Source: a virus. From it: a DNA stretch of 64,000 nt. The translations under genes and the position numbers were made by a program. The DNA lies in IMG/VR virus record IMGVR_UViG_3300005096_000005, positions 106,139 through 170,138 of that record, one strand, 5' to 3'. How positions within the stretch are numbered: position 1 is the stretch's first letter; each line of letters starts with the position of its first letter. The notes under the pieces are model-generated. The model made no database searches. It was given only the letters and a program-made list of their open reading frames with translations, and was not told where the DNA came from. Positions 1-64,000 of the stretch are shown here, in pieces.

Positions 1-3000
1 GAGCGAACTTTTCCCACATCCAACCAAGAGTTCTCTCTACCGCAGAAGCGTCCTTTGGATCGGGTTTACCAACATAGCGATACTCTGTCTTGCGATACTT
101 CTGAATCCTTCGCTTATGGTTCTCCAGAGTCCGCTCAACCTCACTCCACCTGCCCTGTTGCATAATCGCTTCCTTGTCCCGAAACATCCTTCGCCTCATA
201 GCCCAGAAAGACTGGGAGTAAGGAGCCACATCTGCAAGAATCTTGAACTTGTCTACATCACTATAGAACTCAGGTCTGTTCAGGATACCCTTCCTGTCCC
301 AGTCGGACACAATCTGCCGCGCATGTTCTACAGTTTCCAGGTCACGTTGCAGCCTCTCCGGGTCGTAATGAACTTTGAATACTTTGGTCACATCCGGCTT
401 GTCTCTTGCTGTGTAGTATATGAACCCGAACGGAAGCCCCTGTGAATACAGGTAGAAATTGACCTGGGACATGTGCTCTTGCTGCGGCGCCTCAAGCTCC
501 TTGATGGCCTTCGCCGACTTTGTTTTGATCTCCACTACGGTGTTATAACCGTTCTCCATTCTCACTACTGCATCAATGTGCCCACTCACCTTGGTTCTGG
601 GATCGAACACGAAGCGCTCAGCCTCAATCAGAGAGCCCTCTTTAGCCCACTGCGCCTGCAGCCTCCGGTGGGCCTTGGTGCCTTCATACGTGGGCGAACC
701 TGGCCCTTCATACGGCAACCTGCCTAAACCTTTTCCGTTGGGGTCATAGTCGTGTGCTTCACGGCCCAGGTTTAGGAAGGACGCCACAGTAGTCTTCAAG
801 TCTCGACCAAGAGATGATGCGCGGAACTGTTCAATGCCATAGTTTCCATGATACGCCCGAAGGGTTGGGTGTAACTTCTCGTATCCAGGTCCCGGCAGTC
901 TGGCCTCGCCAAAAGCCACCTTTGTAAACGGATCTCCTTTGTGAAAATCTATATAATAGTTCTGCTCAACCCCGGTGGTTCCCGGCATCCACGACGGCAT
1001 CTTGTTCAAGATGGGGTTGTACTCAAGAATCTGACGGCGTCTGTGTGGCAGAAAACGACGCCCTATCTCAGACACACCTCCGCCAAGTCCACCGATACCC
1101 TGGTCCCAAAACCACCTCTCAGCCCCATAGGCCCTATCGGCTCTCTGAGCCACCGGCTTCTGCGCTCCCAGGTCCCCGTAGCCATACTTGTCCTGCGTAA
1201 AGAAGGTAGACGCAAACCCGAAAATACCCGCTGTCTCCGTTATGTTATAGTGAATCTGTCCAAGCCTGTAGTACGGATCGTTGGGATGAATGACCTCTTC
1301 CGGATTGATCTTACGGTGGAAGTAGCTGAGGCGCCGCGACATTCTCCGCCTCATCTTTCGTCTGTCATCGGTATTGATGGCGGTAATTTGGTTCTCTGCC
1401 GAATGATCTTCCGACATTACCGGGATAGCCTGACCTGTCGGAGTTGCTCCTGCAAGAAGCCCAACGTATGTAGGGGTGACAGCTCCCGTTCCTCCTCCCC
1501 CTGGACCTATCAGACGGACTCCCTGTGTCGTTCCCTGACCAAGCTGTTCCGGTCCTGGGGTGGTCCCAAGCTCGATGAGCGCTGCCTCCAGTGCCGGGTG
1601 CCTGTTTCTCTGACCTCCAAGGAATGCGGCTCTGGCGTTTAGTTCTTCACGATGCATAACCTTGTACGGTTTAATGATACGCCCTACCGTTGCGTTGAGT
1701 ATTCCACCGAACGGCATAGTCTCCTCGAACGCTCCTCCGGTTAGCGGGTAGGGCCTGTCGGCATAATGCTTCTTCTCCCACCAATACGGGTCGGTCAGCC
1801 TTTTAAGGGGAGACAGAGGATAGCGCGGAGTTGGTAGCCAATAGTGTTGCCAGAACTCGTCGCTACCTCCCCACAAAGTATCCTCGCGGTATCCGCTGGT
1901 TCCTCGACGGTACCAATTCGGCACCTGAGCGGTAATACGACCGCCTCCCCATGGACTGTTACCGAGAAGCCACCAACGACCGCGACGTACGTCTTCGGTA
2001 CCTTCTCTGTACCACTCCTTAAGTTCCTCCTCGTTTTGCGGGACGTTAAACCCAAGTGCACCCGCGATCATCCCGGGTGGAGACTCCATGGCAATATCCA
2101 TACCCGGGTACGCCTCATGAATTCTCTTGAATTCGTCTGTTAAACCCACCGTGTCGAACACCTTGGCGATGTCCAGGCGCAACCCTACATAAATATTGGC
2201 GAGTCTTCGGGAAAGCCTGACCCTTGGTGTGTCGGGAAGACTGAATGCGTCGTCTGCTTTCTCGGACTCCCAATCGATGTATGCCAACAGCCCTGCGCCT
2301 GCAACAACCGGAGCTACACGATACTTGAACAGGTTATAATAAGTTCTGGAAGCTGTTCCCAGCTTATCAGGAGACAGAGAAAAACCAAGACCGTACTCAC
2401 CGAGACCACGGCTGAGGCGCTGTGTCAAATAGGTGGGCCAGAACATCGTGGTTGAAAGGTGGTCCAGATCTGTGGTAAGTTTGCCACCCTCCCACTTGTC
2501 CGGCGAAAATTGCTTCCACATCTTTCTGATCACAGTAGCAAGACCGTGCTCATCCTGTCCTGAATAAAGACGACTCAGGTTCTTCCACGTTTCTTTGATA
2601 CTACCCGTCACATCGAATGGGTCAAAACGGAAAAGGCTCTTCTGGAGCATCAGGTTCTCGCCAAGCCCTCGACGGTACACATCCGCAAACTCATCGTACG
2701 GAGGGAACTTCTGGTACCACTTTCCGAAATGTTTATTCGCTGATGCCTGCAACCTGTTCACAAAACCCTCGCTAACATCTACAGGATCACGAGTGCTTGT
2801 GGAGACCACTTCGTACACGCCCTCTTCGACCGGCCGCATACTAACCCTGCCTTTTTGAAATGCCTCGCTCAGGTTTATTCCACGCTCTTTAGCCTTTTGC
2901 TCCAGGACATCCATCAACTGTTCGAAAGTCGGATCGCCTGCCACACCAACCTTCATTAGCGAATCTGTCCGCACCGTCTGTGACGTTCTGGGTGCAAACA

Positions 3001-6000
3001 ATTTGAGGGCCTCCTCATAAGTGTCAACAAAAGCTTTCTGTCTGACAGCAGGCCCGTGCCCTGCTACCTTCCGCAAATTGAACAGGTCGAAGGTGCGATG
3101 CATATTCTCAACTTCCACGTCCGTAAGAACAGTACCAAGCTGATCGATAAACCGCCTTGCATTATCGATCTCACTGAGGGCGCTGCCAACGTAATACTCG
3201 TTTAAAGCCTCCCTCGCGGCTCGCCCTACCGTCTTGACAATCTCTTCATCTGTTTCAAGAAAAGGAATAAACGGTGAAGGAAGTCCTGGTCGTACATCAA
3301 TACGCGCTGGACGTGTCGGGTCGATCTGGGAGCGGAGCATCTTCATGGTCTTTGATAACGGTGCGTATTCAAGTTGTTCCTTCCTGCGTTCCAACTCAAG
3401 TATCTGCTCGCTCAGGTCCTGAATTCTCCTGCCTCTCATAACCGCCAGGTTCTGGGCTATCTGTTTTGCATCACTGACATAATCGAGAGGAGATTCCGGA
3501 CCACCAATCGCCGCCGCCTTGGTTTCTTGTTCCGTGAGCCGGTCGACAAGCTTCCTGGCATCCTTCATGGCCATGTGCTCTCCGCCGACTTCCTTCTCTG
3601 CAAAGTCGATGAAGTCTTCGATCATATCCTTCATCTCTGGCCTGTTTTTATAAGTGTCGGCGAACTCTCTCATAATCTGGCGCTTGTCAAACGACTTCGG
3701 CCCGTTCATGATTCTGTGAGAGATAGACTCAAACAAAATCTGACGCTCTTCAGGCATTGCCCATTCCACATACTTATCCCCAGAATATGGGCGAACCTTC
3801 TCAACAGGAGCCAGCGGCCCCCACGTCTCCGGCTTACCCGCCTTAATCTTAGTTTCGTATGTTCTTGCCCATCTGCTGGCGAGCGCATGTGCATCCAGCT
3901 CCGAACTACTATAAAGACTCATGCGGTCAAACTGAGCGATACGTTCCAACACTTCGTCAACCTGTCCCGTGAGGCGTTCCCGCGCCGCAAGGAACTCCGC
4001 CTGGCTGATCTTTCCAGCCCCCAGCATATTGATAAGCTCTTCCTGTCTGCCGATAAGGGCCTGACCTTCTTTGGTGGCCTCCATCCAATTCTTAGACAGC
4101 GGCGCCAAACCGGAGTCTGCCATAAGGCGCTGTTCAACCCTGCCCTGAAAACTCATCAACTCCTCTACCGCTTGTTCCTTCATCTGCTTGCGCAGTGCCA
4201 TAGAATCGGCTACTCCACCAGGATCTATCGCCCCTTCCTGAAAGAACCTTTCAAATGTACTCGTTCGCCACTTCTCAGACCGGGTGGGAACAACACCACC
4301 GCCCGCTGCCAGGTCCGCACCACGCTGAGCGAGAATCTCCTCGGCAGTCTTGACCTGCATCTCCCGGGTCGCTTCTTTATATCCTGCTTTGAATGGCTTG
4401 ATGTCATAGCCTACCTGGTCCATTGTTTCACGATACAAACGCCATAGATCACTCCGCTGCTCTCTCTGGAGTTTCACCTTCCTGGCCGGGACCTTGACGA
4501 CAGCACCGTCTCTTGTCGTCGTGAATCCTACCCCGGCTTTTTCCAATGCATCCTCTAACTGAGACTTCAGTTTGGACGGCATTTGTATCTCACGGGACTT
4601 GACCGCCTCATGGATCTGCAATAATCGATCCTGGACTGGCGTTCCTTTCTGGAACTTGAAGTGTTGCTTGAACAGGTACTGCTGCTTCTTATCAAAGTGG
4701 GGGATACCGCCCCGCTGAGCCGCCTCGATGTATCTGAGAAGGAACCTGTTCTGCTGACGTTCGAGTTTGTATATGTCTCGTTCGATATCGGCCGCATCAC
4801 CATGCCTAACGATATTAAACAGGTGTTCCAGGGCGTCGGCGTCAGTTCTGAGATACGTAGAGAAGGGCTTCTCCATGCCATCGATCCTGTGGGTTACTTC
4901 AAGCATCTTGGATAGAGCATCGACGGACTCCGCGGAACCGAGCACCTGCGCTCTCTCGGTGGCCTGTTTCACAGGCATCCCCTTGACCTGGTGCAGGTAG
5001 GTAGCGAGATCGTTGTCGCCCTTCTTTGCCCATTCCAACAGCTCGGAGAGCTTGTCCCTGGTCGCGCCCGTCATCGAGGTGGCGTCCTTCTCGAGAATCC
5101 TCTCCACTACTCCGAACACGTCCTTTGCCCCCATGGGCTCTCCTGTTGTTCGGCGCAGATCCTTGACTATGTTTAAAACTTCAATCTCACGTCCGGCCTC
5201 AGTAGCCGCTTTCGCTTCCTCGGCCAGTCGCTTTGCTATGTAATTCGGATTAGAGGCTTTGTACGGATCTTTCCAATGTCCTATAAGGCGCTGAAAGAAC
5301 CCTGTTGGTTCCCGATTCTGGTTGAAGTCGAGCATCTTGAATACTTTGCCGATCGCCGGATTCTCATTCAGCTTGCCGCCCCGCATCATCGCCATATCTT
5401 CCGTTATCTCTTTACCAAAGAAGATATTATCAAAGATCCAGCGCATAGGCCCAAAGCGATTGGTCACCGGATTCAACCCAACTCCGAAGGGCATCTCCTC
5501 CGGTTTCATAAAAGCACCCGTCTCCAGATTAAACAACCGGGCGCCCCCTTTAGAGTGCCCCTGGCCGAGTACCAGCATCTGCTGTTTGATGTTCCCGGCC
5601 TTATCGATAGCATGTTCCCATCCAGATACCTTTTTGACCCATCCGAGTTCAGGATGTTCAGTTCCAAAGTGAAGAAGCTGATACGGCGCCATCCGTCTGT
5701 TCTCTCTTAAGGCAGAGTGAAAGAACAATTTGGCGGGATTGAATCCCACAATAGGAATCTGGAAGTTCCGCTCAAAGGCCCCGGCTATATCGTCCAGTCC
5801 AAAGCCGACCTTTCTCAAATCGATAACCTTGCCTGTCGGGTCCTTAAATATGAACGGGTCCACGACCACATTGCCAAGCCGTTTTACATACTGCTGTTCT
5901 GCGTTGGCGAGAATACGTGACTTCTGAAGTTCGAACTTTGCGAGCTTCATCGCCTGTTCTTCCGTGAGGTTGCCGAACATTCTCTCGGCGGCCGGTGTAC

Positions 6001-7102
6001 GCAAATAATCCTTCACCGCCGCTTCACCAATGTCGTCAGCCAGAGCTCCGGGGATAGGAACATACTCGGCTCTCTTCCCAAAGAAACCAACAAGGTCGGG
6101 GATATTAAATGCTTTGAGTCCAGGTCCCTCTGCTACATCCTGAATTGTGGCAAGCTTCCAACCCGCCATTCCCTGGACCATACGAGAGAAAGGATGAGCT
6201 GCCTGATAAACGTCCTGTCCCATAGTCGCGGATACTGCATCAATAAGCTTGTTTACTATATCGCCCCGACCGGCCTGTTCTCTTACCTGTCTAGTGGTCG
6301 TGAGCATTATGTTTTGCCAGGCATGAGCTGCTATGTTCGCGTCAGCTGCCGATAACTCCCCTCCCCCAAGGGCTGCAGCTATGTCTCTCAGTTTCGCTGG
6401 CTGGTCCGTCATCAGGGATTCCCAGGACGCAAGCTCTTTAACACCCTGTACGCCACCACCCTGACCACGATAGCGTTTGCCCATAGTTACCATACGTTGC
6501 ATCTCGTCCAAAACGCCCATAGCCGGTTCGCTGACGGAATCAATGGGATAACCTATATTAGAGAGGATTGTTGGTATCTTCTGTCTACTTAGAAAAGAAC
6601 GAAGCTGCCCCTGCATCTCTGGGGAAAGGTGTTGTGGGGAGCGAATCTCCGTCGCCACGTCTCCCACATCACGGACAACGCCCCGCATCCCGCGGAGCAT
6701 ATCACCGAGAGCTGTGGCATTGGCCACATTATCTGTAAGGGTTGATCTTGTGGTTGCTGCCGCTTCCGCAAAGACGCGGCGGGCTGCCTTGAGGTTTTCT
6801 CCCGTGAATGCAGAGAACTTCGGCAGTGCGCCAACCGAAGTTCTCCACAAGAGGTTCTGGTCGGCCAGAAGTCTGAAGTATTGCTCATGGCCTTCCAGAA
6901 GAAAACGATGTGCCTGCGAAACCTTTGGGATCTGTCCCGCAAGATGCTCTACAATATCTCCCACAAGCGGTCGGACGTACTCAGAGCGAAGAACCTGGCG
7001 CCCCAGGAGGGCGGCACCGGCGTATATACCTGCACGGACCAGGAGCGGCGTCTTCTTCCGCTCGTTTGTGTATGGGGCATCATTGCTGAACTTCGAGATC
7101 AT
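1..7102 (-). CDS. Giant virion protein (tape-measure-position / putative ejected protein), >2360 aa, truncated at window edge; contains PD-(D/E)XK nuclease domain
   Basis: ATG at 7102 overlaps the upstream TGA (ATGA). Reads MISKFSNDAPYTNERKK... Every segment I translated is open, and the ORF track lists no terminated ORF in this frame, consistent with run-off. Follows the tail chaperone pair. Motifs: VRRGRWW, PNWYRR, DPYWWEKKHYADRPYP, GEARLPGPGYE, KFKILADVAPYS. Confidence 0.85.
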   Translation of the reverse strand, partial: MISKFSNDAPYTNERKKTPLLVRAGIYAGAALLGRQVLRSEYVRPLVGDIVEHLAGQIPKVSQAHRFLLEGHEQYFRLLADQNLLWRTSVGALPKFSAFTGENLKAARRVFAEAAATTRSTLTDNVANATALGDMLRGMRGVVRDVGDVATEIRSPQHLSPEMQGQLRSFLSRQKIPTILSNIGYPIDSVSEPAMGVLDEMQRMVTMGKRYRGQGGGVQGVKELASWESLMTDQPAKLRDIAAALGGGELSAADANIAAHAWQNIMLTTTRQVREQAGRGDIVNKLIDAVSATMGQDVYQAAHPFSRMVQGMAGWKLATIQDVAEGPGLKAFNIPDLVGFFGKRAEYVPIPGALADDIGEAAVKDYLRTPAAERMFGNLTEEQAMKLAKFELQKSRILANAEQQYVKRLGNVVVDPFIFKDPTGKVIDLRKVGFGLDDIAGAFERNFQIPIVGFNPAKLFFHSALRENRRMAPYQLLHFGTEHPELGWVKKVSGWEHAIDKAGNIKQQMLVLGQGHSKGGARLFNLETGAFMKPEEMPFGVGLNPVTNRFGPMRWIFDNIFFGKEITEDMAMMRGGKLNENPAIGKVFKMLDFNQNREPTGFFQRLIGHWKDPYKASNPNYIAKRLAEEAKAATEAGREIEVLNIVKDLRRTTGEPMGAKDVFGVVERILEKDATSMTGATRDKLSELLEWAKKGDNDLATYLHQVKGMPVKQATERAQVLGSAESVDALSKMLEVTHRIDGMEKPFSTYLRTDADALEHLFNIVRHGDAADIERDIYKLERQQNRFLLRYIEAAQRGGIPHFDKKQQYLFKQHFKFQKGTPVQDRLLQIHEAVKSREIQMPSKLKSQLEDALEKAGVGFTTTRDGAVVKVPARKVKLQREQRSDLWRLYRETMDQVGYDIKPFKAGYKEATREMQVKTAEEILAQRGADLAAGGGVVPTRSEKWRTSTFERFFQEGAIDPGGVADSMALRKQMKEQAVEELMSFQGRVEQRLMADSGLAPLSKNWMEATKEGQALIGRQEELINMLGAGKISQAEFLAARERLTGQVDEVLERIAQFDRMSLYSSSELDAHALASRWARTYETKIKAGKPETWGPLAPVEKVRPYSGDKYVEWAMPEERQILFESISHRIMNGPKSFDKRQIMREFADTYKNRPEMKDMIEDFIDFAEKEVGGEHMAMKDARKLVDRLTEQETKAAAIGGPESPLDYVSDAKQIAQNLAVMRGRRIQDLSEQILELERRKEQLEYAPLSKTMKMLRSQIDPTRPARIDVRPGLPSPFIPFLETDEEIVKTVGRAAREALNEYYVGSALSEIDNARRFIDQLGTVLTDVEVENMHRTFDLFNLRKVAGHGPAVRQKAFVDTYEEALKLFAPRTSQTVRTDSLMKVGVAGDPTFEQLMDVLEQKAKERGINLSEAFQKGRVSMRPVEEGVYEVVSTSTRDPVDVSEGFVNRLQASANKHFGKWYQKFPPYDEFADVYRRGLGENLMLQKSLFRFDPFDVTGSIKETWKNLSRLYSGQDEHGLATVIRKMWKQFSPDKWEGGKLTTDLDHLSTTMFWPTYLTQRLSRGLGEYGLGFSLSPDKLGTASRTYYNLFKYRVAPVVAGAGLLAYIDWESEKADDAFSLPDTPRVRLSRRLANIYVGLRLDIAKVFDTVGLTDEFKRIHEAYPGMDIAMESPPGMIAGALGFNVPQNEEELKEWYREGTEDVRRGRWWLLGNSPWGGGRITAQVPNWYRRGTSGYREDTLWGGSDEFWQHYWLPTPRYPLSPLKRLTDPYWWEKKHYADRPYPLTGGAFEETMPFGGILNATVGRIIKPYKVMHREELNARAAFLGGQRNRHPALEAALIELGTTPGPEQLGQGTTQGVRLIGPGGGGTGAVTPTYVGLLAGATPTGQAIPVMSEDHSAENQITAINTDDRRKMRRRMSRRLSYFHRKINPEEVIHPNDPYYRLGQIHYNITETAGIFGFASTFFTQDKYGYGDLGAQKPVAQRADRAYGAERWFWDQGIGGLGGGVSEIGRRFLPHRRRQILEYNPILNKMPSWMPGTTGVEQNYYIDFHKGDPFTKVAFGEARLPGPGYEKLHPTLRAYHGNYGIEQFRASSLGRDLKTTVASFLNLGREAHDYDPNGKGLGRLPYEGPGSPTYEGTKAHRRLQAQWAKEGSLIEAERFVFDPRTKVSGHIDAVVRMENGYNTVVEIKTKSAKAIKELEAPQQEHMSQVNFYLYSQGLPFGFIYYTARDKPDVTKVFKVHYDPERLQRDLETVEHARQIVSDWDRKGILNRPEFYSDVDKFKILADVAPYSQSFWAMRRRMFRDKEAIMQQGRWSEVERTLENHKRRIQKYRKTEYRYVGKPDPKDASAVERTLGWMWEKFA
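266..830 (-). other. Cas4/RecB-like PD-(D/E)XK nuclease domain inside the giant virion protein
   Basis: In-frame translation: FRASSLG...EGTKAHRRLQAQW...IEAERFVFDPRTKVSGHIDAVV...VVEIKTKS...EHMSQVNFYL...GFIYY. This gives the H, E, D, ExK and QxxxY motifs in order. Confidence 0.8.
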
Positions 7103-7563
7103 CGTTGCTCTCCCTCAGGACCCGGATCTTGCGGCCCGTACACTGCGTCTGTAAAGTCCTTCGGAAAAGAGAAGTCAACCTCGTTTATCATGCCCTGAGG
7201 GATTCCCATCATATCTTGAGCAAGAGCTTCCATCTTGGTTCTTCCGTGCTCGTGAAGGAACATCTCTTGCTGTTTCTTATCAATGGGACCCTTCTCACCT
7301 GGTTTGCGGTGGCGCTCTCCATATCTCCTGAGGCGCTCTACTCTCCGCGCTTCCTCAATTGCCTGTTTGCGTTCCGCCTCCACAATCTCTGGCGGCACGC
7401 CCAGCAGGATATCTACGGACACTTCCGTCATGCCCCTAAAGTTCATCAGTACATACTCTGCCTGTGCTGCTCGTTGAAGCCAGGTATCCCAGTCCATGGC
7501 CTCAATTTGGTCTATAGATAGGGTGGGGAACGCCTCCGCAATAAGGAGATCGATCAGTCCCAT
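7099..7563 (-). CDS. Tail assembly chaperone, downstream (gpT-like) part, probably expressed by -1 frameshift
   Basis: 154-aa ORF with a poor SD. Its frame is open back to the A7 slippery site of the upstream gene. Lies directly before the giant protein. Confidence 0.75.
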   Translation of the reverse strand: MGLIDLLIAEAFPTLSIDQIEAMDWDTWLQRAAQAEYVLMNFRGMTEVSVDILLGVPPEIVEAERKQAIEEARRVERLRRYGERHRKPGEKGPIDKKQQEMFLHEHGRTKMEALAQDMMGIPQGMINEVDFSFPKDFTDAVYGPQDPGPEGEQR

Positions 7564-7592
7564 CCCACTTAAGACGACACGCCTGTGAGAGT

Positions 7593-8261
7593 CTACACTT
7601 TTTTTACTTCAAGGGCGGGGAGGAACCCCGACTGGTCCATAATATACTCGACAATCATGGACGGTAGTCCGTACATCTCCCTGAGAAACGCCTGGTTGAA
7701 GTCAATTCCTTCCGGCCATAAGACGCAGCGATTGCACATCTCGTTCTCGCGCTCTTCGATGGTGAACGGTCCGTAGATAATAGCCTTGTACTCTGCCCGA
7801 GTCAAGATCCGATACGTGAAGCGCATTCCATTGGGGAACAGCACCTCTCTGATCTTGTCGTCTCCAAACCCGTGTCGTGCAGGATCAAACTGCTCTCCTG
7901 GATTCGGAGGAGGCCGCTTCCATAGGGCCAGTTTTTCGGGAGGCGGCGGACTCCAATCGATTCCCTCGAGGCTGGTTCTGACCCCTCCCACTGCGTCCGG
8001 CGTCCATTCATCATCGACCGGGGGTTGCTGCGGTTGTTGCGGCACACCCTTCGGTTGCTGCGGAACCTGACCTGCTGATTGCTGTGCTTGTGGAATTCCT
8101 TGTGCCGGATAATCCGGCTGTCCCGTACCCACTTCCTCCACGGACGTATCCTGTACCTGTATTGGATCCGCCTTCTTCATAGGGCGTGCTCCTGGAGGAG
8201 GTGCGCCAGGTCCTTGTCCTTGGTTGCCATTCTGATCCATGTCAGTTGGCTCCTTTCTCAT
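7593..8261 (-). CDS. Tail assembly chaperone (gpG-like) with Q/P-rich disordered N-terminus
   Basis: FTYRILTRAEYKAI...ENEMCNRCVLWP...IMDQSGF. Sits between the tube genes and the giant protein, with a slippery site at its 3' end. Confidence 0.75.
   Translation of the reverse strand: MRKEPTDMDQNGNQGQGPGAPPPGARPMKKADPIQVQDTSVEEVGTGQPDYPAQGIPQAQQSAGQVPQQPKGVPQQPQQPPVDDEWTPDAVGGVRTSLEGIDWSPPPPEKLALWKRPPPNPGEQFDPARHGFGDDKIREVLFPNGMRFTYRILTRAEYKAIIYGPFTIEERENEMCNRCVLWPEGIDFNQAFLREMYGLPSMIVEYIMDQSGFLPALEVKKV
7598..7605 (-). other. Programmed -1 ribosomal frameshift site A AAA AAA (G)
   Basis: GTA AAA AAA GTG TAG. The -1 frame reads KK-SVDSHRRVVLSG-MGLIDLL, in frame with 7099..7563. Confidence 0.8.
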
Positions 8262-8273
8262 CTTATAAACTTA

Positions 8274-9092
8274 TCAATCAAAGTCCCATGCTACGAAACT
8301 ATACTGTTCAAGTACCGGTGAACCTTTCGGACGAATCACCTGTGTTGCGGAATGCAGGTGTACTCTGTGCAACGCCAGTACTCTATCCCTCGCTTCGTCT
8401 ATGGTCTCGGCTGCTCGGTTCTTTATGGCCTCAAAAGCGTTGATGGCTCTGGGATCGGCACCACTATAATGCACAATGATCTCCAGGCCGTCACTTCCAA
8501 CCCCAAACCTGTCTCTGACTCCCCAGCGCCTGGACCCCAGTGTTGACGTGACATCCCTGGCTAAGTCAAAGCCTATCGGGGTTAGCATATCGGCAAGATT
8601 GCCTGACAGGTCACCCTCCTTAATGACCTGTATCTTCTCGTCCAATGTCAGTCCCTCCCAATTCTTCTTGAGTCTCTCTGCGTTCTGGGCGAGACTACCA
8701 TTCAGCATATCGGAATGAAAATTGGACCTCCTGCCGTCCGCGGCCGCCTGCTGCAGGGCCTCAAACACCTTAAACTTCTTGGTGAACGGTATCGCAAATT
8801 GACCCTGTATGATGAGCTGGCCGAGAATCAGCCGGTGCCACCTGTACGAAGCGTAACTGTAGAGTGGCCGCTTCGGTTGCATGGCACTGAATTGAAAGTC
8901 CATTATATCATCTTCAAGATACCCGGACAAGTCAACCACTCCTGTAGGATTAGAGTCCACGGTATCCCGGCGAGCTATTACGAACTTAACGTCACAACCA
9001 GTAAAGAACTCCGGAGGGTACCAATTACGGTCCATCATCGGAAGTGTCTGTGGAGCGAAGTACTCCAAAGGGTTGATGTCGTACGGTGCCAT
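8274..9092 (-). CDS. Tail tube-like paralog (272 aa)
   Basis: FFTGCDVKFV...QFSAMQPKRPLYSYAS...GQLIIQGQF...VLEQYSFVA parallels the tube motifs of 10772..11503. Confidence 0.65.
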   Translation of the reverse strand: MAPYDINPLEYFAPQTLPMMDRNWYPPEFFTGCDVKFVIARRDTVDSNPTGVVDLSGYLEDDIMDFQFSAMQPKRPLYSYASYRWHRLILGQLIIQGQFAIPFTKKFKVFEALQQAAADGRRSNFHSDMLNGSLAQNAERLKKNWEGLTLDEKIQVIKEGDLSGNLADMLTPIGFDLARDVTSTLGSRRWGVRDRFGVGSDGLEIIVHYSGADPRAINAFEAIKNRAAETIDEARDRVLALHRVHLHSATQVIRPKGSPVLEQYSFVAWDFD

Positions 9093-10723
9093 TAGCCTGC
9101 CTTTAATATCTGTATTGTACTGTGTGTATTACTGAATCCCTCAACCAGCGTTTCCTCGCCGGGTACAGAGTCCGCAGTTACCGCCTTCACCTTGAAACCA
9201 GTTTGTACTCTATACGCTGGTCTGTCCGGGTCCGTTACATCCTCACTCTCCCGGACCAGGTTGTCCAGAGTTTCAAATGACAAGTTGAGATTCGCGTTGG
9301 CAGTAGGGTCGTATACACCGTTCGAGTCTCCTTCAAGGGCCTGGTCAGGTTCTATCTTAATTACCAGAGCCTTCACCTTCTTACCTTCTGTATTATTCAC
9401 AAATCCAGTACGAACGGCTATATTGTCATCATCGGGTTCTACAATCTGAACTACGTTGTCGTAGTCAATGTGTTGTGCCCCAGGTGTAATCATCAGCCAA
9501 TACCATACGACCCCTACATCCGGGAATAAGTCCCGATCAAGAATAGATGAGTTGGATGGTGTCTGGGCCGCAAACTTAATCGCCACATGAGCGTTGGGAG
9601 TTCCTTCGTCTACAACAAGTACATCGAAGTCACGACCGTCAAACTTGATTGCTGAATCCGGGTTCGCTCTTATCTCTGGCGATAACCCCGCCCTGCCCTG
9701 CGTCAGGTCAATATATTGCGCTATCGTTTCAGAACTTCTGGCAAACGAATGGAGTCGTTTGTTGACATCTGCAGGACTTAAAGCTTGCTGAATCTCCTTC
9801 ACAGTATGCCGCGCCATAGAGCCAATAGCGGGATCAATAGGATCGACAGCGAGAGCCATGTACTGACATACACCTTCAGTTACCAGATCTTCTACCGACA
9901 TGGTCGCACCGTCGGTTTGAATGTGAATATTATAGATGCCCGCCCTTACTGCTATACCGGCCTCGTTTGCCCCGAACAAGAGAACATTGAAAGGAGGAAG
10001 AGCATCCGGACTCATCATGCGGCTAAAGCGTTTCCATCTATCATAATCCAACCCGGCCTGCGATCCCTGAGTTATCTCAGCAGCCCTTTTGATCTCTATC
10101 AGAGTTTCGTCTATCTCTTGCTGAATGGCGCTCTGTTCAAGTGGGGGTGCAGCTTCTGTTGTGGCTTGGGTTCCCGCCCCGAGCGCCCGAAACACATCAC
10201 TCATTCCTGTACCTATTGGACCGGGCAGAGAAAGCAGCCCATCTGCCTCGCTCGCTCCATGCACATTAGATATCATATTCGCGGTACGTTTTTCCATTGC
10301 CTTGAGCTTCCCACCCAAATCTCCCGCAAGAGCGGCAAGCATGGCCAGGCGCTGATCCAGCACGTGCATGTCCGGAATGTTTGACGACGTACCTCTTGCA
10401 TTGGCACTCGTTTTGTGATAGTCGAGGATGTCCAGTATGGCATGCTTATCAAAGTAGATAAATACGATAGACCCGGCCACCCATCGCGGACCTTTAGCAA
10501 TACCACGGATGTTCACATGCCCGCAAGTCGGTACCGGTGCGAGCTCTCTGTATGTCTGATATGATATTGTTGCGAGTTCTGCAAATACCCGAAGTCCGAA
10601 CCCGGGCAAAAACATAGCCGCGACGAGATTAGGGCCGGAGATGGATGTCGAAAGATCCTGCAGCGTTACCGGCGCCGTGTTGTCGCTTTGTTGTCCTCTT
10701 TTGTAATCGAAGTTCTGTACCAT
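9092..10723 (-). CDS. Tail tube paralog with helical insertion and C-terminal extra domain (543 aa)
   Basis: SISGPNLV...ATISYQTYRELAPV...RGIAKGPRWVAGSIVFIYFDKHAI...DALPPFNVLLFGANEAG aligns by eye with 10772..11503. Confidence 0.75.
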   Translation of the reverse strand: MVQNFDYKRGQQSDNTAPVTLQDLSTSISGPNLVAAMFLPGFGLRVFAELATISYQTYRELAPVPTCGHVNIRGIAKGPRWVAGSIVFIYFDKHAILDILDYHKTSANARGTSSNIPDMHVLDQRLAMLAALAGDLGGKLKAMEKRTANMISNVHGASEADGLLSLPGPIGTGMSDVFRALGAGTQATTEAAPPLEQSAIQQEIDETLIEIKRAAEITQGSQAGLDYDRWKRFSRMMSPDALPPFNVLLFGANEAGIAVRAGIYNIHIQTDGATMSVEDLVTEGVCQYMALAVDPIDPAIGSMARHTVKEIQQALSPADVNKRLHSFARSSETIAQYIDLTQGRAGLSPEIRANPDSAIKFDGRDFDVLVVDEGTPNAHVAIKFAAQTPSNSSILDRDLFPDVGVVWYWLMITPGAQHIDYDNVVQIVEPDDDNIAVRTGFVNNTEGKKVKALVIKIEPDQALEGDSNGVYDPTANANLNLSFETLDNLVRESEDVTDPDRPAYRVQTGFKVKAVTADSVPGEETLVEGFSNTHSTIQILKAG

Positions 10724-10728
10724 AGTTG

Positions 10729-10759
10729 AGAGAAAGGAGAGGACCCGAAGGCCCTCTCC
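10729..10759 (-). terminator. Intrinsic terminator after sheath-tube genes (cUUCGg tetraloop)
   Basis: GGAGAGGGCC-TTCG-GGTCCTCTCC followed by TTTCTCT. Confidence 0.7.
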
Positions 10760-10771
10760 CGTAACCTCTTA

Positions 10772-11503
10772 TCATGCTATCGGAATGTTCTGGGCTCCGA
10801 AATCGAACGAGGCGTCCGTTGCCGATTTGATAGGAATGATACGTCGGGCGACAAACGTCATCGCCTGTTCGATCACCGTATCGTCTACAGACATTCCAAC
10901 ACCTTCGTTGAGAATCTCTGCGTACAGAATTCTCATGGATGCGGCCTGTCCCTGTTCGTTCGCCATCGTCAGAGTGATATGGAACGCCGGAAGCTGATCC
11001 GAATACCACGGTGTTCTGCGCACGTATGCGGCCTGCAGAAGGTCCGTGAAGTTGTCATAAGCGCCCGCACCTGCCTGGCTCAACATGGAGGTCATCGAGT
11101 GACCCCATGTGTCCACTCCGAGAACCGAGTTCTCGTAATTAGAAGCGGGCAGTACGACACCCTGATTGGAATAGTCGTCCACAAACTGGCCATTGGTCCC
11201 CGGGATGTCCCGAGTGACCGCCGGACCCTGACCGGTCCTAACATTCTGCAGCTCTTCTATAAGAGCGTGGCGGTCGAACTGCACAAACACCACCGAGCCT
11301 GCGATACCGCGTTTGCCTCGTGCATAAGAGCGCGGATCCGCCGAACCGAAGGTGTAAACTGGCGCCTTCTCTCTGCGAATACTGTAGGTGATGGCCTGAC
11401 ACTCCCCGATTACGCGGTTATTGAAGATGGGAACAATGTCCGGACCACCGAAGGACGTGAACGTCCGTTCGTAGAGTGCTGATTGAGTTGCTGCTCCTGC
11501 CAT
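10772..11503 (-). CDS. Major tail tube protein
   Basis: Directly after the sheath gene, with SD AAGGAGGTG. Motif TSFGGPDIV...QAITYSIRREKAPVYTFGSADPRSYARGKRGIAGSVVF. Followed by a terminator, as expected for an abundant protein. Confidence 0.8.
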   Translation of the reverse strand: MAGAATQSALYERTFTSFGGPDIVPIFNNRVIGECQAITYSIRREKAPVYTFGSADPRSYARGKRGIAGSVVFVQFDRHALIEELQNVRTGQGPAVTRDIPGTNGQFVDDYSNQGVVLPASNYENSVLGVDTWGHSMTSMLSQAGAGAYDNFTDLLQAAYVRRTPWYSDQLPAFHITLTMANEQGQAASMRILYAEILNEGVGMSVDDTVIEQAMTFVARRIIPIKSATDASFDFGAQNIPIA

Positions 11504-11516
11504 GTTCTACACCTCC

Positions 11517-14500
11517 TTATCCTTGCGGTAGTGACAGGGACACCACTGTCGTGATCTTTCGGAGTTCGAGCCATACCACGAGCTCGAGCTCGATCCTCAG
11601 TGCGCCGATTATCTGCATGTCCCTGGTTGACAGAATGGTGAAGTTATAATCGCTGAGGACCCCCGCATCGACCATTGAGCGAAGGAATTCATCCACTTCC
11701 GTGTTGAGCGCCATTCGCTGCGGGATTGAGTTAGGCTGTCCGAGGAACGGGTTAGAAACCCTGCGCACGCCTGCCATAGCAGAGTGTACGACACGAACTG
11801 TGGACAGCCTGGTGTAGTCGGACAACCGTCCCGGCTTATTGGGCAGATCTCCGGCCGCGGTAATGCCGTCCGTAACATAGGCCACGTTATTGAACTGATA
11901 CAGCGTAACGTAACGGAAGCCCGTGAGGGCGTCAAGCTGCGCATTGCTGTAGTTATATCCAAGCGTGCCAATGTTAAGGATCGGTTTATGAGTCGTAGCA
12001 GCCTCTGCAGGCAGGGTGGAGGTAAGGGCAGCGTACACGACCTCAAGGGTCGAAGGCTGGCCTGTCGTTGCCGACAGAATCTCCGGACCTGCACAAACCG
12101 AGAGGTAACGTCCGATATCTTCCACTCTTCCATCGATTGGATTCGTGGTTCTGAAGCCGTTGTACATCGGAGTTACGAAATCGCCCACAGTCTTTGTAAG
12201 ACGGGTCACGCGAGACTGCACTCCACGCATGGAGGTGTCCGTCGCGGGGGACATAGAGATGACTCCAATACGCTCCTGCCCGTTCAATGATGTCTGGTAA
12301 CAATGTTCGGCCAGTATCTGACCAAAGTTAGTTACCGTGTCATTGCCGTTCGGATCGTTCGGATCAGCCCTCAGAGGCTTTCCGTTCGAGTCAACTATGA
12401 CTATACCGCGAGCCCCATTGTACCAGAATTTGCGGTCACGGCCAAAGTACTTCTTGCGTGACTCCGCATCCAGGTACATGTCTACAAGAACTATGATGTC
12501 GATAGGTTGGTTTTCCAGCAGTTGAAGCAGTCCGGTATCATACTGTGTGCCGAGCAGCTTCTGCGCATAGTAGCCTGGGTCCTTGCCCACACCATCATCG
12601 CCCCCAATCAGATAAGCGGGGGCAACATCTGTGTTGTCGAGCAGGTTGTGCGGCTTCTCATACTGCGGGAAGTTCGCGACAGGGTGGTCGGAGTCCGCAA
12701 CAAAGCGAGCCTCTACAACCACATTATCACGATGAGAGTTGATACCCACGGTCACGTCCTGATAGGACAGTGGCGTTGGGCTGGCGCTGAGGGCGACATC
12801 GAACTCAGAGGGGAATCCCTTGCCTGCGGGTTTCGATACACGCATCGTCATCTGGTCCGTCACCAAACTCCCCGCCAGGTCGATGGTTACACCAACGCCT
12901 GTAGTTGAGGAGGCTCCGTCCCATACGCCATTGCCGTATACGCTTCCAGGGTAGATAGCCCGCAGATAGAGGGCGACATCGGTGTAATACCAGTACTCAC
13001 CCGCCTGAAGGGAATTGCCGGAGTTGAGTGTAAAGACAGCGTCTTCATGGTCACTCTTCATGACAGTCCCCACAACAGGTGCCTGGCCGCCAGCCCCGCG
13101 TTTCATGAGAATGGCTTCACCATTGTCGTCCGCCTTAATGTAAGGAATTCGCAGCGACTCACCCGATGCCAGTGCTTCGTCCACAATGATAGAACGTCCG
13201 AATATTCCAACAGGTGATCCTTGCAGATAAGGATAGCGATATCCTCCCTCTACAATGTCGGGATTTTCGATGTCCTTGACGCGCACCTGCGCAAGCGCCG
13301 TTCCTGCTGTGCCCTGTATTACTTCTATGCTGACGGTCTCACCCGTGGGCAGTCCTTCCGGGTCCATAAGCTCAATCTCTGTAGTGCTATCCTGAATGTA
13401 AGGAAGCGTCCAGAGATTCTCGAGCTGACCGTACATAGTTGTCTGCTCTTGAAGAGCTGTGTTGATCGTGTTTGCTCCTGCAGCTCCGCCAGTGGAATCC
13501 TGGTACATTGTACCATACAGACGGAACTCCATGTCTGCTGCAAACATCACTTCCGCCGTGGGAATCCTGATCTTGCCACCGCTGGGCAACGCTCCTGTCC
13601 CATCGGGAACAGCATCGTATACAAAGCCGTCGGCTCCTGCATACACGTCGATAGAGGACACGAACGCCTTGACGTCATCGTAGAACGTAGCCGCAACCTG
13701 AATGTTCAGGCCCGGATCGTTCGAGATGTCAAAGTAGCCTGCCGCGATGTAGATGGCAGATTCTTGGGCGTCATAGTAGAACAGGTCATCCTGAGTCTCG
13801 GTCGGTACCAGCGTGGAACGCTGCAGCTGTACAGTAGCGGCCGTTGTCGTCAGGTCTACCTTGAGGTTTCCATATTGTGTCGTTCCCACCGCCGGTCCGC
13901 CGATATCCTTGTTGCCAAGGGCGGCGTTGTCGTTGGTAAACGGCACGTGATCCGGGTCGCCCACATTGACATCGTCCGGATCGAACAGTGTCATTAGCGG
14001 GTTGTAGTCCGGATCCCCCGAATCCATACTTCCGATAAACTGAATCTTGACCGGAACAAGCTCTCCGAGCTGGATCAGATCGGCCGGGTTCGGGACATTT
14101 GACGTATCTGCGTCCGTCGGATTCCACGCCTTAACGCCTGTCGTATCGTCGGTGTTCTCCGAAAGACTCATGGAGTTACCGAGGTTACTTCCGCTCATTC
14201 CCGAGGCTTTGGCTTCTACAATGACATACTCCTGGATGTTCCCCAGCCCGTCGTCTACACCTTCGCGATGAGCTTCGACATACGGGTTGATACCTGCGTC
14301 ATTGTTGATCGCGCTTGCCAGGTTCACGGCTGTGGCTGTAAGGTCGCCAGAAACAATGTTCCAGTTAAACCCTCCACCGCCGATCTCTCCGATGAAGCTG
14401 GCTGCGTAATCTGTTCCGCCATCTTCGATAGCCACCGTCAAGAGCGGCTGATTGTCAAGACCATCATCAAGGAACTGTTGGCCTGTGACGTCAAACGCGG

Positions 14501-17378
14501 TCGATGCGGCAGGTCCGCCACTGATTGTGAGCGTACTGTTGTTTCCCGCTGACCCCGTTGAATTGTCTTGAATTCTTACCGTAGTCCCGCCAGGATTGCT
14601 GACGGAATGTGATGCTGTAGGTCCGAACGTGTTGAACCAACTGATGAAGTTGTTCATTGCGTCGGCCTCTGTCGCTCCGATCTCGAAGTTGTTAGGATCA
14701 TTGAAAGTCGAAGCCGCCACAGTGACTGCGGTCCCACCGGCGGGGGTGATGGTAATGCTGTCGCCTACCATGTCCGCAACGCTGTCGAAAAATATCTCAA
14801 ACGCCGCCGCCTGTGGATTCATCCCCTGAGAAATGATGTCGCCATCACTTTCCGATACGGGAACGCCGTTGCCGTCGTCAGTTGTGAGTTGTGGCCCTGC
14901 CACAGAAGCCGCACCCGATGTCCAACCTGGAGTTGCGCCGTCGTCCTGGGTTGTCATGAATGTCAGGCCATTCCCTGCCGCTCCCTGGAGGGGACCACCG
15001 GGTGTCGCTGAGAAGCGAACAATCTCACTGCTCGCGCCTTCAATACTCACATCCCATTGTCCGGCACTCGGGCTGGCTGCATCATTGAAAAGCGTACTGA
15101 TAGCGCCCGCATGTTGCGGTCCGTTATTCGGATCAGCCACTGACACCGATCCTGTCCACGCACAATCCCAGGTGGCGGTTCCACTGTTCCATGTAACGTC
15201 AGCCGAACTGCCTCCACTCAACGGAATGATAACCTTACAACCTGTGTCAGGTGAGTACGTTCCTATGGAGAAGTCGAACGTTACATAAGCATCTCCCTGG
15301 TCCATTCCGCCGGTAAAGAAACGCGGAGGATCCATAAGAGTTTGCTTAATACCCTGAGGGTTCGCAGTCCAATAAGAAATGCTGGAACCTGCTGTATCGA
15401 TGGTAATCTGAGCTTCCCATGTCCCGCCACCAAGATCGACAACGGTTTGGGAGTACATACCACCGAGACCCACACGGCTGAACGCCTGGGTCATGGCACT
15501 GGCAAAGTTCTGCGCAGTAGCCTGCATGTCGCCCGCACTGACTTGCCAGTGAATGCCTTCACGAAGCTGGAAGGTAATGCCCCCTCCAAAGAACGTGATG
15601 CCGTCATCTGCCATGTCTGCTTCATTCGCGGGATCAAACCTTGCGTCCAACCGGTATTGGCCGCCTCCCTGGTCGACAAAGTCGTAATTGGCTCCACTCA
15701 TCGTCAGGTCACTGTTGAAGATGATTCCTTTAGGATAAGAAGAACCGGGAAGGTCAATGTACCAATTGTTGTTGGGCGCCGTACCTGTGGCTGTCGCCTT
15801 GACAAAAACATCCTGACCACCAGATGATGCGGAGAAGTTTGCTACCGCATCGATGGCTGCAGCAATATTGGCAGCGGTTTGCCCGTTATCGGGTCCAATT
15901 GTGAACTCATTGGCCCCTGGAGCGCCCGCGACTGCTGTAAGCTGCGTGGTTGTGGTTCCGTCGAACAGGGTGATCTGGTCACCGGGTGTGAGTTGGTTGT
16001 AATCTTCAACTCTGAATCCGACACTGGCCTGCACTCCGGCTCCTGATACAGCAATGTCGTTCGCTGAACCTTCCAGACGGAATGCTCCGACTGCCAGCTT
16101 CTTGCCGCCAGTGATCTCGAACAGATTCGTGTTCCCTACGTACTGAACTTCTTTCCGCTCTACCCGTGGCAGTGTGAAGTCAGTCCCTGCTGTAACTCCG
16201 GGAGTGAATCCGGCGCCACTGTCGTAAGAGAGGAAATCAGGGTGGGTCGCCGCCAGAGCTTCAGCTTCAACTCTGTTGTTGGCGGCTATACGACATAGCA
16301 TCTCTGGAGGAAGCGAACCCGGGAAGTTCTCGTTCAGGTCGATCCCTACGATGACCTCGGCCCCGTCCGGCAGTCCTACATCGCCAAAGCCGATAACACG
16401 AACCTTATCTTCCTCGGTCGTGTCGTCATGTGCGGGTAACGCACCCGCTCCGGCAAGGTAGTAATGCTTGGCCGCAAGGCCCTCCCATCCGTATTCCAGA
16501 TCTGCCATTGCTGCTGCACGGCCAGCCCCCGCTGTCATAGCGCGGTTGACCGCTGTTCCTACCGCACTCGTGCGGTAGCTTGTATAACTGAGAAACATTG
16601 TGAGATTGCCGTAATTGCTTCCTACGTCGATGTTTCCGTAGGTAGTGTCCGGGGTGTTGGCCCAGAGACCCTGTCCTACGGCCGGGTTGGCTGCGATAGT
16701 GGGATTCGTCATGTTCCCGACATCCCACCTTACGAACTGGCCGGACAGTCCATCCGGCGATTGGTCCGTATAAGCTGACCCTACCCACGCAACCGGAAGA
16801 CCCTCCGCCTCTGCGTCGACCTCAATGTCGGACGAAGGCAGCGGATTCGGCAGCGTATAAGCGAACTCGTAGTTGTTGCCCGCCAGAGTGAAACGCATTA
16901 TCATATTGCCTCCGGCCATGTTTTCACTGAAGCCGGAGATAGCAAACAGATAATTGTCTACAACATCTGGAGCAAGCGGATCGCCTGTAATGCTGCCCGC
17001 CTGGTAAGTGGGTTCCGGAATGTCAAAACTGACTTCCGGGTCGATCTCGACGTAGGCGTAAGATGCTGGGTTTGCCTCCTTTAAGGCAAGCGCGGCGTAT
17101 TCGCCTCCGATACGCATGCCCTGGACAGCTCGTGCCCCGGCATTATTCGCATCGTTGATTGCACGGGCCAGAGTGGCCTTCGGGCTATCATAAGGATCCC
17201 CGAAGAACTCTATGGCCGCCTGCGGTAGTGTTACCACCACAGGGGCGCTGTTCGGCCCGTCCGGAGAGGTTCCCACCAGGAGAACCGTCTCAGTAGTTGC
17301 CAGAGGAGGAGGCGCTGCAAGCCCGCCATCTTTGTAGTTTGTGACAAAGCCTGCTAAGTTTGGATAAACTCTCGCCAT
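11517..17378 (-). CDS. Contractile tail sheath protein, very large (1953 aa)
   Basis: Sheath N-terminus (YPNLAGFV...VLLVGTSPDGP...AIEFFG). Sheath C-terminus (NAQLDALTGFRYVTL...VTDGIT...DYTRLSTVRVV...FLGQPN...GVLSDYNFTI...LELRKITTVVSL). Confidence 0.9.
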   Translation of the reverse strand: MARVYPNLAGFVTNYKDGGLAAPPPLATTETVLLVGTSPDGPNSAPVVVTLPQAAIEFFGDPYDSPKATLARAINDANNAGARAVQGMRIGGEYAALALKEANPASYAYVEIDPEVSFDIPEPTYQAGSITGDPLAPDVVDNYLFAISGFSENMAGGNMIMRFTLAGNNYEFAYTLPNPLPSSDIEVDAEAEGLPVAWVGSAYTDQSPDGLSGQFVRWDVGNMTNPTIAANPAVGQGLWANTPDTTYGNIDVGSNYGNLTMFLSYTSYRTSAVGTAVNRAMTAGAGRAAAMADLEYGWEGLAAKHYYLAGAGALPAHDDTTEEDKVRVIGFGDVGLPDGAEVIVGIDLNENFPGSLPPEMLCRIAANNRVEAEALAATHPDFLSYDSGAGFTPGVTAGTDFTLPRVERKEVQYVGNTNLFEITGGKKLAVGAFRLEGSANDIAVSGAGVQASVGFRVEDYNQLTPGDQITLFDGTTTTQLTAVAGAPGANEFTIGPDNGQTAANIAAAIDAVANFSASSGGQDVFVKATATGTAPNNNWYIDLPGSSYPKGIIFNSDLTMSGANYDFVDQGGGQYRLDARFDPANEADMADDGITFFGGGITFQLREGIHWQVSAGDMQATAQNFASAMTQAFSRVGLGGMYSQTVVDLGGGTWEAQITIDTAGSSISYWTANPQGIKQTLMDPPRFFTGGMDQGDAYVTFDFSIGTYSPDTGCKVIIPLSGGSSADVTWNSGTATWDCAWTGSVSVADPNNGPQHAGAISTLFNDAASPSAGQWDVSIEGASSEIVRFSATPGGPLQGAAGNGLTFMTTQDDGATPGWTSGAASVAGPQLTTDDGNGVPVSESDGDIISQGMNPQAAAFEIFFDSVADMVGDSITITPAGGTAVTVAASTFNDPNNFEIGATEADAMNNFISWFNTFGPTASHSVSNPGGTTVRIQDNSTGSAGNNSTLTISGGPAASTAFDVTGQQFLDDGLDNQPLLTVAIEDGGTDYAASFIGEIGGGGFNWNIVSGDLTATAVNLASAINNDAGINPYVEAHREGVDDGLGNIQEYVIVEAKASGMSGSNLGNSMSLSENTDDTTGVKAWNPTDADTSNVPNPADLIQLGELVPVKIQFIGSMDSGDPDYNPLMTLFDPDDVNVGDPDHVPFTNDNAALGNKDIGGPAVGTTQYGNLKVDLTTTAATVQLQRSTLVPTETQDDLFYYDAQESAIYIAAGYFDISNDPGLNIQVAATFYDDVKAFVSSIDVYAGADGFVYDAVPDGTGALPSGGKIRIPTAEVMFAADMEFRLYGTMYQDSTGGAAGANTINTALQEQTTMYGQLENLWTLPYIQDSTTEIELMDPEGLPTGETVSIEVIQGTAGTALAQVRVKDIENPDIVEGGYRYPYLQGSPVGIFGRSIIVDEALASGESLRIPYIKADDNGEAILMKRGAGGQAPVVGTVMKSDHEDAVFTLNSGNSLQAGEYWYYTDVALYLRAIYPGSVYGNGVWDGASSTTGVGVTIDLAGSLVTDQMTMRVSKPAGKGFPSEFDVALSASPTPLSYQDVTVGINSHRDNVVVEARFVADSDHPVANFPQYEKPHNLLDNTDVAPAYLIGGDDGVGKDPGYYAQKLLGTQYDTGLLQLLENQPIDIIVLVDMYLDAESRKKYFGRDRKFWYNGARGIVIVDSNGKPLRADPNDPNGNDTVTNFGQILAEHCYQTSLNGQERIGVISMSPATDTSMRGVQSRVTRLTKTVGDFVTPMYNGFRTTNPIDGRVEDIGRYLSVCAGPEILSATTGQPSTLEVVYAALTSTLPAEAATTHKPILNIGTLGYNYSNAQLDALTGFRYVTLYQFNNVAYVTDGITAAGDLPNKPGRLSDYTRLSTVRVVHSAMAGVRRVSNPFLGQPNSIPQRMALNTEVDEFLRSMVDAGVLSDYNFTILSTRDMQIIGALRIELELVVWLELRKITTVVSLSLPQG

Positions 17379-17396
17379 TAGCGGTTACACCTCCTG

Positions 17397-18167
17397 TCAA
17401 ATTATGGTGATGCGTCCACTGAAGAAGCTTACACCATCCTCAACAATCGGCCTCATACTTTCTGAGAGCTCGACTGCAATGCGCCTGATGACCTCATATT
17501 CTTGTACATACAAGTCCTCGAAGACCATCCTGTAGCGCAAAGAGCGGGCAAAGATATCGTCCCGCCACTTTGTGACAGTGCGATCTCGCAACCGCTCGGA
17601 ATAGAGGATGTCGCTAACCCCCTTCAGTCTGAACACGCCGGTATATGTGAACATAAACCTCTTAAATCTGGCTGCCAACCTGCCTGCCTCTGGTGGAGTC
17701 ATACCCCAGCAGTTGAACTGCACCAGCGTATCCAGGCGTTGTCCCCAGACAACTACTGACTCGCCCTCAGGACTGAACTCACTTGCGCTTGGCGGATAAA
17801 ACTTCTGCCCGCAAGTCTTCTCCCACTGAGGGTAATTGGTACACACTTCCCGACGACACACCAGGCTCATGTCCTGATGCTGGCACTTGTATGTCGGGAA
17901 CGTATCCCTTATCCTTGGCTTGACCTCTCCGGGTACAGGCGTCTCGTGGACCACTTCGACCGTCACCACCGGCGTCTCGGTTTTAGGGTCGGGGTCCTCC
18001 TCTGTTATGATGACTCCTGGAAGCGCTTTCTTCCCCAGCTCTACAAGCATCTCCAAGAAGTCCTCAAACGACGCACTACCCTCAGCCTGAACCCTTTGCT
18101 TTGGAGTAAGCTTTGGGTAAAGGCTTGTATGTATTCTATCTCCTTGCGGAGTGAATATCGTATTCAT
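17397..18167 (-). CDS. Putative tail completion/terminator protein
   Basis: Immediately upstream of the sheath. GQRLDTLVQFNCWG...EAGRLAARFKRFM pattern; small Cys-rich insert. Confidence 0.55.
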   Translation of the reverse strand: MNTIFTPQGDRIHTSLYPKLTPKQRVQAEGSASFEDFLEMLVELGKKALPGVIITEEDPDPKTETPVVTVEVVHETPVPGEVKPRIRDTFPTYKCQHQDMSLVCRREVCTNYPQWEKTCGQKFYPPSASEFSPEGESVVVWGQRLDTLVQFNCWGMTPPEAGRLAARFKRFMFTYTGVFRLKGVSDILYSERLRDRTVTKWRDDIFARSLRYRMVFEDLYVQEYEVIRRIAVELSESMRPIVEDGVSFFSGRITII

Positions 18168-19948
18168 TATACTCCCACATTAACTGCAAATTGCAATTCC
18201 TCCAGAGTACCGATCACAACAAGCACGAGATCAATCTGCGCTTCATAAATGTCAATCTGAATTGCCGCAAGCGAGAAGTCATGTATCGACACCCCTACAT
18301 ACGGACGACACGCAGCCTTCGCAACAGCCTCAACTTGCTTCATTGGCACCCGTTGCCGGCCCAGAAACTTACCTTCCACAGCATACTTAATGCTGCGAAT
18401 AATCTGGTTCGCCACCCTGAGGTTCTTAATACTGCTCCAGCCCTGCTTGTTTCCGTTGTTGTCCTCTACCGGCACCATCGTCACATTAGTACCAAGAGTG
18501 TTTCCTTTTGCTATTGTATGCCTCACTGCGTTTACGCCTGAAGCTTTCAGGGTGGCAATGAAGGCTTCAAACAGAACGGGTGACCGTGAGTCGAGACCTT
18601 TGATTGGCTTGTTGAGAGGGTCTACCTCCTCTGGAAGACTTGACAGGACAGCGCCCGCCGCCGAGGATATATTGAAGTCCTCCTCTACGCGAGCCCCTGT
18701 TATAGGATCATTATACACGACCCGGGTATATCCGTAAACCGAATAGAGAAACTTAGCTCCAGGATGGATTGGGTAATACGACACTCTCATGTCCGAAAAC
18801 ACAGTTGAGGCCGGCAGAGAGGTCACAAGAACGGAAAGGGTGTTCCCCTTACTGCCAAAAAGAGAATACGTACCTCCCGGGGCTACCACTTGAGGTGTCC
18901 CCTGCCCTCCACCCGGCTCAGTCCATGTCAATTCGTAAGTAAGGTGGTTATATTCCACCACCCCAAAACCGCCCACAGTTCCGAAGGATGCCGAGATCAG
19001 GCCAACGCCTGGCATTCCCGTCCCTTCCCACTGAACGACAGAACCCCCTCTGAGCTGCATCAGACTAACAGGTACAGAACCCTCCGGTACCGTCTCCTTG
19101 TTTAGTTCAGCGTTTACTTCCTTGCAACGCCTGACTGTGGTCGCCGGAAGGACCGCGGCGATAGGGTGTACATACTTTGAGTGTTCGTAACAAAAGTCAG
19201 CAAGCTGTACCGCCAATAAGTTATCCATCCCAACATCATACAGATCGGCTATTGCGTCTGGAGCACACAGCGTTCCGAACCGGACTCTTGAAAGAGTCTG
19301 GTACGCAATGCTGTAAGCGTTATACACGTACTGATATGACCTCGGGGAACCGTCTCCCAAATTAAGATACTCATGGTAATCACCGGCCCTCATGAGATAG
19401 ATATCCCGAACACCATTCTGAAGCCGGGCCAGACGCCATGCCTTGTTTACCGTCGTGTGTGGAGGAAACAGCCTGTCCACCTGATACTGCTCGGTCGCCC
19501 GGAAAAGATGTCCATTAGGGACAAGGTTGCTATCTCCAAGCCCTACAATAACCATAGAGGAATCTGAAGTACTCTGTTCCGCAATCGAGGCTGGAAAGAC
19601 AGCCTTAATAAAACCATCGGGCCACGGAGTAACTACAAAGTCGTCAGATATCTCCTCATATATCTCGTCAGTTGCTACCTCCGTCTCAAACATCTGAACC
19701 ATAACTTTTGCATTAACTGTTGGGACACCGGCCGGGGCAAGGAAAGATGTTTGATTGACAGATACTTCAATCCTGGACTGACCGGGGGCAATACGGGACG
19801 TCGTGTCATTCCATGTCGCACCTCCGTCCCTACTGTACAGAATACGAACCCACCCTGTAGAGTAGTTGACGTCCCACTCTACATTAACCTGATCTATCCC
19901 CGGGCGGAACTCTGCAACATCAGTTCCTGTGCGATACACTCTTATCAC
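18167..19948 (-). CDS. Second tail-sheath-like protein with N-terminal Ig-like domain (593 aa)
   Basis: IVGLGD, QLADFCYEHS (cf. ILAEHCYQTS in the main sheath), IKNLRVANQIIRSIK...FLG...IDLVLVVIGTLEELQFAVNV. Confidence 0.65.
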   Translation of the reverse strand: MIRVYRTGTDVAEFRPGIDQVNVEWDVNYSTGWVRILYSRDGGATWNDTTSRIAPGQSRIEVSVNQTSFLAPAGVPTVNAKVMVQMFETEVATDEIYEEISDDFVVTPWPDGFIKAVFPASIAEQSTSDSSMVIVGLGDSNLVPNGHLFRATEQYQVDRLFPPHTTVNKAWRLARLQNGVRDIYLMRAGDYHEYLNLGDGSPRSYQYVYNAYSIAYQTLSRVRFGTLCAPDAIADLYDVGMDNLLAVQLADFCYEHSKYVHPIAAVLPATTVRRCKEVNAELNKETVPEGSVPVSLMQLRGGSVVQWEGTGMPGVGLISASFGTVGGFGVVEYNHLTYELTWTEPGGGQGTPQVVAPGGTYSLFGSKGNTLSVLVTSLPASTVFSDMRVSYYPIHPGAKFLYSVYGYTRVVYNDPITGARVEEDFNISSAAGAVLSSLPEEVDPLNKPIKGLDSRSPVLFEAFIATLKASGVNAVRHTIAKGNTLGTNVTMVPVEDNNGNKQGWSSIKNLRVANQIIRSIKYAVEGKFLGRQRVPMKQVEAVAKAACRPYVGVSIHDFSLAAIQIDIYEAQIDLVLVVIGTLEELQFAVNVGV

Positions 19949-20730
19949 GTGACTTCTATCTCCGTCCCGACTATTGTAAACTCATGCACATACACTTGCC
20001 CGACCACGCCGCTCCACACCGGAGCCACTTTGAAGTACCAGGTTCCGTCAAACTGGGGCCTGCCCGCAGTGTTCACGAATCTACTTGTTGTCTTTTGTGT
20101 GAGAAAAGCGTCTGCTTTGTTCTTTGTTATCGTCCAGGCGAAGTAATCGACAGCCTGGTCGAACTCCCATTCGAAAAAAGGTTCACTACCATTACAGACG
20201 CCACCATTGGGTACAATCACGTCTTTGCGGAGCTGCCCGTTCTCGTCCAGAAAAGCATCTTCCCACACCCTGACATTGGAAACTGTGGCATCCCAGACAA
20301 TCAACACAGGCTGAAACTTAAACCACTTCCATGCAGTCCACCACCGGAGAGCCGAGGGAGATTGTTCTCCCTCTGGATCCACCGTCGCTCTGACCGTAGC
20401 CCAATAGTCCTGGTTGGGTGTGAGGTTCATGGTCGTCGCAAGGAGAACCTCTGCATTCGGATCTATTGACTGGGTTATTCCCGGCGTAGGCACAAACAAT
20501 GCCGGGCTTGTTTGTTGGTGAAAGTGCGCTCCTGGAACAGGCTGCCGGAATTTGTCATACAGGATTACCTCAAACCAAAGCCGTTCATTGATGTCCCTGG
20601 AGTGGTCTGCTGCAAGATGAAACGACGCCCCTATTGCCTGGACGTCGTTCAGATTCTTGATGTCGTCCAGAGTGGGCGCACTGGCGCCGATCTGTCCGGC
20701 GCCTATGCCCATCTGCCCTATACTTCCCAT
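19945..20730 (-). CDS. Virion protein with FN3/Ig-like beta-sandwich domains
   Basis: LTPNQDYWATVRA and DGTWYFKVAP are FN3-like motifs; translationally coupled to neighbours. Confidence 0.55.
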   Translation of the reverse strand: MGSIGQMGIGAGQIGASAPTLDDIKNLNDVQAIGASFHLAADHSRDINERLWFEVILYDKFRQPVPGAHFHQQTSPALFVPTPGITQSIDPNAEVLLATTMNLTPNQDYWATVRATVDPEGEQSPSALRWWTAWKWFKFQPVLIVWDATVSNVRVWEDAFLDENGQLRKDVIVPNGGVCNGSEPFFEWEFDQAVDYFAWTITKNKADAFLTQKTTSRFVNTAGRPQFDGTWYFKVAPVWSGVVGQVYVHEFTIVGTEIEVT

Positions 20731-20731
20731 A

Positions 20732-20857
20732 TCACCACTTCTTCACGAAGCCGATAACTGCCGTCGGAGCCTTTCCTATGGTCTTTTCGACACCAAACGA
20801 GAGACGTGAATTCTTTTTAGCCTTAACAAGACCTACGAAAGCTTTCTTGTTCCGCAG
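20732..20857 (-). CDS. Candidate small basic protein (CTG start) or -1 extension of the holin
   Basis: An open frame fills the whole gap and ends in TGA immediately before the next ATG. Reads LRNKKAFVGLVKAKKNSRLSFGVEKTIGKAPTAVIGFVKKW; no ATG. Confidence 0.35.
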   Translation of the reverse strand: MRNKKAFVGLVKAKKNSRLSFGVEKTIGKAPTAVIGFVKKW

Positions 20858-20859
20858 AT

Positions 20860-21276
20860 CTAATCGGACTCCCCCAGGCTCTTGCCCTCCTCGAGTCCGC
20901 GTGTTGCATTAACGATGTCATGGATGCGGTCTTTCAGTTCCTCGTCATCCGGCACATTCACGCCAAGATTCGTTAACCCCTTCTTAACTACATCCATGGC
21001 CATATTGAGTTTGGCATCGCCAGTCATCTTTTCAGACTTCTCCTTGAGCAATCTACGAGCCGCCTCTTCGGTAGCATTTACGCCACGGATGCACAGGGCC
21101 GTGATCTTTGCTTCCAGGTCGTCGCTGATATCAATGTTTGTTGCGGTTTCAAACCTCACAATAACAGCGTGAACCAGTTTTGGCGCCTTGGCAACCAGAA
21201 TACCTACCAGGGCTGTGAGCCCCGCGGGGATAACCACCCCGTACAGCAATTGCTGTGCGTAAGATGTCCATTCCAT
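20860..21276 (-). CDS. Holin, LL-H-like family
   Basis: One N-terminal TM segment, then RGVNATEEAA...MTGDAKLNMAMDVV...LKDRIHDIV. ATG 21276 has SD GAGGTG; GTG 21285 is an alternative start. Confidence 0.65.
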   Translation of the reverse strand: MEWTSYAQQLLYGVVIPAGLTALVGILVAKAPKLVHAVIVRFETATNIDISDDLEAKITALCIRGVNATEEAARRLLKEKSEKMTGDAKLNMAMDVVKKGLTNLGVNVPDDEELKDRIHDIVNATRGLEEGKSLGESD

Positions 21277-21277
21277 G

Positions 21278-21640
21278 TTACTCACCTCTCCTTCGTTTCT
21301 TTATTAGAACCATAATCGCGACACTCATCACGAACATCACGACAAGTAACACTTCTTGTAATATGTGTGCGAGCAATGAAACAGAAACCTCCTCGACAGA
21401 AGGTGTCCAACCATAGTACCGGGTAACATTCAGAAGCCTCGTTACCAGCGTACCGGCTGCGAGCAACAGATAACCAACTACCATCAGAAACACCACCGGA
21501 AAGAATCCCTTTCTGGATCCTTTCTGGTGATCCTTCCAGAACTGATATACGACAGCGCCCCATGTCCCCAGGTTGAGAATCCCCAGAATACACAGAGCAA
21601 TGCTGTGCCCAATAACGGCTTTCGGATCCATCTCCCACAT
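21278..21640 (-). CDS. 3-TM membrane protein (holin/antiholin candidate)
   Basis: Three hydrophobic segments and a basic C-tail KKRRRGE; adjacent to the holin. Confidence 0.6.
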   Translation of the reverse strand: MWEMDPKAVIGHSIALCILGILNLGTWGAVVYQFWKDHQKGSRKGFFPVVFLMVVGYLLLAAGTLVTRLLNVTRYYGWTPSVEEVSVSLLAHILQEVLLVVMFVMSVAIMVLIKKRRRGE

Positions 21641-21649
21641 ACTGGCGCC

Positions 21650-21874
21650 TCATCCTTTGTTTGTAAACCACTTGTCCTGACCATTCAAGATCGACCTGTG
21701 ACTATCCTCTACAGCCTTTTTAATGGTCACAACACCCCCGTTTTGAACTACGACGTCTACGCTCTTTCCACATGCCTCCGCCGCATGAAGGAACTTTTCT
21801 ACTGTGTCTTCAAGCTTACTAACAGTTTTCCTGGCCGACTCTGGTATAAGAGCCGCTGCCTGCTCTGCATTCAT
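21650..21874 (-). CDS. Hypothetical protein (74 aa)
   Basis: ATGA-coupled to the upstream gene, with SD GGAG. Confidence 0.6.
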   Translation of the reverse strand: MNAEQAAALIPESARKTVSKLEDTVEKFLHAAEACGKSVDVVVQNGGVVTIKKAVEDSHRSILNGQDKWFTNKG

Positions 21875-22266
21875 TGGTATCTCCCTATTCCGTTCAACTT
21901 GCCCGAAAGTTCGCTGATACGATTTACGAGAGGGGCCAGGCCATCGGCAAGCCGGTTAAGGGTCTGCTCTGTCCGATCCCATAACCTGCGATTCTCTTCA
22001 CGCATGGTATTGTAATACTCTCCCATGTTCTGGTCGTGTCGAGTCTCGCTCTCCTCTTTACACAGGCGACACTTCTCAGCCTGACTTCGGGTCTCAAGAA
22101 CCAGCCGTTCTGTTTGTTCTTGTTGAGACTTTACCAGCACCTCGTACTTGTCGCACTGGACCTCATACTTGCGCCACACAACATAAAGTGCTATCCCTAA
22201 TCCAATTATAAGCAGTCCGGGGACTCCTACCTTGTCAAGGACGAATTGAATGATCGGTTCCCACAT
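21871..22266 (-). CDS. N-terminal TM plus coiled-coil protein (BhlA/XhlA-like lysis-associated candidate)
   Basis: Likely start MWEPIIQ (TAATG overlap). GVPGLLIIGLGIALYVVW TM segment followed by a heptad region. Confidence 0.6.
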   Translation of the reverse strand: MWEPIIQFVLDKVGVPGLLIIGLGIALYVVWRKYEVQCDKYEVLVKSQQEQTERLVLETRSQAEKCRLCKEESETRHDQNMGEYYNTMREENRRLWDRTEQTLNRLADGLAPLVNRISELSGKLNGIGRYQ

Positions 22267-22928
22267 TACACAAAAGCCTCCGCAGTAAACTCCCCGTCCT
22301 GGTACTTTATCCACGTCAGTCCGCCTTCAGCCGTCCCGGGGTTCACGAACTTGCACGGACCAACGTCCTGAACCGACTGGATGTGAGTATGCCCTGCCAC
22401 TGCCACATGACATCCGCTCTTTAGAGCCTTGTTTACCACCTCTGAGATAAACTGTTTATCACTACTATTGCGTCCTGATAACTTCAGGCAATTCCTCTTT
22501 ACTATGTAACGGGTTACTTTTCTGAAGACGCGAGTATTATCAATCCAGTCCGTAACCATAAAAATTGCTTTGTACCTTCCGAAGAGGTGCCCATGCGTGA
22601 TAAACCACCAGCGGCCATCTATCTCAATCTTGTGCCATGGGTACACCATCGGCCACGGAACCCACATCTCATGTCTCATGTCTCCATCATGGTTTCCCGG
22701 CACATAAAGCAGTACCCGTTCCCGAATTCGGGCCATCCGACTATAATAATGCTCATGACAGTATTCTGGACTACGCATCCACGCATCAAAGATGTCGCCA
22801 GCCAGAACGATCCAGGCATTTTCATCTTCTATCCGGTCCACTGTAGCATCAAACTGTCCGACGTCTACCTTTGGATGTTCCCAGTGAAGGTCGCTGAAGA
22901 TGTATATGGGACGACCCTTCGTCTTCAT
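22266..22928 (-). CDS. Calcineurin-like metallophosphoesterase (LpxH-like architecture)
   Basis: All five motifs present: SDLH, GDIFD, GNHD, HGH, GHTH, plus NPG. Start MKTKGRP has an ATGA overlap. Confidence 0.85.
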   Translation of the reverse strand: MKTKGRPIYIFSDLHWEHPKVDVGQFDATVDRIEDENAWIVLAGDIFDAWMRSPEYCHEHYYSRMARIRERVLLYVPGNHDGDMRHEMWVPWPMVYPWHKIEIDGRWWFITHGHLFGRYKAIFMVTDWIDNTRVFRKVTRYIVKRNCLKLSGRNSSDKQFISEVVNKALKSGCHVAVAGHTHIQSVQDVGPCKFVNPGTAEGGLTWIKYQDGEFTAEAFV

Positions 22929-23077
22929 GCCACCGCTTCCTCCCACTTCTTGCACGTCAAAGTATTCCCTGACACAAGTTGTTTAAGGAAATCTGTACAC
23001 CCTGCCTTGCACTTCGGTTCTTCAACATTGTCTTTGTTCAGGTTACTACAGTTTAAACATGTTTGTCCTGCTGACAT
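22925..23077 (-). CDS. Small Cys-rich protein (50 aa)
   Basis: MSAGQTCLNC...KCKAGC...TCKKWEE. SD GGAGG; coupled at both ends. Confidence 0.55.
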   Translation of the reverse strand: MSAGQTCLNCSNLNKDNVEEPKCKAGCTDFLKQLVSGNTLTCKKWEEAVA

Positions 23078-23078
23078 A

Positions 23079-24005
23079 TTACGCCCTCCACGTTTCCAAT
23101 TTGAACACAGCATACTTTTCAGTGGGAGTGGTTTCTCCCGAACTGAATCTGATACGAACAATATAGTCCGGGCTGAGAGCTGTAGCTGATTCTCTGGAGT
23201 CATTCGGCATTGGCTTTATGGTTTTACACATAGGCATTCTATCGCAGAAAGCCCCTCCATTCACCGTTGAACCCTGCGCCTGGAATGTCTTAGAGGCGTA
23301 GGGAACGCGTACTTCCGCATGAATCTGATCTCCATTAGCCCATCCATAATCCTCGTCGATCATACTGAGCCCTGCCTGGAAATCTGCCCCCGCAAGATCT
23401 GTCACTTCGTTCTGTCCGGTAACCCAGTAGTCGATGATGGTATCATCACCGTCTTTGTAAACTTCAACCTGGTCGGCGTCGACTGTAACCCCGATATCGT
23501 AGGTGTTGCTTAGATTCGCGGCCAGGGTAATGACATTGTTCGCCACATCAATAGAAGCAATGTAGCCGGTCTCCGCAACGCCTCCCCTATCTATCGTTAC
23601 CTGTTGGAAAAGGGAAAACCCCTTAACACTTGACACCGCCAGGTCTGCCTGAGCACTCACCGCCTGTGCAGTAAGTGTTACCGAGTTGTTACGTGGAGTA
23701 TAATCGGTAACCCTTTCGGGCGCTGTGCTCATGTTCAACCGAACCCCCGCGCCTTCGCATTTGAACGTCTGTCCATTCCTGTGGAACTGGAGCTTGACCT
23801 TCATTGCGCGATCGCGCTCCTCGTCCACCTTTGGATGTTCCTCGGTATCAATAGTAAGAACAATGGTAACAGAATCCGCATCGATAACATGACTGGCGTC
23901 GTTCTTGCATTGTGTCGGCGCGTCCTCAGTATCGTCGCGCCACTCATACACCAGGGCGGCCTCCGTCTCGCAATAATATCTGTACTTATACAATATCTCT
24001 GACAT
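23079..24005 (-). CDS. Virion structural protein (308 aa)
   Basis: SD AAGGAGG. N-terminal YKYRYYCETE...PTQCKNDASHVID motif; beta-rich body. Confidence 0.7.
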   Translation of the reverse strand: MSEILYKYRYYCETEAALVYEWRDDTEDAPTQCKNDASHVIDADSVTIVLTIDTEEHPKVDEERDRAMKVKLQFHRNGQTFKCEGAGVRLNMSTAPERVTDYTPRNNSVTLTAQAVSAQADLAVSSVKGFSLFQQVTIDRGGVAETGYIASIDVANNVITLAANLSNTYDIGVTVDADQVEVYKDGDDTIIDYWVTGQNEVTDLAGADFQAGLSMIDEDYGWANGDQIHAEVRVPYASKTFQAQGSTVNGGAFCDRMPMCKTIKPMPNDSRESATALSPDYIVRIRFSSGETTPTEKYAVFKLETWRA

Positions 24006-24014
24006 AAGCCCTCC

Positions 24015-24662
24015 TTAGAATATCGACACTCCCTTGGTTCTTGCTCTGACGAAATCTCCAGCCGCCCTCCTGATTTGCAACTCCATAACCGCTTTACCTG
24101 CAGGGAGATTTGTCAATGCGTTATCTGTCTCAAGGTTATCGTCGTTAATCGAATTGGACTCTGCGTATGCGATCTGGTTGTTGTTCGTTACATCATACAA
24201 TCTGCACTGAGCATAATTGCTGCCGGAGTCCGTATAGATAATAAACTCCGCGCACTCCGGCAGTCGATGCATATTGTCCGTTCCAGGAAATGTGAACGAC
24301 CGAACAGACTTCCACACAGTTCTCCTTGTGCTGACAAAGTCTTTGCCAGTATCACCACACGAGATAGTCCCTATCCACCCCTTCTCCCCCGCCGCCTCCA
24401 TTATCTCGAACTTGGAGGCCGGATCCATCCACTGACCCGCCTGTTCAGGCGTCTGCTCTACACCGTCAACAACCAACACAAGACTTCCGGCTGTGATGTA
24501 CGCCTGTATCTCGTCAGAATACGAGTGACACATCTCAGACTCACTAACGAGATCCGGGACAACGACGAGCGTACCATTATTTTGCGGAACCGACTTGCCC
24601 CCAAGCGTCTTTAGAATAATGGGTGACGCCGTCGTGTTTTTAAGTGTTATAGCTGTTGCCAT
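24015..24662 (-). CDS. Virion decoration protein (215 aa)
   Basis: SD AAGGAG. N-terminal ITLKNTT...IQAYITAGSLVL domain and C-terminal RLYDVTNN...NLPAGKAVMELQIRR domain. Confidence 0.65.
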   Translation of the reverse strand: MATAITLKNTTASPIILKTLGGKSVPQNNGTLVVVPDLVSESEMCHSYSDEIQAYITAGSLVLVVDGVEQTPEQAGQWMDPASKFEIMEAAGEKGWIGTISCGDTGKDFVSTRRTVWKSVRSFTFPGTDNMHRLPECAEFIIYTDSGSNYAQCRLYDVTNNNQIAYAESNSINDDNLETDNALTNLPAGKAVMELQIRRAAGDFVRARTKGVSIF

Positions 24663-24672
24663 GAACTACTCC

Positions 24673-26421
24673 TTAAGCTGTGAGCTCAATCTCTACCAGC
24701 GCGACAACGTCGCTCGGCGAAGAACCCACAAGGTTTGTCACGTAAACTGAGAGAAGATCTCCTGCCGCAAACGTATTGTTAGCGAAGGAGGCGCCATCGT
24801 CTTCTCCACCCGCCGCACCGCCAGTGAGGTTCACATCCACAGTCGCATCCAGCACAGCTCCGTTTTTATGAACCTCAAAATCTACCGAGGTTCCCGGCGC
24901 CGTTCCACACTGAACTGACATCCCCGTTACCTTGCCAGCCCTTATCGCTCGATAAGTTGACACAGAGCCGAAGATCCCGTTCACGCTTTTGAGATACGTG
25001 TCACCCGGCACAGTACTGCGACGGCCAAATGTCAAGATCAGTTTCTGGCCATTGCTTGGGGCACGATCGCAACGCAAAACACCTGCCGTATGCTTGATCG
25101 TGTCATCGTCAGTGTCCACTCCAGTGCCGTCGGTTGTTACAGTTACCGGAGCAACTGAAGTGTCAGTTCCAGAATACGCTTTGACCTTAAGATTCTCAGA
25201 ACCGTCATCCTCAAGACCGTCCCCGGCCACGTCGGAGGCATCAAAATTCAAGTTTCCTGACGCATCCTGCTGAAGACCGTCACCTGCTACGGCGGGCGCA
25301 AGCTTCGCTCCTGTAACTCCGTCATCTTTAAGCTGTATCTGGTTACTTGCATTGACCTCGAGAGTGCTGTCGTCCGTTACGGCTTCCAGTTCTCCAGAAG
25401 TCCCATTAACACGCAGGCCGCCATACTGATCTGCAGCTGTCGAATTAGTCTTCGGTGTCACCGCTATGTCGTCTGCCTGGAAATCAATTCCACCACGTTT
25501 TTCTATGACTCCAGAACCAACGTGCAGGATATTCCCGTTCTTGGTCATACCTACGCCAGCTGTAATTTGTCCTGCCCCACTGAACTGGACGAAGGAGAGT
25601 GCTGTGGTTCCTATGATGATGTCGTCATTGGATGTAAGTACCCACCCGGAATCTGCATTCTCTGCGCCTTCCGCGACAAACAAAAAGGCTCCTGCCGTGA
25701 CATCCGCGTCTTCATCGAAGTCTGCGGTCCGTGTCATCTGAACCCCGGACCCCTGGAAGGTATAGATACCATTCTCTTCGGGGGACGATGCCTGATTCTT
25801 CACGAGAACCCTGTCGCCAATATTGAGCGTGATTCCGTCAATGACCGACGTTCCCGGGTTGTTCAGATCCATGTCGGCTTCTGTGTTGGTCGTGGCGACG
25901 CGGACAGATTCCTTCGGATCAAGCCCCTGAGCCACAGAATCCACATAACCGCGATTGACCAGATCAGTGGTGCTAAACGATGTTGCAGATGAAGATATCT
26001 TCCCCGCACCCATCGCCAGATTGCCGCTGGCGTCCGTCTTAAGGACCTGTTCCGTTCCTGCGGGTGCGGCAGAGATGTTGGTTAAAGCGGCCAGAGCATC
26101 AAGCTTCCCGCCTCCGTCGACCCCCTCATGATTGTGTTCGGAATTGGTCTGATCTGTAATCTGCTGCTGTGTGTAAGTACCGAATGCTGCGACCGAAGTA
26201 ATATCCTTCGTCCCGCTCGGCGTCTCGACCACCAGCACGTTATCCGTAGACAGTACCAGATCGCCCCTTTGAAGAGCATCCCCTATCTCGGCATCTGTGA
26301 AGCTGAGGGTCAATTCGAGCTCTCCGCCTCCCGCAGCAATGGGAGCGGCGAACCCTAACTTTGAAACATCCCACGTATTCGACGCGTGGTCGTTTCGCAA
26401 CTTCCTGAGTCTTGCTGACAT
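24673..26421 (-). CDS. Head/tail fibre-like decoration protein (582 aa)
   Basis: VNRGYVDSVAQGLDPKESVRVATT...GDRVLVKNQ...ENGIY...FVQFSGAGQITAG module; AGDGL repeats; C-terminal jelly-roll-like domain. Confidence 0.75.
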   Translation of the reverse strand: MSARLRKLRNDHASNTWDVSKLGFAAPIAAGGGELELTLSFTDAEIGDALQRGDLVLSTDNVLVVETPSGTKDITSVAAFGTYTQQQITDQTNSEHNHEGVDGGGKLDALAALTNISAAPAGTEQVLKTDASGNLAMGAGKISSSATSFSTTDLVNRGYVDSVAQGLDPKESVRVATTNTEADMDLNNPGTSVIDGITLNIGDRVLVKNQASSPEENGIYTFQGSGVQMTRTADFDEDADVTAGAFLFVAEGAENADSGWVLTSNDDIIIGTTALSFVQFSGAGQITAGVGMTKNGNILHVGSGVIEKRGGIDFQADDIAVTPKTNSTAADQYGGLRVNGTSGELEAVTDDSTLEVNASNQIQLKDDGVTGAKLAPAVAGDGLQQDASGNLNFDASDVAGDGLEDDGSENLKVKAYSGTDTSVAPVTVTTDGTGVDTDDDTIKHTAGVLRCDRAPSNGQKLILTFGRRSTVPGDTYLKSVNGIFGSVSTYRAIRAGKVTGMSVQCGTAPGTSVDFEVHKNGAVLDATVDVNLTGGAAGGEDDGASFANNTFAAGDLLSVYVTNLVGSSPSDVVALVEIELTA

Positions 26422-26466
26422 TGGTATGTCACCTCCGTTAAGATTGTTATAACAAACCGCCCCGCA

Positions 26467-26988
26467 TCACTGTCTCCATCGCAGTTCCACGAGTACGGAA
26501 GGCTTCTCAGCCTGACCACTCACAACACGGCAAGAGAGCTGTTCTCCAGCCTCAAACGTCTTGGTTGTAAGGTTTGCTACATAGCCCACTTTCTGACCTG
26601 CGGCTATGGTCACATCAATAGAAAGCGTATTGGCGGTAACTCTGAGAGTAACAGGAGCCACAACATTCTGTGTAACAGCAACCGCCACAGATAAAACTTC
26701 TCCCTTAACCGCCAGCGGAATACCCACCACATTGCTGGGGATCCCGTTGGCCCACAGATACTGCCCGGGAACAACAAGAGCATTCCTTCCCATCTGTACA
26801 GCAAGAGCTCCGAATCCGCTATGCCAGTGCATGCTGTCTGCGTTCTTACCTTCTGTGAGGGCTTCCTTCTGCGCCGCAGACAGGAACTTGTTTTCCTGGC
26901 CGTAATCGGTCAGCTTGTCGGTTTGAATGCCATTATACCCCGCACTCTTAGGGGCAACATCCTTGTCTCTTGTCAGCGTTTTAGCCAT
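26467..26988 (-). CDS. Short fibre/decoration protein (173 aa)
   Basis: ALTEGKNADSMHWH motif; C-terminal domain paralogous to that of 24673..26421. Confidence 0.65.
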   Translation of the reverse strand: MAKTLTRDKDVAPKSAGYNGIQTDKLTDYGQENKFLSAAQKEALTEGKNADSMHWHSGFGALAVQMGRNALVVPGQYLWANGIPSNVVGIPLAVKGEVLSVAVAVTQNVVAPVTLRVTANTLSIDVTIAAGQKVGYVANLTTKTFEAGEQLSCRVVSGQAEKPSVLVELRWRQ

Positions 26989-27004
26989 AGCTCACTCTTT
27001 CCCA

Positions 27005-27013
27005 ATTATAGCA
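27005..27013 (-). promoter_or_regulatory. Candidate internal extended -10 promoter (TGcTATAAT)
   Basis: Intergenic, upstream of the 26988 start; no consensus -35. Confidence 0.4.
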
Positions 27014-27031
27014 CTGAGCTGTCACATAATG

Positions 27032-27412
27032 CTACCGTCTCAGATCATCTTGTGTACGCAGTTCTCCTATTACCAATTCACCAATGGGTTCAAACTGTAT
27101 CCAATTCGATGGCATATTCACCCCATCGTAGTCTGCCACGTAGTACACATCGGTAGATAAATCTCCTTCTGCCAGGAATAACGGATGTTCCACCTGTCCC
27201 TGGACTACCGGTGGGTCCTTGAACACCAACTCGTTACCAGTCAATGCCCCAGACGTATTCCAGGTCCCGTCGTCCTGGAGGATGCCATATTGTCCGGTTG
27301 TCGAACGATACCTTCGAAGCAACACCAGTTCCCCCGCCTGAGACGTCCACCACAGCATCCGCCTGTCGGGCGCTGTCAGAAAGTGTGCGAATGTCGGTTT
27401 AACTGGTGACAT
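27032..27412 (-). CDS. Hypothetical virion protein (126 aa)
   Basis: TAATG-coupled; resembles the C-terminal half of 27412..28035 (L..D.xWNT, GDxYxVA, IGxLxI). Confidence 0.65.
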   Translation of the reverse strand: MSPVKPTFAHFLTAPDRRMLWWTSQAGELVLLRRYRSTTGQYGILQDDGTWNTSGALTGNELVFKDPPVVQGQVEHPLFLAEGDLSTDVYYVADYDGVNMPSNWIQFEPIGELVIGELRTQDDLRR

Positions 27413-28035
27413 TACCTTACCAAACCTCTCTGTATCGTCAGTCTTCCGATTGGGGAAACAGAATCCAGCGTTTCGATATTACACGCCCGCCAGTCTGAGC
27501 GCCCTCTCTCCACAGGGGTGGTTCCCGCCTGCGGGTCTAACGGACTTATAGACTCAGCTGCCACTTCGTAAATATCCCCAGACTGATAGTCGTCGTATGT
27601 AAAGAATCTGGACGGCACTATACCACTTCCTCCAAGCAATTGTCCTGTAACTAAAGCACTCTCAGGAATAAAAGACATGAGCTGTGTTACATCGTCGACT
27701 GTATTCCAGGACAGGTCGCTGTATAAATACTCCGTCGTGCCTCCCCTGATTCTCCTTAACACATATCTTTTAACATACTCTCCTTCTTCCCATGATATTA
27801 CCCCGCTGGACGTTTCAGGAAGGGCCGCCTGACTCCCTGCTATTGGTGCGGAAGCTGGAAGAATAAACGCCACAAGAAAGTCGCCGGCGTTCCCTGTCTC
27901 TACAGGCTCATACACGTAGCTCACAAAGAACTCCATCTGTATCTGTTCTTCGTTTCCCCACGACCCTACCGGATAGTAGAGCGCTATTGAGTCCACAAAG
28001 AATCCAAGCGATAGTTCAGACTGTTCTTCTGACAT
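27412..28035 (-). CDS. Hypothetical virion protein (207 aa)
   Basis: TAATG-coupled ORF in the structural block. Confidence 0.65.
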   Translation of the reverse strand: MSEEQSELSLGFFVDSIALYYPVGSWGNEEQIQMEFFVSYVYEPVETGNAGDFLVAFILPASAPIAGSQAALPETSSGVISWEEGEYVKRYVLRRIRGGTTEYLYSDLSWNTVDDVTQLMSFIPESALVTGQLLGGSGIVPSRFFTYDDYQSGDIYEVAAESISPLDPQAGTTPVERGRSDWRACNIETLDSVSPIGRLTIQRGLVR

Positions 28036-31000
28036 TATGTATCTCCACTAATCGAAACTAGCTTTCCGCTGGCCCGGACTCTGGTTTGCAATAACCCTGC
28101 CTGCGGGTCACCATCTGCCACAATGGTGCGCACCCAAAAAGGAACCGAGCCTTTTGCCGTTGACTCTTCCCATCCTCCGTTTATCGCCTGGCCCCTCATA
28201 CTCAATCCACTCAGTACTGGACAGTTCATCCTTACATTATTGATATACATTGTTGCAGTTACGTAGGGTACAGGGTAAGGGTCGCCTACAACAGTCCTGA
28301 ATGTCATGCTGACCGACCCCCATACAAACGCTTGCTGGAACTGGTGTATGATGTTCCAACCCTCCGTGAACAATGTAACTTCTACGACATCCTGTGGCGT
28401 ATGGTCCGGATTCTCAAGACGCTGTACGCGCAACCTGTACTTCTTTGCTGGATCTATCGCAACTCCTGTGTCATCGTGCTGACTTGCTGCGCCATCCCAA
28501 TACGAGAAGACCAGGTTTCCCGCCGCATTCACGCTGGCCCCTACTATCAGGCTGTCTGCCGTATCAAAAGTGGATAGCGGGCTATCAAAATCCCATGTGT
28601 ACGTTGGAACCATACTGAATATCCACCCCTCTGGATCGGTTACAATTAGGTCCAACTCAAAACACCACACCAAATCTTTTGGCAGCTCGTCCGAATACCA
28701 CCATGCCAGACCGGCATTCGCCTGTGCGTTCGACTTGTGCAATCCGCACATATCGGAATATATGTCACCTTCCGCATCTATCGTTACAGCGCCATCGCTC
28801 TCAATAGACAGCGTCCACGCTCCCCTTACGTCTCCATTGTCGAGATCTGTCGGGCTTGTCTGGTCTTTTGCTGTCTCAAATCTCAGCGGAGTTCCAAGAC
28901 CTGCAAAACCAATCCAATTGAACTCGCGGGTCAAGTCCGGCATGACACTGCTTCGGTCCTGATCTATTGGCGAATACGTGAGACCTGTCTCGTAATCTGT
29001 AACAGGATAGGATACCTCGTCCGAAGCGTCAAACCTGTAGATTCTCAAATTGTCTATTCCACCAGCATCTGCAATAATGGCGGGCGCTGTGTCGTCATCC
29101 AGTGAAGCTCCAACCCTTAGCCTTGTAGTGTCGGAATCGAATACGAGATTAGCAAGATCGGCCGCCGACGTGTTGCCTGCCCCCATCTGAATCAAAGCTC
29201 CGCCAGCCCCGTCATCTCTATAAAACTTCAGATCTGTGCCATCAAAGGCTATCCCGATAAATGCTGTGCTGAGCGTAAAGTCCTGGTCCGTAGATTCTGT
29301 GGGCTCGTAATTGACTGTAGTCGCCAGACTCTCGTCGTGAGCAGTTACTCTCAGGTGACGCTCCGACCCATCGTAGTATAAAGAAACCCGAATCCAATCC
29401 AGACTTACAGAATCCATAATCTCGAACAGCAGGTATTCGGTTGATCCGACATCCATTCCTGTTCTATGTAATTGGAACGTCGTTGTCCATTCTGCCTCAT
29501 TAAAGAATATCCCATCGAATGTAACCCATGAAGCACCATCGAAATTCATCCACTTGTAGAACAGCGAATCTGTACCGCCCCCTACATAATCCAATGCCGT
29601 CAGGTCCACACCACGGTATAGACCATGCGGTCCAATTACAGAACGCACCTTGCCCAGTATATTGTTGGGAACGTCAGCGAACCGATCGTCCACAAAGTCG
29701 GGAGTCCACTGAATAGTCATGTCACCGGTGTTCATCCAATAGTGGGCCGATATCTGAATCAGTTTCTCTGTATTACCGTCGGTGTCTTCTATAGTTATAG
29801 CAACATCTTCCTGGCTACTGAGAGGATGTCCATTGTATACGTAACTTCTATAAGGGTCCGAATCTACCCCTCTGGCTGTTACTACCCCTTCTGCGTTGAG
29901 ATCCACAGAAGTTTGTGGTTTGTCCAGATCACGGTCACTGAAGCCAATGGACCAGTCGGAGATAGACACTAGGAGGTCGTCGATAGTGACCGACCCTCCC
30001 TCGTCGGGAGATATCTCAATCTCTACGTACTGGAAGTCACAGGTCAACTGTGTAAAGGCCGTCTCGAATGAGCCGACATAGAACTTTGGATTCTTGAACA
30101 CCTTGACGTTATCAACAAAACATGTCCCATCGGGTGCGTCGGTTGCCCAAAAGGCCGCATCACCTATTGCAAGCGCCACCGGATCAGTAAAGGCAAAGTT
30201 GCTCGTTCCAAAAGCCTGTATCCATTCCCATTGTGGAGTCACAATATTAACCATTACTCTGGCACGATTATCTTCCAAGATCCCCGAACGCTTATCGTGC
30301 TCGCTCCACGAGAGATCCAGAGTATCCGAAACCCATGAGATACATACGTGGTAGAAATTGTCTCTCGGAAGTATTGGTGTTGCTGGTTCGCCAAAATCCC
30401 AGAAGCCGTTTACACTACCAGATCCGGTTGGCATGCCCGACACAGCCTCACTCACAACCGGCACGTGCCAATCGTCTGACGTCGCTGGAGGGTCAGTTGT
30501 CTCATACTTCTTTGCATATATGTCGTCATAAGTGTAGAACCCACGCGGAGGGTAATAAGCATTCTTCCTGAGATATATATGAGAATAAAGGGTTAGCGAA
30601 GCTCCGGTCAAAACGTGAGACGGGACTATAGGTCCCTGAGTGCCCGGCGACCAATTGTAGTTCATCCACGATAGCAAATTTTGCTCACCATCGTTGATCG
30701 CATTGGTGTGCGTAGCACATGGACCCACCATTGGGTGATACGAATGCCATGGGGCATTAGAAATACCTGAAGACGACCATCCTTTTAAGGCTCCGAACAA
30801 TCCTGGGTTTGTCCATGAATAACTGATACTCGTATTGCCGTAAGCTGACGCGAAAGGAACACCGGGCCTCCATGTAACTCCTTCATAATCCCCTACACAC
30901 GATATGTCGAACGAGACAGCCCCACCGATGTCCTGGAAAAGCGATGGGGGAAGAGAAAACGCACGATATACATTGTTTTGTGCCGCGGTACTATATGGCC

Positions 31001-31598
31001 CTCCTACGAAATCCAACCCTCCGGCATCCCCATAAAGACCGCCACCAAAAGAAGTTGCCAGCATAGGCTTGTGAGTGTATGCTATTGGGTCAGTGGTTAC
31101 TGGCAACTCTCCAAACCTATGCAAATCCGGAGTGATATACGCTGCATCGAAGTCGTTCATTGTTGCGGCGAATATACAGGAAGACGCATCTTGCAGGTTT
31201 TCAAACCGCCACTCATCGGGTTCCCAACCCCCATCACCATTAACGGACAGAACACTTTCGTGTCGCATTGGCGCAAAGTCCACCGAACTGTCTCCGCCTC
31301 CATACACGGCAGGGTGGCCATCTCGCGGGTAACGGGTGCCTCCAGCTACAGGTAGATATGTCGAGTCGTCACGAGACAACCTCACTCTCGGAGGCTCAGT
31401 GACCGGGTTTCCTGTGTTGCTTTTGATTTTGATAGCACGTATCGACATCGTCGTTGGCATGATGATCTTAATACGGTCTCCGGGATTGAACGTCCCTGAC
31501 CCTCCTGCCGCCAACAGGTCAAGTTGCGCTTGAGCCGCGGGCTGGAATCGCCCCGGCCGAAGTTTTATGAATTGTGTTACATCAATCGGTTCTGACAT
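28035..31598 (-). CDS. Large multi-domain virion protein with LamG/ConA-like lectin domains (1187 aa)
   Basis: FYHVCISW...VDNVKVF, IDNLRIY and INNVRM are LamG-type endings; acidic and beta-rich. Confidence 0.65.
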   Translation of the reverse strand: MSEPIDVTQFIKLRPGRFQPAAQAQLDLLAAGGSGTFNPGDRIKIIMPTTMSIRAIKIKSNTGNPVTEPPRVRLSRDDSTYLPVAGGTRYPRDGHPAVYGGGDSSVDFAPMRHESVLSVNGDGGWEPDEWRFENLQDASSCIFAATMNDFDAAYITPDLHRFGELPVTTDPIAYTHKPMLATSFGGGLYGDAGGLDFVGGPYSTAAQNNVYRAFSLPPSLFQDIGGAVSFDISCVGDYEGVTWRPGVPFASAYGNTSISYSWTNPGLFGALKGWSSSGISNAPWHSYHPMVGPCATHTNAINDGEQNLLSWMNYNWSPGTQGPIVPSHVLTGASLTLYSHIYLRKNAYYPPRGFYTYDDIYAKKYETTDPPATSDDWHVPVVSEAVSGMPTGSGSVNGFWDFGEPATPILPRDNFYHVCISWVSDTLDLSWSEHDKRSGILEDNRARVMVNIVTPQWEWIQAFGTSNFAFTDPVALAIGDAAFWATDAPDGTCFVDNVKVFKNPKFYVGSFETAFTQLTCDFQYVEIEISPDEGGSVTIDDLLVSISDWSIGFSDRDLDKPQTSVDLNAEGVVTARGVDSDPYRSYVYNGHPLSSQEDVAITIEDTDGNTEKLIQISAHYWMNTGDMTIQWTPDFVDDRFADVPNNILGKVRSVIGPHGLYRGVDLTALDYVGGGTDSLFYKWMNFDGASWVTFDGIFFNEAEWTTTFQLHRTGMDVGSTEYLLFEIMDSVSLDWIRVSLYYDGSERHLRVTAHDESLATTVNYEPTESTDQDFTLSTAFIGIAFDGTDLKFYRDDGAGGALIQMGAGNTSAADLANLVFDSDTTRLRVGASLDDDTAPAIIADAGGIDNLRIYRFDASDEVSYPVTDYETGLTYSPIDQDRSSVMPDLTREFNWIGFAGLGTPLRFETAKDQTSPTDLDNGDVRGAWTLSIESDGAVTIDAEGDIYSDMCGLHKSNAQANAGLAWWYSDELPKDLVWCFELDLIVTDPEGWIFSMVPTYTWDFDSPLSTFDTADSLIVGASVNAAGNLVFSYWDGAASQHDDTGVAIDPAKKYRLRVQRLENPDHTPQDVVEVTLFTEGWNIIHQFQQAFVWGSVSMTFRTVVGDPYPVPYVTATMYINNVRMNCPVLSGLSMRGQAINGGWEESTAKGSVPFWVRTIVADGDPQAGLLQTRVRASGKLVSISGDT

Positions 31599-31601
31599 AT
31601 C

Positions 31602-32195
31602 TTAACTCCTGTCTGCCTTGGAGTATTGAATTCTCATATCAAATTCGAACGAACCATCAACCGGAGGGTTCGCTATGTCCACCCCGTCCCAGGCTTTAAT
31701 CTTATATTGCACATGCCGTGAGACCGCCTTCAGCGGGTCCGGGAAGTGGGGCTGTTGCCAATTGCTTGCGTCGATGTCGAAGTAAGTAACCTCCGTCAAA
31801 ACCTCAGCCGCATCCAACACGTGCAACGTAACACGAACGACATCGGTTCCAGGATCGGTTTTGAGCTGGAAGACACCGGCATCCACTCGAAACACCTCGT
31901 CTGACGCACCAAGGCCCGTATCGAATGCAACGTGAACGTCACTTCCCAATACAGGGATAGTAACGGCTACCGGATCTTGAGATATAAATACCCCTTTCAT
32001 AAGCTGCATCAACCTCCATTCCGTATCCGTTCCGCCATAAAACTCCTTTGTACTGGTCAGGTAAAGTACGCGGCCCTGGTCTCTGCTCACATCGAACGAT
32101 GGGAGTGAACTGACCTGCTCAACCCACAGGTTCAGGAAGTGCCCTGGTACTACAGTGTCCCTTTCCGGGACGTTAAGATGTCCTCTTATATTCAT
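31602..32195 (-). CDS. Virion structural protein (197 aa)
   Basis: VSSLPSF...GRVLYLTSTKEFY...W fibre-shaft motif; coupled start. Confidence 0.6.
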   Translation of the reverse strand: MNIRGHLNVPERDTVVPGHFLNLWVEQVSSLPSFDVSRDQGRVLYLTSTKEFYGGTDTEWRLMQLMKGVFISQDPVAVTIPVLGSDVHVAFDTGLGASDEVFRVDAGVFQLKTDPGTDVVRVTLHVLDAAEVLTEVTYFDIDASNWQQPHFPDPLKAVSRHVQYKIKAWDGVDIANPPVDGSFEFDMRIQYSKADRS

Positions 32196-33436
32196 GGTAG
32201 CATCCCCACTATACTTATCTTTGCGGTCACGTCGCCAACCCAGGTAACCTTAACAGTATTGCCGTCTTCGATGGATACTTTATCGGGAATAAACTGCTCA
32301 AACTTCCCTCCACCAACAGCCTCGAAACACTGGACCACAATATTCGTGGTCCCCAAATTATGCGCGATAGTGATCTCTCCGCTTTCTGGCGCGGCAGAAT
32401 CGTATGTTGTCCCAACTGTCATCTGCCCTTTGGACAGAACATTCTTGAGCGCCTGCAATTGAGCGTCGTTCAGGTGATTGTACTCCGGTCCATCTCCGGA
32501 CGGGCCGGTAGAATCGTGATTCGGAACGGCCGCGGATATCTTTATCCACCTGCCGTCTCCCGTGTTCCCGTCCGGGTTGATTACCTTCTCGCCGTCCGGC
32601 GTAGCCGTAGACTCAGCATCGTACCTGTAGATGGCTCCGTTCTCCTCACAAAGACGTGCCATCTTGTCCGCCACCAGGTCCGGATTTGTATAGTCAAGAG
32701 CGGCAAGTTCTGCCTTTGTGTCAACAGGCTCGCCCCACATATTGCCCATGTTGCTGACTTCTGCAACCAGTTCGTCGAGAGCCTGCTCAACCGTCTTCGT
32801 CTTGTACCATACTACCCTGGAGTGGTCTCTGACCTGAACCGACGTGGCCGGGTCTACGTTGTTGAGCACATCCCTGCTTGCCGCCTGCAGGCCGCCCACG
32901 TCTATAAGCTGTACCAGAGACGATGTGTCTATGTCATCTGCTATCACATCTTCTATCCATACCGTGGAGATCGTCCCTGTCAGCTCCAACTTCCCGTCGA
33001 CCTGACCATCCTTGATGCGCACCACGTTACCGACCTGAGAGCCGCCATCGATGGAAAGCCCGACTGTGGCACCACCCTCTGGAAATAGTTTCACACCAGA
33101 CATGGATACAGCTATCGGCTCCGTATCAGCAAAAGCCACAATAGGTGTAACACCATCGCCATGGATCTCCACACCACCGCACTCCCCGAAAATGTGAACC
33201 TTCTTGTCCGTAAAGTTCACCGACGACGTGACAGTATAAGTGCTATCTTTCAGAACCAGAACATAGACGTCCGAGTCTGTCATAGCAGCCACGGCTGCAT
33301 CCAGGGTTTTGAATGGTCTGTACACACTTCCATCTTCGTCCAGGTTTTTGCCCATGGCCGACACAAATATAATGCGTGACCACAACGCAGATTCAACGTC
33401 TATATAATCCTTCATTCGGCTTCCCATGTTATACAC
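32192..33436 (-). CDS. Tail spike/fibre-like protein with beta-helix-like N-terminus (414 aa)
   Basis: IFVSAMG..DEDGSVYRPFKTLDAAV, IYRYDAESTATPDG...GRWIK and TIAHNLGT motifs. Confidence 0.6.
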   Translation of the reverse strand: MYNMGSRMKDYIDVESALWSRIIFVSAMGKNLDEDGSVYRPFKTLDAAVAAMTDSDVYVLVLKDSTYTVTSSVNFTDKKVHIFGECGGVEIHGDGVTPIVAFADTEPIAVSMSGVKLFPEGGATVGLSIDGGSQVGNVVRIKDGQVDGKLELTGTISTVWIEDVIADDIDTSSLVQLIDVGGLQAASRDVLNNVDPATSVQVRDHSRVVWYKTKTVEQALDELVAEVSNMGNMWGEPVDTKAELAALDYTNPDLVADKMARLCEENGAIYRYDAESTATPDGEKVINPDGNTGDGRWIKISAAVPNHDSTGPSGDGPEYNHLNDAQLQALKNVLSKGQMTVGTTYDSAAPESGEITIAHNLGTTNIVVQCFEAVGGGKFEQFIPDKVSIEDGNTVKVTWVGDVTAKISIVGMLP

Positions 33437-33971
33437 TCACCGTTGTAGCGTAATGTATTCTTACAAGGTCCTGGTACTCCATCAGGTTTTGTAGCTTGAT
33501 GGTAATTCCCACAACCTCGGATCCTACGACCTTCTCTTCCCACTCTGTAGACGACAGCTCCCTGCCTCTCACAGTGACGAAGAAGGATCCCGCTATAGCG
33601 TTTGGCCGGTCACTAACCGGAATAGCTATGTCGAAGTCTGCCGGATTCGGATTGATCTGATCCGGATATTCAAACTCGTATATTTTGGTTTCTCTGAGGT
33701 AACCTAAGGACAGAGACGTCTTGATAACCTTCTGTACGGCAATAATAGCGCAGTACAGGTTGTGGATGTACTTGGCAAACCACTTCTCATCAACGCCGTC
33801 GTCGTGCACCGGCCACTGGTCGATGCCGTCGTTATCCCCGTTGGGGAAGTTGGTCTCCCCCGTATAGTCTACATTGCCCGAACTATTGCCGGGACCATAC
33901 CCGTGCTCCGGTAAGTTGTCCGCGTTGTAATCGGCAACGTCTGAATGTGTTCCCTGCTGTGGAGTTGACAT
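33429..33971 (-). CDS. Virion structural protein (180 aa)
   Basis: TNFPNG...AKYIHNLYCAIIAVQKVI, a fibre-anchor-like motif; SD AAGGAG. Confidence 0.6.
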   Translation of the reverse strand: MSTPQQGTHSDVADYNADNLPEHGYGPGNSSGNVDYTGETNFPNGDNDGIDQWPVHDDGVDEKWFAKYIHNLYCAIIAVQKVIKTSLSLGYLRETKIYEFEYPDQINPNPADFDIAIPVSDRPNAIAGSFFVTVRGRELSSTEWEEKVVGSEVVGITIKLQNLMEYQDLVRIHYATTVSV

Positions 33972-33984
33972 ATATACAGACTCC

Positions 33985-34596
33985 TTAATCCACTATCCTG
34001 ATGCGTTGTTCCTGTCGTAGAAGGCGTTCGACCTCACGCTCATTAACGCCCGCCCCCTGGCAGTAGACTTTGTAGAAAACCAGGACACCCTGTTCCTGGC
34101 GTTTGTCTTCTACTCTCTCTACTTCGTGTGCTTCTATAAGATTCAAAACCATCTCCGTGGCTTCATTCCATTCGACCTTGAATATAAAGTCCCCAACCTT
34201 GGGCCTTGCATTAGGCTTCATTGCAAAACTGTGAGACGGATTCGGAACACGTCCCGGCTCTGTCTGTGGGTATGACTGCGCCTGTCTACCTGGAGACGCC
34301 TCACCCCAATCGCGTGCCACATGCCTTTCAATCGAGACCGCATACCCGGTACCGTAACATTCGGGACACGCTTTTATACCTCTACTATGCTGACTGGTCG
34401 TCTGCCAGCATTCATGCTTGACGTCCAGATCTCTTCTTAAGTACAAAACCATACTACCGATTCCCTCGTTGTCGTCAAGGAACTGCTCAAACTCATGGAC
34501 CAGCTCGGGCTGCCTTATCCTGCTGGCGTCGGCCCGAAGCCTACTGCGACTCCCAAGCGGTGTATATCCCCTTCTCAAGTTTACCACTTGTCCCAA
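33985..34596 (-). CDS. Putative head-closure/neck protein
   Basis: CPECYGTG, PKVGDFIFKVEW; follows the connector-like gene. Confidence 0.55.
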   Translation of the reverse strand: MGQVVNLRRGYTPLGSRSRLRADASRIRQPELVHEFEQFLDDNEGIGSMVLYLRRDLDVKHECWQTTSQHSRGIKACPECYGTGYAVSIERHVARDWGEASPGRQAQSYPQTEPGRVPNPSHSFAMKPNARPKVGDFIFKVEWNEATEMVLNLIEAHEVERVEDKRQEQGVLVFYKVYCQGAGVNEREVERLLRQEQRIRIVD

Positions 34597-35234
34597 TTCC
34601 TCCTATGACTCATTCCGGGCGGCATATAACTGCGTGCTTTCTTATGTCTTCTAACAGCTTCCGCAGAGGCGCCCCTGACAACAATCCTTGGGGCCGGCTT
34701 AGTCTTCTGCTCTCCTGACAGAGCCCAATAACAAGCATTCATCTCTGGAACGATATGGCTATCCAGAGCGTTCTTTAGATCGGTTACACTCCCTTTGTAA
34801 CTGATCTTGAAGTCGCCCAGAGTCTTTTCCCCTGTACCTCCCGAGGCAAGGAATGGGAAGTAGCTGACCAGAAGTAAGTACTGGGTTCTGTACCGCACGT
34901 AGCAGTCCAGATATCCTACCAGGGCTTCGTCCGTTCCGTTTTGTAGTAACTGATCCAAATCATAGTTTACATCCGGCACAGGCGTCCATATCTTCCCTCG
35001 CTTGATTGCGCGCCAGGCATCAAGAGACGCCTGGTATGCATACATCTGGATCACCTCTGGAGGGATAGTTCCCAGGAGGGCGCGCAGGTCAAGCTCAATC
35101 AGCTCGATAGAACCCCACATCGGTTTGAATGGGGTGAAGAACGAAAACGACTCTGTGGGCGCAGAGGCCCCATCAACGCTTCGTATTCCGCTGATTCTGA
35201 CTGTGTACCTACACGACTGGTTCCACATGTGCAA
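34581..35234 (-). CDS. Putative head-tail connector/adaptor
   Basis: Helical body plus EKTLGDFKISYK beta-hairpin and basic C-tail. Confidence 0.6.
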   Translation of the reverse strand: MHMWNQSCRYTVRISGIRSVDGASAPTESFSFFTPFKPMWGSIELIELDLRALLGTIPPEVIQMYAYQASLDAWRAIKRGKIWTPVPDVNYDLDQLLQNGTDEALVGYLDCYVRYRTQYLLLVSYFPFLASGGTGEKTLGDFKISYKGSVTDLKNALDSHIVPEMNACYWALSGEQKTKPAPRIVVRGASAEAVRRHKKARSYMPPGMSHRRNWDKW

Positions 35235-35607
35235 AGACCTCGACCGACGGCTCCATATTGCCGTCAGTAGTGAAAGTAAACTTATGAATCGACCCGTAAT
35301 CCGTATAGATTACTCCGAACGTAGTTCCCGTCTGTGCGCCAACACCCTGGCCCATGAAAGACACTCCATTGTGATGGACAAAAAACCGGTACGCACCCCA
35401 GTGGGGTTTAGTGCGCACTCTTATCTTCCTGCCCTGCCACTCCACGTAGACGTCAACAACGTCTTTAGCGAACAGTGGGTAGACATGTCCGTTAATCTCC
35501 ATTCTTTCCACTGGACAAAACTGCTTCCACTGGTCCGACGGAAGTTCCGACTTGCGCAGAATCTCTCCTCCGGCAAGCACAAATGTAAAGTCCACGATAT
35601 CTGCCAT
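35209..35607 (-). CDS. Hypothetical protein (132 aa)
   Basis: Coupled ORF with SD GGAG. Confidence 0.6.
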   Translation of the reverse strand: MADIVDFTFVLAGGEILRKSELPSDQWKQFCPVERMEINGHVYPLFAKDVVDVYVEWQGRKIRVRTKPHWGAYRFFVHHNGVSFMGQGVGAQTGTTFGVIYTDYGSIHKFTFTTDGNMEPSVEVFAHVEPVV

Positions 35608-35608
35608 A

Positions 35609-36502
35609 TTACTCCACCACGAACGTGTATTCGACTGCCATTGCCCACCAGTGTAGTTTTGCTACAGCTGTGGACGGAACGACTAACAACATCTGGATCT
35701 CGGCTGCAGCACCGTCGTTTTCTGCGGGCGGATCGAGAGATGTGTCAAGGCATCCGATGTAACTCTTGGTTTCGGACCCAATATAAAACTGCCCCACACC
35801 TTCGGGAGCCCCTGTCGGAACAGCATCCCAGTCGCTTGGACTCGACGGAGCGAGCAGTGGAGCATTCGCTCCCGCACCACCAGCAAACGTGGAACCTTGC
35901 CCTAACCCATACGGTCCTGGGTAGGTTTTGGCTGCCTGCTGAGTCCACGCTGTCCCTGCAAAACTGTACGTCCAATAAGACAGCTGCCGGACAATTGGCC
36001 AAAACCTGTGCTCACCGCCCGCAACGGTAGAGATCGGGTCTGCTGTCTGGAGATCAGAGAACGGCTCATCGAACATGCGCAGTTTGCAGTTCTCCGCCGT
36101 CGTATAAGACACCCCATCGATGCCACCCTGCTGCAGCTCGCGATTGTTGAACACAATCACATTCAAGGTGCACGACAGATTCCCCTGAAGGATATCGCGT
36201 TCAGAAGTGGCTTCGTTTACGAAACCCGCGCCAGAATCGATACCCGCTGATTGCAGCGCCGCCGGAAGCGGATCGGCCCACAGGTCAGTTTCCCCCTCAA
36301 CCGAGTCAGGATTGCCGGTCGCAATCTTGTTCAGCCAGTTCCCGCTCTGTCCGGGGTATCCACCTGCCGAGCCATCGCCATAGGATATTCGCGCATCGTC
36401 ATAAGTCGCTCCCTGAAGAGCAGGCAGATTAGCAACACTCGTACCCCACGCTTTGCCGACAGCCCCTTTCCAGAACTCTACTTTAGGTTCTAAGTACGCC
36501 AT
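35609..36502 (-). CDS. Probable abundant structural protein (297 aa)
   Basis: SD AAGGAGG; Gly/Ala-rich, beta-rich. Confidence 0.65.
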   Translation of the reverse strand: MAYLEPKVEFWKGAVGKAWGTSVANLPALQGATYDDARISYGDGSAGGYPGQSGNWLNKIATGNPDSVEGETDLWADPLPAALQSAGIDSGAGFVNEATSERDILQGNLSCTLNVIVFNNRELQQGGIDGVSYTTAENCKLRMFDEPFSDLQTADPISTVAGGEHRFWPIVRQLSYWTYSFAGTAWTQQAAKTYPGPYGLGQGSTFAGGAGANAPLLAPSSPSDWDAVPTGAPEGVGQFYIGSETKSYIGCLDTSLDPPAENDGAAAEIQMLLVVPSTAVAKLHWWAMAVEYTFVVE

Positions 36503-36514
36503 CGTAATTCCTCC

Positions 36515-38041
36515 TTAACTGTTCATGTCGCCATGCAGTTGTTGTGCCCACTGACAATTGGCGAGAAGATCTCTTGCTTTTTGGTGGACCAGGTTTGTGA
36601 ATGCCGGAGCCTCTTTTGTCTGAGCAAACAGAAAGGACGACCGCCGGGTTCCGCGTCCCCCTCTGACCCATACCGGCGCAAAACTTGACCCCTTCTGCGC
36701 AGTCCTCGCCCATACCCACGTGTGGACATACGCATGAACGGAAGCCCACAGGACCGCATACTTCTGGCCGAGTTTCGCCACCTGGCTCCACAACCAGGAA
36801 TTCTGCTCCCCGGCTTCTATAACCTTGGTCCAGAGCCATGAGAAGTTTTTGCCCAAGGCCCTTACACCTGTAAACAACCACGCATTGTTTTCATCTCCCA
36901 ATACAGCCTTCGCCCATAAGACCACTCTTTCAGCACCTTCGAGGAATACTCTGACCCAAAGAGGTGCATGTTGTTTCTCATACCCCAAAACCCTTACGAA
37001 CAGAGTCATAAAGTCCGGCTTAGGGATAACAACCAGCATCTCGTTACTGACCCTCTCTCGATTACCGGCCGTATCTACTACCACGATCTTAATGTAGTTT
37101 GTCGAACCCTGAGCCAGTCCTATAGCTGTTATCTGGGTTGTCGTCCATGTAGTCACATCCTGAAACCATGTACTTCCCGGAAGACCCTGGGCGACTGGGG
37201 TGAAGTCGGGCGTAGATGACACGTGAACTTCATAATGGTCAAACGTAGGCTCGCCAAGCGCACCCTTGAATGGTGGGAGAGCCTGTGCTCCGCTATCGTA
37301 TATCTTAACATGGTCCACCCTGACAGTGGTTAAACCCGCCAGGTTCTGCAGTTCCATCTTTACATGCCCATTCGTTGTGGGCGGTGCATCGCACTGTGGG
37401 TTAAGATTGGCCCCACCCCAGAACAACATTGGAACTGCGATACCCCAATCCCCTCCGACCGTGTCGTATACTGCAACATACCCAAAGCAGGTCCTGTCCG
37501 GCTCTATGGTGAACCTGAACTTGCATATCTGATTCAGAATGTCCGGCGACGCCGGCCACGCGGCCTGGTCATATACTTTAATCCAGCCTCCCATTACGTC
37601 CGACCAGATATACATGTTATCCTGTTTGATATACATCTTGAACGTATTGATTGAAGAGGAGTACTCAAAATTGAACTGAGAGTTGCTCCCCATATTCCTC
37701 ATGTCAATGACAAACTCGACAGCCTGCCTGGCGCCCGCTCCGATATCGAAGTATGTGGACTCCATGCTTACATCCTGAAACCCGGAGCAAGCCATCTCTA
37801 ATACGTTATCGTCATGCGTCCAGTCTTCGGCAGTCCCATACGTAAAGATACTGGCGGAACCGCCTCCTGATATCGCCCAACTCGCCGTCAGCAAATCTGT
37901 CAGAAAGTCGTGCTTGTATGCGTTGGCGGGAGGCGTAACGCCTGTAGATATATAAGGAATCCAGCGCAAGTCCACCGTTCCGTTAACGGGGTTCGCATTG
38001 AATCCTCCCAGGAATGTTACACGTTCGTGCCTTATTAACAT
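36515..38041 (-). CDS. Virion protein: lectin-like plus FN3 plus C-terminal Trp repeats (508 aa)
   Basis: VDHVKIYD; DHYEVHVSSTPDF...GLAQGSTNYIKIVVVDTAGN (FN3); about ten L[W/F] repeats. Confidence 0.65.
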   Translation of the reverse strand: MLIRHERVTFLGGFNANPVNGTVDLRWIPYISTGVTPPANAYKHDFLTDLLTASWAISGGGSASIFTYGTAEDWTHDDNVLEMACSGFQDVSMESTYFDIGAGARQAVEFVIDMRNMGSNSQFNFEYSSSINTFKMYIKQDNMYIWSDVMGGWIKVYDQAAWPASPDILNQICKFRFTIEPDRTCFGYVAVYDTVGGDWGIAVPMLFWGGANLNPQCDAPPTTNGHVKMELQNLAGLTTVRVDHVKIYDSGAQALPPFKGALGEPTFDHYEVHVSSTPDFTPVAQGLPGSTWFQDVTTWTTTQITAIGLAQGSTNYIKIVVVDTAGNRERVSNEMLVVIPKPDFMTLFVRVLGYEKQHAPLWVRVFLEGAERVVLWAKAVLGDENNAWLFTGVRALGKNFSWLWTKVIEAGEQNSWLWSQVAKLGQKYAVLWASVHAYVHTWVWARTAQKGSSFAPVWVRGGRGTRRSSFLFAQTKEAPAFTNLVHQKARDLLANCQWAQQLHGDMNS

Positions 38042-38508
38042 TAGCTGTCGCGCTCCCTAATTACTCTTGGATTGAAGTATCCGAATAACTGAATTCTGGC
38101 CGCCTCTCCACCGACCGCCGGTGGCGCACCCATCCCTCCACCCCCATTGTCGAACTCGAACTTCATAATCGATTCTTTCACAATATTGGCCCCAATGGCC
38201 AGGGGCATAGACACCGGTACCTTCGTCAGGGCCGAACCATAGATCACTTTGTATCCTGCTCTGAGCGGTGAGCCTGACGCATTCAGGTTAATCTGCAACT
38301 TCCAGTAGAAGTCGAAGTTCGACGTTACCACGATCTGAACCAGTTTAAAAGAATCCTCGAACACCTCCGACGGGTCAGCTGGATTCGGAAATATAATACC
38401 GCTTGACAGCTGACTGTATGTTGCGGGAAGATCAGGCTCCAGGACAACATCCCAATGCCCGTCCCGAATAACTCCCTGCATGTGTGATCTCGGTTTTTGC
38501 CCTCTCAT
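38041..38508 (-). CDS. Hypothetical virion protein (155 aa)
   Basis: SD AAGGAGG; TAATG coupling downstream. Confidence 0.65.
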   Translation of the reverse strand: MRGQKPRSHMQGVIRDGHWDVVLEPDLPATYSQLSSGIIFPNPADPSEVFEDSFKLVQIVVTSNFDFYWKLQINLNASGSPLRAGYKVIYGSALTKVPVSMPLAIGANIVKESIMKFEFDNGGGGMGAPPAVGGEAARIQLFGYFNPRVIRERDS

Positions 38509-38520
38509 AACTGCGCCTCC

Positions 38521-38994
38521 TTACTTTCGCTCTTCATAGAGCACAATAACAATACTCTGGTCGTGAAGAACCTCTGTCGGATCGATAACGTCAATCTCGG
38601 TAGGGTTCGCCACAAAGTTTTGTACGGTATAGTCGTCTGTTGCACCTTTTGCCTTAAGCAGCCCATCGATGAATAGCAGCTCATTCCTGGTCGGATTCGC
38701 ATTGGGCAGAGTAATCTTACCAGACGTTCCAAGAACTGCCAGACCTGTTGTTTTGAATGTTTGCTGTTCTCCCCAATGAATGTGGCGACTCGAATCTTCC
38801 ACATGCTTCTGCAGATTCGGATTAGGATCAACAGCATTGGGCGCTATCGTCACCTGCGCCGCCGTAACAGCATGCGGATTGGTTACGTCATTCATGTGGT
38901 CGTACATGGCGGAATAGCCGAGCCACCACAAATTCTCGTAGTAGTCCCACTTCTTCAGAAACTGATGTCCAGGTACGACTTCTTCAATTATCAT
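38521..38994 (-). CDS. Small fibre-like protein (157 aa)
   Basis: HMNDVTNPHAVTAAQV and HVEDSSRHIH trimer-shaft motifs; LFIDGLL...DDY domain. Confidence 0.65.
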   Translation of the reverse strand: MIIEEVVPGHQFLKKWDYYENLWWLGYSAMYDHMNDVTNPHAVTAAQVTIAPNAVDPNPNLQKHVEDSSRHIHWGEQQTFKTTGLAVLGTSGKITLPNANPTRNELLFIDGLLKAKGATDDYTVQNFVANPTEIDVIDPTEVLHDQSIVIVLYEERK

Positions 38995-40730
38995 TCTGTG
39001 CTCCCGAGCATCAGGCCGTAAGAATATACACTCTCACTTCCCGTGATTGTCAGTTCTATGATAACTTCCCGACCCTCGTCCGGCACCATATCTATAGCCT
39101 TATCGAAGTCCGTCGAAGTGATCGTTTTCCATGCCACCCCACCGTTTACAGTCACTCTGGCAGATACCGCGGCAGGGTCTGACGCTTCAACGTGCAACAT
39201 CACATACTCGACATCGTACATGGCTGCTGTATAAGAATAGGTGCGGGTAGTATAAACACCCGGTCCCTTGAGCTGGTGGTCCTCGATAACTGCACCAGCC
39301 AGGCTTCCTCCGGCCTGGATCGCTATATCGTCCTTGAACACATCCAGAATGAGCCCACGATACCACATGCTTGAAAAGAACCAGTCACGGTACCATGTCT
39401 CCTCCTGGTGCGACTTCATGTCCCTTCCCGCAAACGCCGAAGTTGCCGGAAACGCCGGAGGGTTCGCTCCATCCAGATTCCACGGATCGCCCAGTACCGT
39501 CTCCATAATATTCCTGATATTACTCAGGTCATTGTTTAGATGGGCTGGAGTTGCATACCAGGAAGAGTCTATCGGACCGGTCGCTACATCAGTCTGTTCA
39601 ATGGACCCTTCAGGCAAAGACACTGTCCCTGTTACGACAAGATCCGTCGCTGTCAGGGCCGTTATAGCCGCGGAGTCCGATACCAGATTAGTAAACAGAG
39701 CGTCCGTAGCCTGTATTGCGTCTGTAATGACCGCTTCGAGCGGTACAGTACCGCCCAGGACCGCTCCTGCGCCACCCCAGGCTGTGATTAACGGAAACAA
39801 CATCGCAGCGTCCAGCTTGGTCGGCATAACGCTTTCCATAATTGCCAGACGCGCCTCGATTCCGGATACATCCGACTGAATGCCGGGGATCAGAGCCTGT
39901 AGGTTACTGATGTCGACGGCAATGACGGCAAGGCTCGCTGCATTATTGTTTATCTTCTCGGACATGAACGGATGTGCTGCTGTGTCCCACACATGTCGAG
40001 CCCACAATTCCTGTGTCGCCATTCCCAGCGAAACCAGTTCCTGGGTTGTGAGGTTATGCGCTACCGTAGCAGTAGCATCGTCATGGACCCTGAAGTCCAC
40101 CTGCATCTGCTCAAGAACCTCCGACAGAACCTCTCCCGCCATCCTGATTACGGAAGCATCCAACTCCCCTACATGGTCTTCCAGCATGTGGAACATTGGA
40201 TGGTGATCGTCTTTGTCTATAAGGTCCAGGTCTATATGCCGTATCTTTCTGGTCTGCACCCCTTCGTGCCTGTGTCCTGCTGTCGGATGCCATTGAATGA
40301 TGAGCTCCTGAAGTGCGCCAACGTGGTCAGGACCGGTAAGCATGTGCAGTCTTTTATGATGGTCATTCTCTCCAACATTCCAGAGCGTCTGGTGGTCAAT
40401 AAGTTTACCGAACGCACCACCTGCATGTGTATGGCCGTCTATCCAATCCATCTGAACGGCAGCCTCCGGGAGAGTGAATCCATCAGGCAGAGCTATCGCC
40501 AGGAACTCCTCCTGGCCGCTCATAATAGCGTCAATACGATCCGTTATGACCGCATCGGAATCCCGAAGTGCGGCAAACTCGTCGGCCAGGCTTTGCTCCA
40601 CGCTGATGTCAACGACCTCCATCAGTCGCATCAAAGACTGGTCAATCTGCTCGTTGCGCTGCTGCTCATCCGCACTGACGACCAGCTCGTATAGAGAACT
40701 CCCTCTGTCTTTAACAACCTTCTGTGACAT
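38991..40730 (-). CDS. His-rich coiled-coil fibre protein (579 aa)
   Basis: Duplicated GHxH...DHH..HML..HVG unit and heptad regions. Confidence 0.65.
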   Translation of the reverse strand: MSQKVVKDRGSSLYELVVSADEQQRNEQIDQSLMRLMEVVDISVEQSLADEFAALRDSDAVITDRIDAIMSGQEEFLAIALPDGFTLPEAAVQMDWIDGHTHAGGAFGKLIDHQTLWNVGENDHHKRLHMLTGPDHVGALQELIIQWHPTAGHRHEGVQTRKIRHIDLDLIDKDDHHPMFHMLEDHVGELDASVIRMAGEVLSEVLEQMQVDFRVHDDATATVAHNLTTQELVSLGMATQELWARHVWDTAAHPFMSEKINNNAASLAVIAVDISNLQALIPGIQSDVSGIEARLAIMESVMPTKLDAAMLFPLITAWGGAGAVLGGTVPLEAVITDAIQATDALFTNLVSDSAAITALTATDLVVTGTVSLPEGSIEQTDVATGPIDSSWYATPAHLNNDLSNIRNIMETVLGDPWNLDGANPPAFPATSAFAGRDMKSHQEETWYRDWFFSSMWYRGLILDVFKDDIAIQAGGSLAGAVIEDHQLKGPGVYTTRTYSYTAAMYDVEYVMLHVEASDPAAVSARVTVNGGVAWKTITSTDFDKAIDMVPDEGREVIIELTITGSESVYSYGLMLGSTE

Positions 40731-40738
40731 GACTCCCC

Positions 40739-41413
40739 TTAATATATAGGTCTGTTTGATTGAAGTGACGAACCTGAACTGCTCGCCGCCATACCGCCAA
40801 GAAGTGCCATCCCAAGCCCGACACTAGTGCCAATAACACCGCCCCACTTGAGTCGTTTTCCAAGCGCTGCAGCCTCCTCACCAAAGTGTTCTGTGATAAC
40901 ATTCTTGACACCAGACACTTGAGCAGCGTATCTGCGCGCCCCAGGGATTCGAGATACAATACTACCGGTTCGGCCTCCTATTGTGGCTTCCAGAACTTCC
41001 TCCGCCGGCATCGCGTATGCGCCACGAACGCCGCGCCGTCCGGTCATCAAGGTTTCAGCAGTACTTACACCTTTCTGGTACGACACACGTACCGCATCTG
41101 CCCCACCTGGAGCTATAACTTTTGCCGCTACAGGAAACAAAGCAGAGCCAGCCCCGAGGGTTGCGCCAGCCATACCTCCTGTTATTGCCGAATGGAACAC
41201 ACGACTTGGTGTGCTGCTGTATGGGTCAGTGGCTGCGTTATATACTCCAGATGCAGCTCCCGAAACACCCGCACCAGTAAACAATGCACCGGCTGCTGTC
41301 GCGGCGTACCTGACAAAAGGGTTGACAGGTCTTTCGATGCTGGGAGCAAAACTTTGAAACATAGCACTACCGCCAGCTAACAAACCTCCTCCATAAAGTA
41401 AAGTATCAATCAT
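40739..41413 (-). CDS. Gly/Ala-rich protein with glycine-zipper hydrophobic segments (224 aa)
   Basis: GxxxG-rich hydrophobic stretches; TAATG-coupled. Confidence 0.6.
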   Translation of the reverse strand: MIDTLLYGGGLLAGGSAMFQSFAPSIERPVNPFVRYAATAAGALFTGAGVSGAASGVYNAATDPYSSTPSRVFHSAITGGMAGATLGAGSALFPVAAKVIAPGGADAVRVSYQKGVSTAETLMTGRRGVRGAYAMPAEEVLEATIGGRTGSIVSRIPGARRYAAQVSGVKNVITEHFGEEAAALGKRLKWGGVIGTSVGLGMALLGGMAASSSGSSLQSNRPIY

Positions 41414-42969
41414 TACGGGCTCACCTCCACATTAAACAGCACCGTGAACCATTCCATCCGCGGTGTTCTGTCCGAACTCTCGGACATCATCTCAACCTTA
41501 ACCCGAATATGTGCCCCAGGGTTGATGGGGACATCCACTGTCTGAATATCATCTTCGGGATCATACGCAAAATCTGCTGTCATGTACGTAGCGCCACCAT
41601 CTGAAGATAGCCTGATCCGTATCTGGGTATCATCCTCAACCTCAAATCGCGACCTCATCTGAACGTCTTTGATGTTTCCAGGCGCCTCTATCTCAAACGT
41701 AGACCCTATCCACTCGCCTACAGGGTAAGGTTCACGACGCGCCAAACGAAGCTGACTGATGCGAGTGTCTGTGTAGAGATTGTCCTGCCCACTCACACGC
41801 TCCGTGAGGTCCAGGAAGTGTTTTCCAAAACCATAACGTCTCGCACTGAGGTGTTGGATGTCACGGAACAGATTCTCATACCATGCGGCAGTCATAGAAC
41901 CACTACCTCCTATAGATACGGGGGCGCTCCCTCCGTTCGGAATGATGACGAGAATATTGGGCTGTTCTGGGTCTACATAGGCGTCATCAATCCCAACGGC
42001 CCCTGGCGATGTCGTATTCGGGTCAGACTGCTGCACCTTATGCCCTGTTATCTGTATGTTGTTGATGTCGATAGAGTCCGGGTCTATCTGTTTGTTGTAT
42101 ATCGCCTTGATGTATTCCGGCTCCTGGTCCAAATCCATATCAGCAGGTTCCACAGCGATAAGCCTGAACGGCTCATTGCCTGTCAGGAGCTCGTAAGCCC
42201 CCTGGCCCGGTTCGAATTCCCTTTCCGGCAAGTATGGAACTTCCTGTCCCGGCTCAAGAATATAAAACGAGTGCAGCAAGGACCAGGCACTCCATCTCTC
42301 GTCGATGTACGTACGCATCTTCCAGTAGTACTGCTTGCCAGTCTCAAACGGCACGTCCGGTGAGAACTCCGTCTGATCGCCGGGAATGTCCAGAGGAAAC
42401 GTCTGAGACCAACCCGGAGGTAAGTATAGCGGATCCATCAATTCTGAAGTTCCTACCATAATCTCATACTTATCCGCTCCAGCAATAGCCGTCCAGCGAA
42501 AGGTGGGTCTAACTTCAGTTATCGACGAATACTCGACAGGAAGCTCTATAACGGGCGGAAGAGCACTCACCGACCCGGTCGAGAATGCAAACACTTCATT
42601 ATGGCCCATCGCATTCCCTACAACATTCTTAATAACACTGTTCGTACCACCCGTGAACGGGTGCGAGAGACCGACCAGAGTTATCTGGTACTGCGTTTCC
42701 GGTTGTAGGGGTTCTGATGGGGTGAAGATACCTACGAAGTCGCCATCCTGAATACCAAACTTCGGATTCGGAAGCGCCTCATAGCGAACCGAACCCGCTA
42801 TCGGCGTGATAGCGTTTCGAGCCACAATAAACGTACCCGTATGCAGAGTCGCTGCATCGATCGCCTGCGAGAAGAATACTTTAATCTCCGTCGTCAGAGG
42901 GACCTTTGATTGCGAGTCTTCGGGGGACGTTTTGAGGACTTTAATGTCTTCAGTTACCCCAAAAACCAT
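41413..42969 (-). CDS. Ig-like (Big_5/SbsA) plus FN3 virion protein (518 aa)
   Basis: TSPEDSQSKVPLTTEIKVFFSQAID...FTPSEPLQPETQYQITL; PTFRW...YYWKMRT...SAWS. Confidence 0.75.
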   Translation of the reverse strand: MVFGVTEDIKVLKTSPEDSQSKVPLTTEIKVFFSQAIDAATLHTGTFIVARNAITPIAGSVRYEALPNPKFGIQDGDFVGIFTPSEPLQPETQYQITLVGLSHPFTGGTNSVIKNVVGNAMGHNEVFAFSTGSVSALPPVIELPVEYSSITEVRPTFRWTAIAGADKYEIMVGTSELMDPLYLPPGWSQTFPLDIPGDQTEFSPDVPFETGKQYYWKMRTYIDERWSAWSLLHSFYILEPGQEVPYLPEREFEPGQGAYELLTGNEPFRLIAVEPADMDLDQEPEYIKAIYNKQIDPDSIDINNIQITGHKVQQSDPNTTSPGAVGIDDAYVDPEQPNILVIIPNGGSAPVSIGGSGSMTAAWYENLFRDIQHLSARRYGFGKHFLDLTERVSGQDNLYTDTRISQLRLARREPYPVGEWIGSTFEIEAPGNIKDVQMRSRFEVEDDTQIRIRLSSDGGATYMTADFAYDPEDDIQTVDVPINPGAHIRVKVEMMSESSDRTPRMEWFTVLFNVEVSP

Positions 42970-42972
42970 ATG

Positions 42973-43440
42973 TTATCCCTCTTGTGCCAGTTTGTCGTCT
43001 ACCGTCGCGAGCTCCTCATCTGTAGCGTGCTTGACACACACCGACAAGTACTTCAGCGCCTTGTTCTTGCATTGCTTTCCGCTGGCTGTTTCTGCGGTAC
43101 ACTGTTTCTTGGTTGTTGGCCGCTTTACCTTCTTCGGCCTCTCTATAACCTCCGGGACGCCATCTGCATCTTTGTCCTCAGTGGTAAACTTGCCCTCTTC
43201 GTCGCGCCATATCGGAGAGCCTTCCTCAAATGTTTCAGGTGGAATCTCCTGCTCAGCGGACACCTTGTCTTCGTCTATGACGGATATGATACCTGCCTGC
43301 ACACCCCAGCTCAAAGTGTTGCTCCAATCCTTCTCCTCCACCTCGGCATCGGGCGTGTAGCGGTCTACTCTCACTGGCGGAGTGGCGCATTCGAACTGAT
43401 GTTTTCCTTCATTCAGTCTGATCTTTATATTCTTACCCAT
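42973..43440 (-). CDS. Small capsid-associated protein with C-terminal CCCH zinc-finger-like motif
   Basis: CTAETASGKQCKNKA...CVKH; SD GGAGG; directly after the MCP gene. Confidence 0.65.
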   Translation of the reverse strand: MGKNIKIRLNEGKHQFECATPPVRVDRYTPDAEVEEKDWSNTLSWGVQAGIISVIDEDKVSAEQEIPPETFEEGSPIWRDEEGKFTTEDKDADGVPEVIERPKKVKRPTTKKQCTAETASGKQCKNKALKYLSVCVKHATDEELATVDDKLAQEG

Positions 43441-43451
43441 GCTGCCCTCCG

Positions 43452-43492
43452 ATATAAAGGGAGTCCGGGGGAGGCACTGCTCCCCCGGTCCC
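43452..43492 (-). terminator. Intrinsic terminator/attenuator after major capsid gene
   Basis: CCGGGGGAG-CAGTGC-CTCCCCCGG stem, extendable by 4 bp, then TTTATAT. Confidence 0.7.
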
Positions 43493-43515
43493 AGTTACTT
43501 GTCACACTGCGGCAA

Positions 43516-44727
43516 TTATCCGCTGACATTGTATACGAACTGAACCGTCGGATCGTAAGACACGTCGGCACGGATGTTCTTGGCCACAATAATGGCGCGT
43601 CCTTTGTTAAGGATGCCCCAACCCTTTCGGGCTTTGGTTTTGATGTTGCGGATGTCCTGAGATGGCTCGCGCCACTCGTCGGACATAATATCTTCCTTAA
43701 CGAGTTCCACGCCCACTTCGCTGCGGTCGGTGACATAGAGATCGCCGGCCTTTTTCTGCTTGTTGAAGTGTACGCGAGGGCTGAGGATTGGCTGAATCGC
43801 AAACGGCAAAGCCGCGGCGATAGCCTGTTCACCCAGTGGAACATTGGAAGGATTCCAGCGCTGCGGAACATTGCCCAGACCGCCGAAGAAGATGGTCTTC
43901 GCATAGGAAGGCCAATACAGCGGATGCATCAGGACATTGGTCGGGGTGAATTCGTGAGCCATAAGGGTCGCGATCATCTCGATCCAGTCCATGGTGCTCA
44001 GGGTGTCGTTGAGTGCCAGAGACGGTCCTACCGGACCACCTGCGGGCGCTGAACCTGGCGGGACAGACGGGTCGAACCCGTATCCTGTCGGGTGAGCGTC
44101 ACTGGTTTCCGGCAGTGCGCCGTCGAAGCGGACGTGAGCGTGCATATGGAAGGCGTTGGCGCGTTTCTGCTCCTCCCACCTTGCCATAGCGCGTCCGGCG
44201 CCGCGTGTGAGGATGCCGATAACATCCCACAGTGAATCCTGAATGGCCTCGTCGGTGGCACCGAACATGAGACCATACTTGCCAACCTTGATCTCCAGCG
44301 ACTTGTGGAGGCCGAAGTCAACGATGGCTTTGGGGTAAGGCTGGCCTTCTGCGATATCGTTCGCGGTCATTGCTGACACGCTGGGGAACTCAATCGCGTT
44401 TCCGGCCGTGAGCCGAATAATCTGGAAGAACTGCTTGAAGATCAGCACAGGCTCCGCTGCTTCGCGAAGCGTGCCTTGAATGACCCGTGGCATGAGCACG
44501 GAGGCATCGTCGCTCGTCAGGAACTCCTCCAGGGAGATCCTTTCGTTAGCGCGTGAATCCAGATTGTACTCGGCGAGTGTGGAGAAGACCTTGGAGTTCA
44601 GCGGGATGGCTTTCTCTTGCTTCTCCATCTCGATGAGGAATTCAGACACCTTGGACACATTCTCGATCTTGCGCCCGTCAGGTCGTTTTCCTTCCTCGAT
44701 CATCTCTTTGAGCGAGAGCTTTAACAT
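43516..44727 (-). CDS. Major capsid protein (HK97 fold)
   Basis: LMPRVIQGTLREAAEP...IAEGQPYP...KVGKYGLMFGATDEAIQDSLWDVI...LMHPLYW. Position after protease; strongly biased codons; followed by a terminator. Confidence 0.9.
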   Translation of the reverse strand: MLKLSLKEMIEEGKRPDGRKIENVSKVSEFLIEMEKQEKAIPLNSKVFSTLAEYNLDSRANERISLEEFLTSDDASVLMPRVIQGTLREAAEPVLIFKQFFQIIRLTAGNAIEFPSVSAMTANDIAEGQPYPKAIVDFGLHKSLEIKVGKYGLMFGATDEAIQDSLWDVIGILTRGAGRAMARWEEQKRANAFHMHAHVRFDGALPETSDAHPTGYGFDPSVPPGSAPAGGPVGPSLALNDTLSTMDWIEMIATLMAHEFTPTNVLMHPLYWPSYAKTIFFGGLGNVPQRWNPSNVPLGEQAIAAALPFAIQPILSPRVHFNKQKKAGDLYVTDRSEVGVELVKEDIMSDEWREPSQDIRNIKTKARKGWGILNKGRAIIVAKNIRADVSYDPTVQFVYNVSG

Positions 44728-44742
44728 TGAAGGTTCCCTCCC

Positions 44743-46137
44743 TTATCTGAGGTAGAGCTGGAAGCGCGCAACACCGATGCACTTCGCAATGTCAATGTTC
44801 ACGGGGACTCCTGCAACCTGGCCTTTGGCCCGGAAGAAGAGTTCGACCGCCCCGTAATCGATTGTGCGCGGGTTAGTGATAGTGAGAGTCAGAATGCCTT
44901 CGCCGTTATCGTCAACGGCCACTGCCTCTGTTCCGCCGCCACCATCCTGTGCCCGCAGCCAGGCTTGGACATCCAGCGTGGTTCCGTAGGTTGTCCCGTC
45001 GGCCAGAATGTCCGTATTGTCCAGAGTGCCCGCCACTCCGTTGCCTTTAAGGGCCGCACCCACTCCGCCGAAAGCGTAGTAGTACAGCTGGAGGACGATT
45101 GCTCCTGCGGAATTCTGAAGAGCCCCGCCGGTGTTGTCCAGGGTAAACCTGTCCTGCTGCCATGTCTGCCAGTTGGCACCATCCGAAAGATTCGGAATGC
45201 CCATAGCGTCGCGGAACCATGGGTCTTGCAGACGCGGATCGTAGGGATACATTCCTTTGCCGGCGTCATTCGGACCATAGCTGAACAGGGTGTTGGAATT
45301 CGGGTCACGCCAGAACCTGCGGTCCTCGCCATCATAGGCGGCATAGCCGTCGTCGGCGGGGTTGCCAGTCCAGAAGCCTTTACCGAACTCGAATTCGAAG
45401 GGGTTGTCAAACTGCACCCACTCAGCGAGACCGTCAAAGACCGGACCGTCATCAAACTCGAAGATCTGAGCGATTACGATATCATCGTACGGGTCCAGTT
45501 TCTGAGCGGAAGCCGCCAGAGTCGTGTGCTGGAGTTTAACATTGGTGAACCATCCGGGAGCGCGAGTTCCGTCCGCATTGGAATTGGTCGGATCGCTTCC
45601 GCAGATACGCAACACGTCACCGGGCAAAATGCCCTGTGGCGCCACGATAGCGCCCCATACGTGTTCGGCTGCGTCTGCATCATCGTAGCTCTCGAATACT
45701 GGAAGTTCAAAGTATCCGCGAACTGCGATGCCGGGCCTGTTCGCCGAAAGCCTGTCGGCCACGGGTTTGAACAGGTTGAGATAAGACAGGCCCGAAACAT
45801 ACCTGGTCTGTCCTACAGTGGCACTTGCTGGATTGGCGTGAATGTCAGCATAATCCAGAAGACCGGAGTTATTAAAGGCAACCATGTTGCCCTTGGGGAG
45901 CACACACTGGCCCTGGGATGCTGTGTTATTATCCCATGTCCACTTGTACTCCATCTGCTTCGCTGCTACCTGGGGCGCCGGATCGACTTCCAGCCCATGC
46001 ATCGGGATGATGTCGACGTGAGGACCGCGGATCAGCCGGTTATTGGTCCGACCCCGCGTCTTGTCGACATAAGGCTGGGGCATCAATCCACTGGCACCGT
46101 AGACAGGAGCTCGGCCCATTGTAGCTGCTTTTGCCAT
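44743..46137 (-). CDS. Abundant head structural/decoration (cement) protein (464 aa)
   Basis: Between the protease and MCP genes; VLPKGNMVA motif; SD GAGGAGG. Confidence 0.65.
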   Translation of the reverse strand: MAKAATMGRAPVYGASGLMPQPYVDKTRGRTNNRLIRGPHVDIIPMHGLEVDPAPQVAAKQMEYKWTWDNNTASQGQCVLPKGNMVAFNNSGLLDYADIHANPASATVGQTRYVSGLSYLNLFKPVADRLSANRPGIAVRGYFELPVFESYDDADAAEHVWGAIVAPQGILPGDVLRICGSDPTNSNADGTRAPGWFTNVKLQHTTLAASAQKLDPYDDIVIAQIFEFDDGPVFDGLAEWVQFDNPFEFEFGKGFWTGNPADDGYAAYDGEDRRFWRDPNSNTLFSYGPNDAGKGMYPYDPRLQDPWFRDAMGIPNLSDGANWQTWQQDRFTLDNTGGALQNSAGAIVLQLYYYAFGGVGAALKGNGVAGTLDNTDILADGTTYGTTLDVQAWLRAQDGGGGTEAVAVDDNGEGILTLTITNPRTIDYGAVELFFRAKGQVAGVPVNIDIAKCIGVARFQLYLR

Positions 46138-46164
46138 GATACTGCCTCCTCTGTGTCAGAGATA

Positions 46165-48567
46165 TTATGACTGATCCTTCGGAGTCTCTGCCAGGGCACC
46201 GGTCGATACAGCAGCCGCGACGAAACGTCTTACGGCTTTACTGCTTTCGTTCGGTTTATCTCCCTGACCACCGCTGGCGTTATCGACCTTAACACCATTC
46301 CCTGCGGGGGCGTCGCCTGATTCTGTGGCGGGCCTTGCCGCGGGCATCGGATTGTCCGAAGTACCCAGTTCGCTCTGCAGATCTTCAAGCAGATGTTTCA
46401 GCGAGTCGATCGGCAGTTTAGTATACTGCTCACGAAGCTCTTCTTCTGTACGCTTGCTTCCCGCGCCCACACGAGTTTTGACCAGTTTCTCAACGAGGTC
46501 CTTATGGACGTCCGCGCCGAGTTTCGAGTTCTGCTCCTGAAGCTCTGTAACTTCCTTCTGGAGCGAAGCTTCGCTGGCCTGGAGTGTGGAGATCTGTCCG
46601 TTGAGCTGTTCAATCTGGCTATCACGAACGGCAACTGTATCGGTCAAATCTTCGATCTTGGCCTCTGCTGCTGCGAGCTCATCCTTCACTTTCTTGAGCT
46701 CCTCGGCTCCCGCGCCGCAACCGCATCCATCTCCGGTGGCGCCTTCGCCTGTGTTCGTGTTGCCTGTCTGCTTCTCGGAACCGAAGCCTTCCTTCGCTTT
46801 GTGGATCGTGTCCTCCTGCATGTTCGCAATCATCACAAACTCTTCAGGATTGAACCACTTTGGAAGTTTGCCCTCTGCTCCGGGATACAGACCCTTGTCG
46901 TCCAGCCTGGTTTCCTGTTCGGCAACAGCGTTCATTATCCTGCCCCGCTGTTCCACAGTAAGCTTCTCGCGGGTGCTGGGCCATGCCAGCATGGCGCGAG
47001 CCGTCTGTGCTCCGAACGATGTGAAGACCGGGAATGACCTGTTGGGGCCGCAAAACACACCCTCCTCCAGGTCTGCCAGAAAGTCTTCGTGGGCTTTGAG
47101 CTCTTCGCGTTCTCCTTCTTTAACGGAGTCTGTTTCAGATTCCGCCCACTCCGACTGCAGCACAGTATCCCAGTCCTCGTCGGACTTGGCCTTGACCGTT
47201 TTCAGGTCTTCTGTCAGGCCATTGGACTCGCACCAGCTATCGACCCATTCGACAGCCTTGTCGCCCGTGACATCAACCAGCTCGATGGTAACCGTCTGTT
47301 TGTCTTCGGATTCCTTCTTGTTGCTCGTCTTGACGCCAAACTGTTTGGCTTTGCGTCTGAGACAGGCAAGAATCCTGGACCTGACAGCAGACGAATACCT
47401 GCCGCCGTGCTGAGCCAGGCGAGCGAGTCCGTTTCGGACGTGCGACGCGTCGTGGGCCGGATACGATCTATTCGGTCCACAGAACGCGCTGTCGGGTAGC
47501 GCTTTGCGCTTCTTGGTGGAGAGCTTCGCTTCAATCATCTCCTGCTCTGGAATCGCAGGATACACAACTTTCTTTGCTGGCATTGAAGCGTCCTCCTCAT
47601 TCGTTGGTGTGGGAATAGTTCCCATTCCGGCACTTTCTTTCCATCCGTCGGGGATCCAGAAGTGCCGGCGCTCCTTATGGAGCTTGATGACGTAGAAGGC
47701 TTCTTGCGGTTGGGTTTCACACTCGCCCACACCGAGACATTCACCTTCCTCGCCGACGCAACCGTAGCATACCGTCTTGTGGTCTGCCTTCTCGCCAGAG
47801 AACACGATCTCTCCGCTCCTGGAGATACTCTCTTCGAATCGTTCGCGAGTGTCTACCTGCAGAATTGCAGACGAAGACTTCGCGGGTTGGTTTACGAAAG
47901 AATATTCCTGGAACCAGAGATTGCCGAGTTCCCATGCGCACATACGGTCGCCTTTGGGATCCTGCTCCCCGTCCTGGTTATACCTCCGACCTTTTACATG
48001 GTCGCAGAGCTCACGGGTTGCCACGATGTCGTGCCCACATATCGTGCAGAGCGCCGCGTCTGTCTGAGAACCGATGCTGCCAGTCAGATACTCCCCCCTT
48101 ACTACCTTGCCTATCGCCTCGGGCTGAGTCAATGTAGGATACAGAAGTATTCCTGCGTTCCCGTTTCGGCGAGCGTACTTGGCGTCCTCCGGAGCCCGAA
48201 TACGTCCGAGCGGGTCCACGTCAATGTCGTGGTTCGTGAGAATAGGCTTGCCGAACGGAGAAGACCATGACGCGACACCGCTGGGGTAGCCGTCCTCGTC
48301 AGGCTTTCCGCTCAATAACCTCTTGGCCGTGTAGATGTTATGGTTCTTCGTCGACCCGGCCTCGATTGCCCATATCTCGGGACGTATCGATCCTTGCTGG
48401 AGTGCTTCCCAGAATTCGGAACCAGGAGTCATCTCGGCGACAATAGACCTCTCCACCTGTGCAGGGGAGAACCCTCCATGCGCTGGGGTTGCAAAGGAGA
48501 GAAGTGTAGGCTTCTTTGCCCAATTCTCAAAGATCCTTAACCTGTACTGTGCATCACCTCGTGCCAT
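46165..48567 (-). CDS. Prohead protease-scaffold fusion (800 aa)
   Basis: PILTNHD...PLGRI, YLTGSIGS, CTICG...CDH, EYSFVNQPA; C-terminal coiled coil; two FCGPNRS[Y/F]P domains. Confidence 0.85.
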   Translation of the reverse strand: MARGDAQYRLRIFENWAKKPTLLSFATPAHGGFSPAQVERSIVAEMTPGSEFWEALQQGSIRPEIWAIEAGSTKNHNIYTAKRLLSGKPDEDGYPSGVASWSSPFGKPILTNHDIDVDPLGRIRAPEDAKYARRNGNAGILLYPTLTQPEAIGKVVRGEYLTGSIGSQTDAALCTICGHDIVATRELCDHVKGRRYNQDGEQDPKGDRMCAWELGNLWFQEYSFVNQPAKSSSAILQVDTRERFEESISRSGEIVFSGEKADHKTVCYGCVGEEGECLGVGECETQPQEAFYVIKLHKERRHFWIPDGWKESAGMGTIPTPTNEEDASMPAKKVVYPAIPEQEMIEAKLSTKKRKALPDSAFCGPNRSYPAHDASHVRNGLARLAQHGGRYSSAVRSRILACLRRKAKQFGVKTSNKKESEDKQTVTIELVDVTGDKAVEWVDSWCESNGLTEDLKTVKAKSDEDWDTVLQSEWAESETDSVKEGEREELKAHEDFLADLEEGVFCGPNRSFPVFTSFGAQTARAMLAWPSTREKLTVEQRGRIMNAVAEQETRLDDKGLYPGAEGKLPKWFNPEEFVMIANMQEDTIHKAKEGFGSEKQTGNTNTGEGATGDGCGCGAGAEELKKVKDELAAAEAKIEDLTDTVAVRDSQIEQLNGQISTLQASEASLQKEVTELQEQNSKLGADVHKDLVEKLVKTRVGAGSKRTEEELREQYTKLPIDSLKHLLEDLQSELGTSDNPMPAARPATESGDAPAGNGVKVDNASGGQGDKPNESSKAVRRFVAAAVSTGALAETPKDQS

Positions 48568-48580
48568 CTGGCGCCTCCTT

Positions 48581-51286
48581 CTATTCTACCTTGGCCTCAC
48601 ACTCGCAATTGTAGTGGAAGGGGGGTAACTTGTGAAGTCCAAAACCATCGAGCTCAATACGATCTATCTTACCGCACTTCTCACAATTTGAGAAGTGTTT
48701 TATGATAACCGCATCTTCACCCTGTAAATATGCCGTGAATCCGTACCCAAAGTTTCTCGAATGATAGAAGTGAGTTTTAGCCTTAGCTTTGTGCAGATAA
48801 TCCAGAGCCTCAAACACTCCCTGTGTAAGAGAAACGGCTTCCTGGCGGTCTGCTGCATCGGCAAGGTTTTTCACCAACCTATCATATACGATCTTTGTAT
48901 ACGTCTTCCATTCTTCTTTATAATCTTCAAGGAGGGCGGCAAAGCGTCCCTCGATCCGCTCCATGTCGACCACAGAGCGTCTGGTGTCTCGCATACATTC
49001 TTTAACACCTCGCAAGAACTGCGGCCATAACCTGGACTCCTCGACCTTTTCCATGGAGTCCTCGAACTCCCTGAACAGGGATTCTGCATGGCCGATATTA
49101 AAGTGTTCCGTATCCTTGTCGAACCTGTTATAAACCAGGCTCACCATGTCCTTGTGAAGGAGCTGATATGGTTTCGATGCCTCACTGTAAAACTCGGCGA
49201 ACGCACTCTTTGAGATGCGCTCAACAATAGTAGGCACCTCACCCAGGCTTTCGAACCCCTCCTCCATATCGACTCCGAAATACATCTCCCGTACGATATG
49301 TGCAATATGTCTGTTTCCAAGAGCGATCTCCCTGGCTATGTCCTCGTCGCTCATCTCCTGAAACACACCCTGACGTTCCCTGAAAGAGGCGCATATTGAA
49401 GCGATAAACCCACTATGTATACGTTCTACAGGAGTTGCCGTTCCTGTATTCTTTCTATATATCTCAAGCAATACTTCGGCAAGTTCCTTGTCACCACGCT
49501 CAAGTGCATCTATTATCTCCTCGTCGGTCATGTCTGCGAACCGACCGCCGCGCATCCTAACGAGGGATCCGATAGTTTGAAGCATATCGCTCTGACTATA
49601 ATATTCTCTTCCAGTGTCCTCCCGGCTGCCGGCCGGCCTTCTGGTTCCCGTGCCGTGCTGATTCTTTGGCCTGGTCTTATTGTCAGGTGTTTTTGTCTTA
49701 GTGTCGGACGACCCTCCACTGGGCTTTGAAGTAGAATTGTCCGGAGGATTCGTAGTGAACGAGCCGATCCCTGTAGACTTCTTGAGCGCATCCTTTGCTT
49801 CCGGCGTAAACGGTTCGTCCACGGCTTGAATGATCGCCAACGGCATTTTGATCAGACCCATGTAGGTATCATGACGATCGGCGTCTTCCAATGGATCGTA
49901 ACCCATATTCCGGCGCCCTTCTGTCCGGGTTATCATATAATTGGTAAACTTCTGAATCTCCTGGTTCTCAATGAGTATCTGACGGTTGACGTCGGGATCG
50001 TGGAACTCTATCCAGGCTGTAACCGTCTCGTCCATCGGGTCAATCCCGGCCTCCATAAGCAGTTCATTGACTATCAGTTCATTAAAGAAAGCCGCAAACT
50101 CCGCATGGTATCCGCGTATCCTGTCCATGAATTCGTCTTCCATGGACCTTGCGGTAGAACGGTTGCTGGTGTCGCCCCGGCCCATCTGGGTTTGTGAAGT
50201 ACCCAGGCCAGTGAAGACCCGCTTCTCAAAGTATTCGAGAAACTTGATGACATCTGTTCCGGCGGAGGCTGCGTGAACCTCGATCTTCTGATCTCCCGGA
50301 ATTACGTAGATTCCGGAAACGGGACCCAGCTCAGCTTCCGACCTGGCGTCTTCAATATCTTCTTTCTCTCCAGGTCGCTCTTCAGTACCAACGCGCCATT
50401 CAACGATTGGGTTTGAGAACAGGTGCACCAGCTCGACAGCATACTGCTCAACCTCGCGGAGCGTTTTGACATCCGGGATACATGGGAGGACAAACGGCGT
50501 GCCATAGATCTCGCCTTCCTCACGGTCCTTGTAAAAGTGGACCATGTTAGCCGGCTTGAAGAGAATCCGGTTAGGTTCCTTGTTGAGCGTCTTCTGAAAC
50601 GATCCCTTCCCAATAGCGGTGAGCTTCGGTACAGGCTCGCCAACAGTCTGCATCCACATCAGGGTCTCATTACCTACCCGTTTGCGAGCAACACTGATTG
50701 TGGGAGGAGCTAATTTAAAGAACGCCGAGATTGGCTGCTTATCCGTAATACCTTTAAGCTTTGGCATCCCGGGGATTCGTGTGTTAGGATCCAGGCGACC
50801 TTTCGCCAGGAACACGTTGTGGTATTTGACAAAGTCCGCAGCCGCTTCACCCAGGAACGTACGGAAAGGCTTCCCTGTCATCATTGCCATTGTCTGGAAG
50901 CGTTTGCGTAAGTACTTGACTGTTTTCGGATTACCCTTAATGGCATAACCCTGCTTCATGAACGCATCGACATGCCTGTTGATTGCGCGACGTACAAACG
51001 AATCGATCTCACACGCCACTCTCACTTCGTTGAGGTCGAAGAGAGGAGCCTCGTATGTTCTGGTGGCACCGCCTATTCCCGTTTGTGGAGGGGCGTAAGA
51101 AAGACCTACCTTCTTAACACGCTTCGGCCGCTTTTTCCTATCCACAGGAACCGGAGGGAGCGGTCTGGTCGCAAGCGCAGTATTGCCATTGTATGCCGGA
51201 GACTGGTTCATCGAGACAAGCACAGATGATGAACCGCCAGGATTCATAAAGCCCCGAAATCTGTCTCTCCAACTTGGTCTACCCAA
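48581..51286 (-). CDS. Portal protein with C-terminal MuF-like extension (901 aa)
   Basis: NMVHFYKDREEGEIYGTPF, LEYFEKRVFTGLG...GDTSNRSTA, ITRTEGRRNMGYDPL. C-terminus CEKC...LPPFHYNCEC. TTG start with SD GGAGG. Confidence 0.85.
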   Translation of the reverse strand: MGRPSWRDRFRGFMNPGGSSSVLVSMNQSPAYNGNTALATRPLPPVPVDRKKRPKRVKKVGLSYAPPQTGIGGATRTYEAPLFDLNEVRVACEIDSFVRRAINRHVDAFMKQGYAIKGNPKTVKYLRKRFQTMAMMTGKPFRTFLGEAAADFVKYHNVFLAKGRLDPNTRIPGMPKLKGITDKQPISAFFKLAPPTISVARKRVGNETLMWMQTVGEPVPKLTAIGKGSFQKTLNKEPNRILFKPANMVHFYKDREEGEIYGTPFVLPCIPDVKTLREVEQYAVELVHLFSNPIVEWRVGTEERPGEKEDIEDARSEAELGPVSGIYVIPGDQKIEVHAASAGTDVIKFLEYFEKRVFTGLGTSQTQMGRGDTSNRSTARSMEDEFMDRIRGYHAEFAAFFNELIVNELLMEAGIDPMDETVTAWIEFHDPDVNRQILIENQEIQKFTNYMITRTEGRRNMGYDPLEDADRHDTYMGLIKMPLAIIQAVDEPFTPEAKDALKKSTGIGSFTTNPPDNSTSKPSGGSSDTKTKTPDNKTRPKNQHGTGTRRPAGSREDTGREYYSQSDMLQTIGSLVRMRGGRFADMTDEEIIDALERGDKELAEVLLEIYRKNTGTATPVERIHSGFIASICASFRERQGVFQEMSDEDIAREIALGNRHIAHIVREMYFGVDMEEGFESLGEVPTIVERISKSAFAEFYSEASKPYQLLHKDMVSLVYNRFDKDTEHFNIGHAESLFREFEDSMEKVEESRLWPQFLRGVKECMRDTRRSVVDMERIEGRFAALLEDYKEEWKTYTKIVYDRLVKNLADAADRQEAVSLTQGVFEALDYLHKAKAKTHFYHSRNFGYGFTAYLQGEDAVIIKHFSNCEKCGKIDRIELDGFGLHKLPPFHYNCECEAKVE

Positions 51287-52789
51287 TTAGACCCCTCCGG
51301 TAATAAGTCCACCAACGACAATACCGCGAATGTCCGCCATAACGGGATCGTTCGCGACTCTCTTAATGCTGTCCCGAGCCTGTCTTATTAAACCTTTCCT
51401 TCCCCCGGGAGTTTTCAAATCTTCCAGGTCAATCGTACTCGGCAACAACATCTCCTGCAACTGATCGGCCTTTGCCTCCAACTTCCACTTATCTATAAAG
51501 TGCCGGACTTTACGCCCCAACTTGCCGACATCTCCATCCCAATTATGGAAGATGTGGTCACGAGCCGTCTCAATCACTTTTCGTAATGACTCCTGTTCGC
51601 GCTGTCTATCCAGAAGGATGAGCCCAACCTGAGAAAGGTTGACGTCGTAGGATACTGCATGAAAGAACCCCTTCATTGCTGTATCGTTCTGACTGGTCAT
51701 ACCCTCCACAACTGCGTCGGTAAGAGCCTGAAGCAGCGGGTTGTTTACCTTCGCCCTGTCCAACTTCCGCACCACGTCGTCTCCGTCGATATCGTAGCGG
51801 GACGCCATGTGCTGAATGTTGTGCATCAGGCGCACTCCCTGTTTCGTCGCAAGTTTCGCGGCCTGCCACGCGATCAGTCTGCGCGCCGTTCGGCTCCTTC
51901 CCAGGACCTTCGCTATTGTATCCTGCATCCTCCTACTATTCAAGACAGCCTTATCTATTGCTGTAACAAAAGAAGCGAACGCCGTTGCCCTGGCGCTCGC
52001 TGGTATGTCTGCAAATGAACTGATAAGCTGAAAGATATGTTCTTCAGAACCATAACTGAGTACCGAGTCGACATGCGAAAGCGCGAACGCATTCTGCAGA
52101 TTCTCGATCTCGGCTTGAGCTGTATATCCGATAATGCTCCCATAAGCCCCTTCAACATTCCGTCTGAACTCCCGTTCGTACTGGAGTTCCGTAATACTGT
52201 AGTCCAACCGCTGCACTTCCTGAAGGTCGAAGTCACTCGTGTTCAATAAAGCCTCAACCTTCTTTTGAAGGCCAGCCTGCTGGAGCTCTAAGCTCGGGGC
52301 TTTGCTTGGTTCTTTTATCCGGACCTTTTGTGTGGCTATCAGTTGAAACTCCTCTGAAAGCCTTGCGTATCGCTCCAGTACCGTCTGGTCTCCTGTGCGA
52401 TCGAACTCGTCCTTGGCTTCTTTTACTTGGAATGAGAGGTCGCGCAGTTTTTGCTCGACATTCTCATACGCAGATACCGTCTTCTCTGTGTACTCGTCTT
52501 CGTCTACTGTAACGGGTACAATCCGGTCATCTGCTACCGCGTCGACTATCTCACTCCAGGACTGTGCCGGAGAAGTGCCGTAAAAGGCGAGTCGACGATT
52601 CGTTTCATCTTCAAGGTCCAGCTCTTTAAGTCGATTATACACTCGTTCCTGAACGTTTGCAAGCCTTATTAGAGAAGTATAGACTCCATCTCTAATCTCA
52701 GATAAAGTGTTTTCCTTCTCTCCGAAGTTCCCAAAACGCCGTCCTCTTAACGCGACTGGTTGCTCAGAAAAGTTTATTCGTGTTGTCAT
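51287..52789 (-). CDS. Hypothetical alpha-helical/coiled-coil protein (~500 aa)
   Basis: Start MTTRINF overlaps the TerL stop (ATGA); lies between TerL and portal. Confidence 0.75.
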   Translation of the reverse strand: MTTRINFSEQPVALRGRRFGNFGEKENTLSEIRDGVYTSLIRLANVQERVYNRLKELDLEDETNRRLAFYGTSPAQSWSEIVDAVADDRIVPVTVDEDEYTEKTVSAYENVEQKLRDLSFQVKEAKDEFDRTGDQTVLERYARLSEEFQLIATQKVRIKEPSKAPSLELQQAGLQKKVEALLNTSDFDLQEVQRLDYSITELQYEREFRRNVEGAYGSIIGYTAQAEIENLQNAFALSHVDSVLSYGSEEHIFQLISSFADIPASARATAFASFVTAIDKAVLNSRRMQDTIAKVLGRSRTARRLIAWQAAKLATKQGVRLMHNIQHMASRYDIDGDDVVRKLDRAKVNNPLLQALTDAVVEGMTSQNDTAMKGFFHAVSYDVNLSQVGLILLDRQREQESLRKVIETARDHIFHNWDGDVGKLGRKVRHFIDKWKLEAKADQLQEMLLPSTIDLEDLKTPGGRKGLIRQARDSIKRVANDPVMADIRGIVVGGLITGGV

Positions 52790-55700
52790 CTCCCGCGGTA
52801 CCCCCTGCCCCACACCGAGCGATTTGAGGCCCCAGGCATTCTACGATTGGTACCAATACGACCCCTCCTCCCTCTTGGCGCTACAGGCTTTCGTCCTGAA
52901 GGCGGAATGTCGTATATTTGGAGAACCCCACCATTCATACGGGGATCCTCTTTTGGTTTCTTTGCGTCAGTATAGGGGTCTATGTAATACTTACCGTGTA
53001 CTCCGGGTCCTTGTCTTCCGTGACGTACAACTGCCCCCTTTGAACCTCTCGGGAAGATCAGCTCGTTGGAGAAGTTGGATATAAGTCCGAACAGGGCAAA
53101 CAACAAAGCGTCCAGTGCGTGTTCGTTCTTCATGGTGTACCTGGGCTGCCCTGTAGTAGCGCTCCGGGCTACAACCTGGTAATTCTCCATCTGCTCCTTA
53201 AGCTTCATATCTTTTTTGGAAGCGACCAGCGCACACTGCTCGGTCAGGCGCACGCCAAGCTGCACGAGATATGGTTTGATTGGTACCTTTGTGAACTCGC
53301 CCCGCTTGTAGGGGTCTGGTATCTCGACATGCTCTCCATAGAAGATTGGAACAACACGTTTCCCGAGACCTGTTTCGGGATGCTCCTTACCGTACTTATG
53401 TAAGTTCTCCACGACCATCTCTCCGTAGCCGCGGTCTACATATATGTATGAGGTCTTCCACTTCCGGTCCAACTCTATGATCTTATCGACAAGGGCGTGA
53501 AGGGTTAGTTCTCCTTTCCGCCCTTTTGGCATTGTCACTCTTTGGAGAATGAACGCTTTGTTGTACTTATCGTTCCACTCCACGATTACGATCTCAGGAC
53601 CGGTAGCGTACTTGTCCACGTCCACGCCCATAACGCGCTTTCTCGTTTTCGGATTAAAACGTGCCGGATAAGTATAGTTGGAGAAGCTCTTGAGCCCGGC
53701 TGCTTCTATAACTTGCTGATCCCCAAACATAATGTCCAGGTACCACTTCTGGAACACGCCAGCAAGTTCTTCGGGGAACTCGGCGAGCACCTCGGTAATA
53801 ATACCGTACTCATCGAACCCTGCCAGAATCTCCTCTCCAAACGTGACCGGATTGCCGTACACGTCGTAGTCCATAATGTTGTCCCAGTATGGAACTACAG
53901 AGGACGGGTAGTGGTGCACCATCCATCTCTTGCGAGGGTCCGTGTTCCACTTGTACCACATCCCGCGAGCGCCAGACGGGGTCGACGATGCGATAATTCT
54001 GATATGAGGGTTACCGATACGGATACCCATAATAGTCCGTAAGTCGTTGTCGTCGAGATAATCGGCCTCGTCAAGGATAATGAAGTCGGAATCTTTACCA
54101 CGAGAGGCACCACCCCCTGCGCCGGACTTTGTGCCTGCGGTCATTCCTGTGATAGTGGAGCCATTATTGAACCGCACTCTGTACGGCGGGGATTTTGTAA
54201 GCCGCCCAACCACCGACGCCTGAAGCGTTTCACTATTCTCGATCATGAAGTTAATGCCGGGACGATCCCAAAATATCTTCTTGACCTGTTCGTCATACGG
54301 AGTGAGGATAAGCACTTTCGAGTTTGGATGGGTAAAGGCGTGATGTAGCGCCTTAATCATAATGCTCGTAGTGTTATGAACCACAACATCGTTTGCAACA
54401 AAGTTGTATGTACCGTCTACATCAGAGAGGTCGTACGTCTGGTGTCTTCCGAGAGATTCAATGGAAACCACGGGATCCCAAATCACTTCAGAATCCGCAA
54501 GACCCTCCAGATAACTGTCTCCGCCAAGGTTCTTCGCATACCTCTTTAGTTTCTTCCTTGAAGGGGAGTCTCCTAAACGCAACCTCTTGTTATCGTATGT
54601 CGAGCCTCCAACTACAGCCCTTTTGGTTAGGCCCTTCATACGCCTTCGAACGTCAACATACGACATTACCCCGGCGGGGATTGCGTCGATCTTCCTGTTG
54701 CCTGTTATAGCCCTGCTGGCAAGCGCCTTTACTACTTCAAGAACGGCCTCCTCTTTTCCAAAGATACCGATCTTCCTGGCGAACATTTTGATATCCGCCG
54801 CCGCAGAGATAATAACCTGGTACGCAATTCGAATCCCACCATTATACTTAACACGTTTGCGCGACAGACTTGCGATGATACCAAACTTCAGCAGGAGCGA
54901 ATGGACATCGTGCGCCAGTTCTCCCGACACAGAACAGAACCCGATCTCCGCTCGTCCCTTATATTCTTCGCTCACACAAGCCCAACCGTCCGTCGCATAA
55001 AGCCGGTTAAGAAACAACGCCACCTGAGCCTCTGTTCCTCGAAAGATGTCCTTTGGAACCTTTTTGGTGTGAGCATTATGCTCTGCGATATCAGCATCCT
55101 TAAGAAACCGGTTAATTTGATGATTGTTCCTGCCGGAGACAATTGACTTGAACCAATAGTCACACTTCGACTTCGAAACCCGTTTCAACTGCGCCCCAAG
55201 CTCTCTGGCAATGACGCGCATCTCCTCGATATGTCGTTCATTGATAGAAGACCACCGGTGGCTTGTTGTACATGTTGTTCCACCGTCTCCAATCATGTAC
55301 CCCAGGAACTTGAGCTCCTGATCGGAATAGGACGAACCTATACCAAACCGTGTTTGTGACGGTACCGCAATCCTGTCGCCCAGCTGCACATCTTTGACAG
55401 GTATCCATTCTGGACGCTCGGTTCTGAATACAAGGACCGGATGCTCAGCGGTAAGGTCGACCTCACGCCCTGTGCGGGTTGTCAGTCGAAACACTTCCTT
55501 AACGCCATTATCGAGAACGTCGTATCCGTCTTTGGTTGTAAACTTGAAGTTGTTCTGAAGAGACGTAATTCCAGGACGGTCCTGCGACTTCATCTTTCGT
55601 AATTCGGCAACCGTTACATAAGCGCCATCATCAGTACTGACACGAACCCATCCCGGCAAACATTTTCCTGTCTGGCGTCCTAGCCTCCATACCTGATAAC

Positions 55701-56049
55701 GAGTAGTATCCTGGAGGAGCAATTCCTGGTACCAGCGCGGGTGGTAGTCAACGACCTGCTTTGACTCCGGATCGATGACTTTGATCTCTGTCTCCGCCCA
55801 CTTGCACGGATCGGCGAGAAGCATGACTTTCTTGCGCTCTTCGTCGGTCGGATAAGCATCGGCGAGCTCTGGATCGTTATCCCAGTCCGGCTCGAAAAAC
55901 GACCTGTCTCTTTCGTCAAACCAGTCCGGCTTTGGCATGTGCCTGATCTGGTCGGGCACCATCTCCGGGGCAAAGATATCCACATCCGAATGTTGCGGTT
56001 TAGTGAATAGATCTACAACCGGTTCCTGTGGAAGTCTCGGTAGAGACAT
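52786..56049 (-). CDS. terL: Terminase large subunit with intein (657 aa after splicing)
   Basis: Walker A GRQTGK/T split by the intein; Walker B IILDEAD; motif III SSTP; RNase H-like GVDVD, YVDRG, HALDAL. Confidence 0.95.
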   Translation of the reverse strand: MSLPRLPQEPVVDLFTKPQHSDVDIFAPEMVPDQIRHMPKPDWFDERDRSFFEPDWDNDPELADAYPTDEERKKVMLLADPCKWAETEIKVIDPESKQVVDYHPRWYQELLLQDTTRYQVWRLGRQTGKCLPGWVRVSTDDGAYVTVAELRKMKSQDRPGITSLQNNFKFTTKDGYDVLDNGVKEVFRLTTRTGREVDLTAEHPVLVFRTERPEWIPVKDVQLGDRIAVPSQTRFGIGSSYSDQELKFLGYMIGDGGTTCTTSHRWSSINERHIEEMRVIARELGAQLKRVSKSKCDYWFKSIVSGRNNHQINRFLKDADIAEHNAHTKKVPKDIFRGTEAQVALFLNRLYATDGWACVSEEYKGRAEIGFCSVSGELAHDVHSLLLKFGIIASLSRKRVKYNGGIRIAYQVIISAAADIKMFARKIGIFGKEEAVLEVVKALASRAITGNRKIDAIPAGVMSYVDVRRRMKGLTKRAVVGGSTYDNKRLRLGDSPSRKKLKRYAKNLGGDSYLEGLADSEVIWDPVVSIESLGRHQTYDLSDVDGTYNFVANDVVVHNTTSIMIKALHHAFTHPNSKVLILTPYDEQVKKIFWDRPGINFMIENSETLQASVVGRLTKSPPYRVRFNNGSTITGMTAGTKSGAGGGASRGKDSDFIILDEADYLDDNDLRTIMGIRIGNPHIRIIASSTPSGARGMWYKWNTDPRKRWMVHHYPSSVVPYWDNIMDYDVYGNPVTFGEEILAGFDEYGIITEVLAEFPEELAGVFQKWYLDIMFGDQQVIEAAGLKSFSNYTYPARFNPKTRKRVMGVDVDKYATGPEIVIVEWNDKYNKAFILQRVTMPKGRKGELTLHALVDKIIELDRKWKTSYIYVDRGYGEMVVENLHKYGKEHPETGLGKRVVPIFYGEHVEIPDPYKRGEFTKVPIKPYLVQLGVRLTEQCALVASKKDMKLKEQMENYQVVARSATTGQPRYTMKNEHALDALLFALFGLISNFSNELIFPRGSKGAVVRHGRQGPGVHGKYYIDPYTDAKKPKEDPRMNGGVLQIYDIPPSGRKPVAPRGRRGRIGTNRRMPGASNRSVWGRGYRGR
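54373..55662 (-). mobile_element. Intein (430 aa) with LAGLIDADG homing endonuclease
   Basis: Starts CLPGWVRV; block B LTAEHPVL; FLGYMIGDGG and FLNRLYATDGW endonuclease motifs; ends NFVANDVVVHN before Thr+1. Confidence 0.95.
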
Positions 56050-56591
56050 TACCCCTCCAGATATTCGTCAACACCTCTATGCATCATTGCAGCTTCGTTT
56101 CCAATAGAACTTCTTGCGTTCAGCACCGAACCCTGGATGGCCCTCAATGAACGCTGTCTTTGTGTTAACATCATTCGTGAATTTGTGTGGAAGGTGTCAG
56201 AGACCTGGAAGCCCACACGTGTCGCGCTTCGCATTCTTGCCTGGTCGCGTGCGTTGGCTTCTTCCATGGCTCCAAACGTATGTTCGAAGGCGGCGTACGT
56301 AACCATCTCTGCGGCAGCTCCTGCCACAAATCCGACAAAGCCGCCAAGAGGTCCTCCTACCATAGTGCCTACTGCAGTCCCTACCGTGCCGCCTACCGGG
56401 ATGCCAGCTATAGATCCCGTGAAGCCTCCGACTCTGCGTGCTGCAGAACGGCTTCTATCAAAGACCTCCCAGGCAGCAGAAATAACGGAACCGCTGATAT
56501 ATGGGTTATGAAGCAAAATGCTTCCGAACCCCTTTTTGGCTCCCGCCTCCGCGGATTGCTTCGCCGCTTCTGTCGCGGTGTGTGTCGGCAT
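56049..56591 (-). CDS. Glycine-zipper protein, putative internal virion protein (180 aa)
   Basis: GxxxG run GSIAGIPVGGTVGTAVGTMVGGPLGGFVGFVAG; C-terminus TQRQRSLRAIQGSVLNARSSIGNEAAMMH; TAATG-coupled to TerL. Confidence 0.75.
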   Translation of the reverse strand: MPTHTATEAAKQSAEAGAKKGFGSILLHNPYISGSVISAAWEVFDRSRSAARRVGGFTGSIAGIPVGGTVGTAVGTMVGGPLGGFVGFVAGAAAEMVTYAAFEHTFGAMEEANARDQARMRSATRVGFQVSDTFHTNSRMMLTQRQRSLRAIQGSVLNARSSIGNEAAMMHRGVDEYLEG

Positions 56592-57166
56592 TAGTACCGC
56601 CCTCGCTTTCCTGTCCCGTGTAGATTATGCGCGGCGAATACAAGATCGCCATCAGCCATCATTGTGCGCCCGGCGGTTCTTGTGGTTCCTGGGTAATTGA
56701 TATAAGCATCCCGCTCGGCCTGATGTTGCAAACCAGCAAGTTCTCTGACACGACCGCCACGGTCCCAAACCGTGTCAGCGACAGCAAACACACCCACAGC
56801 CCCTACGCCGCCCCACAAGATTCCCTGACCGACACCGGCACCCACTTTCCGGGCAAACCGGACCCCGGAGCTACCAGTCGCTTCCCTGGCAACGGCCTCG
56901 GAAACGTCCTCTACAACCTCTTTGCCAGGGCGCATCATAGCTTTACGGGCTGCCGCAGCTTCACTCATCCCGGCAAGTATCCTTCTGCCAACCCTGTCTC
57001 CCGCCCCATGCAACGGTGAACGAGCGTTTATCTCAGAGACCACGCTATATGCACGGCCGGCCTGATTGTACATCTTAACAGTTCCTGAAGCAACTTTCTT
57101 TGCGGCGAACCTTCCAAGTCTCGAAAAGCCTACGCCAATCGCTTCGTTGACTTCACTTATTCCCAT
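56591..57166 (-). CDS. Gly/Arg-rich protein with one hydrophobic segment (191 aa)
   Basis: Coupled at both ends; C-terminus MMADGDLVFAAHNLH. Confidence 0.7.
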   Translation of the reverse strand: MGISEVNEAIGVGFSRLGRFAAKKVASGTVKMYNQAGRAYSVVSEINARSPLHGAGDRVGRRILAGMSEAAAARKAMMRPGKEVVEDVSEAVAREATGSSGVRFARKVGAGVGQGILWGGVGAVGVFAVADTVWDRGGRVRELAGLQHQAERDAYINYPGTTRTAGRTMMADGDLVFAAHNLHGTGKRGRY

Positions 57167-57167
57167 G

Positions 57168-57770
57168 TTATGTCCACCTGTTCGCTCCCATTAAGTAATG
57201 GTATTGTGTTTTAGAATGGCGGATCGCTTCCGCCGTAGCGTGTGACGCCATCTGCAGCTGACTCGTCCTCTCCCTCTTCGTAATCCGGTCCATGTCTTGT
57301 ATAACCTGGCGCCGTGCGGAGTACATCACCCTCACCATCGCCCGGGAGTTCACGTTCCCCACCCGGTTTATCTCCCTCTCCACATCCTGTTGGGAAGCAA
57401 TGCGCATACGGGCCAGTCTTCCCGATTGGACGCTCTGGACTGTGGAGCCGTATCGCCGATTCTCCATGTCCATCGCCCGCATCGTTGTTGTCAGGTTCGT
57501 CTTCTGTACCATCTGTGTCGTCATGACTTGCGTTTGCGCGTCCGACAGAAACGCCCGTGACGATAGGCTGGCTTTCCTTGATGTCACGGCCTGTGGTTGC
57601 GGAAACGCTACTGGGCTTCTGCCCGTCATCATTGTGAGGGCCGGCCCCCTGCTCATAAGTTCCCGAGGGTCCGTCCTCATGGCCGACGGCATCGCATGTT
57701 CCAGTGGGGGATTGGACATCGATGACATCCCCCGCGGGCGGTAAACTCTTTCCCCCATCGGTGTGAACAT
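57168..57770 (-). CDS. Basic Met/Arg-rich protein (200 aa), overlapping the TerS-like gene
   Basis: SD GGAG 6 nt before ATG; its stop abuts the next start (TAAcATG). Confidence 0.6.
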   Translation of the reverse strand: MFTPMGERVYRPRGMSSMSNPPLEHAMPSAMRTDPRELMSRGPALTMMTGRSPVAFPQPQAVTSRKASLSSRAFLSDAQTQVMTTQMVQKTNLTTTMRAMDMENRRYGSTVQSVQSGRLARMRIASQQDVEREINRVGNVNSRAMVRVMYSARRQVIQDMDRITKRERTSQLQMASHATAEAIRHSKTQYHYLMGANRWT

Positions 57771-58443
57771 AAGCTACTCCCATCTCTCGTGAAGCCCGTT
57801 CTTTCTGGCGACGTCTCATGATCTCTTCAAACTTGGCGAGAGTTTCAGCCGCATACGTAGACGGATCTTTTGTAACCGTCGCGCCAATCTGTGCCCTGGC
57901 CTTCGGCGTTAAGCCCATCTGTTCCATAAATCTGAGTTTTTCCTTGAGGAGCTTCTGGAAAGCTTCGAGTTTTGCAGTTACTTCCGGACGTTCCACTACT
58001 CTACCGCTGGACTTGTCGACACCGACTGCCACTAGTTCGACGACTGCACCGTTCTCGGCCAGCATGCGCTCTGAACGCATAATCTGCAACTCCAGGGCGG
58101 ACACGTCTTTGATAAGACACATCAACGACCAGTTAGCGCCGTCAGGGCACATCTCACCCTTGTATCCAAGGTACATCTTTTGGAGGTAAACAATCTCAAG
58201 CGGACAATAAGACCCCTGGGGTGGTTGAAGCGGAGAGTTGGGATCGCAGAAGCCGCAGGTGGCTCGATATATACAATCGTCGGGTCCCTGGCAAATCATT
58301 ACCATGTTACCCTGAGCCAGGTTTAGAACATCAACTTCTTCTCCCTGCAGATCTAACAGTACCCGAATATGGTCAATGTTGTTTATTGTCTCGACGCCCG
58401 TAAGGGAGCCGCACGGCGGCTTTTTTACGATTGCCTGTGTCAT
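57211..58443 (-). CDS. Terminase small subunit-like protein with Cys-rich N-terminus and acidic disordered tail (410 aa)
   Basis: MEQMGLTPKARAQI resembles the P27-type TerS motif; SD GAGGAG; upstream of TerL. Confidence 0.55.
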   Translation of the reverse strand: MTQAIVKKPPCGSLTGVETINNIDHIRVLLDLQGEEVDVLNLAQGNMVMICQGPDDCIYRATCGFCDPNSPLQPPQGSYCPLEIVYLQKMYLGYKGEMCPDGANWSLMCLIKDVSALELQIMRSERMLAENGAVVELVAVGVDKSSGRVVERPEVTAKLEAFQKLLKEKLRFMEQMGLTPKARAQIGATVTKDPSTYAAETLAKFEEIMRRRQKERASREMGVAYVHTDGGKSLPPAGDVIDVQSPTGTCDAVGHEDGPSGTYEQGAGPHNDDGQKPSSVSATTGRDIKESQPIVTGVSVGRANASHDDTDGTEDEPDNNDAGDGHGESAIRLHSPERPIGKTGPYAHCFPTGCGEGDKPGGERELPGDGEGDVLRTAPGYTRHGPDYEEGEDESAADGVTRYGGSDPPF

Positions 58444-58576
58444 CGCCGAACTCCTCGGGGAACAGCATCTTTATATACCTGGCTCGAATCTTCGCGCAGC
58501 AGGCATGATAAGGTAGTCTATCAGGGTATGCAACATGTCGCGCTTGTATCACTTGTGCTTTTTGTGGTCTGCTCAT
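58373..58576 (-). CDS. Small basic hypothetical protein (67 aa), probably leaderless
   Basis: ATG lies 7 nt downstream of TATAAT. Confidence 0.45.
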   Translation of the reverse strand: MSRPQKAQVIQARHVAYPDRLPYHACCAKIRARYIKMLFPEEFGDDTGNRKKAAVRLPYGRRDNKQH

Positions 58577-58582
58577 ATTCCC

Positions 58583-58612
58583 ATTATACTATTCCTTTAT
58601 ATATTACGTCAA
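58583..58612 (-). promoter_or_regulatory. sigma70/sigmaA-like promoter for the morphogenesis operon
   Basis: TTGACG-18 nt-TATAAT. Confidence 0.7.
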
Positions 58613-58623
58613 CGACGCGGACG

Positions 58624-58652
58624 TTGACCCAACCCTCGTATTGTGCTATTCT
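58624..58652 (+). promoter_or_regulatory. sigma70/sigmaA-like promoter for the amidase operon
   Basis: TTGACC-17 nt-TATTCT with an extended -10 TG. Confidence 0.65.
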
Positions 58653-58680
58653 ACTCACATAACATGCCAACGAGGTGATT

Positions 58681-59595
58681 ATGACCAACGAATCGTACAA
58701 ACACCACGAAGTACAAAAAGGAGAGACGCTCTCCCAGATTCTCAAAAAGTACTACGGAGGTTATTCAAAACCTCTTGCTGAAAGAGTACTCGCAGGTCAC
58801 AACATTGTCAACCCCAACGCCATACCTGCCGGCCTCGTACTGAACCTGCAGGGCTCATGGAGTCATCCCAAACCTGAGATGGAAGTTTACGACCATCCCA
58901 ACAAAGCGATTACCACCCTTACAAACAAAAGCGAGCTCAGCGACACACCCGCCGCAGAACCAAAAAAGCTGGAGAAGGACCTTCCCCGGGGCGAATACTG
59001 GGCGCAACTCTATAAGAAGGACCTTATCGTCCTCCACTTCACTGCGGGCTATACGTGGCGGAGCGCGTACAACACGTTCTTGAGGCCCGGGCGCGTCGCC
59101 ACACCATATATCGTGGATGTGACAGGACCTCTTTTTGTGGTCCAACTGTTCGACCCCAAATTCTGGTCGTACCATCTTGGCATCAAGAAACCCTACTCCA
59201 ACAACTGGAACAACGATAAACGAAGTATCGGTATCGAGATCGTAAACATCGGTCCGGTCTGGAAGAAGGGTATACACTACAAGGATTATACAGGAAAGAT
59301 ATGGCCTGAGGGCGACGTAGTCGTGGCCCCAAATCGGGACGCCGACGGTGGTGTACGTTTCCCCGAAGAACAGATCTATGCCGTATGTGACCTGATAAAC
59401 TGGCTATGCCAGGAATTCGATATCCCCCGGCAGGTACCGGCGGATAAGATGTCCATGCAGCTCCCTGAGGTTGGGGAGTTTAAAGGGATCGCCACCCATC
59501 AACACTTTCGCAAAGACAAGTATGATATGGGAAGCGCCTTCCCCTGGGACATCGTAACCGATCGGTGCGGTCTGGAGGAAGTCGACCTAACATAA
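58681..59595 (+). CDS. LysM plus N-acetylmuramoyl-L-alanine amidase (Amidase_2), endolysin candidate
   Basis: HEVQKGETLSQI...NPNAIPAGLVL (LysM); IVLHFTAG, YHLG, SIGIEIVN, THQHFRKDKYD (Zn ligands and catalytic Glu). GTG 58675 is an alternative start. Confidence 0.9.
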   Translation: MTNESYKHHEVQKGETLSQILKKYYGGYSKPLAERVLAGHNIVNPNAIPAGLVLNLQGSWSHPKPEMEVYDHPNKAITTLTNKSELSDTPAAEPKKLEKDLPRGEYWAQLYKKDLIVLHFTAGYTWRSAYNTFLRPGRVATPYIVDVTGPLFVVQLFDPKFWSYHLGIKKPYSNNWNNDKRSIGIEIVNIGPVWKKGIHYKDYTGKIWPEGDVVVAPNRDADGGVRFPEEQIYAVCDLINWLCQEFDIPRQVPADKMSMQLPEVGEFKGIATHQHFRKDKYDMGSAFPWDIVTDRCGLEEVDLT

Positions 59596-59605
59596 GGAGG
59601 AAGAC

Positions 59606-60673
59606 ATGGCAAATCCAACACTCGACTTTTCATCCCTGCCTAACTGGCCGACCGGCCGCGTCGGAGAACCCTATTCGGTCACAGTGCCGCTCGACCTGGA
59701 TGGTGAGGTGTTCCAATCCATCGAGACCGTATTCCCCACACCGAACTGGATCAACACCCAGCTCGCCGGGAGCGACATACAGCTCTCGGGGGTACCAAAC
59801 CTGATCGGGACATTTACTATCGGTCTCAGGTTGTACACAGACGTACACCCCAACGGTTACGTTCTAAATGTACCAGCCGGAGGACCCGACCTCACTGTCA
59901 TGTCCGCCAACGTCGACGCCATCGACGAGGAGCAACAGTACTTCGGCTACAAGGACATGGTTCTCATGCCCGGCGAAGAACTGTCAGTTTCCAAGAACGG
60001 CGTCCCGGACCCGGACATGACTTTCACCAACGCCGACCCGGTGGAATCTGTCAGGTTCATAGTCAACGCCGCAGGCACCAAGGTCGGAGAGCCACCGAGC
60101 ATCAACACTACACCACCCGCGGCACAGCTCGGATTCGGCATCGACACTTTCAGCTACAATGCTGACGCCGACGGCGCAACACCACTGTCATGGTTCGTAG
60201 TCTCCGGACCTCCGGGGTTCAGCATCAACACCGTGTCCGGTCTATGCAGCTGGGTTCCCACGGGAGAGGGCCTGTTTAACGCCCGCATCCGCGCAGAGAA
60301 CCTGGCAGGCCACGACGAACAGGATATTCCGCTGGACGTTATCATCGTTGCTCCAACCTGGCTTACTGATCCATACGCCGACGCTCTTGTGCTTCCGGGA
60401 ATGACGACCCCGGTCGATCCGGCCCCGCTGGCACCCGGCGAATCCTACCGCTACGATATGGAAGTCTCAGGGTCACCAACCATCACCATGACCATCACTG
60501 ACTACGGTACTGTCGACCCTGGCGACGTGAACCTCGTACCACTATCGCCAACCCGCTGGAGACTCGAAGTTGTGAACAACATGGCGGACGGAAACGTCCA
60601 TACACTGATTCTGCGCGCCGAGAATACCGGAGGTTCCGCAGACCAGAGTATCAATATAGAACTGCAAATGTAA
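59606..60673 (+). CDS. Multi-Ig (putative Ig/He_PIG, cadherin-like) protein (355 aa)
   Basis: LPNWPTGRVGEPYSV...LSGVP; SGPPGFSINTVSGLCSWVP; SD AAGGAGG. Confidence 0.75.
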   Translation: MANPTLDFSSLPNWPTGRVGEPYSVTVPLDLDGEVFQSIETVFPTPNWINTQLAGSDIQLSGVPNLIGTFTIGLRLYTDVHPNGYVLNVPAGGPDLTVMSANVDAIDEEQQYFGYKDMVLMPGEELSVSKNGVPDPDMTFTNADPVESVRFIVNAAGTKVGEPPSINTTPPAAQLGFGIDTFSYNADADGATPLSWFVVSGPPGFSINTVSGLCSWVPTGEGLFNARIRAENLAGHDEQDIPLDVIIVAPTWLTDPYADALVLPGMTTPVDPAPLAPGESYRYDMEVSGSPTITMTITDYGTVDPGDVNLVPLSPTRWRLEVVNNMADGNVHTLILRAENTGGSADQSINIELQM

Positions 60674-60702
60674 TTGACACACCCCCTGTGTGCCGTTATA
60701 AT
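60674..60702 (+). promoter_or_regulatory. Perfect consensus sigma70 promoter
   Basis: TTGACA (60674-60679), 17-nt spacer, TATAAT (60697-60702). Confidence 0.85.
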
Positions 60703-60706
60703 CCGG

Positions 60707-60809
60707 GTGTCTTGTTTCACTGCGTGTCCACCGGACACAGAGTGACATACCAATCAAGGGCAATAAAGACGCCCGCCCACAGGCCGTCCTTATGGCGGCC
60801 TCTTTTTAT
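60707..60809 (+). ncRNA. Candidate ~100-nt structured small RNA
   Basis: Bounded by a consensus promoter and an intrinsic terminator. Internal hairpin TCACT-gc-GTGTCC-acc-GGACAC-ag-AGTGA. 5' (GGGT)GTCTT pairs with AAGAC(GCCC). No credible ORF. Confidence 0.6.
60781..60809 (+). terminator. Intrinsic terminator (+ strand)
   Basis: AGGCCGTC-cttat-GGCGGCCT then CTTTTTAT. Confidence 0.75.
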
Positions 60810-60814
60810 GGCAC

Positions 60815-60847
60815 AAAAAAGCTCCCCCGCCCCTGCGAGCGGAGGAG
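60815..60847 (-). terminator. Intrinsic terminator (- strand)
   Basis: CTCCTCCGCTC-GCAG-GGGCGGGGGAG then C-TTTTTT, downstream of the stop at 60883. Confidence 0.8.
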
Positions 60848-60882
60848 ATAAACCGGATAATTGGTTGGTGGCTTAGTGTACG

Positions 60883-61800
60883 TTATCCTACTTGTGTCAG
60901 GAAGCACATAAGGTTGTATCCACAAGCGTGGCAATGCTTCTGATTAGTGGCGCACTTCGTGCCACACTCAGGACAGAACACCTTATCCCTGGTCGTTACT
61001 ACATTCTTCGCCGCGTGGAGCCTGATACGAATCTGGGCGGCCCTGTTGTCTTCCACTCTCATGCAAGACACCCGGAAACCGGTGCGACTTATGTCCCCCT
61101 GGGTCGTAGCTCCGGTCGGCCGCGTCCTGTTAACGTGCTGGCCGGTCGAGCGTTTCTTACTGAAGGTTCCAACAAGGCCCATCGCATCGTCCGAGAACAC
61201 AGTACCATCCATCTTTTCGCCTTTGAGAGATTCTCCGGCCGTGGTCGCTCCCGAAGGTGCGCATGACTCTTCGCACGCAGCCTCAGCCTCAGCCACAGGC
61301 GCCGCCGAAAAGTCGCCCATTGACCAATCTATCGTCGGAGGTCCGCCAATCTCGCCGGGAGCGCCAAACTTGCCAGACCTCATACTGTCGAGGATAGCGT
61401 CGCGAGTAATCACTTTCGATTCTTCTCTTTCGAAGTGGAAGTTGACAATGATAAGTCCATTGTCTCTGGAGTCGGGGTCCGGTGTAGCGTTCTGGCCTTC
61501 TCTGGAATTGAGAGCTACGAACTTCAGGGCTCTGCCCTTTGTCAGATCTCCGTCCAGCATGAACCGGTCAAGGGTGGTTGTGCCATGGGCTGGAATTACC
61601 AGTCCGCCCTGCAGTGCGTCCATACCGTCGATAGTGATGTACGCGGCGGCCCTTCTGTCGTGTTTGTTTTTGAGGAAGATTGTGTACTCTGTGTCGTGGG
61701 GGAGATAGACGACGCGCTCGCCGTTCTCCACGAACTCTCTGACTGTCTTACCGTCTTTTGTCTGAATAGATGCTACGAATCCTTCTGCATGTGCCATCAT
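60883..61800 (-). CDS. Uncharacterised beta-sandwich protein with C-terminal double zinc ribbon (305 aa)
   Basis: EYTIFLKN...YITIDG...LDRF...LKFV; CPECG...CHACG; SD AAGGAG. Confidence 0.8.
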   Translation of the reverse strand: MMAHAEGFVASIQTKDGKTVREFVENGERVVYLPHDTEYTIFLKNKHDRRAAAYITIDGMDALQGGLVIPAHGTTTLDRFMLDGDLTKGRALKFVALNSREGQNATPDPDSRDNGLIIVNFHFEREESKVITRDAILDSMRSGKFGAPGEIGGPPTIDWSMGDFSAAPVAEAEAACEESCAPSGATTAGESLKGEKMDGTVFSDDAMGLVGTFSKKRSTGQHVNRTRPTGATTQGDISRTGFRVSCMRVEDNRAAQIRIRLHAAKNVVTTRDKVFCPECGTKCATNQKHCHACGYNLMCFLTQVG

Positions 61801-61808
61801 GATGATGT

Positions 61809-61854
61809 CTCCTTTTCCCGCCGCCTGAGTACCGGCGCTTCGTTTTAACTCAGG
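61809..61854 (-). promoter_or_regulatory. Candidate 5'-UTR stem/pseudoknot abutting the SD
   Basis: CCTGAGT/ACTCAGG stem; loop CGCCG is complementary to the downstream CGGCG. Confidence 0.4.
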
Positions 61855-61872
61855 TAGGTTATTGTCATGGGC

Positions 61873-62058
61873 TTAATCGATCGAAAGCGCTTCTTCCTTT
61901 TTACCTCCCTTCTCTCTCATTAGTTTGTGGTACTTCTCGCGTTCGGTCGTGTTACCCGGTGACGCTTCTGCAAACTCGAACCTTTCGTTGCCGAAGTCCT
62001 GGTCGGCCCCGGAAAGCATATTCTTCATCTGGTTAGCCACGTTGCTCAACGGATCCAT
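61873..62058 (-). CDS. Hypothetical protein (61 aa)
   Basis: SD AGGAG. Confidence 0.6.
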   Translation of the reverse strand: MDPLSNVANQMKNMLSGADQDFGNERFEFAEASPGNTTEREKYHKLMREKGGKKEEALSID

Positions 62059-62089
62059 GTTTACTCCTGCCTTTCAACCGCGTTCGGAT

Positions 62090-62389
62090 TTACTTCTCTA
62101 CCGCGACATCTTTCCATATCTCTTTTTCCGTATCATACTGCTGCAGGGATACGACCGCGGATATTCTGTCTTCGTTGCCGTCTTCCCACAGGATGTCGGT
62201 ATGGTTAGCAAAAAGCAATTCCCAGGCTTTCTCCAGTTCTCCGGTATACGGCTCCCCTATCCTGGCGCGTCCCCTGCCTTTTTTCTCGTGATACTCTGCC
62301 GCGAGCTTCAAAGCATCCAGAGCATCGCCGTCGAAGTCGTCCGGCAGTGCGAATGCTGCTATTATCATCGCGACTTTATTTGACTTCAT
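62090..62389 (-). CDS. Hypothetical protein (99 aa)
   Basis: SD GAGG; protein-like composition. Confidence 0.7.
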   Translation of the reverse strand: MKSNKVAMIIAAFALPDDFDGDALDALKLAAEYHEKKGRGRARIGEPYTGELEKAWELLFANHTDILWEDGNEDRISAVVSLQQYDTEKEIWKDVAVEK

Positions 62390-62398
62390 AGTGCCCTC

Positions 62399-62563
62399 TC
62401 AGTCGTAGATTACCGGACTTTTCTTCTCACCGGCGGGTTGCTCTTTCAGTTCCTCCACAAACCTTTTTTCCATCGCGCTGTGGCCTCCGCCGCCTTTCTC
62501 ATTCGTCGAGCTCGAAGCCCTGTCCAGGTCCTGCGGTTTTCCCTTTTCATTTAGGTCCTGCAT
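62399..62563 (-). CDS. Hypothetical protein (54 aa), not in ORF track
   Basis: MQDLNEKGKPQDLDRASS...SPVIYD; strong SD GAGGAGG. Confidence 0.55.
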   Translation of the reverse strand: MQDLNEKGKPQDLDRASSSTNEKGGGGHSAMEKRFVEELKEQPAGEKKSPVIYD

Positions 62564-62712
62564 AATTCCTCCTCATTCCTCCTCAGGTATCTTTCTCCGG
62601 TATCACTGTTCGCCCTAATGGGATCGATTCCGGTTTTTTTCGTCAGCTCCAAAAGCGCGAGGCGTATATTGCAGCAACCGATAATGTGTCGAGCTTCCTC
62701 CGGGGCGATCAG
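62551..62712 (-). CDS. Candidate CTG-initiated small protein (53 aa)
   Basis: GAGGAG, 8 nt, then CTG overlapping the nuclease TGA (CTGA); fills the gap to the next gene. Confidence 0.3.
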   Translation of the reverse strand: MIAPEEARHIIGCCNIRLALLELTKKTGIDPIRANSDTGERYLRRNEEELCRT

Positions 62713-63104
62713 CCCCTGTACTCCTCTGCAAGTCCAGCGGCCAGCAGGTCTGCGTTCAGGACCCTCGTCTCGTGCCCACCCGGCAGCCCCGGCACATCGT
62801 TCCGCCAATCGATGGCGGCTATCTGTCCCAGGTAGCGTCCGTACTTGCCCTGCTTGTCCTTGAAAGTGGTTACGATTATGCTCAGGCCGTCGGTCTTTGC
62901 TTTTTCGAACCATGTTTTCACGAACTCCTTTGCCTCGACAGCTTTCGCTCTGGACTCGGCGGTGCCACCGCGAAGCTCCGGCGTGTTGATGTTTGAAAGA
63001 CGTATTCTCTGGAGGGTGTAGGTTCTAAATCCGAGGTCTACCATCAGGTCGACAGTGTCGCCGTCAACAACTTTTACCACGTCGCTTACGCTGTACTGAT
63101 ACAT
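62709..63104 (-). CDS. Thermonuclease (staphylococcal nuclease-like)
   Basis: KVVDGDTV...RIRLSNINTPE...GKYGRYLG...NADLLAAGLA; no signal peptide. Confidence 0.9.
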   Translation of the reverse strand: MYQYSVSDVVKVVDGDTVDLMVDLGFRTYTLQRIRLSNINTPELRGGTAESRAKAVEAKEFVKTWFEKAKTDGLSIIVTTFKDKQGKYGRYLGQIAAIDWRNDVPGLPGGHETRVLNADLLAAGLAEEYRG

Positions 63105-63228
63105 CTTTTACTCTCCATTCCTCGTAGCCGCTCATCAGCCATTCCCAGAATCCCGGAGGCGCTTCTCTATCGGCCGATGCTTTCAGGTCTTTCAGTGTGA
63201 CTGCGTCACGTTCGGGCTGTTTGCTCAC
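63064..63228 (-). CDS. Hypothetical protein (~54 aa)
   Basis: GTG after GGAGG; start uncertain (ORF track gives 63255). Confidence 0.4.
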   Translation of the reverse strand: MSKQPERDAVTLKDLKASADREAPPGFWEWLMSGYEEWRVKDVSVQRKRRGKSC

Positions 63229-63266
63229 TTGTCTTTGAAGCCTCCGTGTGCACACATCATACTCCG

Positions 63267-63653
63267 CTACCGGAGTGCTGTCAAGACTGTTTGCATAATC
63301 TTTCCAACGTCATACGGTTTTTTGAAGAAAGCGTGTCCCAATTGCTCCGCGGTATCGGCCCACTCGTCCCTGCCGGACACGAAGATTATGATCGGATCCA
63401 AACCCAGGGCGTGGATCTTGGTAGCGCACAGGAAGCCGTTCATCACCGGCATGTCCACATCCAGAATCACAACGTCAGGCTGGCTGGCATAGACCACCTC
63501 AGCGCCCTCACGCCCATCACAGGCCGTACCCACAACCCTGAATTCCTCCGTCAGGTTCAGCGTCTCAAGAAGAGACGTAATGAGCTCTGGCGTGTCATCG
63601 ACGATGACAACCCTTATCTCATCCTCTTTCTCCCGATCTCCTGAAAAGTTCAT
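63267..63653 (-). CDS. Stand-alone response-regulator receiver domain protein
   Basis: VVIVDD, VILDVDMPVMNG (phospho-Asp), IFVSG, KKPYD. Confidence 0.9.
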   Translation of the reverse strand: MNFSGDREKEDEIRVVIVDDTPELITSLLETLNLTEEFRVVGTACDGREGAEVVYASQPDVVILDVDMPVMNGFLCATKIHALGLDPIIIFVSGRDEWADTAEQLGHAFFKKPYDVGKIMQTVLTALR

Positions 63654-63693
63654 GTCTATCCCCTTTAGCTATGCGTTATACACATACACGTCC

Positions 63694-63722
63694 ATTGTAC
63701 CTTACGGCAGGATGCCTGGGAA
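63694..63722 (-). promoter_or_regulatory. Candidate sigma70-like promoter for accessory genes
   Basis: TTCCCA-17 nt-TACAAT, about 40 nt upstream of the receiver gene. Confidence 0.4.
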
Positions 63723-63726
63723 GCCT

Positions 63727-63833
63727 TATAGGGAAAAACTCGTGTGTAATATTATTCGGCCCCGGGCTCCGGCGCCCGCGAGGCCCTATAGGGAAAACAG
63801 GCGTGAATAATATTATTGCAGTAAAGCGGGCTC
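63727..63833. repeat. Two imperfect ~60-bp direct repeats
   Basis: TATAGGGAAAA at 63727 and 63787; TAATATTATT at 63747 and 63808; CGGGCTC at 63763 and 63827. Confidence 0.7.
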
Positions 63834-64000
63834 AAGGCATACCGGCTGGGTGGGGGTGGGTACCCCACCTTATCCCCGTTATATGTTCGAAGTCGAGTTC
63901 GGTGCCCACCGGGTCATTCCGCACTGGTTACTGGATGTATCGCTTCATAACAACATCAGCTCCATCACAATCACATTGTGGTTGTAGGTATGGGGCAAAA

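What the first reader, a model, noticed from the sequence alone, without database searches (positions are those of the whole stretch)
266..830. Intact-looking Cas4/RecB-type nuclease embedded in a giant virion protein: candidate injected nuclease system
Seen: the unlisted >2360-aa ORF at the tape-measure position contains a ~190-aa segment with a full PD-(D/E)XK motif series. These are RASSLG, GTKAH (His 668-670), IEAE, GHID (Asp 572-574), EIK (524-532) and QVNFY. It lacks the Cas4 Fe-S cysteines. The segment sits between RLPGPGYEKLHP...GNY and YSDVDKFKILADVAPYS, which I recall as near-contiguous in related giant phage proteins, suggesting a discrete domain insertion. Known: proteins at this locus are usually delivered into the cell with the DNA. 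Inference: the phage may inject a nuclease before any gene expression, for genome-end processing, host DNA attack or counter-defence.
Basis: partly seen in the sequence, partly recalled or inferred. Interest (0 to 1): 0.8.

Follow-up and report, generated by a model that had tools for sequence, protein, structure and literature searches.

The report
Exonuclease domain inside giant phage tail protein
A giant tail-region virion protein of a jumbo phage carries a complete, apparently active DNA-end-chewing nuclease domain at a fixed insertion site, a feature shared by hundreds of related phages but, in the papers I could search, never described, and which may be delivered into the cell with the DNA.

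Summary
Window 266-835 (- strand) encodes aa 2090-2279 of one uninterrupted 2764-aa ORF. This is a complete RecB-family PD-(D/E)XK exonuclease domain. The AF2 model has pLDDT 87 and matches LHK-Exo (Z 14.1), Cas4 SSO0001 (13.9) and lambda Exo (12.8). H2145, E2162, D2177, E2191-x-K2193 and Q2213-x3-Y2217 are all present. The whole protein has no Cys, so there is no Fe-S cluster and it is not Cas4 proper.

The ORF is the orthologue of Bacillus phage 0305phi8-36 gp145, a virion protein confirmed by mass spectrometry. gp145 lies between the tail chaperones and the annotated tape measure, and it carries the same intact domain.

Among homologues the linker between the flanking motifs is bimodal, 23-29 aa or 190-274 aa. 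Catalytic residues are 83-99% conserved in 90 carriers. Carriage changes state only about 6 times on a 155-protein tree. Carriers are a minority (5 of 80) in an unbiased viral-contig sample, so the domain is an accessory module.

Injection is inferred, not shown. My preferred mechanism is a tethered, ejected end-resecting nuclease acting on incoming DNA ends. I found no description in the searched literature. Earlier scan notes cover this same stretch only.

The parts
2..7102 (-). First 2367 codons of a 2764-aa giant ORF, the orthologue of 0305phi8-36 gp145. It continues 1193 nt beyond the window start to G000:C1:104946.
   Evidence: tblastn to gp145 E 2e-38
266..835 (-). Inserted RecB-family PD-(D/E)XK exonuclease domain, aa 2090-2279
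   Evidence: PHROG/Pfam hits. AF2 pLDDT 86.8. Foldseek and VIA matches to LHK-Exo, Cas4, lambda Exo, MGME1, Dna2 and RecE align model residues 31-213 = aa 2090-2272.
806..823 (-). RASSLG motif (aa 2094-2099) at the N-terminus of the nuclease fold
   Evidence: Ser and Gly are >=90% conserved in alignment A1. The motif lies inside the structurally aligned range.
668..670 (-). His2145 (GTKAH)
   Evidence: H in 75 of 90 homologous domains; 9 further rows are gapped at this column
617..619 (-). Glu2162 (motif I, last E of IEAE)
   Evidence: E in 83/90
572..574 (-). Asp2177 (motif II, GHID)
   Evidence: D in 89/90
524..532 (-). Glu2191-Ile-Lys2193 (motif III, (D/E)xK)
   Evidence: D/E in 85/90, K in 85/90
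452..466 (-). Gln2213...Tyr2217 (QxxxY motif, typical of RecB/Cas4-type nucleases)
   Evidence: Q in 83/90, Y in 85/90
878..901 (-). Left flank motif RLPGPGYE (aa 2068-2075), conserved in all family members
   Evidence: this pattern alone found 352 viral-contig loci that encode relatives
215..241 (-). Right flank motif ILADVAPYS (aa 2288-2296), nearly invariant
878..2035 (-). Conserved core of the gp145 family (aa 1690-2075), fold unknown. Homologues carry inteins in its most conserved motifs.
   Evidence: alignment A2; AF2 pLDDT 74; no PDB match; intein junctions
6995..7045 (-). N-terminal hydrophobic segment (aa ~20-36), below my hydropathy threshold in P0004. A second, Gly-zipper hydrophobic segment (aa 2421-2459) lies outside the window.
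   Evidence: Read directly from the translation of P0004. The hydropathy scan found an equivalent N-terminal segment in 4 of 5 homologues scanned but not in P0004. Pfam Gly-zipper hits are below their cut-offs.
7099..7563 (-). 154-aa ORF abutting the giant ORF start; weak gp144-like (tail chaperone) match
   Evidence: BLASTP E 7e-4 to gp144
7593..8261 (-). 222-aa gp143-like tail chaperone
   Evidence: BLASTP E 1e-11 to gp143
10772..11503 (-). Tail tube protein (gp140-like)
   Evidence: BLASTP E 1e-45; phrog_9206
11517..17378 (-). 1953-aa tail sheath protein (gp139-like termini around a ~1350-aa middle)
   Evidence: BLASTP E 9e-40; phrog_16991 E 6e-80

Best explanation
Shown by the tool results: window 266-835 (- strand) encodes a whole lambda-Exo/Cas4-type (RecB-family) exonuclease domain with every catalytic residue in place. 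It sits as an in-frame insert at a fixed site in the conserved core of a 2764-aa orthologue of 0305phi8-36 gp145. Its gene lies between the tail-assembly chaperones and the next giant ORFs, which are the presumed tape measure and hub.

Inferred by homology: the protein is a virion component, because gp145 was found in virions by mass spectrometry and carries the same domain.

Proposed mechanism (inference):
- A few copies ride in or at the tail lumen with the tape measure.
- They leave the tail at infection.
- Their hydrophobic segments (N-terminal, and a Gly-zipper about 140 aa after the nuclease) anchor them at the membrane channel.
- The tethered nuclease acts, before any phage gene is expressed, on the DNA end that passes it.

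The most likely substrate is the phage's own leading end. The 5' strand of the terminal repeat would be resected, which lets the repeats anneal (circle or concatemer formation). It also makes the end a poor substrate for AddAB/RecBCD.

Rough odds for each layer: real nuclease fold 0.95; catalytically active 0.75; virion-borne 0.8; ejected into or at the cell 0.5; acts on the phage's own ends 0.3.
For: Fold and motifs:
- PHROG Cas4-like E 5e-17; Pfam PDDEXK_1 just at its cut-off.
- Family profile against Cas4 4ic1, E 1e-7.
- AF2 pLDDT 86.8.
- Z 14.1 to LHK-Exo (rmsd 3.6 A, 161 aligned), 13.9 to Cas4 SSO0001, 12.8 to lambda Exo, 12 to MGME1, 10.6 to Dna2, 10.4 to RecE. By established knowledge these are all nucleases that work from DNA ends.

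Selection:
- H, E, D, (D/E)xK and QxxxY are kept in 83-99% of 90 domains that average about 35% identity to one another.
- They are also kept in the nearest relative, P0124, which is 52% identical.
- 587 clusters at 50% identity match the domain, and nearly all of the 150 listed lie at an internal position of long or giant proteins; a few short ones look like fragments.

Insertion:
- Linker length is bimodal, 23-29 aa or 190-274 aa.
- Carriage follows the core tree with about 6 changes in 155 proteins.
- Core and domain identities co-vary, r = 0.90.

Virion and position:
- gp145 carries the GenBank note 'identified as virion protein by mass spectrometry' and has the intact motifs.
- Gene order is colinear with gp138-gp145.

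Tethering: hydrophobic segments.

A separate role from ordinary recombination: the same genome also has a stand-alone Cas4-like gene with four Cys. 0305phi8-36 likewise has a separate recB (PMC2147016).

Ends: the 0305phi8-36 genome is non-permuted with a 6.5-kb terminal repeat (PMC3357382).
Against: - No result here shows ejection, activity or where gp145-type proteins sit in the virion.
- The type phage's tape-measure label is on the next gene, and no TMP family matches this ORF.
- The domain is missing from 75 of the 80 viral-contig relatives ranked by core similarity, and 29 of 155 relatives lack both accessory modules. Whatever it does is dispensable for the basic infection cycle.
- Deletion remnants show it is readily lost.
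- The mass-spectrometry note does not say that peptides covered the nuclease part.
- The end structure of this phage's own genome is unknown, because the record is a fragment estimated at 78% complete.
Confidence: 0.4

Rival explanations
1. The protein is ejected, but the nuclease targets other DNA. Candidates are host DNA ends or replication and repair intermediates, resident plasmids or linear prophages, DNA of a co-infecting phage, or DNA components of defence systems. On this reading it is a host-takeover or counter-defence effector that arrives before gene expression.
For: - The accessory, clade-wise distribution is typical of conflict modules.
- Catalytic residues are conserved.
- Some homologues carry an S8 subtilase insert. 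That could free domains, as proposed for injected polyvalent proteins (PMC5512222).
- Large injected multidomain proteins are an accepted theme (PMC7824862).
Against: - All close structural relatives work from DNA ends, and an intact circular chromosome offers none.
- Only a few copies would arrive if the stoichiometry is tape-measure-like.
- This protein has no protease domain, and its flanking hydrophobic segments argue for a tethered rather than a roaming enzyme.
Confidence: 0.25
2. The domain is virion-borne but is not delivered to the cytoplasm. It could act outside the cell, for example on extracellular DNA in biofilm matrix on the way to the surface. Or it could act during morphogenesis, trimming or handling the DNA end at head-tail joining, as the virion-associated REase-fold head completion nuclease gp4 of T4 does in packaging.
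For: - Virion-associated nuclease folds exist in this lineage outside this gene. The BtI1 hub carries a staphylococcal-nuclease domain (PMC2147016).
- Most gp145 homologues carry an SNase-like module.
- T4 gp4 is cited in PMC7824862.
Against: - The gene sits between the chaperones and the presumed tape measure and hub, not among fibre or baseplate-periphery genes.
- The fold relatives are end-dependent exonucleases rather than matrix DNases.
- The SNase-like modules in gp145 and in the Moorella phage protein score below the Pfam cut-off and appear to lack the D-T-P-E motif.
Confidence: 0.1
3. The domain is a non-cutting DNA-end clamp or a purely structural module. It would hold or protect the genome end, like the 80alpha gp44 ejection protein or T4 gp2, and the motifs would be kept for metal or DNA binding rather than hydrolysis.
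For: - End-binding ejection proteins are known (PMC7290940, title listed).
- A Cas4-derived structural virion protein exists in TTV1 (PMC4625639).
- The domain is embedded in a very large protein.
Against: The full catalytic set (E, D, (D/E)xK, QxxxY and the N-terminal H) is conserved across domains of about 35% identity. The abstract of the TTV1 TP1 paper calls that protein a derivative of the Cas4 nuclease (PMC4625639); that TP1 lost its active site is from my memory of the paper.
Confidence: 0.1
4. The insert is a selfish, mobile in-frame element, like a homing-endonuclease insertion, that is tolerated at a permissive loop and has no role for the phage.
For: - Precise presence or absence at one site.
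- The same proteins are hot spots for true inteins.
Against: - The insert has no intein junction residues, whereas real inteins in homologues show C...HN|T.
- The domain co-diverges with its host protein (r = 0.90), with about 6 state changes on 155 proteins.
- The fold class is exonuclease, not a known homing-endonuclease type.
Confidence: 0.05

Closest known systems
Bacillus phage 0305phi8-36 gp145 (ABS83703.1, 'virion structural protein')
   Same: - Orthologue: 33% identity over 77% of the last 668 aa in the window, E 2e-38.
- Same gene order after sheath, tube and chaperones.
- Same nuclease insert at the same site, with H, E, D, DxK and QxxxY present.
   Different: - gp145 is 1930 aa, against 2764 aa here; the extra length is about 1000 aa in the N-terminal half.
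- gp145 has a further insertion of about 60 aa inside its nuclease and an SNase-like module after ILADVAPYS, which this protein lacks.
- Its nuclease is not annotated, and the 0305phi8-36 papers I could read do not discuss it.
Cas4 (SSO0001, PDB 4ic1; Pcal_0546, PDB 4r5q)
   Same: - Best sequence-profile match (E 1e-7).
- Z 13.9 with 20% identity over 150 residues.
- Same motif series, including QxxxY.
   Different: - No Cys at all, so no Fe-S cluster.
- Not next to cas genes; it is a domain of a tail-region structural protein.
Lambda Exo / LHK-Exo / RecE alkaline exonucleases
   Same: - Top fold matches: Z 14.1, 12.8 and 10.4.
- Cys-free, phage-borne, 5'-to-3' end resection that feeds single-strand annealing (established knowledge).
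   Different: - Those are free-standing toroidal oligomers made after infection and paired with an annealase.
- No Pfam YqaJ hit here.
- The oligomeric state of this domain is unknown.
T4 gp4-type head completion nuclease (TnsA-like REase fold)
   Same: A PD-(D/E)XK-superfamily nuclease that is part of the virion (PMC7824862).
   Different: It is a small separate neck protein with a packaging role, from a different branch of the superfamily, and it is not in the tail module.
Tape measure and tail-lumen proteins with embedded enzymes; ejected virion enzymes (N4 vRNAP, polyvalent proteins)
   Same: A giant protein encoded after the tail chaperones that carries an enzymatic module. The concept of enzymes delivered with the DNA is in PMC5512222 and PMC7824862. 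TMP-borne enzymes such as the wall-degrading pb2 are from my own knowledge.
   Different: - The embedded enzymes I know of in TMPs degrade the cell wall. I found no TMP-like protein with a RecB-type exonuclease in the literature searches.
- The polyvalent-protein paper does not mention tape measures, RecB or 0305phi8-36.
Genome-end-binding ejection proteins (80alpha gp44; T4 gp2)
   Same: Virion proteins proposed or shown to meet the genome ends at entry (PMC7290940).
   Different: They protect ends without cutting and are not nuclease folds, as far as I know.

Membership tests
RecB-family PD-(D/E)XK nucleases (Pfam PDDEXK_1, PF12705) | Restriction-endonuclease-like alpha/beta core | tested here: met
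   AF2 pLDDT 86.8. Foldseek probability 1.0, E 3e-6. Z 10-14 to many family members over 150-180 residues.
RecB-family PD-(D/E)XK nucleases (Pfam PDDEXK_1, PF12705) | Catalytic motifs E / D / (D/E)xK plus QxxxY | tested here: met
   E2162, D2177, E2191-I-K2193 and Q2213...Y2217 are present and 92-99% conserved in 90 homologous domains.
RecB-family PD-(D/E)XK nucleases (Pfam PDDEXK_1, PF12705) | Score over the Pfam gathering threshold | tested here: met
   22.5 bits against a cut-off of 22 when aa 2080-2290 is scanned alone. The match is missed when the whole 2367 aa is scanned, so it is marginal.
RecB-family PD-(D/E)XK nucleases (Pfam PDDEXK_1, PF12705) | Metal-dependent nuclease activity | not testable with these tools
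   Needs a biochemical assay.
Cas4 (CRISPR-associated) | Four Cys holding an Fe-S cluster | tested here: not met
   Zero Cys in the domain and in the whole protein.
Cas4 (CRISPR-associated) | Encoded with cas1/cas2 or a CRISPR array | tested here: not met
   The neighbours are sheath, tube, chaperone and hub genes.
Lambda Exo / YqaJ exonucleases | Sequence membership (Pfam YqaJ) | tested here: inconclusive
   No YqaJ hit at E <= 1. Weak PHROG hits to 'exonuclease' and RecE-like families, E 7e-11 and 5e-6. Fold Z 12.8 to lambda Exo.
Lambda Exo / YqaJ exonucleases | Toroidal oligomer that threads DNA | not testable with these tools
   This needs a solved assembly or solution data.
0305phi8-36 gp145 family of giant virion proteins | Homology of the conserved core and C-terminal part | tested here: met
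   tblastn E 2e-38. 231 homologues at E <= 1e-5. 352 viral-contig loci.
0305phi8-36 gp145 family of giant virion proteins | Position after sheath, tube and two chaperone genes, before further giant ORFs and the hub | tested here: met
   BLASTP colinearity with gp138-gp144. Downstream ORFs of 1716 aa, 1102 aa and a hub-like ORF.
0305phi8-36 gp145 family of giant virion proteins | Presence in virions | not testable with these tools
   Known only for gp145, from its GenBank note.
Tape measure protein | Match to a TMP family | tested here: not met
   No TMP family in the Pfam or PHROG hits.
Tape measure protein | First long gene after the tail chaperones; length matches tail length | tested here: inconclusive
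   It does directly follow the chaperone-like ORFs. In the type phage the TMP label is on the next gene, assigned from tail length (PMC2147016). The tail length of this phage is unknown.
Polyvalent injected proteins (Iyer et al. 2017) | Several effector enzyme domains in one polypeptide, often with a processing peptidase | tested here: not met
   The nuclease is the only recognisable enzyme domain in this protein.
Intein / homing insertion | Splice-junction residues (N-terminal C/S/T, C-terminal HN followed by C/S/T) | tested here: not met
   The insert is bounded by ...GNYG|IEQF... and ...RPEF|YSD.... True inteins in homologues show C...HN|T.

The most novel reading that the evidence does not exclude
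0305phi8-36-like jumbo phages deliver a recombination-type exonuclease as part of a tail-lumen protein. The genome's terminal repeat would then be resected at the entry channel before any gene is expressed. This would be an injected recombination enzyme that both starts circle or concatemer formation and hides the ends from AddAB/RecBCD. The SNase-like module common in the family would serve as a second DNA-handling part of the same device.
Probability: 0.25. Interest if true: 0.8.

Novelty: new variant of a known kind. Interest (0 to 1): 0.6.

Why it matters
Phages are known to carry wall-degrading enzymes in tape-measure-like proteins, and to eject polymerases and modifying enzymes. I found no report of a DNA-end nuclease built into a tail-region virion protein.

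Such a nuclease would add a new first-minute step to infection, either end processing or an attack on DNA.

It also gives a function lead for a large, unannotated family: hundreds of lineages of roughly 2000-aa 'hypothetical' proteins in jumbo phages of Bacillota and in metagenomes.

It is directly testable, because 0305phi8-36 is a cultured phage whose gp145 has the same domain.

Natural relatives with and without the domain provide ready controls.

Tried and rejected
- Megablast of the ORF against the phage collection found no match.
- Pfam on the whole protein found nothing; the domain passes only when scanned alone.
- A PF12705 search of the phage's own genome found nothing, not even this domain, so that search was too insensitive to use.
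- The conserved core (aa 1690-2075) has no sequence match in the PDB, no Foldseek match, and a best Z of only 2.8 in the wide structural search. Its fold stays unassigned.
- Atlas features gave only weak hits (score 0.84) that again pointed to the nuclease.
- A three-copy complex prediction of the domain, asking about a lambda-Exo-like ring, gave no verdict. I do not use it as evidence either way.
- Idea rejected: 'every family member keeps at least one nuclease-fold module'. It held in the first 111 proteins but failed in the larger sample, where 29 of 155 lack both.
- Idea weakened: 'the nuclease form is the majority or the ancestor'. The first hit list was biased by a nuclease-bearing query (90 of 120). 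Only 5 of 80 loci chosen by core similarity carry it. The tree is unrooted, so gain against loss is open, although deletion remnants prove some losses.
- The downstream 1716-aa ORF shows no BLASTP similarity to the gp146 'tape measure', so that equivalence is by position only.
- The 2007 Virology paper with the mass-spectrometry data is not held. I rely on the GenBank note.
- The intein or homing-element reading was rejected on the junction residues.
Full report
**1. The observation**

The - strand ORF that starts at window 7102 has no stop down to the window edge. The window is G000:C1:106139-170138 of a 170-kb viral record estimated at 78% complete. In that record the ORF is 2764 aa.

H2145 is 668-670, D2177 is 572-574, and E2191-I-K2193 is 524-532. 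RASSLG, GTKAH, IEAE, GHID, EIK and QVNFY are all found once, in that order. Translating exactly 830->266 is one base out of frame, which is trivial. The whole 2764-aa protein has no Cys.

**2. It is a nuclease fold of the end-processing type**

- Scanned alone, aa 2080-2290 hits PHROG 'CRISPR/Cas system associated' (E 5e-17), exonuclease, Cas4-domain exonuclease and RecE-like families. It also hits Pfam PDDEXK_1 just at its cut-off.
- A profile of 45 homologous segments finds Cas4 SSO0001 (4ic1) at E 1e-7 and Cas4 Pcal_0546.
- The AF2 model of aa 2060-2305 has pLDDT 86.8 and pTM 0.82.
- Foldseek's top matches are Cas4, lambda Exo, LHK-Exo, MGME1, Dna2, AdnAB, RecE and Exo5.
- Realigned, LHK-Exo gives Z 14.1 (rmsd 3.6 A, 161 residues), Cas4 13.9, lambda Exo 12.8, MGME1 12.1, Dna2 10.6 and RecE 10.4. 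The matches span model residues 31-213, which is aa 2090-2272.

So the whole 190-aa insert, including the RASSLG part, is one exonuclease domain. By established knowledge, all these relatives act from DNA ends.

It is not Cas4 in the strict sense. It has no Fe-S cysteines and no cas context.

**3. What carries it**

tblastn finds Bacillus phage 0305phi8-36 ORF145 (E 2e-38). It also finds giant proteins of Moorella phage MTATph1, Bacillus phages WH1, Edson and KLEB27-3, and Acinetobacter phage ME3.

gp145 is annotated 'virion structural protein; identified as virion protein by mass spectrometry'. It lies after the 'hypothetical tail chaperonins' gp143 and gp144 and before the 'hypothetical tape measure' gp146 and the hub gp147.

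The window is colinear with that region:

| Window ORF | 0305phi8-36 counterpart | BLASTP E |
|---|---|---|
| 1953 aa | sheath gp139 | 9e-40 |
| 243 aa | tube gp140 | 1e-45 |
| 543 aa | gp141 | 2e-11 |
| 272 aa | gp142 (weak) | 2e-6 |
| 222 aa | gp143 | 1e-11 |
| 154 aa | gp144 (weak) | 7e-4 |

The giant ORF comes next. Downstream of it lie ORFs of 1716 aa and 1102 aa and a hub-like ORF of more than 2167 aa.

This is the gp145 orthologue, one gene before the annotated TMP. It matches no TMP family. The 1716-aa ORF has no detectable similarity to gp146.

The protein has an N-terminal hydrophobic segment (read; below my hydropathy threshold in this protein but found in four of the five homologues I scanned). 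A Gly-zipper hydrophobic stretch at aa 2421-2459 lies just beyond the window. Such features are common in proteins that leave the tail and enter the membrane; that link is my own knowledge, not a result here.

The conserved core (aa 1690-2075) models moderately well (pLDDT 74) but matches nothing solved.

**4. A discrete insert, present or absent**

In 0305phi8-36 gp145 the same site holds the same domain with H, E, D, DxK and QxxxY. In the Moorella phage protein the flanks RLPG..Y and ILADVAPYS are 28 aa apart.

Among the 120 best of 231 homologues the spacing is bimodal, 28-29 aa or 190-274 aa. A few intermediates (49, 55 and 100 aa) keep only the C-terminal end of the domain, so they are deletion remnants.

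The inserts have no intein junctions. True inteins in homologues sit in the most conserved core motifs (WWxLGN|, GDPY|, DTPFH|) and show C...HN|T.

**5. Conservation**

In 90 aligned domains, conservation at the catalytic positions is:

| Position | Residue kept | Count of 90 |
|---|---|---|
| 2145 | H | 75 (9 further rows gapped) |
| 2162 | E | 83 |
| 2177 | D | 89 |
| 2191 | D or E | 85 |
| 2193 | K | 85 |
| 2213 | Q | 83 |
| 2217 | Y | 85 |

The domains average only about 35% identity to each other. The nearest relative is a 730-aa contig-end fragment, 52% identical over aa 2035-2763. It has the same architecture and the same residues.

An exhaustive search with the domain alone finds 587 clusters at 50% identity (262 at E <= 1e-10). 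Nearly all of the 150 listed lie at an internal position of proteins of 1400-4900 aa; the few short ones look like fragments. This clade of the nuclease fold therefore lives essentially inside this protein family.

**6. History**

On a tree built from the flanking core blocks, with the insert excluded, carriage needs 5 changes in 111 proteins. With viral-contig relatives added it needs 6 changes in 155 proteins. That compares with about 51 expected for shuffled labels on the larger tree, where none of 500 shuffles was as low. Core and domain identities correlate (r = 0.90; 0.36 among distant pairs). This fits mainly vertical descent with a few gains or losses.

The first sample was biased towards carriers. 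A scan of viral contigs with the core alone found 352 loci, and only 5 of the best 80 carry the domain.

This window's protein sits on a long branch next to a 29-member clade that lacks the domain. It has either kept what its neighbours lost or regained it. The tree is unrooted and cannot say which.

**7. A second module**

Between ILADVAPYS and FAHMDT most homologues have about 110 extra residues. These hit Pfam SNase at 30 and 24 bits in two members, over the cut-off of 21, and below the cut-off in 0305phi8-36 and the Moorella phage. This protein lacks that module.

All four combinations occur: both modules 78, SNase-like only 40, PD-(D/E)XK only 8, neither 29. Both are therefore independent accessories on a conserved scaffold.

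**8. Context in the same genome**

A stand-alone 301-aa Cas4-like ORF with the four-Cys pattern lies at G000:C1:45952-46857. It is 25% identical to the embedded domain. 0305phi8-36 likewise has a separate recB (PMC2147016). The embedded domain is thus an extra copy placed in a virion protein, which argues for a role distinct from ordinary replication-phase recombination.

**9. Mechanism**

Shown: an intact exonuclease domain under purifying selection, in the orthologue of a virion protein of the tail module.

Inferred: the protein leaves the tail with the tape measure and is held at the membrane by its hydrophobic segments. The nuclease then meets DNA ends at the entry site.

I favour the phage's own leading end as the substrate, for four reasons:
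- The fold relatives need ends.
- Only a few copies would arrive.
- The enzyme is tethered.
- The type phage has a non-permuted genome with a 6.5-kb terminal repeat (PMC3357382). Resection of the 5' strand would let those repeats anneal.

The clade-wise, dispensable distribution fits a counter-defence or host-attack effector about equally well. I keep that as the main rival. Extracellular or assembly roles, a non-cutting clamp and a selfish insert are less likely.

**10. Known or new**

The 0305phi8-36 papers I could read do not discuss gp145. The jumbo-phage review and the polyvalent-protein paper do not mention this family or a tape-measure-linked nuclease. Searches for virion-, tail- or injection-linked nucleases returned no such case, nor did searches on the related phages. 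Sources name the homologues 'hypothetical protein' or, for the SNase module, 'endonuclease YncB'.

Within the limits of this library, the domain is undescribed. I class it as a new variant of a known kind: virion or tail-lumen proteins that carry enzymes.

Earlier notes of this scan are readings of this same stretch from overlapping windows and add nothing independent.

Noticed in passing
L007:1264-2169 (+), = G000:C1:45952-46857, outside the window: A stand-alone 301-aa Cas4-like nuclease in the same phage genome. It has D, ExK and QxxxY motifs, one N-terminal Cys and a C-terminal CxxxxCxxxxxC pattern. It is 25% identical to the embedded domain. Pfam does not recognise it.
   Followed up: partly
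window 11517-17378 (-): The tail sheath protein is 1953 aa. gp139-like sheath homology covers only aa 5-99 and 1451-1949, leaving about 1350 aa in the middle with no family match. This is an unusually large sheath insertion.
   Followed up: partly
homologues P0021, P0029, P0036, P0098, P0024, P0030, P0047, P0081, P0096, P0058, P0017 (not in the window): Inteins (LAGLIDADG/Hint Pfam hits) interrupt the gp145-family core. Insertion points map by BLAST near P0004 aa 1712-1716, 1766-1777, 2037-2060 and 2364-2405. In three of the proteins whose junctions I read (P0029, P0047, P0058), these motifs are WWxLGN|, GDPY| and DTPFH|, with classical C...HN|T residues in the two whose ends I could read in full. 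Inteins in a tail-region structural protein mark these motifs as strongly constrained.
   Followed up: partly
homologues; site corresponds to window ~64-214 (aa 2297-2346), where this protein has only a short linker: Most family members carry an SNase-like module between ILADVAPYS and FAHMDT (Pfam SNase 24-30 bits in two members, below the cut-off in 0305phi8-36 and the Moorella phage). This protein and its nearest relatives lack it. All four combinations with the PD-(D/E)XK insert occur.
   Followed up: partly
homologues P0018 and P0098: P0018 has an S8 subtilase domain inserted in the same giant protein (Pfam E 9e-60). P0098 carries the precomputed PF00082 label only. Either could mean self-processing in some lineages.
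   Followed up: no
window 2605-5632 (-), aa ~490-1500 of the giant ORF: About 1000 aa of the N-terminal half have no counterpart in homologues, which align to aa ~410-490 and then resume from aa ~1500. This expansion accounts for the extra length over the usual ~2000 aa.
   Followed up: no
whole giant ORF (window 2-7102 and beyond): There is not a single cysteine in 2764 residues.
   Followed up: no
L002:2-14950 (-), upstream of the window in genome coordinates: Three more very large ORFs follow the giant ORF: 1716 aa, 1102 aa and more than 2167 aa. The last matches phrog_20474 (E 2e-99), the hub or lysin family. The first two match no family and show no similarity to gp146.
   Followed up: partly
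homologues P0098, P0103, P0094; locus L018: Intermediate linkers of 49-100 aa at the insertion site. In P0098 and P0094 the remaining stretch still matches the C-terminal end of the nuclease domain, so these are deletion remnants and direct evidence of loss events. P0103 is weaker, and L018 is judged only by its 98-aa spacing.
   Followed up: partly

What the first reader, a model, noticed from the sequence alone, without database searches (positions are those of the whole stretch)
60674..60809. Stand-alone structured small RNA behind a perfect consensus promoter
Seen: an exact TTGACA-17-TATAAT is followed by ~100 nt with no credible ORF, then a terminator. A separate terminator insulates the opposite strand. 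The predicted fold has a closing helix (GGGUGUCUU 60705-60713 with AAGACGCCC 60766-60774, partial if the TSS is 60709), an internal-loop hairpin (60717-60745) and a single-stranded CAUACCAAUCAAGGGCAAU segment. It does not look like tRNA, SRP RNA or any ribozyme I recognise. Inference: an abundant immediate-early RNA, such as an anti-defence decoy (crRNA or antitoxin mimic), a protein sponge or a trans regulator (see the 13-nt match at 26420-26432).
Basis: partly seen in the sequence, partly recalled or inferred. Interest (0 to 1): 0.75.

Follow-up and report, generated by a model that had tools for sequence, protein, structure and literature searches.

The report
Conserved orphan small RNA gene in phage
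An uncultivated giant phage carries a roughly 97-base non-coding RNA gene with its own host-type promoter and terminator just after its lysis genes; three related phages keep it at the same spot, so it is probably real, but its function is unknown.

Summary
An exact TTGACA-17-TATAAT (60674-60702) is followed by about 97 nt with no conserved ORF and an intrinsic terminator (60781-60807). A second terminator (60847-60822, minus strand) closes the convergent gene. No Rfam, tRNA or tmRNA match.

Three related phage lineages from metagenomes keep a promoter, hairpin and terminator unit at the same syntenic spot, after the endolysin cassette. Against the closest relative, the transcribed stretch is 74% identical while four-fold degenerate sites in the adjacent gene are 41% identical. 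Both promoter hexamers are unchanged, but the spacer has diverged.

The internal-loop hairpin (60717-60745) recurs in the two alignable relatives. Its apex (GUCC/GGAC) and base (UCA/UGA) are invariant.

The "closing helix" comes from a window-specific insertion, lies mostly upstream of the start site, and is not conserved. The 13-nt match has the same sense as the mRNA, so it cannot pair, and is at chance level.

Best reading: a stand-alone phage sRNA made by host sigma-70 polymerase. It probably acts in trans by base pairing, or binds a protein through the hairpin. No target, host or expression data could be obtained. It is a new, narrow family of a known kind.

The parts
60674..60679 (+). 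-35 hexamer TTGACA, directly after the TAA stop of the 355-aa gene
   Evidence: Identical in L010 and in L016/G001; TTGACT in L040.
60697..60702 (+). -10 hexamer TATAAT, 17-bp spacer
   Evidence: TATAAT in L010, TATACT in L016, GATAAT in L040. The spacer is only 9/17 identical between the window and L010.
60709..60807 (+). Predicted transcript of about 97-99 nt. The start at G60709 is inferred from the 7-nt distance to the -10 box; the end lies in the U-tract.
   Evidence: No conserved ORF. 74% identical to L010, against 41% at four-fold degenerate sites of the adjacent gene.
60709..60720 (+). 5' segment GUCUUGUUUCAC. Positions 60709-60716 are unpaired; 60717-60720 form the first four positions of SL1.
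   Evidence: Invariant between the window and L010. Only GUUUCA is shared with L016.
60717..60745 (+). SL1: a 13-position hairpin with a 2x2 internal loop and an ACC loop. Apex GUCC/GGAC and base UCA/UGA are invariant in three lineages.
   Evidence: 82% of cells are paired, against 26-44% when partners are slid. Two pairs change on both sides. G-U pairs in L016 fit the + strand only.
60743..60751 (+). Conserved UGACAUACC. UGA (60743-60745) closes SL1; CAUACC (60746-60751) is unpaired linker.
   Evidence: Invariant between the window and L010. Not conserved in L016 or L040.
60758..60778 (+). SL2: GGGC paired with GCCC (60771-74 or 60775-78).
   Evidence: Equivalent GGG...CCC stems are present in L010 and L016.
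60781..60807 (+). Intrinsic terminator: 8-bp stem, 5-nt loop, then a U5 tract
   Evidence: Terminators sit at the same relative place in L010, L016 and L040.
60822..60847 (-). Separate terminator of the convergent gene 60883-61800
   Evidence: 11 pairs, 8 of them G-C, then a T-run.
58675..60673 (+). Upstream lysis-side operon: LysM/Amidase_2 endolysin (58675-59595) and a 355-aa Ig-domain (He_PIG-like) protein (59606-60673). No terminator lies before the sRNA promoter, so operon read-through would share the sRNA 3' end.
60883..61800 (-). Convergent 305-aa phage protein with a C-terminal zinc ribbon. Homologue present in L040.

Best explanation
This is an independent small non-coding RNA gene of a roughly 200-kb uncultivated myophage. 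Host sigma-70 RNA polymerase starts at about G60709 from a consensus promoter and stops at the intrinsic terminator, giving an RNA of about 97 nt. Its layout is a short 5' tail, the imperfect hairpin SL1, an unpaired linker, the small hairpin SL2, and the terminator hairpin with a U-tail. The unit is shown to be under purifying selection and to hold its position next to the lysis cassette in four phage lineages. The mechanism is inferred. It most likely acts in trans as a riboregulator, using the stretches that are unpaired and invariant between close relatives (GUCUUGUU at the 5' end, CAUACC in the linker) to pair with host or phage mRNAs. SL1 and the terminator would then provide stability or a protein handle. 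My confidence that it is a real stand-alone RNA gene is about 0.8. My confidence that base pairing is the mode of action is about 0.35-0.4.
For: The promoter matches 12/12, one of only two such matches in the genome. The other drives an ordinary SD-led 66-aa gene, so the phage does use this promoter class.

Relative L010/L011 (neighbouring protein 76% identical) keeps both hexamers exactly, while the spacer is only 9/17 identical. The transcribed region is 74% identical, against 41% at 152 four-fold degenerate sites and 50% at codon position 3.

Relative G001/L016 (TerL 71%, endolysin 48%) has TTGACA-18-TATACT, an alignable SL1, a GGG/CCC hairpin and a terminator directly after its endolysin gene.

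Relative L040 (TerL 67%, p355 32%, p305 31%) has the same gene order. In the same gap it has TTGACT-17-GATAAT, a 15-position imperfect hairpin, a 28-nt unpaired linker and a terminator.

In SL1, 8 pairs are invariant and 2 change on both sides. 82% of cells are paired, against 26-44% for slid partners. G-U pairs fit the + strand only.

There is no conserved ORF, no Rfam family, no tRNA or tmRNA, and no + strand gene downstream. This is the only strong promoter-to-terminator unit without an ORF in the genome.
Against: There are no expression data. No target was found. Complementarity to the phage genome is no better than for shuffled RNAs: the longest run is 15, against 14-24 for shuffles. Duplex energies with local translation start regions do not beat shuffles in any of three lineages.

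The candidate seed segments are conserved only between the two closest lineages. In L016 the predicted start leaves almost no 5' tail. L040 cannot be aligned at sequence level, so its homology rests on position and architecture only.

With only three alignable sequences, covariation is not statistically significant: 120 of 500 shuffles reach the observed score. The U-tail has only 5 U and no A/U-rich site precedes the terminator, so an Hfq-type module is not evident.
Confidence: 0.45

Rival explanations
1. Protein-binding or decoy RNA. SL1, with its invariant apex and base, would be the functional part. It would titrate or recruit a host or phage RNA-binding protein, for example a defence effector, Cas6-type nuclease, toxin or RNA chaperone. 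The rest would be scaffold.
For: The only sequence kept in all three alignable lineages is SL1: UCA...G(Y)GUCC, a 3-4-nt loop, GGAC...UGA. The unpaired segments diverge. No base-pairing target was found. A strong constitutive promoter fits a stoichiometric sponge.
Against: No partner is known. No RNA-binding protein gene is conserved next to the unit: p355 is an Ig-domain protein and is absent from G001, and p305 is absent from G001. L040's hairpin has a different apex, GCAG/CUGC. There is no similarity to Rfam CRISPR repeat families at E<=10. The SL1 motif is absent from 185,579 prokaryotic species genomes. The RNA contains no tandem repeats, unlike ToxI-type antitoxins.
Confidence: 0.2
2. 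Mainly a 3' end module of the lysis operon mRNA. The hairpins and terminator would stabilise or terminate the endolysin-p355 transcript, and the promoter would be secondary or would merely add extra copies of the 3'UTR.
For: No terminator separates p355 from the unit, so operon transcripts must run through it and share its 3' end. The unit follows the lysis cassette in all four lineages. The promoter spacer can pair with the SL1 3' arm in read-through RNA (pair I3).
Against: A pure 3'UTR does not explain near-perfect -35 and -10 hexamers at correct spacing in four lineages while the spacer drifts. A terminator alone would not need about 70 nt of conserved sequence upstream of it.
Confidence: 0.12
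3. An attenuated leader. The promoter and structured RNA would act like lambda pR'-tR' or HK022 put, and conditional read-through of the terminator would send antisense transcription into the convergent gene block (60883-64000, minus strand) to shut it down.
For: The layout of a constitutive promoter, a short structured RNA of two stem-loops and a terminator resembles pR'-6S/StxS (PMC7547250) and put (the put comparison is from my own knowledge).
Against: There is no + strand gene downstream. Two back-to-back terminators form a conserved convergent junction in the window, L010 and L040, which argues for insulation. No antiterminator was identified.
Confidence: 0.08
4. A DNA-level element, such as an operator palindrome, a transcription-activated origin or a packaging signal near the terminase genes, with the RNA as a by-product.
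For: SL1 is also a DNA palindrome placed at +9 to +37. Short inverted repeats lie in the promoter spacers of the window, L010 and L016. TerS lies 2.2 kb away.
Against: The G-U pairs in SL1 of L016 and L040 and in the window's terminator would be A-C mismatches in a DNA palindrome or on the other strand. The internal loop shifts position between lineages while the helix is kept, which is RNA-like behaviour. SL1 is single-copy in the genome.
Confidence: 0.05

Closest known systems
Lambdoid pR'-tR' short transcript (lambda 6S RNA; StxS of Shiga-toxin phages, PMC7547250)
   Same: A constitutively active sigma-70 promoter is followed at once by an intrinsic terminator, giving a short phage RNA made by host polymerase near the lysis genes. 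StxS shows that such an RNA can act as a trans regulator.
   Different: Those units sit upstream of the late operon and serve Q antitermination. Here nothing is encoded downstream on the same strand, and a convergent terminator follows. There is no sequence or Rfam similarity.
Phage-encoded trans-acting sRNAs, e.g. lambda LPR1/PreS (bioRxiv 10.1101/2024.10.31.621285); ncRNAs reported in jumbo phage PA5oct (PMC7318152)
   Same: Small phage RNAs of about 100 nt that are not translated. PreS regulates essential host genes by base pairing.
   Different: No target, chaperone or host is known here. The family has no detectable relatives outside four metagenomic phage lineages.
Lambda OOP RNA (from my own knowledge)
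   Same: A short RNA with its own promoter and terminator at a convergent junction.
   Different: OOP overlaps, and is antisense to, the 3' end of cII. This RNA (60709-60807) overlaps neither the convergent gene (60883-61800) nor its terminator (60822-60847).
RNA anti-CRISPRs (Racr, solitary repeat units; PMC10651486)
   Same: A promoter-driven small hairpin RNA in a phage genome, with no ORF.
   Different: Racrs are defined by close similarity to a host CRISPR repeat. No CRISPR-repeat family matches at E<=10, and the SL1 motif is not found in 185,579 species genomes. The host is unknown, so this is not a full test.
HK022 put RNA (from my own knowledge)
   Same: Two stem-loops with internal irregularities lie directly downstream of a strong phage promoter.
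   Different: put acts in cis to carry polymerase through terminators into downstream genes. Here there are no downstream genes.

Membership tests
Any curated RNA family (Rfam 15) | Covariance-model score at or above the family's gathering threshold | tested here: not met
   No hits in the whole window or in L010, L016 and L040. In E-value mode the best hits are 12.5-17.5 bits against thresholds of 41-80.
Stand-alone bacterial/phage sRNA gene | Own promoter | tested here: met
   12/12 consensus. Hexamers are kept in L010 (12/12), L016 (11/12) and L040 (10/12) while the spacer diverges. This is sequence evidence only.
Stand-alone bacterial/phage sRNA gene | Own intrinsic terminator, and no same-strand gene downstream | tested here: met
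Stand-alone bacterial/phage sRNA gene | No conserved reading frame | tested here: met
   Frames lack an SD, run through the terminator, and differ between lineages. A 5-6-nt indel separates the window from L010.
Stand-alone bacterial/phage sRNA gene | Sequence constraint above the neutral level | tested here: met
   74% identity, against 41% at four-fold degenerate sites.
Stand-alone bacterial/phage sRNA gene | A discrete transcript is observed | not testable with these tools
   No sequencing run was listed for this DNA.
Base-pairing (trans-acting) sRNA | Conserved complementarity to a target mRNA | tested here: inconclusive
   Nothing above shuffled controls in the phage genome or at local start regions. 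Host mRNAs could not be tested because the host is unknown.
Hfq-dependent sRNA | Terminator with a long U-tail plus an adjacent A/U-rich single-stranded site, in a host that has Hfq | tested here: inconclusive
   The U-tract has 5 U in the window, L010 and L040. The sequence before the terminator is G/C-rich. The host is unknown.
pR'-tR' type attenuated leader | Same-strand late genes downstream that are reached by antitermination | tested here: not met
   Only minus-strand genes follow, and a convergent terminator lies 20 nt away.
cis-antisense RNA (OOP-like) | Overlap with a gene or transcript on the opposite strand | tested here: not met
   The RNA ends at about 60807. The opposite terminator spans 60822-60847 and the gene 60883-61800.
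RNA anti-CRISPR (solitary repeat unit) | Close similarity to a CRISPR repeat of the host | tested here: inconclusive
   No Rfam CRISPR-DR hit at E<=10. The SL1 motif pattern is absent from GTDB species genomes. The pattern was exact and included flanks, and the host is unknown.
Type III antitoxin RNA (ToxI-like) | Tandem repeats upstream of a toxin gene on the same strand | tested here: not met
   No tandem repeat in 60674-60810. No same-strand gene downstream.
tRNA / tmRNA / tRNA-like | Cloverleaf detected by ARAGORN | tested here: not met
   No genes found in the window.
Y RNA (Ro60 partner) | A Ro60/TROVE protein encoded in the genome, and a terminal stem formed by the RNA's 5' and 3' ends | tested here: not met
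   The Pfam TROVE model finds nothing in the 170-kb record. The 5'/3' closing helix is not conserved.

The most novel reading that the evidence does not exclude
The invariant hairpin SL1 is a molecular mimic that an early, highly transcribed phage RNA uses to titrate a host immunity or RNA-processing protein. That would make this an RNA-based counter-defence of a type not yet described, in groundwater jumbo phages. L040's different hairpin would then reflect a different host target.
Probability: 0.12. Interest if true: 0.75.

Novelty: new member of a known kind. Interest (0 to 1): 0.4.

Why it matters
Phage-encoded small RNAs are known, but few have been characterised, and almost none come from uncultivated large phages. 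Here comparative sequence data alone show an orphan RNA gene under selection and driven by the host polymerase. That gives a concrete ~100-nt candidate for RNA-level control of the host, or for counter-defence, in a poorly known clade distantly related to the 0305phi8-36 jumbo-phage group. Its value is limited for now because the host is unknown, only four lineages carry it, and no target or partner can be named.

Tried and rejected
- **13-nt match as a target site:** rejected. It has the same sense as the mRNA of gene 24673-26421. About 0.45 such matches are expected per genome. A second 13-mer hit lies inside an unrelated gene. The homologous start region in G001 does not resemble G001's RNA.
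- **Antisense targets in the phage genome and at nearby start regions:** not above shuffled controls. A first full-genome duplex scan timed out.
- **Small peptide:** rejected.
- **Rfam, tRNA and tmRNA:** nothing.
- **Search for more homologues:**
  - Exact and gapped DNA patterns in IMG/VR, metagenomes and GTDB genomes gave only L011/L015 and G001, plus three chance hits inside genes.
  - Protein-anchored searches with p355, p305, TerS and TerL gave only L010/L011, G001 and L040.
  - Endolysin homologues at about 50% identity sit in unrelated contexts without the RNA.
  - There is no match in the GenBank phage collection.
- **Expression:** no sequencing run, RNA or DNA, was listed for this DNA.
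no TROVE hit.
- **Second copy of SL1, or other orphan promoter-terminator units of this strength in the genome:** none.
- **Earlier scan notes by sequence:** none.

Full report
**What is in the sequence**

The window is the last 64 kb of a 170-kb IMG/VR virus record estimated to be 78% complete. It is a myophage with an intein-split large terminase, a portal, a major head protein and sheath-like proteins. Its terminase is only 26-39% identical to those of Moorella, Bacillus 0305phi8-36-like and Acinetobacter ME3 jumbo phages.

All genes from 1 to 58443 are on the minus strand. A short plus-strand unit follows, made of a LysM/Amidase_2 endolysin (58675-59595) and a 355-aa Ig-domain protein (59606-60673). 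Directly after the TAA stop of that protein comes TTGACA-17-TATAAT at 60674-60702, a 12/12 match. A terminator follows at 60781-60801 with a U5 tract. A separate minus-strand terminator at 60847-60822 closes the convergent 305-aa zinc-ribbon gene 60883-61800.

A 12/12 promoter occurs only twice in the 170-kb record. The other one drives an ordinary SD-led 66-aa gene, so this promoter class is in real use by the phage. A genome-wide scan for strong promoters followed by a terminator within 260 nt finds no other unit of this quality without an ORF. The SL1 core is single-copy.

**The RNA**

With the start placed 7 nt after the -10 box, at G60709, the RNA is about 97 nt long. Its MFE fold (-36 kcal/mol, z -3.97) has these parts:
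- an 8-nt 5' tail;
- hairpin SL1 at 60717-60745, with a 5-bp outer stem, a 2x2 internal loop, a 6-bp inner stem and an ACC loop;
- an unpaired linker;
- a 4-bp GGGC/GCCC hairpin, SL2;
- the terminator.

There is no Rfam hit at gathering thresholds. In E-value mode the best hits score about 14 bits against thresholds of 56-70. There is no tRNA or tmRNA and no tandem repeat. The frames inside the RNA lack an SD, run through the terminator, and are not conserved.

**Relatives**

The family is rare. I found three other lineages.

1. L010/L011 are 1.4-kb metagenome contigs whose p355 homologue is 76% identical. Both promoter hexamers are identical, while the 17-nt spacer is 9/17 identical. GUGUCUUGUUUCAC and UGACAUACC are invariant. 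SL1, the GGGC/GCCC hairpin and the terminator are all present. The transcribed region is 74% identical. In the adjacent gene, 152 four-fold degenerate sites are 41% identical and codon position 3 is 50% identical. The non-coding stretch is therefore under purifying selection, and the promoter hexamers specifically so.

2. G001 (L016, L018-L020) is a 54-kb contig with TerL 71%, endolysin 48% and TerS 40% identical. It has no p355 homologue. Directly after the endolysin stop it carries TTGACA-18-TATACT, an alignable SL1, an extra hairpin, a GGGUU/GGCCC hairpin and a terminator.

3. L040 is a 21.6-kb aquifer scaffold with TerL 67%, TerS 46%, p355 32% and p305 31% identical. Its gene order is the same: TerS, endolysin, p355, a gap, then the convergent p305. 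The gap holds TTGACT-17-GATAAT, which is the only promoter-like site in 700 nt (shuffle mean 0.1). It also holds a 15-position imperfect hairpin with a 3-nt loop, a 28-nt C/U-rich unpaired linker and a terminator. Its sequence cannot be aligned with the window, so homology here rests on position and architecture.

None of the relatives matches an Rfam family.

**Structure evidence**

On the three alignable sequences, SL1 has 13 pairs. Eight are invariant and two change on both sides (U-A to C-G; G.G to C-G or G-U). 82% of cells are paired, against 26-44% when partners are slid by 1-3 columns. With three sequences the shuffle control is not significant (120 of 500).

The internal loop moves along the helix between lineages, while the apex (GUCC/GGAC) and base (UCA/UGA) stay fixed. 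The G-U pairs in G001 and L040 would be A-C on the other strand or in a DNA cruciform, so the fold belongs to the plus-strand RNA.

The closing helix is produced by a window-specific 5-6-nt insertion (AAGAC...) that L010 lacks. It is not a conserved feature.

**Function**

I could not find a target.
- The 13-nt match at 26420-26432 is the reverse complement on the plus strand. The RNA is therefore identical to the SD-to-AUG spacer of the minus-strand gene 24673-26421 and cannot pair with it.
- About 0.45 such 13-mers are expected per genome and two were seen. The other lies inside an unrelated gene.
- The homologous gene's start region in G001 shares only GGUGA with G001's RNA.
- Complementary runs against both strands of the genome reach at most 15, against 14-24 for shuffled queries.
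- Duplex energies with local start regions do not beat shuffles in any of three lineages.

The host is unknown. Relatives come from groundwater and aquifer metagenomes, so host mRNAs could not be tested. No sequencing run was listed for this DNA.

The conservation pattern is mixed. The unpaired segments are invariant between the two closest lineages, which fits seed regions. Across all three alignable lineages only SL1 is kept, which fits a protein handle. I therefore rank a trans-acting base-pairing sRNA first and a protein-binding or decoy RNA second.

The remaining readings are less likely, for these reasons:
- A pure 3'UTR or terminator role does not explain the promoter conservation.
- An attenuated-leader role has no downstream genes to serve, and the junction carries two terminators.
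- A DNA-level role conflicts with the G-U pairs.

**Comparison with known systems**

The layout most resembles the lambdoid pR'-tR' short transcript, whose StxS form acts as an sRNA (PMC7547250). It also resembles other phage sRNAs such as lambda PreS (bioRxiv 10.1101/2024.10.31.621285). It fails the defining feature of the pR' leader (late genes downstream), of OOP-type antisense RNAs (overlap with a gene), of ToxI (tandem repeats) and of Y RNAs (no TROVE hit; no conserved terminal stem). For RNA anti-CRISPRs (PMC10651486) the test is incomplete. There is no CRISPR-repeat family hit and the SL1 motif is absent from 185,579 species genomes, but the host is unknown.

**Verdict**

This is a real, conserved orphan small RNA gene of a new and narrow family. 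It belongs to a known kind, the phage-encoded sRNA. Its mechanism is open.

Noticed in passing
L016:5558-5655 (+ strand of the locus; contig IMGVR_UViG_3300025012_000112): In relative G001 a second possible small unit lies convergent to the sRNA. It has TTCTCA-17-TATAAT (10/12) followed about 35 nt later by a 13-pair terminator (5619-5647), and then another terminator (5522-5539) for the neighbouring gene. The window has no equivalent.
   Followed up: partly
window 60678-60692; L010 1258-1269; window 63256-63284 (-); G000:C1:14584-14591: Several near-consensus promoters of this phage group carry a short G/C-rich inverted repeat inside the -35/-10 spacer: CACAC-N5-GTGTG, GCCCC-AT-GGGGC, CTCCG-GTAG-CGGAG and GTTGCAAC. 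The sequences differ from promoter to promoter, and L040 lacks one. These could be operators, or structures formed in read-through RNA.
   Followed up: partly
window 52786-56049 (-): The large terminase gene is interrupted by an intein with a LAGLIDADG homing endonuclease (Intein_splicing 2.6e-17). Relative L040 also has an intein-bearing TerL of 1055 aa, while G001's TerL (632 aa) has none.
   Followed up: partly
window 63267-63653 (-): A stand-alone response-regulator receiver domain protein (128 aa, Response_reg 3.3e-18) is encoded in the phage's convergent gene block.
   Followed up: no
window 2-7102 (-) and 11517-17378 (-): There are two giant ORFs. One is over 2367 aa with a Cas4/PD-(D/E)XK-like nuclease domain near its C-terminus. 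The other is 1953 aa, and its last ~340 residues match a tail-sheath family (5.8e-80).
   Followed up: no
window 60803-60821; L010 about 1377-1395; L040 5897-5875 (-): The spacer between the two convergent terminators (T5-ATGGCAC-A6) is nearly the same in the window, L010 and even the distant L040, although the RNA body of L040 is not alignable.
   Followed up: no
L019 and L042 (both from ENA sample ERZ27254732): The G001-type and L040-type phages occur in the same metagenome sample. L034 and L041 carry 'groundwater metagenome' (PRJNA268031) in their record names, which points to an aquifer habitat for this phage group.
   Followed up: no
The Pfam TROVE model finds no match at E<=0.001 anywhere in the 170 kb.
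   Followed up: partly
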